This document shows, in pieces, positions 1 to 45,862 of a stretch of 45,862 nucleotides of DNA (position 1 is its first letter; each line of letters begins with the position of its first letter). The stretch spans positions 1-45,862 of the forward strand of contig JAUCBJ010003821.1 of NCBI GenBank assembly GCA_032718475.1, read 5' to 3'. The stretch is from Nemertoderma westbladi (Eukaryota > Animalia > Xenacoelomorpha). The notes under the pieces were generated by a model. The model saw nothing but the letters and a program-made list of their open reading frames with translations. It searched no databases and was not told the DNA's origin. The position numbers and the translations under genes are program-made.

Positions 1-16
1 ATATTTTGAAGTTGGA

Positions 17-3000
17 ATGTTGTGGCGTCGACAACCTCCTAAGTTGGAGAACAACTACAACTTAGCCTTGAAAATATTGAACGGAGTAAGGGCTCGGTTG
101 CTGAAGAATCCAGACGTTAGGGAGAAGTATTGCGCCCAGATAAACAACTATTTTGGCAAGGGATTTGCTGGGAAGGTAGAGGACGCGGACTTAGTGATGG
201 ACCAGACTTATTACCTTCCACACCACTATGTGACTCACCCTGACAAACCAGATAAGGTCCGAGTAGTCAACGACTGCGCAGAGTCTATAGAGGTATGTCC
301 CTGAACTCAGAGTTGATGGATGGTCCCAACTTAAATAACTACTTGATAGGGGTACTGTTATGCTTTAGACAGCGGCGATTCGCGTTTACTTGCGACATCG
401 AGGCGATGTTTCACCAGGTAAGAGCCTGCAAGGTGGACCAGGATAGTCTCCGATTTCTCTGGTATGAGAATGAAGACCTATCCGGCCCAGTGGTTACATA
501 CCAGATGTATGTCAGTATATTCGGTACCCGCGATAGTCCCAACGGCACGCCGTTTGTTCTAAAGAAAATGGCAACGGCCCAGATTGGTAAGTATCCAGTA
601 GACGTTATTGAGTCCATCCTGAGAAACTTCTATATGGACGATGGATTGGTGTCCAAGGACACAGCGGAACAAGCCATAGAAGTGGCTCACGGCCTACAGG
701 AGTGCTTGGCTACAGGAGGTTTCCCATTGACCAAGTTCACCACCAACTCGGAGGCCCTATTAGAGTCATTCCCGGTAAAAGATCGCGGGAGCGGAGACAT
801 TGAATTGGGGGTAGAACCCATCCCCATGGCGCGAGTACTGGGACTCGCTTGGAATCCGAACACGGATAAGTTCCAGGTGAGAGTTAGGTCTGAGCCCAGT
901 AGTCCAGACAAAGTTTTGACTAAGAGAATCTGCTTATCCACAATGAGTAGACTATTTGACCCGATGAACTTTATCAGCCAGGTAATATTACAGGCACGAG
1001 TATGTATGAGGAAAATTTGGTTGTTCGACCTAGAGTGGGACGAGGCAATATCCCCTATACATGCAAAGCAGTGGAGAGAGTGGGAAGCCGAGTTACATCT
1101 ATTGAAAAATATAGATGTACCCCGCTCCTACTTTCCAAATCAGCTGGTATTTCCAGCTGATTTAGAACTGCACTTATTTAGTGACGCAAGTTACACCGGC
1201 TTTGGTATGGTAGCCTACCTTCGCCGAGAGGTAAGTCAGGATAAGTTTGAGACAGCCTTTGTGACTTCTAGATCAAAGACAATGCCGGTCAAATACATGA
1301 CTGTCCCTCGTGCAGAGTTGCAGGCGGAAGTAGTCTCAGTTGAGGTAAGTAAGCAGATAATAGAGGAGTTAGACACTACATTGACCTTATTCTATTGGAC
1401 GGATGCATCCTTAGTGTTAGTGTACATTGCAGCCGACAATATTGCACTAAAGACATTTGTGGCCAACAGATCGTCGAATTTTCGACGAAGGAACAATGGA
1501 GACATTGTCCGGGAGTGTTAAACCCGGCCGACATAACTTCGAGAGGTGCTATGCCGGCGGAATTCTGTCAGGAAGAGTCCCAGGAGTTTTGGTTACATGG
1601 ACCTGATTTTCTAACGAAGACACAGGAACATTGGCCAGAGCGACTGAAGATAGTAACCAATCCGATGCCGATAGATGTAGAAGTCAAGGTGGAGAAAGTC
1701 TCCAAGTCTAAGTCGAAAGCCAAATTAGATTCATTGGAGCGTCCTGAAGAGTCATTGGAGCGGCCTGAAGAGTTATTGGAGTGGCCTGAAGAGCCATTGG
1801 AGCGGCCTGAAGAGTCATTGGAGCGGCCCAGAGACCTGTCAGACCTAGAGACGTACGTGACTACTAGATCCGGAAGGGTAAGTTATGACATATAACCACC
1901 CTTACAGACTACACAAGTGGTCACAATTGGTAAGTGACGGACAGAAAATGACCGACAAAATGGAGCCTTTGGTTTCCAAACCTGCGGGTTTGGATTCGAA
2001 ACTTCCATTAGCTAGCGGGCAACCGTCGCTGGCATTAGAGCCATGTAGTATTTATGACAAATTACTAAATTCGTCTGCCTCTTGGCTGACAATATGTAAA
2101 AGAACTGCATGGTTAAGCCGATACGTTTCGTACCTTTGTTTAAAACATTCGGAACATTTATGAGAACAAACGAGCACTAATATTGAGCGAATTCAGAAAT
2201 TGAAACAACCTCTGACAGAGGATGAGATTGATTAAGCGGAATTAAAACATTTGAAGCATTATCAAATGTGTGCCTTCCCGAAAGAATTCTATCTATTATT
2301 GGCTCAACGACCAGTTCTCTATAAACCCCTTAGAAAATGGAGCCCATTAATCCATAAGGGTTTAATTTGTCATAGATCGAGAATCCAGACTGTCGACATA
2401 AACTCACAGTTTAGGTTCCCAGTGATAATCCCTAATCACCCATTAGAATTGCAAAGAGCGATTCTATGGGATATACATAAGAGGTTGCATCACGCGGGAA
2501 AGTTACATTGTTTGTCGGCAGCGAGACAGCGATTCATTCCATTGCAGCCAAGCAGGGCAGTAGGTACTATGTACGACGCCTGTCTGGTTTGCAAGAGAGT
2601 GAACGCCAGAGTATTGGAACAGGAGATGGCTGAACTCCCGGAAGTGAGAGTGCAGGCATATGACCCACCCTTTACAAATACAGGGGTGGACTGCTTTGGT
2701 CCGATTGAGGCAAAGAGTGGACGGCTGACCCACAAGAGATGGGGCCTGCTACTGATATGTATGGCCAGTAGAGCCATAAACATAGAGGCTGTGGCAGACA
2801 TGTCGACCAAATCTCTGCTCCTGGCCTTAAAGAGATTTATGGCCAGGAGAGGACTAGTTCTACTCTGACAAGGGTACAAACTTTGTCGGAGGGAATAGCG
2901 AGTTGAACGCGGCTCATAGGGCAGCGCAGAATAGAGAAATCTCTGCAGCACTTTTGCTGCAAAGAGTGGAGTGGAAATTTAACACTCCAGAAAGTCCCTG

Positions 3001-3604
3001 GAGAGGAGGAAGTTGGGAGCGTTTGGTTCGCTCCATAAAACAGGCTATTGCTAAAACATTGCCTGTAAATAAACAACTTACCGACGATGAGCTGGTAACA
3101 GCTTTCATCGAAATCGAGCATACATTGAACTCGAGGCCGATAGCTATGTTGCCAGACGGTGTTGCATTAATGCCGAATCATTTGCTAATGCAGAGTCCAG
3201 CGTTTCTTGTGCCAGCATCAGAACCCATTAGTGCCGACCTATATAGTCGAAAGAGCTGGAAAATAACTCAATTCGTTGCGTACACATTCTGGGAATATTG
3301 GCGGGAATATTATCTTCCCACAATATCCACCAGATCCAAGTGGTACAAAACAGTTCGGAGCCTCCAAAGAGGAGACTACGTATTAATAACCGAACCAGTT
3401 GTCAAGAGAAAATATTGGGAGACCGGAGTCATCTTGCACATACACCCAGACGTACAAAATATAGTGCACACCGTCACTGTAAAAATAAGGTGCAAGTGTC
3501 CGAACCAAAAGAAGTGTAAAACTAATGGTTTACACACCTTTGACCAGACCGGTCCAAGATATCGTGTTATTAGAGGAGACACGCATCGAGACAGGAGACT
3601 ATAA
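17..3604 (+). pseudogene. pol: BEL/Pao LTR retrotransposon pol (RT, RNase H, integrase), frameshifted with stops, truncated at window start
   Basis: Hallmark BEL motifs across consecutive ORF pieces: YYLPHH..PDKVRVV, SLNSEL.DGP, DIEAMFHQV, FYMDD, VLGLAW, LHLFSDAS..GFG, VPRAELQA, WTDA, NPADITSRG, FWLHGP, HH..CC zinc finger, TGVDCFGP, SPWRGGSWERLV. Frameshifts near 295, 1480 and 2865; stops near 2160-2235. Confidence 0.95.
1731..1828 (+). repeat. 21-bp in-frame tandem repeat (LERPEES) inside pol
   Basis: About 4.7 copies of TCATTGGAGCGGCCTGAAGAG between RNase H and integrase. Confidence 0.9.
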
Positions 3605-4049
3605 TTTGTCTCCTGCTTCAAACCAAAATTAGTGTTGGATCACAAATTCACTTTGTATGCATTCCTCGTATGCAAATACTAGGAAATGCATAGGAGCGGG
3701 TTTGTGGTGATTTGCGTTGAGAATTTGTCTAGTGGGTATCAAAACAAAATTTTATTTCATAAAATGTTTGGAAAATTAAAAATTTTAAAAAATTAGAAGT
3801 GAACCCAAGACAATTCCAAACGCTGTGTATAGACGTGTTCTAGAATTTGTCTATAGAAATACAGTAATTTGAAAGTCGTGAAGCCTGGAAAATAGTATCT
3901 AGACACCATGGTGATGGCTATATTATGTAGGAGTGTAAATTGAGTTCAGTAACCTCCACAGATTGGTGCCAACAGTACAACAACCGAGGTGCTAAAGGTT
4001 AGTAGCACCAGAGGCGTACACAGACCCCACTCAGTAGTTTGCAGTGGAG

Positions 4050-4615
4050 TGTTAGCTTATCCAATTCCGCTAACACAAACCCATAGAGTGAGCCATAAAG
4101 CAATATTGGGAGCACGAGGTTGATTACCAATCAACCTCGTGTCAGCCCAGTAAACGGGGACAATAGGCCCCAAAGGAGACACACACAATAAGGGTCAGGG
4201 GTTACTCCCCTGACAAGAGAGAGAATAGCTGGGGTGAACGGGAAACACACCAGGGAAGGTGAAGGGGCGAGAAGTGGGATATTAGCCAATGGGGGGGCAA
4301 GGCATCGATTAGGTAGTAATATGGCCAACCGTGCAGTATATTACCTGTTGGTGCTCCCCTATTCAGTCAGTTATCTCAGTCGGTCAGTACAGTCAGGTAG
4401 TACGGTGACAGTTAGGACCGTCACCGCCGTCATCACATTACCGGTACCAGTGCAGCAGTATTCAGTGCTATCTGCTATTGTACCTATACACTATATGTTA
4501 TCTCAATTTATATCCTTAACAACAACGTCAGAACAACAACTCTTTTCATCCACACGGCGGGGACGCGTACTTAACCAATACCGGATAAACCGGGATCCTC
4601 TCGGATCCCGTCACA
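4050..4615 (+). repeat. 5' LTR of the nested element
   Basis: TGTTAG...GTCACA; no differences from 10432-10997 seen by eye. CCAAT, TATA-like (about 4337) and TCAGT Inr-like (about 4363) motifs. Confidence 0.95.
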
Positions 4616-4670
4616 GTCCTAACTCTAGGCCTGCCGAACTGTAACTGCCAGACACAGACCAAAGACAAAG

Positions 4671-7600
4671 ATGTTTCGAGAGAAAGGAACGACATCGCCG
4701 CGGACCCCGGGCGACGATCTAACGATCCGCGAGGCCACGGCGAGACGATACGAACCCATGACGCCGGTCGATGCTACGCCGACCACGTCGACGCAGGTTG
4801 ACGCCACGTCGATAACGAGCAACACGGCGAACCAAGATGTGGGGGGTCGTCTACCAGGAGAGAGCGAGTCGAGTAGAGGAGACGAGTCGAGAGGAGAAGA
4901 GAAAGACGAGTCGACGTGGAGCGAGGGTCGACGTACCGATGTCGCCGGCCCGCCACAGGCCGAGGGCGACGGACGGCCCACCGGAACGGCAACGGTGGAG
5001 CCGCCGGTACGACGTCGGACCCGGAGAGACGGACGAGAGGTCGGCGACGAGGACGTCGGGGTTTCTGATCGACTTTGACGGGCCTACAACGCGACCCGGG
5101 AACTACTAAAGGAGGCCAAGGAGGGGGCGAAGATAGACGAGGTGAGACTGAGAAAGCGACTAGGTGAGTCGAACAGATACTTTGATCACCTAGTGTGTTC
5201 TGGACAGAGAGAACTAGCAGAGTTGAGGGCGTGGGGAGTTGCCTTCGAACTGTTTAAACTGTGGGAATGTGGGGGTATGGAACCTAGCGTAGTGTACGTA
5301 GGGCCATACTTAGTCGATGCCCGGGGAGTAAAATTAGTGGGTTGGAAGAGACCTGAGGAGGGCGAATCCGAGGTTAACTCCGAGGATTCGGTCTCGTCGG
5401 TCGGAGGAAGTTCCGGGAGGCGGGGGAAAGTTAGTGGGACGGAGGGGCGACGGGAGTCCGTCGCAACCGATAAGTCTGCTACATCCTCCGTAAAAGAAAG
5501 ACGGGTGCGAGAGAGTGAACGCATGGCGTATAAATTAGAAATGGTTGCGACAGAGCAGAATGAGTTAGAGAGACGATTGAGAGAGGGAAGCGCATTCTCA
5601 GAGAAGGTAGGAGAGTTGGAGAGGGAGTGTAGAGAGAGGGCCGAGAAGTGTAGAGAGGGAGCCAAGGAGTGTAGAGAGCGAGAGATAGGAGTAGAGAGCG
5701 AGCCGGCGAGGCGGCTTGAGATGCTTGCGAGAGAGGCAGAGTTGGCTGAGCAGAATATGCGAGAGATGGGGATAGAGGGTGAGTGCAGGCGGGATGATTT
5801 GCGTGCTCAGCTAGGGAGGCTTGCGCAATATCAAGCCAAATTAGACCAGCGCCGACTAGAACTGGCGCGGTTGGAGATATCAGAGAGTGAGCCCCCACTT
5901 ACAGGCACCGGGCGAGAGAGCCAGAACTGGTGTAGCCGTACGGGCGGGGGGTGTAGTAGTAGTACGTTAGAGACAGTTAATGTTAATAGTACCGTAGTAA
6001 ATAACCCTAATCCCTTTATTACAGGAAATAATATTTTACCGGGTAGTAGTAATTTAAATTTAAATACAAATATTCTAAATAATAATTTCAATTCAAACCC
6101 GCAAAATAATTCGGATAATAATTTAAGTCTAGAGAATAGTAGTGATCTAAGTAATTTAAATAATTTAAATAATAATCCCGTTTCAAATTCTAATAATTTA
6201 ATTGATTTAACAAATAATATTGGGAATGGTGCTATTAATGTGAGCGTGTCGGACGTACATAACCCGGCAGACGGGGGCCTGGTAGGCCACGTAGTTAGTA
6301 GGCAGGAGGCAGCGGGGTTGAGCCAACCCGAAGTGGGCCTGATGGGCCACGCAGTAGTAGAGAGAGAGGCGGGGGTGAATAGACCCAGCCGTAGTAGAGA
6401 CAGTGCGTCGACTAGAGAAGGGTGTAGAAGTGTAGCAAGAGGTAGTGAAGTTAGAAGTGGCGGGTGGGGGGGGGCTACGGGCACCCCACCGTAAGAGATT
6501 AGTAGAGAGAGAGGGGGGGCAGAGATTGTCCCACAGCCGTCAGCGGATAATGCGCGGGCCGAATTAGGTAAACCGCAACACCCGGCGACGGAGAGTAATA
6601 GGGGGATTGCGAGTATCCCCAGCGGCGTGCGATCGAGTAGAGAGAGGCAGGTTGACGTCGCGAGAGGGCAGACGAAGCGTCGAGCCCGATTAGAAGAGGG
6701 AGGAAGAAGAGTGGAGTTTAACCGGGAGGTCGACGAGAGATCTCACGAGCCGGAATACTGCACTGAAAAGAGACGAAGAGGAGATAGTAGAAAAGGTGTC
6801 GCCACGAATGATAGGAGTGTGAGGACGGATAACGAACCGTCGATAGTAGAGATGGAGTCAGGGAGCCAGTGGGGTCGAACTTCGGGAGATTGCCGTCGCC
6901 CCGGAGAAACGCACCGCACGCCAAGAGAGGGGTACAAGACGTACCAATACAAAGTCGAGAACAGGAGAGGGGATCGAAGAGAAGCTTCCCGACGGGATAT
7001 ACCTGCCGATCGAGAGTGCAGTAGTCGCGGGGAGATTCGAGATTCGCGAAGAATAAACTTCGGTTCGGAAGGGCACATGCAGACTGCAGGACATACTGTA
7101 GGCCTTACTGCACATACTATTGTAGGCCATGCTGGGAGAGATAGAGTAGGCGATGGGGTAGCGCGAACGACGGGATTAAACCCGGAAGTCGCGGAGTACA
7201 TACCGGTAGGTAGGCCTGTATCGGTACAGCAGCATGACTATAATAATAAACAGGGACATAACATATATCCAGGGGAGGGGGGAGTTATTAGAGATAGACG
7301 TATGGGCCCCAATGTATTAACATCAACCCCAGTACCAAACATACCGGCTGGGGGGGGACAGGGTGACATTCCCCCATCACAATATCGACAATATACCCCG
7401 ATAGGAGCAAGAATATCGAACTCCCTGGACGAGAGCAGGTCGTGCGGACAGTCACCACCACACGCGGCCATACAGGGGACTACCAGTCCACAGTTAGCTG
7501 GTAGTAGGGCCACACCGTGGCAGGGACAGAAAGAAAATAACACCGTAAATAAAAACAATCCCAATATACCCAGTAGGCCGAGTCTAGACAACCAAAACAT

Positions 7601-8216
7601 TAAATCGGTACATATAAACCTAAGCGCGATACGTGAAGGACTATACAGGAAATGCTATAATCCAGGATTCCAATGTCAATTACATCGGGACGGAACCCAT
7701 AAGACCAAGAGTTGCAAGTACTGGCAAGCGTTGCCCAAACGAGATCGTGTAGCCTACACAGACGCAAACGGACTATGTCATCGATGTGTGGTAAAAGGAC
7801 ACAGATCCGGAGATTGTTGGAAAGGGAGAGGATGTGAAAGGACTAGACCAGGGGCAGAGAAGCCCATGAGCAAACATAAGGGAGTCGGGAAAGTAGAAGG
7901 AGGCGTGTTGCATACACACGCAGGACGGACACAGTGCGAGGGGGCATTGCACGGGCAGACACCGCGTATACCGAGGGACGAGCGGGGGTCGTCGAGGGCT
8001 TTAATGCCAGCGCACATACGAAGGGGGAGGCCAGCAAAGGTGGCACCGAAGAGAGTGTGGCGAAGAGTTAGAGGACGTATAGGAGGGCAGCAGGAGAGTG
8101 CCTACTGGAAGAAGGGGCACCTGAGAGTTTTTAGTCGTCCAAAGTTTTGGACTGAGGGGGGTGGGAATGAGGGCGAGACGCCCTTCCCACGCACAAAATA
8201 TAAAATAATTATTTAA
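4671..8216 (+). pseudogene. gag: Gag-like ORF of 1182 codons broken by two in-frame stops
   Basis: ORFs 4671-5078, 5142-6494 and 6627-8216 share one frame and the gaps are open apart from TGA 5076 and TAA 6492. Coiled-coil E/R region, Asn-rich tract, and C-terminal CQLH..H...C and LCHRC..GH....C knuckles typical of BEL Gag. Confidence 0.75.
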
Positions 8217-8234
8217 TTAAATAAAATAATTAAA

Positions 8235-10020
8235 TAATAAAGTAGGTAGAAGTTAGGTAGTTAGGAGTTATTTAGGAGGTACGTAGTACCTAGAGTCAGA
8301 GTTAGTTAGTTAGTCAGTTAGCACTGATAGTTAGTGTTAGAGTAAGAGTTAGAGAGTCTCTCTACCGTTAGAGAGTAGGAGTTAAGGGGTACGTAGTACC
8401 GTTAGAGAGTTAGTAAGAGTTAGTAGGTACGTAGTACCTAGTTAGAGAGTCAGTAGGTACGTAGTACCTAGTTAGAGTTAGAGTTAGTAGGTACGTAGTA
8501 CCGTTAGAGAGTTAGTAAGAGTTAGTAGGTACGTAGTACCTAGTTAGAGTTAGAGTTAGTAGGTACGTAGTACCGTTAGAGAGTTAGTAAGAGTTAGTAG
8601 GTACGTAGTACCTAGTTAGAGTTAGAGTTAGTAGGTACGTAGTACCTAGTTAGAGTTAGAGTTAGAGGGTACTTAGTACCGAAGTTAGAGGGTACGTAGT
8701 ACCGATAGTTAGAGAGTTAGTAGGTACGTAGTACCTAGTTAGAGAGTTAGTAGGTACGTAGTACCTAGTTAGAGTTAGAGTTAGAAGGTACATAGTACCT
8801 AGTTAGAGTTAGAGTTAGAGGGTACGTAGTACCGTTAGTTAGAGTTAGAGTTAGAGGGTACGTAAGTACCGCTAGTTAGTTAGAGTTAGAGGGTACGTAA
8901 GTACCGGTTAGAGAGTAAGAGTTAGAGGGTACGTAAGTACCGGCTAGAGAGTAGGAGTAGTAAGAGGGTACGTTGTACCGCTAGCTAGTAGAGAGAGCTA
9001 GAGTAGTAAGAGGGTACGTAGTACCGCTAGTTAGGGGTGTTAGTAGTAGCAGTAGAGGGTTGTGGGCACCGTAAGCGCCACGTAGTTAGAGTTAGTAGGG
9101 AATGCGCTGAACTTAGTGGGGCACGGGCGTGATGATGTGTTTGATGTAAGAGCAAGGTATGTTAATTAGGGTGGGTGCCGGGCACAAGAGGTGCCGGGCA
9201 CAAAAAGAGTAGAGTAGTAGACGGGCACATAGGGTGCCAGGTAGTAGAGTTAGAGAGTTAGAGATAGAGTAGAGTAGTAGAGAAGGCACATAGGGTGCCA
9301 GGTAGTAGAGTTAGTTGAGTTAGTAGAGAGTTAGTAGAGTTAGAAGGTGCCGGGCACAAGAGGTGCCGGGCACAAAAAGAGTTAGTAGAGTTAGAAGAGA
9401 GTTAGTAGAGTTAGTAGAGTCAGTAGTAGTTCACATAATTAACGTACCCACTCTGCCGGCACTCAGAGCGTCACGTGTAGGCGATGAGACGTAAAGGGGG
9501 TGTAGAGGAGTAGAGACGGGCACATAGGGTGCCAGAGAGTAGAAGAGTAGAGACGGGCACATAGGGTGCCAGGTAGTAAGTTAGAGAGGTAGTAGTGTAG
9601 TAGAGAGGGCACATAGGGTGCCAGGTAGTAGAGTAGAGCAGAGGGGGCACATAGGGTGCCAGGTAGTAGAGTAGAGCAGAGAGGGCACATAGGGTGCCAG
9701 ATAGTAGAGTGGTTGTGGGCACCGCAAGCGCCACGTAGTTAGAAGAGTGGAGTAGAGTTAGTAGAGCTAGTTAGTAGAGTTAGCAGAGCTAGTGGAGTAG
9801 AGTTAGCAGAGCTAGTGGAGTAGAGTTAGTAGAGCTAGTTAGCAGAGTTGGTAGACTCAGAGGAGTCAAGTAGAGTTAGTAGAAGTAGAGAGCTAGTAGG
9901 AGTTAGTTAGACTTAGTAGAGAGTTAGAGTCAGTAGAAAGTTAGAGGCTCTCAGTTAGAGCTAGAAGTAGTAAGAGTTAGTAGTTAGCAGAGTTAGTTAG
10001 ATAGTTAGAGTTAGTAAGCA
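8235..10020 (+). repeat. C-poor low-complexity array (GAGTTA/GAGTA) with embedded palindromic units
   Basis: Repeated GGTACGTAGTACC (about 8280-9030) and GGCACATAGGGTGCC / GTGCCGGGCAC (about 9170-9700) separated by AGAGTT spacers. Confidence 0.9.
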
Positions 10021-10431
10021 GTAGGTAGATAGTATGATAGCACAGGGGTAGCATTAGAGATTAAAGCCTTAGGGAGTGACAGAGAGTAGAGAGTAATAGT
10101 GCGGAGTGCGAAGAGAGCGTGGGCGCAATTCAAGTGTGGGGGAGGAGAAGTGAGAGGAAGAGTGTGGGACGAGGAGGTCCGGGAGTATGCGAGAGTTGGA
10201 GTAGAGTGGTGAGAGTGTTGGGGAAACAAAAATTGTGTGAGAGAAGCGCACGATCGGCCCGACACGAGACGCCAGAGGGTAGTGACATCATACCCATAGG
10301 GAGCGGCCTGGAAAGCCGACTCCGAAAAAATAGACCCACCCCACACCCGATAATAGATCGGGATCCAGCGGAATTGTAGCGCACTTTAGTTGGATGCTAT
10401 CTTCTCACCGGGAAGATAGCATGGGGGGGAG

Positions 10432-10997
10432 TGTTAGCTTATCCAATTCCGCTAACACAAACCCATAGAGTGAGCCATAAAGCAATATTGGGAGCACGAG
10501 GTTGATTACCAATCAACCTCGTGTCAGCCCAGTAAACGGGGACAATAGGCCCCAAAGGAGACACACACAATAAGGGTCAGGGGTTACTCCCCTGACAAGA
10601 GAGAGAATAGCTGGGGTGAACGGGAAACACACCAGGGAAGGTGAAGGGGCGAGAAGTGGGATATTAGCCAATGGGGGGGCAAGGCATCGATTAGGTAGTA
10701 ATATGGCCAACCGTGCAGTATATTACCTGTTGGTGCTCCCCTATTCAGTCAGTTATCTCAGTCGGTCAGTACAGTCAGGTAGTACGGTGACAGTTAGGAC
10801 CGTCACCGCCGTCATCACATTACCGGTACCAGTGCAGCAGTATTCAGTGCTATCTGCTATTGTACCTATACACTATATGTTATCTCAATTTATATCCTTA
10901 ACAACAACGTCAGAACAACAACTCTTTTCATCCACACGGCGGGGACGCGTACTTAACCAATACCGGATAAACCGGGATCCTCTCGGATCCCGTCACA
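10432..10997 (+). repeat. 3' LTR of the nested element
   Basis: Direct repeat of 4050-4615, preceded by PPT and followed by the TSD. Confidence 0.95.
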
Positions 10998-11342
10998 TGG
11001 AGTGAGGTGTTTGATTATCAAACCTGCGGGTTTGGTATAGTAGAGCGCCATAACTATTGTCTTTCTAACTACTGTAGTCTAGTACAAGTATTGGGGAGTA
11101 GCTTGGGTATCAAAAAGTGAGTTGGTCACGGCCAGTTTATCTCCGAAGTTTTTGCGCTATGCATGGGAATAGGTTAGAAGGTAGTTAGGAATTAGACGGG
11201 ATCTAGAAAGCCGAACCTGAACTGCTGGAAGGCGGCTGGGTAGCTCGGGAAGTCTGTCCCTCCACACCATCTAACTGATTTACCCACAGTGTAATTGGTT
11301 TGCGTGACGGACTATTGGGATATATGTATATACGCGGCAATA

Positions 11343-12710
11343 ATGGAGAAGGAAATTCGAGCGCAACCGAGGAGAGGATTTATCACCAGGGAGGAAGCGG
11401 AACTACCGTTCGCCCGACATGGGTGTCAGGACTCTAATGTTTACTACCATGGGAGATCGTATGGAGGCTCTACGAAAGGAAGATCGCACTCGATATCCCC
11501 ACGACTTCGCCCTTGATGTGTGCGATATTAGCGCCGACCCTGACGAGGAAATCGCCCATCTATACCATATGAATATGTATTTGCGGCACGATGAACCGCT
11601 ACCTGCCGTCCGAGATCAATTTGATGGGATGCATCTTTACCGGAGGACCCGAGACGAGGACGAGGAGACGCCAAAGGTTTCAGCGTATACAAGTTGTTCT
11701 ACAAATGCGGCGAATACATGAATAAACAAGACGTAGCAATTCCCGACCGACTGAACGAGCAGAATCCTGAACCGATATTAACGCGGTGTCAAGCTCACCA
11801 GTTTCTTAGATACAACGAGGGAGGTTACCCGATGAGCAACCCGATGAGCAGTATCGACTTTAGCGGAAAGAGACCTCCGAGACCTATTACGCCGACCGTT
11901 ACGACTTTGGACCCGTATACGGAGATTAAACCCTGTTCGACACCCGCTTTGATAGAGACGGCGGCGGCCATTTCGCTATACCGAGCCTATAAGGACCTAG
12001 AGGCGCAGCGCGAAGCGGTACGGGACTCGAGTACCAAACCCGCGGGTTTGAAACTCTCGAGTCCCTGGACCACGTTCACTTCGCTTCACCAGGAGAGGAA
12101 GCTCATGCCTGAGTATCCAGACGAGGTAAAAATACGACGCGAAAAGACAACGCAAGCTGTTCCGACATCCAATAGATTCTCGCCGTCCATCCGTCTACTG
12201 ACCATACCCACGATCCGCGATTTATACGATATTTACTCCAAATTATTTCAGGAAGTTTCGACGCACGCATTATTAAGCCCGAATATGTCCAATCCTTTAT
12301 ATATCATCGTCGCTCTGATATATACGTCTAGATTTATTGCCCAGCGCACAATTGGCGGCCTAAGGAGACTCGTTTGGGGTCATTGACCTCTGAACGAGTG
12401 GAGGAGCAACGGTCCGCCGCGCCGACAGCGACAACAGCCAGAGATCATAGCTCGCGGCAAGTACCAGGAGGAGTTGATGGAGGCGCCCACAGGAACACGG
12501 CAAATGGGACGAGGCCGAGGGAGGAGCACCAGTCGAGAGATAGTCGGTGCCCAGGGAACGTCGTCGCCAGTTCCGGGAAGTGATGCCTCAAGGACGCCGT
12601 CAACAGAGTCTACAGGGGGTAGACTGTTATATCTGGGGAGGGGACAAAAGAGAGGAGCGAGCCCGAACGACCCAGGAGCTACTCGATTAGACTATAATAT
12701 CACAGACTGA
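11343..12710 (+). pseudogene. Fragmented ORF(s) of unknown function in retroelement-associated DNA
   Basis: Overlapping + strand ORFs (73, 100, 230, 69, 78 aa) in a GC-richer block, consistent with one frameshifted gene starting at ATG 11343. No recognisable domain. Confidence 0.4.
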
Positions 12711-15589
12711 CAAACTCTAGACATATACATCATCATCGCTCTGATGTATATCATAGGTTTTGATCAATCATTCGACTGGACTCATATACACTAGTCGTAT
12801 CCATATTTTAGAATTTTATTTTCGAAGGCCGAAAAATATTGAAAGGAAATACTTTCACTTTGTAGTCTGTTGGAAATAGTAAATACTTTATACCATATTT
12901 GATTTTGTGTATATGACTTTATTTGCTCTAAAGTTTATTGAAAGAGGCAAAGGAAGTGATTGGGGAGACAAACCTGCGGGTTTGGCTTACTCCTTTCACT
13001 TACCTGAGCAATCATCAAACGCGTTTTTATAAGAAATTAAGTAAAGTCCGAAATTGAAAGAAATTATTACGTATTTTATATTTAGTTTGATTATCGGCCT
13101 TTAATGCAATTTAATTTAGTTAAAAATTTAGCCTCAAATACGTTTATATTTAGTGTATTTTGTTAATGTTGATCGTTAATTTGAGATGGGAAATGGGGGA
13201 CATTGTCCTACCCATGTTCCATTTCAATAGGTAGACCGTCAATTTGTAAATAAGTAATGGAAGAGCAATATTTTTGTAAATTTAATTTGTATGTACTGTA
13301 GTAATCATTATGTAGTAAGAGAAAGCAATATTTTTGTAAATTTAATTTGTATTTAGTAATCATTATACAGTGAGAGAGATAATATTTGGTAAATTTAATT
13401 TGTATGTAAAACCATTATGCAATATATATGCAAATATAATAAATGCAATATATATTTTGTAAATATTTAGAACTATTATAAGACCAAGCATTTAGATTAT
13501 TTGAAGGTAATTTTTATTTTGTTTGTTCACATCGCCCTATATTCTTCTACAATTGGAGGGAAACATTGCTTGTTTCCCTTGGAGCGGTGTTACGATATAT
13601 GGCGCTGTGTACCATTATCAGCCCGTTATACAGTATAATTATTTATATAAGCCATAATGACGCCAATCATATTTAGATAAGGAGAATAAAATATCCATAT
13701 TTGTGAATCTGATCCATGTTGTACAGTATGTAGCCCTACCTACGTAATTTTGTAGTAAAATATAAATAAATAGTTCTACGGTAGCAAGTTTCCTATGAAA
13801 CCCTTGATGTAAGCTTGCTGTTATGGTATTAATAGGATTAACCGTGTATTTGCTTTATTTTCCATTATATTTGCGCTAAATTAGATTTTATGTACCGTGC
13901 TTTGAATATCGCTAAATTAAGCAACGCCAATGTTACCATATATGGTGGCAATTTGTGATTCTGAGGGGGATTAGGTTCACAATCCGGCTTCCTCATTGGC
14001 CTAGCCAATCCAGTTTGCTTCCAGGTTGGTCTAATGGTAGCGCGGATTGGGGAACCAATGAGAGGATTATTGCATCATCCTTTATGAATCACCTATAAAT
14101 TAGCTGTATTTTCGGTATGTGCATCTGTCTGCTTCATAATATAATCTTATCTCATTTGTATATTTGTTTCTTGCAATAATTTGTAATTTTTTGTAATTTC
14201 TGCTTAAAATTCTCTTTGCTGTATTTCTCACATCTCTCATGATGGTTACTGCAAATTATAACTTAGAACTATGATTTCTACCCCTTGATTAATCGTTCTA
14301 TGTGATTTAAGATGCGATAATCCCACGAGATTTCTTTAGACTGTCAGACTGTTTGTGATTGCATGCGCCGCTACGGTAGCTATTCATTCTAATGGAGGGT
14401 TAAGGTACCGGTAGGCGCGGCGGGCGCACTGGGGGGAAGCGACGGAAGGGAGTGCAGAGGATCCAAAGCGGAGCGACGCTGGCGGGGGGCCACCGTTGCG
14501 GTCGAGCTAGTCAGTTCAGGTCCAGGGACCAGCCGCTGCTACAGTATTAGGGGGCTGACGATCCAGATTTCCGTCTCTACTTTGTAGTTTTAGGGGGGCA
14601 GAATTTGGGTTTAGTTAGGAGTCCTAGGTGTGGCTTTGGGTGACCTGTGGTTCTTACACTGACTGATTGGATGACTAATACTGGTATACTGATGTACTAA
14701 CGTATGAGTATTTAGTGCACTAGCTGATTGGTGTAGTTAGCGCTATCTGCCATACTACTAACTTAGTGCTACGCTATTTGTGTTGTGTTGCAAAAGAGTG
14801 CCTGATTCTTAAATCTGAATGCTTAGATAGGCGCATTTCCCTTGATTGATTTCTATTTCTTAGTTTACGATAAATAATTGCTGATTAGGTCAAAATAATA
14901 CGCTATTTAGGCTGTTGCTAGTGTAACCCGGTACGTAATAAATTATAATTGCGTATTCTGGAACACCTAGTAATTAGTACGCAGTTTCGTATTTATGACT
15001 GTAATTAATTAGTATAAAATTAAGAATTTGTATGCAGCATAGCGGAGAGTAGTTAAAGTAATTATTTGAAGTACTGTAGACTATTCACGCTAGGCGGTTA
15101 TTTGAAAATAGTGGGGCAACAGGCTGACAGCAGTGTCCAGTACAGTATACAGTACAGCAGTAGTAAGTTTGCTGGTCTAAAACCAGCCAAATGCCAAGTT
15201 TCGGCACCTAGGAAAGTAATAGATCTGTCCCCGTAGATTATTAAAACATTCTCACATTAAATGTGTTCTGCCATTGAATTCCCGCTAGGCCACCCGCACT
15301 CGTTTTAAGTAGTTTAGGGAGCCGATTCGGGTTTATTGTTTTGGTTATTCCCGCGTGGCTCATAGATTCGAACAGTTAGCTCTCTATTGAGCGATCAACA
15401 GAGAAAGGAACAAGCGATTTGCAGGAGCCGTATAAAATTAGTAAAATATATTAGCGGACAGCCAGGTTAGCGCCATCCAGCGGTGAGAAGCAGTTTTGTG
15501 TTTAGCAGCAGTGCAGCGCAGTAATAACGCTCTCCTGATCACCCCTGTTCAACAAACGGCCTCGGCCAAGCTATCAGTAACACCATCCC

Positions 15590-15645
15590 AGCCAACGGTG
15601 ACGCGTATAACAACCTACTCGGTCGGGATCTCTGATCCCGTCACA
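15590..15645 (+). repeat. 3' terminus of an LTR related to the nested element's LTR
   Basis: ACGGTGACGCGTA...CGGGATCTCTGATCCCGTCACA matches the nested LTR end ACGGCGGGGACGCGTA...CGGGATCCTCTCGGATCCCGTCACA. Composition switches abruptly to AT-rich viral coding DNA at 15646. Confidence 0.75.
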
Positions 15646-15646
15646 G

Positions 15647-16198
15647 AAAGATCAATTACAAATAGTTGAAAATACTCAGCAAAATAGATTGCAATTTATT
15701 TCAGGGAAAACTGTACGAGAATTATTTATAGGACAACAATTAGCCTATTATTTTGGAATTACTGAAAATAATCTCGGAGCGAATTTAAATCCAAATTTTA
15801 AAATTAATTTGAAGACGAAAAATAATATAAAGGGTTATTTAATAAAAATTATCGGAAATGAAGAAAAAACTTACCAAATGGTATTTTTATGTCCTCAACC
15901 ACCCAATTCTATTCCAGAACCTAAGTCGAACATGTACGTGACTACTAATATAATTGAAAATGAATATATGAATAATTTTGGTTTAGCCTTACTTCGTCGT
16001 GTCGCGATACCTGATGATGTGAAATATGGCAGTGTAATAAATAAAGAATTTGCCAAGGATACAATTCATTATATCCCAGTAAAAAAATCATATAAGATAA
16101 CATACATTCATATTGAAATAACAGACAAAGAAGGAAAAGATTTGAATTTTGAATACGGGACAACATCTATTACATTACACTTTAAAAAAATAAATTAA
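15647..16198 (+). CDS. Minor capsid (penton-like) protein, C-terminal part, 5'-truncated at the LTR junction
   Basis: MYVTTNIIE...LLRRV...YIPV...IHIEITDKEG..LNF..G...ITLHFKK fits the Polinton minor capsid C-terminus. The frame is open back to the LTR end. Confidence 0.82.
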   Translation, partial: KDQLQIVENTQQNRLQFISGKTVRELFIGQQLAYYFGITENNLGANLNPNFKINLKTKNNIKGYLIKIIGNEEKTYQMVFLCPQPPNSIPEPKSNMYVTTNIIENEYMNNFGLALLRRVAIPDDVKYGSVINKEFAKDTIHYIPVKKSYKITYIHIEITDKEGKDLNFEYGTTSITLHFKKIN

Positions 16199-16199
16199 A

Positions 16200-16764
16200 A
16201 TGGATTCCGATTTATTTCAAAGATACAGTAAACCTCAATATGGTGGCGCAGACTCTAATCTTGCTGTTTTTAAAGGCGGTAGAACTACGAGAGGGTCAAC
16301 GCAAGTTCCTGTTTTTCGGGGTGGTTCATATATAGACCCTTATGGGCAACAAATTGGTGCATTTGGTACAAACATAAAACAACGTTGATTTCAACGTTAT
16401 CAGAGAGGTATGCAGACAAATCAACACGAGGAAGGAATACTTACAGATGCTTTATCTACATTGAAGAAATTTGGAAAGCCATTAGCAAAAAAAAGTTTTA
16501 CAAAAAGCTTTACCATTTACCACAAAATTTATGAGACAACACGGAATACCAAAAGGTAAGCGGGTCTTACATCAGCAGGCTAATATGGTTATTAATAAAG
16601 CATTAAATAAAATGAAACCATCAACAAGATGGGTTGTAGAAAAAGTTTAGAGATTTAAAACGACCGACTAAACCAATGTCTATGAACATACATCATCATC
16701 GTGGTAAAAATAGAAAAATAAAAAAAGGCAAACTCAAGCACTGCGAAAAAAGTCATTTTTAATA
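16200..16764 (+). pseudogene. Small basic core-like virion protein gene, decayed
   Basis: Y..PQYGG, FKGG and FRGG resemble adenain cleavage sites. TGA at 16386, then QRG..Q..EGILTDALSTLKKFGKPLAKK (amphipathic), frameshifts and a Lys-rich tail. Lies between the two capsid genes. Confidence 0.6.
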
Positions 16765-18024
16765 ATGTCGATTATTAGAGAATTAGATTTATTTTCTACA
16801 CAGCCAATACAAACTGAATTTAAAGCAAAGTATTATGAAACAATTTACCCGGTATCTAGTCTCAGAAGCGAGTCTCGCGAAGTAACTTTTCTTGTACCTC
16901 GATCCAACGAATTTTATACCAAGCTTCAATATGCGTTAATTACAAAATGTACTGTACGGTGGGATAGACGGCTTGAAAACTCACACATTTATATGTTGAA
17001 TTACCCCTCTGGAACTATGTGGAGTGATATTAAAATAGACCTCAATGAGAAGCAGGTTGAAAATAGCAATAACCATTATTTCTACAAGTCATACTTATCC
17101 AATTTACTTTTTACTACATATGAAAGTAAAAATTGGCTGCTGGGGGCTGGATGCTTTCGTCAGCCTTTATCCGAACACGGAAATGAAATTAATCCCGTCG
17201 CACACCCCATTGCCGACGCTTTTAGTAAACAAATGCAATTTGTAAGTGGATTGACGATTGATTTTGATACTGAAAGTAAAATAATACAACCTGGGTATGA
17301 TTTAAGAATGCATTTTAGAAAAGTATCAAATTCGTTTATTTTTAAAATCACCCCAAACGCAAACGCTGTGACAAATCTTCGGCTAGAATTAGACGAAGTA
17401 AAGATCCTAATCCCTAGAATGGAGGTTAATCCCGTAATAGAAAGCAGCCATGTAAAAGGTTTAGAGAGCTACGATATTGAATATCAATTTAAAAAAAGAG
17501 AGGTTACTACATTTACTATTCCCGCGCAAACCACAATTTACACGCAAACAAACATATTTGATGGTAAAAATTCCAAATTGGTTATTATCGGCTTTATAAC
17601 AAATAATTCATATTCGGGTGAATTAACTAGTAATCCATTGAAATTTGAACATTTTAACCTTAGACGCGCGGAACTGTTTGTAGACGGTCTTCCGGTAGGT
17701 GGGGTAATATACGAGCCTAATTTTACAGATGGAACATACATTTTTGAGTATACTCAATTAATGAAAAACATTAATACATATTATATTAACGGTTATGGAG
17801 GTAATAATATAGACCATGAAACCTACTTAGGTAATTGCCCCATCCTATCCTGGGACCTAACCGCCGACGGCTATGTTAGAAATCCGCAACCATCGATATA
17901 TACTAACGGCCAATTAAAATTAAGATTTGCCGAACCGTTGGTTGAGACCATAAATGTAATCGTTTTTAATATTTATGATCAATCATTAAGTTTAAATAGC
18001 AGGAAAGAAATACATATCGATTAA
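16765..18024 (+). CDS. Major capsid protein (double jelly-roll, hexon-like) of Polinton/adintovirus type, 419 aa
   Basis: ELDLFS.QPIQT, IYP, WSDIKIDLN, YFYKSYL..LL, NPLKFEHFNL..LFVDG, WDLTAD, GQLKLRFAEPL.ETINVIVF match my recollection of the Polinton MCP consensus. Uninterrupted ORF. Confidence 0.88.
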   Translation: MSIIRELDLFSTQPIQTEFKAKYYETIYPVSSLRSESREVTFLVPRSNEFYTKLQYALITKCTVRWDRRLENSHIYMLNYPSGTMWSDIKIDLNEKQVENSNNHYFYKSYLSNLLFTTYESKNWLLGAGCFRQPLSEHGNEINPVAHPIADAFSKQMQFVSGLTIDFDTESKIIQPGYDLRMHFRKVSNSFIFKITPNANAVTNLRLELDEVKILIPRMEVNPVIESSHVKGLESYDIEYQFKKREVTTFTIPAQTTIYTQTNIFDGKNSKLVIIGFITNNSYSGELTSNPLKFEHFNLRRAELFVDGLPVGGVIYEPNFTDGTYIFEYTQLMKNINTYYINGYGGNNIDHETYLGNCPILSWDLTADGYVRNPQPSIYTNGQLKLRFAEPLVETINVIVFNIYDQSLSLNSRKEIHID

Positions 18025-18026
18025 GT

Positions 18027-18374
18027 ATGTTATCTACAGAGGACCTTGATATGTTTCTGGTGGGGGGTCACTATTTGGGGGCATTTCCTTGTAATAAATT
18101 ACCTAAATTAGATAATAATAAGGGAAGAGACTATGGGTTAATAGTAAATACTGATAAAGAGCATCTACCCGGTGTTCATTGGGTGGCTATATATATACGA
18201 GATAATGAAGCTTAATTATTTAATTCGTTTGGTCCAAAATATCCAAACAGATGTATCGAAAAATGGCTTGAGAAAAATTCAACAAGGTGGTGTACTACCC
18301 GCAAACCATTTCAAGACCCTAGAAGGACCACATGCGGGTTATACTGTCTTTACCCAGGCACTTTAGTACTTTAA
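18027..18374 (+). pseudogene. Adenain-like cysteine maturation protease with an in-frame stop
   Basis: LGAFP..KLP, IVNTD..LPGVHWVAI, TAA at 18213, then in frame FNSFG...FQ...TTCGLYCL. Confidence 0.88.
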
Positions 18375-18649
18375 TGTTGCGATATATCATAACACGAGAA
18401 ATAAAGAAATTATACAATTTTTTAATAAATCCTGGCTTTGTACCCCGTTACTATTGAAATAATTGTTCTAGAATGATTGAATTACGTCATGAAGTCAACC
18501 GAATACGACACAATTTCTCTCGATATAAAAATTACAACACATTTTTAAGTTTCATATTAAATTAATTAAATAATAATATTGCAGTTGTAACTAAAACGAT
18601 ATGTTATAAAAACTATAAATTAAACAAAAACTTAAATGACGAATAAAAA

Positions 18650-18876
18650 TTATATTAAAACGTCGTAAACAAGTAATTTCGGTCGGGAATTCGGAATGCC
18701 GTTTATTGAAGCGCCATCTAGCGGCGTTACTGTGTATATATTATCAATGTTTCTGGCTTCTGTAATAAGGTCTGGATGGGCGTTCCCCATTGGTCCGTGG
18801 TAGAACTTCTCCAACCCCTTACGATTAGTGTTATAGAGTTTACCTCGGAGAGACGTATCAATCGAATCAGGTTCAA
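18650..18876 (-). CDS. Probable terminal (cytoplasmic) exon of the cadherin-like gene
   Basis: ttattatttttag acceptor in phase 1, compatible with the TM exon; open to a stop after VYDVLI. Confidence 0.6.
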
Positions 18877-19391
18877 CTAAAAATAATAATGACGTCATTA
18901 ATTGATAAATTTATTTAAATTAATTACATTTATTATTCAAGCGCGGTAAATTACCGTTGCCGAGATCTGTATACCTAGACTAAACTATGTAAAGTACCAA
19001 AAAAACTCAAGAGACCTAGATATTGCGTGCAACCACTGATCGGCCGATGGGAGACAGCTGGTCAGGAAGTTTTAGACCCGCAGTAACATTCACTTGACCA
19101 GCCGGTAAATTACACTAAACTTAGGGGCAAAAGCAGTAAAAGAAAGAAACAAAAACTATAATAAAATGAAAAGTCACGTGAAACAATAAAACGAGGGCAA
19201 TCTCTCTTGGTAGTTACCTCCGAGACAGGGATGGTGCCACTATTTAGTTGAAACACAAACACTATATACAACCCAGCCACTGTCTCCACTGCCCAATTAC
19301 AAACCGGGTTCCCATAAAGGGGGTGCGCCTCACATAACCGAAAGTCTACGAAATCACTGCAAAAATAAAGTTGGGTTTAATTAGTACTTAC

Positions 19392-19590
19392 CTTTTCCTT
19401 GCCGAGATTTCTTTTTCCACAGAAGAAAAATTAAAAACAACAGAGCTGCGATAAATACAAGAAGAGCAAAGAATATGGCGAGGGCGAAAGCCCAGTCGGG
19501 GAAACCCCTAGGAGGGGGTCTATAGGTGGTCGTTTCGGAGGGAACATGTGTAGGTGGTGGGAGGCTAGTCGTGGTTAACGGAACACAGTT
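19392..19590 (-). CDS. Transmembrane exon of the cadherin-like gene
   Basis: ttctag acceptor in phase 0; Pro/Thr stalk, then WAFALAIFFALLVFIAALLFLIFLLW and KKKSR; G|gtaagt donor. Absent from the ORF track. Confidence 0.85.
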
Positions 19591-19689
19591 CTAGAATAAT
19601 AAATAGATTTTATTGTTAAATTTCTGGATTATTTACGGGGGGGGGGGGGGGAGTATCCACCCCCCCTTTGCTCAAATTTTGAAATTCTT

Positions 19690-20525
19690 GTTTCTTTATT
19701 TCGTCTAGAGCAGAATTTAATGAGGATTACAAATCTGAAAACCGCTTAGTGAGACCTGCTTTAGTTCTCGAGTTAGAAGTGTTTTCCGTATGTCGGTCTG
19801 TCCGACAGACAGACAGACAGATTAGATTCCACCAAACATTAAAACTGACATCGGAAATGGAATCAGCGACCCCAAAAGCCACCGTAATAAAAATTTTAGC
19901 TCTTTGGTGTGCATCCTTCATACCAGAAATAATTAACCAACCAGAACACAGACAGCCACTTTTGGCGGGACGGTTTAAACTTTGAATTGAAGGGCATTTT
20001 CTCGGAATAACATTTTTCCTTTTTAAATTACTACTCCTCCGTCATTTCTTAACCAATTTTCTTCGTTTATGGCTCATGGCCATAAACTGGGGCTGGGGCT
20101 GGGGTTTATGGCTTTAAAAGTTATCCTATGGAATTTTAATAAATATTACCATTTTTTCTAATTAGCCAATTTTAATTAAAAATATGATAATTAATTAATT
20201 AAATTAATTTATTATAATAAAAATGGCTAATTACAAATTTTATAAGATAACTTTTGTAGAGTCGATCACGCTGAGTCCAAAAAAGATGGTTTCAAGAAAT
20301 TTGGACCAAAATTGAGGGACTAGTAGCAATTTTAGTGAAATCTTTAACTCCGCTGCCAGCCGCTAGGGGGAGGCTATAAATTTTCAAAATTTACTATAAA
20401 GGCTATTTGGCCTTCCATACAGTGGTTGACCATGACAAAATAGCCATATTATCATTTAACACTATTTGACAGCCATTTTAAAAAAAGGTTCGTCTATGGA
20501 CGAGCCGTAAGTAATCCAACTATTT
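19690..20525. mobile_element. Possible non-autonomous Helitron/Helentron-like element
   Basis: Inverted GTCTGTC/GACAGAC microsatellite at 19790-19820 and terminal hairpin GGTTCGTC-TATG-GACGAGCC at 20487-20506 next to an A-run. Boundaries approximate. Confidence 0.35.
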
Positions 20526-21281
20526 ATTTCTCGCACATGCTGTCTTGTATACTATTGATAACAGAGTGTATTATAGATATTTCTTGTTGCAGTTACCTAC
20601 TGAAATATAGGAAATTACCTAATATAAGGTTTTTTTTATACTAGCTAGTATGTTCGTCAAAATGTTAGCTATTATATTTGTATAATTCTATTACATTTTA
20701 TAAAAAATAGTTCTAAATTAATATACTAAGCGGAGCTAGTTTTTGTTATTTTTAAATTGTTGTTCTAGAACATGTTTGCTGGTTTATAAAAATGTTCCAG
20801 AATTTTTTTCTTAAACTTTTTTTAGAGGTCTAGAACATAGTTCTAGAATTTTTGTATATAATAGCGAAAATGTTGGCGAATCGCGAACAAAACATATAAA
20901 TATAAGAAATTGCCAATATTATCAATTATAAATCTTGTTAAATAATCCAGAAATTTTACAATAAAACAACATATTATTATATTGTGTATATAATCCATTA
21001 TCTCACTTAGGCCCCCGTTTCAATATTTGACTCACTCGCTTCGCTCGTTCGTGTAAATATTTACACTCGGTACCGGCGTGATATAAAGTTCGACATTATA
21101 GACACTATTATAAAGAGGCATGAATTATTAGTATGTTTGGTGAATGAGTTATTATAATTTTCGCTGGACACAACTCAAGAATTTCAGCATTGGCATCCAG
21201 GTGGGGTCGAACTGGTTACCTCCAGAAGATATATTTACACTGACTCGCTACATTACGCGATGCATTATTAATAAAACCAAC

Positions 21282-21486
21282 CCGAATACAGAAAGTTATT
21301 GTGTAAGAGTTGATATTCGCAGACTCTCCTTCAGTTACCGACGGTGCGTCCGATATTGTCAATAACAATTCAATGGAATCAACTGGAATTTCAACCAAAT
21401 TCTTTACAAGTTTAAAGTGGACCGAGTTTCCGCTTTTAGGCACCAAGTCAAAGTATTCGTGGTACAAGGCGCTGGAATCTTTAAAG
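21282..21486 (-). CDS. Cadherin-like gene exon
   Basis: ttgtag acceptor in phase 2; FKDSSALYHEYFDLVP..LLLTISD..TITFCIR; gttggt donor in phase 0. Confidence 0.72.
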
Positions 21487-21745
21487 CTACAATAAATAAT
21501 TATAATGTTACAAATATTGATGTTATAGTTATAAATGATGCACATACTACAGTATGATAACATTGATAATATTCTATCCATGATAAATACCGGTACTCTG
21601 ATAAATAATATATCATATCCAACTAGAATTAAAATGGTCGCACAACACCTGCACGGCACACTGAAACGGATGTCTCTAAAGCTTTATGATATAGGCCTAC
21701 ATCAATAAATGATTAAGTTCGCACATAATCATTGACGGTAGGCAG

Positions 21746-22025
21746 CAAACTTCACCCGCGCCCAATCTTCGCCCTCAAAATGAGCAAATATCGCCCAGCG
21801 GAAACCTTCGCCAGCAGGCAATCTTCGCCCGCGATCATCTTTCGCCCAATAAACAATTAGTGCTTTGGTTAGAAAAGGCAGTCTCTGTAACCTGCTCCTT
21901 TCCCTCAATTGGTAACTACAATGGTTATTAACAGGAATCAATTTATGTTTATTGGGCGAAGGTTGTAAGATTGCCGGAAGGCGAAGGTATTCCACGGGCG
22001 AAGATTGGACGCGGGCGAAGATTTC
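21746..22025. mobile_element. MITE with repeated inverted CTTCGCCC/GGGCGAAG termini
   Basis: AAACTTCACCCGCGCCCAATCTTCGCCC at left is inverted relative to GGGCGAAGATTGGACGCGGGCGAAGATTT at right. Confidence 0.7.
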
Positions 22026-22039
22026 ACCAAACCTCATCG

Positions 22040-23466
22040 CCCATGTGAAGAATACCAGGATTTCACTTTCCGGTCGACTTTTTATTGGAATTTTATATAT
22101 GAAGTTTTTTTTTTTGAATTTATCTTTATTAAGTGTTTTATAGCGCTTATTTCTGTCTTATAACCTCATTCGTTTATTGTTTTGGTTAGATTCAGCCCTT
22201 CTGTAACCTGTATTTTTGGTGAAAACCTGGTATTCTTCACATGGGGGTAACTGCAAAGTGAAATGTAACGGCAGAAAGTCTGGTATTCTTCACATGGGGG
22301 TAACTGCAAAGTGAAATATAACGGCAGAAATCCTGGTATTCTTCACATGGGGGTAACTGCAAAGTGAAATATAACGGTAGAAAGTCTGGTATTCTTCACA
22401 TGGGGGGTAACTGCAAAGTGAAATATAATGGCAGAAAGTCTGGTATTCTTCACATGGGGGTAACTGCAAAGTGAAATATAACGGCAGAAAGTCTGGTATT
22501 CTTCATATGGGGGTAACTGCAAAGTGAAATATAACGGCAGAATGTCTGGTATTCTTCACATGGGGGTAACTGCAACGTGAAATATAATGGCAGAAAGTCT
22601 GGTATTCTTCACATGGGGGTAACTGCAAAGTGAAATATAATGGCAGAAAGTCTGGTATTCTTCACATGGGGGTAACTGCAAAGTGAAATATAACGGCAGA
22701 AAGTCTGGTATTCTTCACATGGGGGTCACTGCAAAGTGAAATATAACGGCAGAAAGTCTGGTATTCTTCACATGGGGGTAACTGCAAAGTGAAATATAAC
22801 GGGAGAAAGTCTGGTATTCTTCACATGGGGGGTAACTGCAAAGTGAAATATAACGGCAGAAAGTCTGGTATTCTTCACATGGGGGTCACTGCAAAGTGAA
22901 ATATAACGGCAGAAAGTCTGGTATTCTTCACATGGGGGTAACTGCAACGTGAAATATAATGGCAGAAAGTCTGGTATCCTTCACATGGGGGTAACTGCAA
23001 AGTGAAATATAATGGCAGAAAGTCTGGTATTCTTCACATGGGGGTAACTGCAAAGTGAAATATAACGGCAGAAAGTCTGGTATTCTTCACATGGGGGTAA
23101 CTGCAAAGTGAAATATAACGGCAGAAAGTCTGGTATTCTTCACATGGGGGTAACTGCAAAGTGAAATATAACGGCAGAAAGTCTGGTATTCTTCACATGG
23201 GGGTAACTGTAAAGTGAAATATAACGGCAGAAAGTCTGGTATTCTTCACATGGGGGTAACTGTAAAGTGAAATATAACGGCAGAAAGTCTGGTATTCTTC
23301 ACATGGGGGTAACTGCAAAGTGAAATATAATGGCAGAAAGTCTGGTATTCTTCACATGGGGGTAACTGCAAAGTGAAATATAATGGCAGAAAGTCTGGTA
23401 TTCTTCACATGGGGGTAACTGCAAAGTGAAATATAACGGCAGAAAGTCTGGTATTCTTCACATGGG
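22040..23466. mobile_element. TIR element whose right terminus is tandemly amplified
   Basis: CCCATGTGAAGAATACCAG at 22040 is the reverse complement of CTGGTATTCTTCACATGGG, present in every array unit and ending the array at 23466. Confidence 0.65.
22227..23466. repeat. 53-bp tandem repeat, about 23 copies
   Basis: Unit CTGGTATTCTTCACATGGGGGTAACTGCAAAGTGAAATATAACGGCAGAAAGT. Confidence 0.97.
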
Positions 23467-23484
23467 CCAACCTCATTGACCCAC

Positions 23485-23917
23485 CTGAACTCGAAGTTAT
23501 TGTTGCCGTCGCTATCAGCTGCATCCACCGTCGCCACTCGGTCACCCGCCTCCGCCGCCACATCAACTATAAAATGCGTTTCCCCGGAAACAAACGGTCC
23601 GTGGCCCATAACAACAACTTGTATTGTCTCACTAACCAACAATATGGAACCAGCGTAGCCTTTTATAGTAACCATAATCTCGCTAACTCCTATTAAAGAT
23701 TTCTTCGTACACAACTCTCCTCGAGACAACTCGATGCTGTCGATTATTGCTGCTTTCTCGTCCGAAAGTGAAAAATACTCGTTGCCATTGGTGATAGCCA
23801 ATGAAGCGTCGCTGAATAAAAACGCGTCGCTGCTTCGTTTCATGGAAACCATAGCAACACACCCCCCTAAGGGCTCCGTTTCTATGACTTTGAGCGGGTT
23901 ATCATTTGGGTTGAATA
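23485..23917 (-). CDS. Cadherin-like gene exon
   Basis: Open frame ending AGDRVATVDAADSDGNNNFEF; AG|gtgggt donor in phase 2; acceptor at 23917 or 23924. Confidence 0.78.
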
Positions 23918-24394
23918 CTAAATACTAGAAAAAGTAACAAAATACTAAAGAATATATTCGTGTTTAAATGTAGGGGGGGGGGGGGGGGGGGGGAATATTC
24001 TTATGAGGAGGTGGGGAACCCCGGCGAGAAAGTTATCACAATCAAACCGTCGGCTTCCTTTAACGTGTTCTAGAAGATTTTTATGTTGCTATACATCACA
24101 CTGTACATCGCAAATAAAGTGCTATAATTCTTTGACATTACCCCCACCCAGAAATTTTTCTATAAATCGTAATTAGATTGCATGAAATTTGAAACAGAGA
24201 TAGTTTCACCTCCCGACCACTGACTGGGTGAGCCAGAATTTGTATTTTTGCTTTCAATCTTTAGCTACAAACCTAACAGCTTCAAAACAGATCATGTTAA
24301 AGTGACAAGAACATTGCGGTTCAACCTCCAGAGCTGTGTTTGTTCACTAACTGAACAAAAACACAAACTTTCTATTAATTAAACTATAACTAAC

Positions 24395-24866
24395 GGTACC
24401 GGTATAAAACTATACGATATAAACCCACCAGTTTGTCGGAGCTCGATCTCCCAACCCGGACTCGAATCTTCTCGGAATCGCCAGCCAACCGGACTTCCTG
24501 GGATACCGGAATCAGTGTGTATTCGTACCAGACGCCCACATTGCGGGTTACTGGGGCAACCGTACACAACTCGTATGTAACAATGGCGGGAATAACAGCA
24601 GAGCATGTAGTTGCGATTGCTACTCGTTTATTCCGGGTAATATTATCTGTTCTAGAACGGCGTTTTTTACGGGATTTTTGATGTTTTGATATTCCTAGTA
24701 AAGTCGCATCGTCATTGGCTACTAGTAGAATATCCGGGGCTGTTGCTATGGTACCCGCGGCGAATTCGGTACATATTTTAGGGATAATTTGAGCCACACA
24801 AGTTCCCACCTTGTCAGTGTGGTGGACAATGGCCCCAGTTGAGTACTGGACATCCAGTTGTATGTG
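24395..24866 (-). CDS. Cadherin-like gene exon with a polybasic insert
   Basis: tttcag acceptor in phase 0, open frame. Donor position uncertain (gttagt at 24394 assumed). Confidence 0.7.
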
Positions 24867-25211
24867 CTGAAATTAAAACAAATGAAATAAGTGAAACAAA
24901 TGAAATAAGTGTTACGACCAGTTTACTATTTCTGTAATTAAAGAAGATTTATAAAGTCTTTAATCATTAATAACTATTTACGTTTTAGGTGTTATAGCAA
25001 ATTGAACTAATTTGCTTGGCTCTATCTATATATTGCTTTCAAGCGGCCTATAGTGCCATTAATATAAATTTTATAAGTAAAACAAAATTAAACAAACACC
25101 AACAGAATAGTGTTTAAACATGATCAGAGTTTTCGGGATTTCCGATATAACGATATAACGAAATATTATTAATTATATTAATTACCGATAGGGTAAAACA
25201 ATAGAACCAAC

Positions 25212-25392
25212 CTGCTTAACTATTGATACCTCAACTTTCGCAGTTGAGCTTGAACCATCTGTTTTCGCCGTTGCCCGGACAACAATGGTATCCATGGTAT
25301 CCGCGGTCACCCCAGCAACCGATTCCACTAGTGTAACGAATCCGCTGACCTCATCAATAGCGTATCTAGTCACCTGGTCAGGGTCGTTGAAC
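25212..25392 (-). CDS. Cadherin-like gene exon
   Basis: ccttag acceptor in phase 2; YAIDEVSGFVTL..IVVRAT; CAG|gttggt donor (an alternative phase-0 donor lies near 25230). Confidence 0.8.
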
Positions 25393-25410
25393 CTAAGGAA
25401 AAGTTTACGG

Positions 25411-28269
25411 TGTAACAGCTGTGTTCTATATAACAGCTGTGTTTTGTAACAGCTGTGTTCAAATACAGCTGTGTTCTATAACAGCTGTGTTCTATATAAC
25501 AGCTGTGTTCTGTAACAGCTGTGTTCAAATACAGCTGTGTTCTATAACAGCTGTGTTCAAATACAGCTGTGTTCTATAACAGCTGTGTTCAAATACAGAT
25601 GTGTTCTATAACAGCTGTGTTCAAATACCGCTGTGTTCTATAACAGTTGTGTTCAAATATAGCTGTGTTATATAACAGCTGTGTTATATAACAGCTGTGT
25701 TATATAACAGCTGTGTTATATAACAGCTGTGTTCAAATACAGCTGTGTTCTATAACAGCTATGTTCTATAACAGCTGTGTTCTATAACAGCTGTGTTCAA
25801 ATACAGCTGTGTTCTATAGCAGCTGTGTTCAAATACAGCTGTGTTCTATAACAGCTGTGTTCAAATACAGCTGTGTTCTATAACAGCTATGTCCTATAAC
25901 AGCTGTATTCTATCACAGCTGTGTTCAAATACAGCTGTGTTCTATAACAGCTGTGTTCAAATACAGCTGTGTTCTATAACAGCTGTGTGCAAATACAGCT
26001 GTGTTCTATAACAGCTGTGTTCTATAACAGCTGTGTTCTATAACAGCTGTGTTCAAATACAGATGTGTTCTATAACAGCTGTATTCTATAACAGCGGTGT
26101 TCTATAACAGCTGTGTTCAAATACAGCTGTGTTCTATAACAGCTGTGTTCAAATACAGCTGTGTTCTATAACAGCTGTGTTCAAATACAACTGTGTTCTA
26201 TAACAGCTGTGTTCTATAACAGCTTTGTTCTATAACAGCTGTACTCTATAACAGCTGTGTTCAAATACAGCTGTGTTCTATAACAGCTGTGTTCAAATAC
26301 AGCTTCTTCTATAACAGCTGTGTTCAAATACTGCTGTCTTCTATAACAGCTGTGTTCAAATACAGCTTCTTCTATAACAGCTGTGTTCAAATACTGATGT
26401 CTTCTATAACAGCTGTGTTCTATAACAGCTGTGTTCTATAACAGCTGTGTTCAAATACAGCTGTGTTCTATAACAGCTGTGTTCTATAACAGCTCTGTTC
26501 TATAACAGCTGTGTTCTATAACAGCTGTGTTCTATAACAGCTGTGTTCTATAACAGCTGTGTTCTATAACAGCTGTGTTCTATAACAGCTGTGTTCAAAT
26601 ACAGCTGTGTTCTATAACAGTTGTGTTCAAATACAGCTGTGTTCTATAACATCTGTGTTCTATAACGGCTGTGTTCTATAACAGCTTTGTTCAAATACAG
26701 CTGTGTTCAAATACAGCTTCTTCTATAACAGCTGTGTTCAAATACAGCTGTGTTCTATAACAGCTGTGTTCTATAAAGACTGTGTTCTATAACAGCTGTG
26801 TTCAAATACATCTGTCTTCTATAACGGCTGTGTTCTATAACAGCTGTGTTCTATAACAGCTGTGTTCAAATACAGCTGTGTTTTATAACAGCTGTGTTCA
26901 AATACAGCTGTGTTCTATAACAGCTGTGTTCTATAACAGCTGTGTTCTATAATAGCTGTGTTCAAATACAGCTGTCTTCTATAACAGCTGTGTTCTATAA
27001 CTGCTGTGTTCTATAACAGCTGTGTTCAAATACAGCTGTGTTTTATAACAGCTGTGTTCAAATACAGCTGTGTTCTATAACAGCTGTGTTCTATAACAGC
27101 TGTGTTCTATAATAGCTGTGTTCAAATACAGCTGTCTTCTATAACAGCTGTGTTCTATAACTGCTGTGTTCTATAACAGCTGCGTTCAAATACAGCACTT
27201 TAGTGGAGCGACCTCGGTTAATCCTCTAAGTCGTAGGTCAAATAAGCAGCTAACCGTCTATATCCAATCGGTCCCACCACCGTTTGGACCCAGACGGTAA
27301 CCTGGTGTTTGTACTATTGCCAAGTTTTAGAGTGAAGCTGCACCAAGTTTATTACGACTTTAGACTAGAACATACCTTTTTTAGACTTTTCCATTATATC
27401 TTTTCAGCCAGTTTTCCATAGATTTTTCACGACTTTATTCTACCCTTTTTGAGACTTTTAGACTTTCTACAATCAGTTTTATTATATAACAGCATCATTC
27501 TAATACAGCTGTGTTCTATAACAGCTGTGTTATATAACAGCTGTGTTCTATAACAGCTGTGTTCTATAACAGGTGTATTCTAATCTAATACAGCTCTGTT
27601 CTAATACAGCTGTGTTCTATAATAGATGTGTTCTATAACAGCTGTGTTCTATAACAGCGTTCTATAATTGTTGTGTTCTATAACAGCTGTGTTGAAATAC
27701 ATCTGTGTTCTATAGCAGCCAGATTCTATAACAGCTGTGTTACATAACAACTGTGATTTAAAACAGCTGTGTTCTAAAACAGTTGTAATGTAAAACAGCT
27801 GTGTTCTATAACTAACAGCTGTATTCTATAACAGCTGTGTTCTATAACAGCTGTGTTCAATAAAATATGTGTTTTATAACAGCTGTGTTCTATAACAGCT
27901 ATGTTCTAATACAGCTGTGTTCTATAAAAGCTGTGTTATATAACATATGTGTTCTATAACAGCTGTGTTCAATAACAGATGTGTTCTATAACAGCTGCGT
28001 TCTATAACAGCTGTGTTCTATACCAGCTGTGTTTTATAACAGCTTTGTTCAATAACAGATGTGTTATATAACAGATGTGTTATATAACAGCTGTGTTCTA
28101 TAACATCTGTATTCTAATACATCTGTCAGCTTTGTTCCATAACAAATGTGATCTAAAATTGCAGTGTTCTATAACAGCTGTGTTCTATAGCTGTGTTATA
28201 TAACAGTTGTATTCTAATACAGCTGTGTTCTATAACAGCTGTGTTATATAACAGATGTGTTCTATAACA
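25411..28269. repeat. 16-bp minisatellite, interrupted at about 27198-27484
   Basis: Units TATAACAGCTGTGTTC and AAATACAGCTGTGTTC with palindromic core ACAGCTGT; the right block is more degenerate. Confidence 0.97.
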
Positions 28270-28632
28270 CGTTCGTGGGGCCTTCGCGCAGGACGAGGCT
28301 CAGTTATCAGATACAGATTAAAATTGAGCAATTCTATGCAAAATCGGTACTTAAGAAATTTAAATAAATAATTAAGAAATTTAACCAAAACGCCAATAAG
28401 AATAAATCAAAGAAGAGAGGAATGTTCCCCCTCGCTTCAACCGCCCTCTTATTAATCTGCACCACCCCAACCTAAAGGAGCACAGAGGATAAATGAAAGG
28501 CAGGATAAAGCACGCTGGCTTATTCAGTTATTAGTTACACTAGTTGTAGTGCCCTGTCTTTATGTCCTCTATAGATGTACTTACCCATTGCCAAGTAGTA
28601 GACAATAGCTAGCTAGTACCACTAGTTAAGTT

Positions 28633-28890
28633 CCACCTTGGTGTAGTGGTCGCATTGAATTCACATCTCCCGTAGGTCGTGGGTTCGATCCTCACAGATG
28701 GGCCAGGGCAGTTTTCGTTTCGGCACTAATGCTTTAAAGGTACCAGCCAGGGCGCATCTCTGCCTTGCATCCTTAAGTGGTAGCTAAATGAGTACTGGAG
28801 TTTCCTCTGGGGAGTAAAGTTCTGGGGGGTCCGCACTGGAAATAAGTCGACAGACTTTGAGCGTAATCCCTCCTGGTCTAGTGGCCGAAA
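28633..28890 (+). mobile_element. tRNA-derived SINE with a Nin/Deu-like core
   Basis: A box TGGTGTAGTGG, B box GGTTCGATCC, then core-like GCATCC..TAAATGAGTACTGG..CTGGGGAGTAAAG. Confidence 0.7.
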
Positions 28891-28994
28891 AAAATAACTT
28901 TTAACTTTTTACTCTACTTTAGTATGCCAAGGAATGAGGGAGTTATAGAGTGGCGAGGGCATTTTGATACTTAATTACGTTTAGATCAATTAAA

Positions 28995-29690
28995 AGGAGC
29001 CCCCCCCCCCCCCCCCCCCCCTATTTTTTTTCAAATTTCAATAAAATGCTACAAAATTTGGTATGATAATAGATCGACCCCTTTTCTTACTGGTGGCCTG
29101 TCGGATTTTTTAATTTATGAGCTATTTCGATACAACAAGCCGTTAAAAATCGTCTATTTCGCAATATTTAGCCATTTCCGTCAGCTTTACTTTTCGTCTT
29201 TGGAATGAAATCTAGATATCATTAGAACCGCCTTCATCTGCAGATTCCGAATCTGAAACCCGTTGAAAATTTCACCAAGAACTTCCGGAGATATTATCAA
29301 AATACTAAGGTGTAAATTTTTGTAAAATAAAATATAATTCTATAATTCTAATGTTTTTTTTACTCAATTCTAGAATATTAATTATGGGTAATGAAAAAAC
29401 AAGTTGGAGAGTTTTAAACGCTCAGCTAAATAATAATTAATATTCTAGAATAAATACAACAAAACATCAGAATTATAGCGATTTACGTCTCTGAATTTAC
29501 ACATTAGTATTTTGATAAAATCTTTACCAATTTTTGGTTAAATTTAAAACGGTTTTCAGATTCGGAATCTACAGACGAAGGCGCTTCTAATGATATCTAT
29601 AGACTACATTTCAAAGACGTAAAATAAAGTCTACGGAGGTAGTTAAATATTGCTGAAATTTGAAAAAAATTATGGGGGGGGGGGCTCCGA
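28995..29690. mobile_element. Fold-back (long inverted repeat) MITE
   Basis: GGAGC(C)n and (G)nGCTCC ends; internal arms TAGAACCGCCTTCATCTGCAGATTCCGAATCTGAAA (about 29223) inverted at about 29555-29590. Confidence 0.7.
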
Positions 29691-29887
29691 CCCCCTAAAA
29701 ATGGTTGTTGTATTAAGGGTTATGGTGTAATTAGGTACATAGGTCCTGTGTCGATAAGAGAAAGGAGCAGTTTGCATGATATTCTAACCAAAACAATATA
29801 GGAGAGTCAATAGTATAGGAAACAGTTAAATCTTGCTAATAATCAACTGTTAATTAATAGAAATAAAAGCTACTTTATTACGCAAGG

Positions 29888-32006
29888 CAGGACCTAAAGT
29901 CGTTAGACCTAAAAACGAAAGGACCAAATGGCGTAGGACCTAACAACGAAAGAACCCAATGACGTAGAACCTAACAACTAAATGACCCAATGACGTAGAA
30001 CCTAACAACTAAAGGACCCAATGACGTAGGACCTAACAACTAAAGGACCCAATGACGTAGGACCTAACAACTAAATGACCCAATGACGTAGGACCTAACA
30101 ACTAAAGGACCCAATGACGTAGGACCTAACAACTAAATGACCCAATGACGTAGGACCTAACAACTAAAGGACCCCAAGGCGTAGGACCTAAAAACTAAAG
30201 GACCCAATGACGTAGGACCTAACAACTAAATGACCCAATGGCGTAGGACCTAACAACTAAATGACCCAATGACGTAGGACCTAACAACTAAAGGACCCAA
30301 TGACGTAGGACCTAACAACTAAAGGACCCAATGATGTAGGACCTAACAACTAAATGACCCAATGACGTAGGACCTAACAACTAAAGGACCCAATGACGTA
30401 GGACCTAACAACTAAATGACCCAATGACGTAGGACCTAACAACTAAAGGACCCAATGACGTAGGACCTAACAACTAAATGACCCAATGACGTAGGACCCT
30501 AACAACTAAATGACACAATGACGTAGGACCTAACAACTAAATGACCCAATGACGTAGGACCTAACAACTAAATGACCCAATGACGTAGGACCTAACAACT
30601 AAAGGACCCAATGACGTAGGACCTAACAACTAAATGACCCAATGACGTAGGACCTAACAACTAAAGGACCCCAAGGCGTAGGACCTAAAAACTAAAGGAC
30701 CCAATGGCGTAGGACCTAACAACTAAATGACCCAATGACGTAGGACCTAACAACTAAAGGACCCAATGACGTAGGACCTAACAACTAAATGACCCAATGA
30801 CGTAGGACCCTAACAACTAAATGACACAATGACGTAGGACCTAACAACTAAATGACCCAATGACGTAGGACCTAACAACTAAAGGACCCAATGACGTAGG
30901 ACCTAACAACTAAAGGACCCAATGACGTAGGACCTAACAACTAAATGACCCAATGACGTAGGACCTAACAACTAAAGGACCCCAAGGCGTAGGACCTAAA
31001 AACTAAAGGACCCAATGACGTAGGACCTAACAACTAAATGACCCAATGGCGTAGGACCTAACAACTAAATGACCCAATGGCGTAGGACCTAACAACTAAA
31101 GGACCCAATGACGTAGGACCTAACAACTAAATGACCCAATGACGTAGGACCCTAACAACTAAATGACACAATGACGTAGGACCTAACAACTAAAGGACCC
31201 AATGACGTAGGACCTAACAACTAAAGGACCCAATGACGTAGGACCTAACAACTAAATGACCCAATGACGTAGGACCTAACAACTAAAGGACCCAATGACG
31301 TAGGACCTAACAACTAAAGGACCCAATGACGTAGGACCTAACAACTAAATGACCCAATGACGTAGGACCTAACAACTAAAGGACCCCAAGGCGTAGGACC
31401 TAAAAACTAAAGGACCCAATGACGTAGGACCTAACAACTAAATGACCCAATGACGTAGGACCTAACAACTAAAGGACCCCAAGGCGTAGGACCTAAAAAC
31501 TAAAGGACCCAATGACGTAGGACCTAACAACTAAATGACCCAATGGCGTAGGACCTAACAACTAAAGGACCCAATGACGTAGGACCTAACAACTAAATGA
31601 CCCAATGACGTAGGACCCTAACAACTAAATGACACAATGACGTAGGACCTGACAACTAAATGACCCAATGGCGTAGGACCTAACAACTAAATGACCCAAT
31701 GGCGTAGGACCTAACAACTAAATGACACAATGACGTAGGACCTAACAACTAAAGGACCCCAAGGCGTAGGACCTAAAAACTAAAGGACCCAATGACGTAG
31801 GACCTAACAACTAAAGGACCCAATGACGTAGGACCTAACAACTAAATGACCCAATGGCGTAGAACCTAACAACTAAAGGACCCAATGACGTAGGACCTAA
31901 CAACTAAATGACCCAATGGCGTAGGACCTAACAACTAAAGGACCCAATGGCGTAGGACCTAACAACCAAATGACCCAATGACGTAGGACCTAACAACTAA
32001 ATGACG
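29888..32006. repeat. 31-bp tandem repeat (15+16 dimer), about 68 copies
   Basis: Unit TAGGACCTAACAACTAAA(G/T)GACCCAATGACG with recurring variant units. Confidence 0.97.
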
Positions 32007-32030
32007 TCTTACTGTTAATACTCAACTCAC

Positions 32031-32500
32031 CCATATTTTATATCTCCGTTGTTATTGGCTGATGCTGAAACTCCGGCAACTACAGTACCTATGATCGCCA
32101 GGCTGCTCAATTCGGAGCTGTATAGACCCTGAGAGAACCTGGGGAACCAATCAGAAGGCGACGCACTGAGGTCCAGAGTCAACGTATCCGGTAACAAGTA
32201 TATGCAATCTACGCAGTCTGTAAACGCCATCTGCAGCGCGATATTTACACTAAATGCTGCGTTTGGGTTGATATTGTCCTTGACGCATAGTCTGGTAGCC
32301 AGACTGGGGACAGCGTTCCGTCTGTCCCCAGTCGGGGTCTCCAAGGTGACTAGGTTGGATGCCGCCTTATTGGATATAACGAACTGAGCGCGCACTTCCG
32401 GTGGGACTCCGGTTGCGGTGAGCGTCGCAAAACACTTCCCCGCCTTCGGGTCAACAACACCCGGTGGTTCTTGATCGAAGGTGATAATAACATTAGTCAA
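32031..32500 (-). CDS. Cadherin-like gene exon
   Basis: aattag acceptor in phase 0, GG|gtgagt donor in phase 2; ends PRFSQGLYSSEL..IGTVVAGVSA. Confidence 0.82.
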
Positions 32501-32726
32501 CTAATTGGGAGATAAAATGGTGTTAATGGGTTTAAAATACGGTAGAATGAATATACGGTGGTGTCGTTTGTACAGTACCGGTAGTTTGATAAAGTAGAAT
32601 AAAACATTAGAAGATAAAACAATAATAATTATACTATTAAATTCATTAATTAAATTATCAATATTTTTGGGATAAAGTAAGATATTCTTTGAACTGTACA
32701 ATTAAGTCACACAATAATTATTCAAT

Positions 32727-33691
32727 ACTACTACTACTATAATCGGCCTGCTGCATTGAAACTGCACATTGAGTTGCTACGCTGGCTTAACAAAAATATT
32801 TTTGTCACCACCATGCATCATGCATTCCCCAATGCAGCATGGATTACGAATGCTATTCCGGCTTATCAACAAAATTGCACCGCCACAACTCCCTATCACC
32901 CATGACATTTGCTAGATCATCCGCATCTTCAAGGCCAGTGTCCTTTAAGATGCGTCTCAAGAAAGTCATGGACTGTCCACCATGCTTATTCACTCCATGA
33001 GGCTGCCAAAGTACAAGATTATGCACTGGCTGGTCCTCACGGCGAAAGCAATGTCCTGCGAAGCGGAGGTGTCTTTTTTCAAGTGTTAAGCTTCGGGGAA
33101 TCAATGAGACACATCCAATGTTATTATAGTGTTTTGTTGGAGATGTGTGCATTGTACTTGACACAATGAACCCGGCGTAGCATTATTGTGAAAGTTGCCA
33201 TCCAGAGATTTGGTGTCCTCAGCAGTTAGAGCCCAGCATGGACTCCCATAGAGGAGTACTGGAACTACTGCTGCTCTAAAAAATCGAATCTTAAGTGTCC
33301 GATGAATTCTGTGTGACTTCCAAATCCTGGAAAGCCCATTCAAGGCTGCTCATGCCTTTCCCTTAAGCCCCGTTCACATTCAACGGTGCGTGAGCGTGAA
33401 AGTAGTCTGGCGGTATGGAAGCGGTAAGCCAGCGGTACACTACCCGGATCACGTTCACACCCAACGGTACCGTTGCGGTAACTGATTGTCTATCTGTCGA
33501 CTGTGAATTCAACAGGAAATTTCATTAATTGTTTTAACATTGTTTAAATGGGCTGCGGTAAACCGCGCGGTTTAACGCACAACTACCTGTTGGGTCGTTC
33601 ACAGTCAGCGGTGGACCGCTGGCCCTGCAGTACACCGCGCGGTGTAACGTTCCGTTGGATGTGAACGGGCCTTAAGGTATTCGAAAGTCCT
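32727..33691 (-). mobile_element. 5'-truncated RTE-clade LINE with (AGT)n tail, interrupted by a MITE
   Basis: IWKS..LKIRFFRA.V.PVLLYG..W and LRFAGHCFRR..LVLWQP; short-repeat tail at about 32727. Confidence 0.85.
33367..33671. mobile_element. MITE (PIF/Harbinger-like) inserted in the RTE copy
   Basis: TIR G(C/G)CCCGTTCACAT(T/C)CAACGG with TTAA on both sides; RTE-like sequence resumes after it. Confidence 0.8.
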
Positions 33692-33960
33692 ACTACTACT
33701 AGTACTAGGATCGGCATGCTGCATTGCAGCTGCATTTTTACGAATGCTGTGCCGGCTTATCAACAAAATTGCACCGCCACAACTCCCTATCACCCATGAC
33801 ATTTGCTAGATCATCCGCATCTTTAAGGCCAGTGTCCCCCAAGATGCGTCTCAAGAAAGTCATGGGCTGTCCACCATGCTTATTCACTCCATGAGGCTTC
33901 CAAAGTACAAGATTATGCACTGGTTGGTCCTCACGGCGAAAGCAATGTCCTGCAAAGCGG
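33692..33960 (-). mobile_element. Second RTE 3' fragment
   Basis: Near copy of 32853-33065 with its own (AGT)n tail. Confidence 0.85.
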
Positions 33961-34764
33961 TCCTCAACTGAAACGGATACATGATCCCAGATAACAGAAG
34001 CCGTCCACATGCTCAAGCATATAATCCGTTGAGCTTGTGCTCATACGATCAGACATTTCCTGAGGACTATCAAAGTTAACTGTCAAAATGTTGGTCTTGT
34101 TCGAGTTAACAAAACAGGGGCATTTTGTGACATCAGCGCAATTTGTTTAAAAATCTGATCATTTATCTGTACATACCGGTAGGTGCTAATTGGGGTTGGT
34201 TGCATTCAGTGGGGAATAATGTTTATGCATTTGGGGCTGAATGGTTATTGGGGGTTGGTATGGTTTAAACTCTGTTTGGTGGTACGGTAGGATTTCTAAT
34301 TTATTGGTCATTGTCTTAATTTAGTGGTGCAGTTTTGTTAGGTTAGGTATAGGGTTCGTGGCACACTGCTGATGAGTGGAACCACGGATCACAGCGTTCA
34401 GTGTTTAAATCTCCAAATCCCTTTTATTTTTATAAAATTTATTACTTAGACTTACCTTTTCTGCGGTCAAAATGTCCTATATTTTTCTTAATTTATGGGA
34501 TAGCCTATTTCGTGCAATACTTACCGGTACCTGTAGTTACTGTATGGTTTGGTGCAGTTTTCCTTGTGGTAGTTGGGTTGGGTATGTAGCACTAAAATCG
34601 ATTTGGTATTTCATTTTTATAAGGGGCATTAGTGCCTGAGGAATGACAGTGGCCCAAAATGCTAGGTAGTATCTGAGGGAATAAGACCCCATGTCCTATT
34701 TCATTGTTTTCATATTAATATCACAATCCCTCTAAAGTCGTGGTTGTCTAACATCAAATAGAGT

Positions 34765-36570
34765 TAACAAAAAGACCAACACTAGAAGCAGCCTGTTCTA
34801 ATGAGCTGAGGAGCCGTTGGGCTCCCTCTAGTGATTCTGAGAGAACTCCTAAGTCATCAGCAAAGTCTAGATCAGTTAGGTACTTGGCAGGATTTCCTCG
34901 ACTTCTGGAGAACCTCCTCGACCTCTGAAAAATATTTTATGTCAGTAATACACAATGTTGGTTATGCCAAAATACAATATAAATTTAATCACTATTATAC
35001 ATTTTCCCATTGGCAAGTCAAGTGTTCATCTTTATTAATATCAGGTATTACAGTGTCGGAGTCAATGGCTTCTATGTCCTACTCAAATTATCGACCCTCT
35101 CATCTAAAAATGTGTTAAGTCGAAGTCAACAAGTCGAAGTCGAAGTCGAAGCTAACATTAAAGCATAATATCGCCGTGACGGTCACAAAAGTCGACACAC
35201 CACCACTCCCCCCTCTGTCACAAAATGCCACGCAAGCTCGCCCCCCCCCCCCCCCCCCCCCTCCCCCCTAATGCGTGACATACTTTATGAACGCCCCCTT
35301 TTTGATGATCTAAAGACATGAGTAGAACATGGTCAACCACAATTATGAATAAGAATGTTGCAAGTGTGTCTCCCTGGAGGACGCCCCATAACACTTCGAA
35401 TGGAATTGTGTCACCGTCAACTGTAGACACAAACGTGGAGGAACCATAGTACAGTGATCTGATTGCTGCAATAATTTCATCAGGAATCCCATATAATGAA
35501 AGTATGCTGAACATACGTGAGCGAGAGACTGAATCTACTACTACAGCGATTGGCATGCTGCATTGCTGCTGCACTATATATATATATTACATATATATTA
35601 AGAATGCTGTGCCGGCTTGTCGAGAAGATTGCGCGCCACAACTCCATATCAGCCATGACATTTGCTAGATCATCCGCATCTTCAAAGCCAGTGTCCTTTA
35701 AGATGCGTGTCGAGAAAGTCATGGGATGTCCACCATGCGCATTCACTCTATGAGGCCGCCAAAGCACAAGATAATGCACTGGCTGGTCCTCACGGCGAAA
35801 GCAATGTCCTGCAAAGCGGAGGCGGCTTTGTTCTAGTGTCAAGCTTGGCTTGGAGGAACTAATGAGACACCTCCAAGAGACTGAATCAAAAGCCTTGAAG
35901 AAGTCAGCAAAGTTAACATTCAGACGTCTGTCTTTCTTTTTTTATTAACTCTTCATTTATTATTATTCTTCTTATTTTTCTAGTGCCAAAATGGGTTCCA
36001 TGGTCCCCCCACGACCTTTACGGAACCCATTCTGATTTCCATGGAGCAGTCTCTCAATGGGATCCCTGATGCGATTTAATATAATTCTATTGTATAGCTT
36101 TGCAGCAATCGAGATCAATGAGATTCCCCGAAAAGAACCATAGAGTGTTAGGTTGCCCTTCTTGGGAACTGGCACCAACTTATTTGTTTTCATTTCTTGT
36201 GGGACTCTTGTTGTTCGGTACATGTCTACTATGATGGGATAGATGAGCTTTAAACACTCAGGTATTTTAAAGACCTCAGGGGGAACACCATCTACTCCAC
36301 TGGCACGATTGGTCTTAATGCTCTTTGCAGCAGCCTTCACTTCTGCAAAGGAGATATCGCCAATGGGAATATCTGGGAGTACAGACTCAGACACTTTTAC
36401 TTCTATAAAGTTATCAGGCAATACCCTGTCATTATTGAGGAGTTTTTCAAAGTGGGCTTTCCAACCATTGAGGCGATCGGCTGGTGATTCTACCTTAACC
36501 TTTGTGGTTGGTTGGCCTTTCCTCCCAGCTGATCATTGATGGCATCAACCTGCTGGTTGATAAGCTCCTA
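34765..36570 (-). mobile_element. Fragmented RTE LINE reverse transcriptase region
   Basis: ASGVDG, PVPKKGNL..FRGISL..KLYN, QNGFRKGR, DFFKAFDS, GVLQGDTLA.FLF, LDFADD (about 34860), split by insertions. Confidence 0.85.
35536..35875 (-). mobile_element. Third RTE 3' fragment nested in the RTE RT, 12-bp TSD
   Basis: AGAGACTGAATC duplicated at 35524-35535 and 35876-35887. Confidence 0.85.
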
Positions 36571-36752
36571 TAGATTATCAAGTACAGCCGATTAGTCAAT
36601 AAAATATAATAATAACTATTTATTAACAAGGAAATAAAAAAGGATTTTTTATTTTAATTTCATTATTATCTACAAAGCTAACGGTAAATAATGGAATATA
36701 AATAATATCCAGATGGGAAATACTGAATAAAATAACTAAATAAAATAATTAC

Positions 36753-37297
36753 CTCCATAGCCGTTATATAAACGTAGACCACGCTGTCACTCAATGTTAG
36801 TAGGGTGTCTACATGACACTTAACAACTAGCGACCACACCCGAACCTCAGTAGTAGAGGTGTACTCCGATACCAAACTAATAATCCCGGTATCCTTATCA
36901 ACCTCAAACAGACCTCCATCATTCCCGGACACAATGCTATACTCCAGTGGGAGATGCGCCCTAGCTGGGTCTCTGTACGTGGCGCGGACACCGCTAGGTA
37001 AGTCGGTAATACGGTAGGAGTAAACAGATTTATCGAACACCGGAACTATAAACACGGTGATTTCTACCCCGGTCGCCCCAATACGTAAGGGGTTGAGGAT
37101 TTCGGTGGCGTAAACACCTAAATTTATTTTGTAGTCAGCGTCGTATTTTAGGAACTCTATAGTCGGCAAGGGTTGGTTGATGGTTAGTTCTCCAGACTGG
37201 GGGTCCACCGAGACAATAATCGCCTGTATCGGTTCTACTGAGTACTCGAATGCATCGCCATCAAGGTCAGTGGCTTTTACTGTGCCGAAGTAACGAC
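36753..37297 (-). CDS. Cadherin-like gene exon (cadherin repeats)
   Basis: tttag acceptor, GAG|gtaatt donor; ATDLDGD, VDPQSGELT, YSIVSGN..LFEVD..TG. Confidence 0.9.
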
Positions 37298-37480
37298 CTA
37301 AATATATATGGAAGATGTTTAAAACATGTGGAAAGGAAGCAATATGGATCTGATTTTTAATTTCAATGAAAGGTAACTTCTAAAAATTTCATTTCCTATA
37401 AAATTTTGCAGATTTTCAGATTCTCAGAGTACAATTTTAGAAGTTAAGAGATACTACAGTATACAACCGGTGCCTTGTAC

Positions 37481-39570
37481 TAATAACTCGGGTCCGAGAT
37501 AACCAACCAATCAGTGAGTGGAATTATATCGGGCCTCCACTTAATAACTCGAGCACCGAGATAACCAACCAATCAGTGAGTTAAATTATCTCGGGCCCCG
37601 ACTTAATAACTCGGGCCCTGAGATCACCAACCAATCAGTGAGTTAAATTAACTCGGGCTCTGACTTAATAACTCGGGGCCCCAAGATAACCAACCAATCG
37701 AATTATCTTGGACCCCGACTTAATAACTCGGGCCCCAAGATAACCAACCAATCAGTGAGTTGAATTATCTCGGGCCCCGACTTAATAACTCGGGCCCCGA
37801 GATAACCAACCAATCAGTGAGTTGAATTATCTCGGGCCCCGACTTAATAACTCGGGCCCCGAGATAACCAACCAATCAGTGAGTTGAATTATCTCGGGCC
37901 CCGACTTAATTAATAACTCGGGCCCTGAGATAACCAACCAATCAGTGAGTTGAATTATCTCGGGCCCCGACTTAATAACTCGGGCCCGAGATAACCAACC
38001 AATCAGTGAGTTGAATTATCTCAGGTCCCGACTTAATAACTCGAGCCGAGATAACCAACCAATCAGTGAGTTGAATAATCTCGGGCCCCGCCTCAATAAC
38101 TCGGGCCCGAGATAACCAGCCAATCAGTGAGTTGAATTATATCGGGCCCTGACTTAATAACTCGGGCCCCGAGATAACCAACGAATCAGTGAGTTAAATT
38201 ATATCGGGCCCCGACTTAATAACTCGGGCTGTGAGATAACCAACGAATCAGTGAGTTGAATTATCTCGGGCCCCGACTTAATAACTCGGGCTGTGAGATA
38301 ACCAACCAATCAGTGAGTTGAATTATCTCGGGCCCCGACTTAATAACTCGGGCCCTGAGATAACCAACCAATCAGTGAGTTGAATTATCTCGTGCCCCGA
38401 CTTAATAACTCGGGCCCGAGATAACCAACCAATCAGTGAGTTGAATTATCTCAGGTCCCGACTTAATAACTCGAGCCGAGATAACCAACCAATCAGTGAG
38501 TTGAATTATCTCGGGCCCCGCCTTAATAACTCGGGCCCGAGATAACCAGCCAATCAGTGAGTTGAATTATATCGGGCCCCGACTTAATAACTCGGGCCCC
38601 GAGATAACCAACGAATCAGTGAGTTAAATTATATCGGGCCCCGACTTAATAACTCGGGCCCGAGATAACCAACCAATCAGTGAGTTGAATTATCTCAGGT
38701 CCCGACTTAATAACTCGAGCCGAGATAACCAACCAATCAGTGAGTTGAATTATCTCGGGCCCCGCCTTAATAACTCGGGCCCGAGATAACCAGCCAATCA
38801 GTGAGTTGAATTATATCGGGCCCCGACTTAATAACTCGGGCCCCGAGATAACCAACGAATCAGTGAGTTAAATTATATCGGGCCCCGACTTAATAACTCG
38901 GGCTGTGAGATAACCAACCAATCAGTGAGTTGAATTATCTCGGGCCTCGACTTAATAACTCGGCCCAGAGATAACCAACCAATCAGTGAGTTGAATTATC
39001 TCGGCCTCCGACTTAATAGCTCGGGCCCGAGATAACCAACCAATCAGTGAGTTAAATTAACTCGAGCTCCGACTTATTAACTCGGGCCCCAAGATAACCA
39101 ACCAATCAGTGAGTTGAATTATCTCGGGTCCCGACTTAATAACTCGAGCCCCAAGATAATCAACCAATCAGTGAGTTGAATTATCTCGGGCCCCCACTTA
39201 ATAACTCGGGCCCTGAGATCACCAACTCCTCATTAAGTTAAATTATCTCGGGCCCCGACTTAATAACTCGGGCCCTGAGATCACCAACCAATCAGTGAGT
39301 TAAATTAACTCGAGCTCCGGCTTATTAACTCGGGCCCCAAGATAACCAACCAATCAGGGAGTTGAATTATCTCGGGCCCCGACTTAATAACTCGGGCCCG
39401 CGATAACCAACCAATCAGTGAGTTGAATTATCTCGGGCCCCGACTTAATAACTCGGCCCAGAGATAACCAACCAATCAGTGAGTTGAATTATCTCGGCCC
39501 CCGACTTAATAACTCGGGCCCGAGATAACCAACCAATCAGTGAGTTTAATTATCTCGGGCCCTGAGATAA
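37481..39570. repeat. 61-62-bp tandem repeat, about 34 copies
   Basis: Unit GAGATAACCAACCAATCAGTGAGTTGAATTATCTCGGGCCCCGACTTAATAACTCGGGCCC(C). Confidence 0.97.
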
Positions 39571-39732
39571 CCTGATATAAGATATAAGTCAGGGCGGGCT
39601 CGAGATAATAAAAAATTTTTTTTTTCATGTCTCTTTAGGGGCTCCGTACTAATAAAATCATAAGAAGTAACAGTCTAAACCTATACTTAACTTAACTTAA
39701 CCCTATATATACTTAACCTTATACCAACTTAA

Positions 39733-42347
39733 CCCTATATGGCCTGTGGGGGGTCATTTTATAAATGTTCTTGTAATTCATCAGTATATGAGTCAGATTT
39801 GTTTGGAAAACAGAGATTTCGTGACTTTTTCTAAAATTTAATGGGCACGCCATTTACATGGCTTTGTTAGTTTTCGGACTATGGTGCCTTTCTGGCACCC
39901 ATATCCAGTATATTTCGTGCTAAAATTTTCAAAAGTTTTTAAAGCTCACTAAAAATTAATTTATTTGCGGTATGTAGCGGTTTTTTGGACACTGATCACG
40001 ATTATAGAACTCAAATATAACATTCGAGAAATTTTTTGTAAAACGAAAAAAACAAGTTGTGGAAATATGATAATTGTTGTTTGTATATTTAATCCAACAT
40101 ATGGGACATATTTGATTAGACTCTATGAAAACTGAATACAACAAAATAAGTAAATAAAATACAATACTAGAAGGTAAAAATACGGACAGTCCGGGGGGGG
40201 GGGGGGGGGGGGGTGGCTATATACATGGTTTGTCTGTTGTCATTAGCCATAGGGCTGTCCTCAGCTCCGATGTGCACTGCGGTATACGTGTACACTCGCG
40301 GTAGTGTTCCTTAGCAGTTGCAGGGGAACCGCACATCCAACACACGCATTCATCTGAGGGTCTCCACAGCAGTTTGTTTTTGTACATATTCGGTGGTGGC
40401 AGACGTTCGATATAAGCAGCGCGGCAGAGCGACGACGAAATCCGGTTAGTCCAGTCAGGTATATTCCAGAATCAAGGGGGTTATCAATTGCATTGAGGAT
40501 CGCTGTTGATGATGAGAACTTGCTAATTCCACACCACAACTTCCAGTAAAAAGCCCGAACGCGGCGAATATGGTCCAGTTGTGCGAATATGCTACAGCCA
40601 TAGAATGTTGATGGCAGTATGATAGCTTGCCATATACGTTTTGCTGATTCAATCGATATTATACGCATATTAACCTTTGTAACGATCATTACACAATTGG
40701 AGACTCCTTTTGAATATAAATGATCGAAGTGGCCACGTCCGCCATTCTTAGTAGATAGAATAACCCCCAGGTATTGGAAAGTATTCTGGAATTCAATTGA
40801 TTGGCCGTTGTATTCTAGAACATCATTACGTGATAATCTACCTCCCTTGCGGAACTTTACTGCTTTGGTTTTATCGAGATTTACCTGGAGCCCATTCGTT
40901 TTACAATAATCTGCCAATTTATTTAAGCTGATTTGTACGTCTCCGATTGTGTCACCAACAATAACAAGGTCATCAGCATACGTAATAACCTATATAGAAG
41001 CGATTACAATGCATGCAGGAAGGTCTGCAATGAAAAGACTGAATAATAATGGGGAAAGTTTATGACCCTGCACTACGCCAATTGTTTGTGCGATCGGTTC
41101 CAATATGTGAATTCCAACGCAGATACACACAAAGTTTATAGATATCAAGGCCCATATCGCTGTGATGAACTTCCGACTTATTCCAAGATTCGATAATTTC
41201 ATGGATAGGATCTCGCGATTTATTGAATCGAAACATTTTCGGAATAAGTCTACAAAAACGCAATAAACGTCTCCGCCTGTTGGCGATGTTTATACGGTCG
41301 TACAGACATCTAACGGCGTCTATCGTGGATCGCGTGGATCGTTGGGTTTTGTTGCAGCTTCAGTGATAGCAGTGTTTATATAACTACGTGCCGAATCAAT
41401 GTTCTCACTGAGGGCCGTTTGGAAGTCATCAGGATTTAAAAGAGAGCCGAGTTTATCTGTGTCTAAATGTCTAACCGCTGGGGTTCTTTGGTGGCGTTCG
41501 GAAATATCATTATTAATTTCAAGTTGTAATTCAATACGCTGATGTTTTGTGTTAATCGTTGGTTATGAAATATGATAATGAAAAATCACCACAAAATCGA
41601 ATTGATTTTATATCCATATTGGTTTATTGGGGTGCTGATCACGAATATGACATTGAAATATATCGTACCTGTTGATTAGGACATTTCTGGATATGTGTCA
41701 ATGTGTGGCACGAAAAATACAAGTAGCACAAATTTGATAATCAAAAAACATTACCAAATCAACATGATTTTAAGACTTTAAGATTTTAATTTTTTCAAAA
41801 TTATCGTATTTTCTAACCAAATTTGATTTTTACCGTTTTAAATTTTATTCTACTTGTCCCACCAGACAAACACCAAAAACGATAATTGCGTTACCACAAT
41901 TTATTTTTAACGAGTTGTATCGTGATCAGAGGCTTTAAAAACCACTAGTTTCAGAATTACCAAACCAAAGGCAAAATTTAACAGTTTATAATTTTGTGTT
42001 AGGCACCAGAATGCCACCTAAATTGGGTTTGCATTACCAGAAATATTTACACAGGAAGTAGTTTCATCGTGATCAGCGACGTCAAAAAACCGTATACGTT
42101 CAGAATTATCAAACCAAACACAACATTTTTTAGTTTGACTTTTTTCTAATGCACCAAAAATGATGGTTGTATATGCCAGAAAATATGTTTAATAAGTTTT
42201 ATCGTGATCAGCGACCTCGAAAAAAACCCTTAAACCATCAAAATTGTATTTTTGAGACAAAATCTAAAAAATTTATAAAATGACCCCTCCCCCCCTCCCC
42301 CGAGACTGTTACGTAGTAAAATAGCCAGAACCAGACAGGGATAAAGG
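39733..42347. mobile_element. piggyBac-like non-autonomous element, interrupted by a LINE
   Basis: TTAA|CC...GG|TTAA ends and inverted subterminal GGGGTCATTTTATAAAT / ATTTATAAAATGACCCC; related GTGATCAG motifs on both sides of the LINE. Confidence 0.5.
40261..41560 (-). pseudogene. Decayed non-LTR retrotransposon RT (clade uncertain)
   Basis: FVDL.RKCFDSI, QGHKLSPLLFSLFI.DL, YADD (about 40975), GLQVNLDKTK, FQYLGV. Confidence 0.85.
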
Positions 42348-42599
42348 TTAATCTAGAGTGAATCTTAGGATATTTAAAAAAAAAACTGTATATATTTGTT
42401 TTAAACATACTATTGAATGAATGAATATAAAGTAATGTTCATCGATAAAGAAAAAAAGTTACATTTTGTGACCTTTTTTTCTCATTTTAACTGTCTGGAA
42501 TTCAATTATTCTATCTATTGAGTTTTGCACGATTTTAGCCTACGCCTATCTTTCGCAAAAATACGGATAAATTGAGAACATTTAAGCTGCCCTTCTCAC

Positions 42600-42690
42600 C
42601 TGAAGGAAAGTCTTCGGAAATCTGGAAAAAATACTGGCTCTCAAATGCAGGTGGCGTGATGGCCTGTCCGAAATAACCATTGAAGGCAAT
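42600..42690 (-). CDS. Cadherin-like gene exon (IAFNGYFGQAITPPAFESQYFFQISEDFPS)
   Basis: ttttcag acceptor, G|gtgaga donor; phase 1 joins the next exon to give SGRYFGTVKATD. Confidence 0.8.
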
Positions 42691-43140
42691 CTGAAAACAA
42701 CGAATAATGTTGAGATGTCGAACTAATATATTGTGATATAGAATTTAGCAGATGAAAGGGTAAGAATAAGTAAGAAAATAAGTTTAATTCGGAGTATAAA
42801 ATATAATTGTCAAGCAGTATATTAGGTACTATAATATATACAATTCGAATCGGTACGGCAGTACGGTAGGGCCTAGGCAAAAGAAATATATTTCAACTGC
42901 AGATCGCAGCCATTATCAATCACTGAATCAGATATGATTGGTAACCGGTAGTGGTACATCTGTTGCTTAAATATAAATTCTTATACAGTATGAGATGAGA
43001 TAGTGATATTGCACAAAACGAACTTACTACAGTACAAATTATTACTATTACCAAATAAACACATAAATGAAATTACCTAACTACAGTATAATCACAACTA
43101 TATAGCACACAACATAATATAATCTACAACCAACCCCCCC

Positions 43141-43171
<31 letters not shown>

Positions 43172-43192
43172 ACCATTTTTTTTCTCACATTG

Positions 43193-44914
43193 TCAATCAT
43201 TAAATTGGATTTTATTAATTTTTCCTGCGCTAAAGTTATCAACCTCAACTGAAACCCGTTTGTTTATTGCTTGATGTCCTAACTTCTTTATATGTAAACT
43301 CTCGAGAACTAAACGGGAGTACAACCTACTTTCTCGTCCTATTACTTTGGCCTTATGGAATAACGGGACATGATTCTCCTCTACTAAATGTGCCGCTAAC
43401 TCTGTAGCTTTTACTCTCTCGTGTCTTAAGTCGCCATCATGAGCTACTAATCTTACATCTAATGCGTATTTACTTTGTCCTACGTATACTTTATCGCACT
43501 CGCATGGGATGGCGTAAACAATTCCCCTGGGACTACTCTCAGGCTTGTGACCATTCTGTATGTATGATGCCAGGCTACGGCCCATTCTTGAGAAAGTTCC
43601 AATATTATATTTCCTACACAACCGTTCCAAACTCTCCGTGACATTTTGTACATATGGCAATGCTATGTTAATTTCAGGTTTTTCCCGTGGTTGTTTGGAT
43701 ATTGGATTTTTAATTGCATTATTTATTTTCCTTTGTGTATTGTATATGATACGTGTCGGATACCCGTTGCATTTTAGTGTATTGGCTAGGTTATTTTGAG
43801 TTTTAATTATATTAGATTCTGTGGAACATAGTCTATTAGATCGATAATATAGACCTTTGCATACACTTTGTTTAATCCTAGGGTGATGATTTGAATTAAA
43901 ATTAAGATACCTATTCGAATGTGTTGGTTTTTGATATACTGTGGTGCTTATCGAACTAGAACTACCCGGGTGGATTGTGACCAATGTATCTAAGAAGGGG
44001 AGGCTGCCGTCTTCTCGCTGGTGTTCTACAGTGAATTTCACATCGCTATGTAATGAATTTAGATTATTTAACAGTCGGTCTACCTCATCTTTATTAACTA
44101 AACACCATGTGTCATCCACATAGCGTAGCCACACTCTAGGTAAAATCCCCAGCTCAGCAGCTCTCCTTTCTAGACTGTACATAAATAGACAACTAAGGAT
44201 TGGGGAAATGGGATTTCCCATAGGCAAACCTTTAATCTGACAAAAACATTTGTCCTGAAACACAAACGCTGTTTGGTTTAGGACAAGGTCCAACAATATA
44301 CGAAAAGTATCAACATTTATCCCTGTTCGGTCTTGGAACTCTGGATCTTGTGAGATAACATCCATAACTACCTCTCTAGCCCCCTCTACCGGGACATTGC
44401 CGAACATGTTAATAACATCAAAACTGACTTGTAACTCATTATTATTTGGCACAACTTTTTTTATTTTATCAATAAAATCAGTTGAATTTTTAATATATGA
44501 TGCACCTTGACTCAAGTACCCACGTAGTACCCCAGCAATGAATTTAGCTATGTTTCCCCCTGGTGCGTTATTCCAAGCAACAATATTCCTTAATGGTGTC
44601 CCATCTTTATGGACCTTGGGATTACCATAGGTATATGGCAACTCAGAATGGTATGCACTTAACTTTGTACGTAGTGTAGACGTGATCTGTCCGTTCTTAG
44701 CTAATGAGCGTAATGTATTATTAACCCGTCTCTCGTATGTTGTTACAGGATTTTTTTCTAATTTTATAAACTGGGTAGTATCTGTTAATATATTTTCCAT
44801 TTTTTCTATGTATTCTGACTTATCTAATATTACTGTTTTATTTCCTTTATCAGCTGGGCGAATTATAATTGAGTCATTTTTTCGTAGTTCGTTAACAGCC
44901 CCCCACTCAACCTC
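43193..44914 (-). CDS. Penelope-like element ORF (RT plus GIY-YIG endonuclease), 5'-truncated
   Basis: RPADKGN.TV upstream of the called ATG, YGNPKVHK..PLR, SFDV, GLPMGNPISP, RYVDD, LPFLD, VYQKPTH..YL, GIVY..C.C..YVGQS. Confidence 0.93.
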   Translation of the reverse strand, partial: EVEWGAVNELRKNDSIIIRPADKGNKTVILDKSEYIEKMENILTDTTQFIKLEKNPVTTYERRVNNTLRSLAKNGQITSTLRTKLSAYHSELPYTYGNPKVHKDGTPLRNIVAWNNAPGGNIAKFIAGVLRGYLSQGASYIKNSTDFIDKIKKVVPNNNELQVSFDVINMFGNVPVEGAREVVMDVISQDPEFQDRTGINVDTFRILLDLVLNQTAFVFQDKCFCQIKGLPMGNPISPILSCLFMYSLERRAAELGILPRVWLRYVDDTWCLVNKDEVDRLLNNLNSLHSDVKFTVEHQREDGSLPFLDTLVTIHPGSSSSISTTVYQKPTHSNRYLNFNSNHHPRIKQSVCKGLYYRSNRLCSTESNIIKTQNNLANTLKCNGYPTRIIYNTQRKINNAIKNPISKQPREKPEINIALPYVQNVTESLERLCRKYNIGTFSRMGRSLASYIQNGHKPESSPRGIVYAIPCECDKVYVGQSKYALDVRLVAHDGDLRHERVKATELAAHLVEENHVPLFHKAKVIGRESRLYSRLVLESLHIKKLGHQAINKRVSVEVDNFSAGKINKIQFND

Positions 44915-45200
44915 ATCTCGTTCCCTAGTAACGAGTCGTCCGGGACATCTGGAGCAGCGCGAGGTTTCACCGACGGACTTTCTCCCATCTCGTTCCCTAG
45001 TAACGAGTCGTCCGGGACATCTGGAGCAGCGCGAGGTTTCACCGACGGACCTTCTCCCATCTCGTTCCCTAGTAACGAGTCGTTCAGGACATCCGGAGCA
45101 GCGCGAAGTTCTACCGACGGACTTTCTCCCACCTCGTTCCCTAGTAACGAGTTGTTCGGGACATCCGGAGCAGCGCGAAGTTCTACCGACGGACTTTCAC
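44914..45200. repeat. 72-bp tandem repeat, 4 copies
   Basis: Unit CATCTCGTTCCCTAGTAACGAGTCGTCCGGGACATCTGGAGCAGCGCGAGGTTTCACCGACGGACTTTCTCC. Confidence 0.95.
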
Positions 45201-45391
45201 CCAGTTTGGTACCTATTGCGGACACCCCCACATGTATACATTCCTCGGTTGTCTATGCAACTGTACCCGGGAGATGTGATGACGCGGAATTCCAACACCT
45301 TTACAACAGTGCGGGTTGTGTGGTCAAGGGGGAACTTTCTACCGTAGAAGGAAAGAAAGAACCCGGGGGGACTCCTCCGAGAGACGGCTTC

Positions 45392-45862
45392 ATGGGGGTA
45401 GCACATTTACTTAATTTTATAAGGTGTAATTATAATAACCGTGTTCTAACTTTGACATCGAGCCTATTGGATTTAAATAGGAAAGTTGCGGAACAGAGGT
45501 GTAGGAAGCAGTTTTTGACTTCCTGTTACAACGAACGCATGACTCCGCAAAGTCTAAAAGTGAGTCCACCAGGTAATTTTAAACCAAACTTTTCAAATAG
45601 TGCGGAATTAAATTACACAGGGGTGGCTATATCACAATGCAAAAGAGAGATAGAGGAGTTACAGTATAAAATCAAGTGCATTACACTAGCATTGAATGGG
45701 CATTATTTAGACCTTCACATATATTCTTTGGTGGACAAATTTGTTTCCATATATTATGATAATGTACTTTCACGTGGTATAGCTGGTTTTGAAAGTAAAT
45801 TAAGGTGGCTTCGTGTGAAAAATAATAAGTTACCGCCGTCTAGAATAACTGTACAAAATACA
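45392..45862 (+). CDS. Probable N-terminus of a Penelope-like ORF, runs off the window
   Basis: 157 open codons from ATG; LLNFIRCNY..LNRKV..QFLTSC...MTPQSLKV resembles the Penelope N-terminal FL..C....P pattern. Confidence 0.6.
   Translation, partial: MGVAHLLNFIRCNYNNRVLTLTSSLLDLNRKVAEQRCRKQFLTSCYNERMTPQSLKVSPPGNFKPNFSNSAELNYTGVAISQCKREIEELQYKIKCITLALNGHYLDLHIYSLVDKFVSIYYDNVLSRGIAGFESKLRWLRVKNNKLPPSRITVQNT

Follow-up and report, generated by a model that had tools for sequence, protein, structure and literature searches.

The window, meaning here the whole 45,862-nt stretch of Nemertoderma westbladi DNA that was analysed, contains a 6.9-kb LTR element at positions 4050–10997 (Table 1). BEL/Pao features present are the TG...CA LTRs, the target duplication, the polypurine tract and a BEL-type zinc knuckle. 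Because both LTRs are identical, the element appears to have been inserted recently. No pol (PR-RT-RH-IN) was found between the LTRs among ORFs, with Pfam or by tblastn, and Pfam names nothing in the gag-like frame, the knuckle included. Judged from its sequence, this is a non-autonomous BEL-type element without pol, and not a full member of the Belpaoviridae.

Table 1. Features of the element and its immediate surroundings, in window coordinates.
Feature	Position	Strand	Basis
Target-site duplication, left copy, TGGAG	4045–4049	+	Sequence comparison
5' LTR, 566 bp, TG...CA	4050–4615	+	100% identical to 10432–10997
CCAAT box-like motif	4286–4290	+	Sequence; function inferred
TATA-like motif	4337–4342	+	Sequence; function inferred
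Two initiator-like TCAGT motifs; predicted start 4365–4369	4363–4371	+	Consensus match
Leader upstream of primer segment, predicted pairing with 4629–4658	4374–4409	+	Folding
7-bp hairpin of the first-pass annotation, stem 4403–4409/4420–4426	4403–4426	+	Present in sequence; fold P 0.00
Predicted self-primer segment, complement of site	4410–4418	+	Sequence; shuffles
R-U5 stem, 5' arm, pairs with 4554–4565	4419–4430	+	Folding, P 1.00
R-U5 stem, 3' arm, pairs with 4419–4430	4554–4565	+	Folding, P 1.00
U5 hairpin directly before LTR end	4591–4610	+	Folding, P 1.00
Primer-binding site (predicted), GTCCTAACT, from first base after LTR, no TGG	4616–4624	+	Sequence
Gag-like reading frame, in-frame stops at 5076 and 6492	4671–8216	+	ORF
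BEL-type nucleocapsid zinc knuckle	7647–7838	+	Protein comparison
Purine-rich tandem arrays in usual pol position	8242–9860	+	Repeat analysis
Polypurine tract, precedes 3' LTR	10423–10431	+	Sequence
3' LTR, 566 bp, TG...CA	10432–10997	+	100% identical to 5' LTR
Target-site duplication, right copy, TGGAG, 5 bp	10998–11002	+	Sequence comparison

The class assignment leans on the knuckle, which has three matches among 1.84 billion representative proteins (best E 1.7e-5); by eye the best and the third are BEL-like, and the other is a generic CCHC protein. In alignments with many BEL polyproteins of ~2000 aa it falls where their own knuckle lies, with modest E-values, and a comparison with longer proteins gave 19 candidates, none significant. 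A tblastn comparison with 123 proteins has no match outside the knuckle among its 40 best rows. The best ESM Atlas match (0.88) is a lead only. The host is an animal, and BEL/Pao elements are described as confined to metazoans in the accessible text of PMC3601003.

Several other features of the window were recorded. A decayed BEL pol (PF05380, PF17921, PF18701) lies in several frames at 256–3604, ending ~450 nt before the element; it was considered as a partner and not adopted, as it forms a long branch on the tree and has no LTR in common with the element. A 17-nt near-palindromic motif occurs at 1977–1993, 11019–11035, 12034–12051 and 12969–12985 (three exact copies and one variant, with 0 expected), one copy being 21 nt beyond the element insertion. 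Two ORFs at 15611–16198 and 16714–18024 have no Pfam matches; we take them to resemble Polinton-type capsid genes. Tandem arrays are found at 22084–23604 (53-nt units), 25348–28270 (16 nt), from 29753 (31 nt) and at 37366–39508 (62 nt), and the minus strand carries a cadherin-like fragment and two reverse-transcriptase fragments (36678–37379, 40261–40989 and 43193–45196).

The predicted primer site and the folded leader

As the first-pass annotation had stated, the 5' LTR is not followed by a TGG site: TGG is absent from 4616–4630, and an 18-nt site for the 3' end of a host tRNA is lacking. Its further claim, that the nonamer starting at the first base after the LTR is exactly complementary to 4410–4418, was confirmed as well. 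The complement is found at only one other place in the window, the 3' LTR copy (10792–10800). Complementarity ends after 9 nt, with a C-C mismatch at position 10 and renewed pairing at position 11. The chance of such a 9-mer, put earlier at ~0.2% in 566 bp, is indeed low, but the value itself did not hold: in dinucleotide-shuffled LTRs a match at offset 0 was obtained in 94 of 20,000 cases (0.47%), and at any offset from 0 to 6 in 291 of 20,000. Taken alone the 9-bp match is suggestive only; what makes it convincing is the self-matches in relatives considered below. There are no tRNA genes in the 45,862-nt window, and no Rfam match within 4000–4900.

Leader folds were computed from starts at 4365 and at 4410, and both are better than those of 200 out of 200 shuffles (z −4.7 and −3.5, respectively). 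The 9-bp primer duplex between 4410–4418 and 4616–4624 (−11.9 kcal/mol) nests with the R-U5 stem and the U5 hairpin. With transcription from 4365 it has P 0.03, because 4411–4418 pairs with U5 4567–4575 instead (P 0.97), and forcing the duplex brings the fold to 2.8 kcal/mol above the minimum; from 4410 it reaches P 0.45–0.91. The leader at 4365–4409 can also form a duplex with 4625–4664 (−27.0 kcal/mol), equalled in only 4 of 1000 shuffles and by 3 of 287 other internal windows. In these models the leader duplex, together with the TATA-like and initiator-like motifs, would favour a start at 4365–4369, while folding would favour 4410. The TCAGT motifs were called from the general initiator consensus.

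The complement at 4410–4418 had also been placed in the loop of a hairpin. The 7-bp stem is present in the sequence and perfect (−10.9 kcal/mol in isolation), but the loop has 10 nt, of which the complement fills nine, and the leader is predicted to fold without this hairpin (P 0.00), which costs 11.4 kcal/mol when forced. It is missing from the minimum-free-energy fold of the 3' LTR copy too. A stem of this kind encloses 4 of the 516 9-nt segments of the LTR. The suggestion of a kissing loop or dimerisation signal is not supported either, given the hairpin's P 0.00, the competing R-U5 stem with P 1.00 and a loop that is not self-complementary.

Contigs from three DNA sequencing runs of the host cover the LTR deeply, although summed depth is not copy number. 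At 4406–4425 the depth in run X1 is ~6,500, versus ~600 for exact-copy contigs. Among the variants listed from the three runs, no substitution falls in 4376–4512 or 4591–4650, nor in the 3' arm of the R-U5 stem at 4554–4565. The listed substitutions and indels cluster at 4568–4582, and further listed indels at 4600–4603, between stems or in loops; the latter are in the loop of the U5 hairpin, the predicted stem-loop beside the site, so that here stems are less variable than loops. From this distribution the competing U5 pairing (4567–4575) is not conserved, whereas primer segment, site and stems are. In two diverged contigs 4432 is followed directly by 4531 or 4544, with the two arms of the R-U5 stem retained. 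Many contigs agree with U5 and with the first two bases of the site but not beyond, and may represent other subfamilies with other sites. Covariation within the family is not readable from these contigs, which cannot phase the site with the primer segment. A single run, guessed to be RNA, covers 4046–4229 only. A 7-bp inverted repeat (4050–4056/4069–4075) opens the LTR, and 4056–4211 is covered far more deeply by sequencing contigs than the middle of the LTR, so many families share this start.

Primer sites and LTRs of related BEL/Pao elements

Relatives were sought with an alignment built from 61 BEL polyproteins together with the neighbouring pol. The best 80 of 561 matches gave 79 loci in metagenome contigs, representing 60 families; this sample is skewed to kin of one pol and is not mapped to named lineages. 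No BEL relatives were found in viral contigs. The LTR end is visible in both copies at 12 loci, of which two were excluded (L006, where the contig ends in the LTR, and L011, with a duplicated end), leaving ten.

At nine of these ten there is no TGG, and the site complements the element's own LTR. In seven the site is perfectly complementary, over 11–15 nt, to an exon junction within the LTR (12 in L007, 11 in L018, 13 in L023, 11 in L041, 15 in L065, 12 in L075 and 12 in L077), with 0–3 of 300 shuffles doing as well in each case. The junction search required GT and AG only, and the junctions found in the seven have GTAAGT, GTAAGC or GTACGT donors and YAG acceptors behind a pyrimidine tract (Y 0.74–0.89); equally good sites make up 2–21% of GTs and 3–10% of AGs in the same LTRs. 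In L041 the match ties with an alternative having a poor donor. L069 has a 12-nt junction match with one G-U pair, the strict search having chosen a different 11-nt match (7/300 shuffles), and L046, with a 177-bp LTR, has a contiguous 10-nt match (4/300 shuffles). L072 has a TGG site with a tRNA-Met motif, as in the accessible part of PMC5445492, and no self-match. The predicted LTR introns are 76–409 nt long. When sites and LTRs were exchanged in a swap matrix, every site fitted its own LTR best, save at four loci with one common site.

Folding of the spliced leaders gave the junction duplex P 0.52–0.97 in seven of eight, as against P 0.00–0.15 for unspliced leaders; the exception is L018, with P 0.00. 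A poly(A)-like hexamer lies 17–142 nt downstream of the junction in all eight spliced relatives and 22–69 nt downstream of the segment in three of five contiguous ones, with none found in the other two. In two intron-less relatives the segment is 49 and 68 nt past the TATA box; the distance in the window element is 73 nt. In the 5' LTR of L048 only ~12 nt separate the TATA-like box from the predicted donor downstream, which leaves too little room for it to be the first-exon promoter.

Where only the LTR start could be fixed (17 loci scanned), all eight further families match, seven spliced (10–13 nt, 0–8 of 60 shuffles) and L047 contiguously over 12 nt. With no fixed ends, 11-nt junction matches were seen in L012, L048, L050, L054 and L003, and contiguous matches in L006, L026 and L036. 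The matches of L015, L040 and L078 come from looser scans or inspection by eye, the strict scan having missed or misplaced them. No call was made for the remaining families; in those inspected, the contig mostly begins inside the LTR, the leader or the gene. Loose scans yield chance matches of 8–12 nt with poor splice sites, so match length alone is no proof.

A held-out set comprised 22 loci (L080–L101), four of them with both ends fixed around a BEL gene. All 22 are in contigs filed under prokaryote genomes, and are probably host DNA in bins. L084 has a contiguous match of 11 nt (1/200 shuffles), L089 a spliced one of 12 nt that is of the L007 type, hence not independent, and L086, with its start fixed, an 11-nt junction match, which a loose scan placed third. 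No match passed the strict test at L087, whose two ends are fixed; by eye, 10 of 11 positions match, with consensus splice sites. This locus (L087:5615–6200) thus has a consensus LTR intron with a near-complete junction match, in a copy with differing site and primer. A repeat pair at L091 was set aside as belonging to another element. L097 has a TGGTCCT-type site with no self-match, and only GTCCT in common with the window site.

Altogether more than 20 different site sequences are each complementary to their own LTR. In a FastTree tree built from 78 RT-RNase H pieces, loci with a self-match are spread over a 76-row group that does not include L072 (support 95, midpoint root). L041 and L054 have sites of the same form as the window element, which at offset 0 reads GT, three variable bases and AACTCT; where these three bases differ from those of the window element, the LTR segments carry the complementary changes. 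The central proposal of the first-pass annotation, tRNA-independent self-priming in a BEL-type element, gains support from these pol-bearing relatives, which lack TGG and match their own LTRs with family-specific sequences; the case that was to speak against it, a site decayed from the tRNA-Tyr form TGGTCCT, was not seen in relatives. L002, L003, L018, L023, L075 and L078 have a site in common; its core, TTCGAA, is palindromic and might additionally act in dimerisation.

The window element itself, having no pol, could not be placed on this tree, and its knuckle matches many loci weakly; its tie to the self-matching clade therefore rests on the weak knuckle match, the form of the site and the LTR ends. 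Candidate introns in its LTR were rejected. The best GT-AG junction gives a 10-nt match; its donor scores 1 of 4, which is poor, and it has no pyrimidine tract (Y 0.37). The sole GTRAG donor (4088) gives a junction duplex that is no better than chance (555/2000 shuffles) and weaker than the unspliced one, and with the GT at 4397 as donor the intron would be 15 nt. The window family appears to be an intron-less form, like L046, L026, L036, L047, L006 and L084.

Proposed priming mechanism and alternatives

Taken together, these comparisons suggest that the element quite probably uses a fragment of its own RNA to prime reverse transcription, as Tf1 does. The transcript would start near 4365–4369 or at 4410, and its leader would fold back so that 4410–4418 pairs with 4616–4624 within the leader duplex, the R-U5 stem and the U5 hairpin. 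RNase H of a partner BEL element would then cut after 4418, and the freed 3' end would prime minus-strand DNA at the last base of the LTR. Strong-stop DNA would be limited to U5 and to R as far as 4419, and the 3' copy would supply the remainder of the LTR. In most of the readable relatives, the primer segment would be created by splicing an intron out of the R region of the LTR; the intron would persist while the 3' LTR copy is unspliced, and splicing there would give rise to intron-less families. Retroviral primer sites are re-copied from the tRNA. If the site is likewise re-copied from the primer here, a tight match of site and LTR across families would follow. As a caution, the 9-bp duplex of the window is shorter than the 11 of Tf1 and the 10–15 of most relatives.

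The pairing could instead be real but regulatory, a folding switch acting in translation, packaging or dimerisation, while priming falls to a fragment of a host tRNA or some other small RNA. The duplex is short and does not dominate the fold predicted from 4365, half-tRNA primers are known in copia lineages (accessible text of PMC6317226), and the palindromic core of several relatives would fit as well. However, the sites are located 0–6 nt from the LTR end, where a primer must bind, and replace TGG in every self-matching family, and for more than 20 sites that each follow their own LTR a constant pool of host RNAs is no explanation; a regulatory role without priming is considered unlikely. 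The 3' LTR copy of the segment, at the 3' end of the RNA, is a further conceivable source of primer, being identical, and since the window LTR has neither AATAAA nor ATTAAA the RNA end is not placed. The hexamers found downstream of the junction in the spliced relatives, and in part of the contiguous ones, mean on the other hand that the RNA would extend beyond the primer 3' end, and retention of the intron in progeny LTRs requires an unspliced 3' copy, making this source quite improbable.

It is very improbable that the 4403–4426 hairpin displays 4410–4418 for a kissing-loop or loop-to-site contact as a dimerisation signal: its stem is perfect and no substitution is listed in either arm, but the 3' arm is occupied by the R-U5 stem in the predicted leader, and the intron that divides the segment in spliced relatives keeps it from occupying such a loop. 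Just as little probability is given to the match being due to chance, or to the element being dead and its site the decayed remnant of a tRNA-Tyr site. A chance of 0.5–1.5% for one element, found post hoc, would allow the former, and the GTCCT common to L097 and the broken gag frame the latter. Against both, the identical LTRs point to a recent insertion, and therefore to priming that worked; the LTR end leaves no room for the TG, and the remainder of the L097-type site is not in common. Self-matching is, moreover, the rule in relatives, which already appear to have largely refuted this reading.

Self-priming with an LTR-derived RNA, the reading preferred here, has been reported or predicted for Tf1/sushi elements, Tcn1 and the copia element TAR (accessible parts of PMC6317226, PMC4600332 and PMC2864245). 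Tf1 RNA pairs with its site through its first 11 bases, and RNase H cleavage falls between bases 11 and 12 (PMC7175516, accessible text). As in Tf1, Tf2, Tj1 and other Tf1/sushi elements of the Ty3/gypsy group, the window site, by the 5' LTR, complements the element's own LTR-derived RNA, and a structured U5 is predicted (accessible parts of PMC7175516 and PMC4600332); unlike them, the element belongs to another superfamily, with no Ty3/gypsy (chromovirus) pol and a BEL-type sequence as its sole protein match. The plant copia elements TAR, Houba and Osr1 and the gypsy element Tcn1 are similar in that self-priming was predicted from complementarity alone, but belong to other superfamilies and hosts, and the accessible text of PMC6317226 describes no intron-split primer for them. 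Fungal GalEa copia elements resemble it in having lost the tRNA site, with a non-tRNA structure, the "conserved hairpin site", in its place; that hairpin is local and its authors found no complement in the LTR, whereas the complement of the window site is within the LTR (PMC5445492, accessible part).

For BEL/Pao elements themselves, ICTV gives an 18-nt site for tRNA-Arg or tRNA-Gly in the Belpaoviridae (PMC8742986), and Achilles has a tRNA-Tyr site according to the accessible text of PMC4580426. The window element is like such tRNA-primed elements in its LTRs, polypurine tract, target duplication and knuckle type, and unlike them in having neither a TGG site nor pol. A term search of the main text of the Sinbad paper and of a metazoan BEL/Pao survey (PMC3118150), in their accessible form, found no mention of PBS or tRNA. 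In the literature searched, no paper on BEL self-priming or on a splice-built primer was found; prior mention in subscription papers or Repbase Reports is possible.

For the group as a whole, it seems rather likely that a large BEL/Pao clade has dropped tRNA priming. An LTR intron would split the primer and the spliceosome would build it, so that only spliced 5' leaders start reverse transcription; an unspliced 3' LTR copy would pass the intron on, and a spliced one would give rise to intron-less self-priming families like that of the window. If this is true, self-priming would extend to a third LTR superfamily, one described as tRNA-primed, and a primer assembled by splicing, a form absent from the literature searched, would tie replication to host splicing. 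The tRNA site that is targeted by tRNA fragments would be gone. The many BEL elements without a recognisable primer site would be accounted for, and a simple sequence rule would be available for their annotation.
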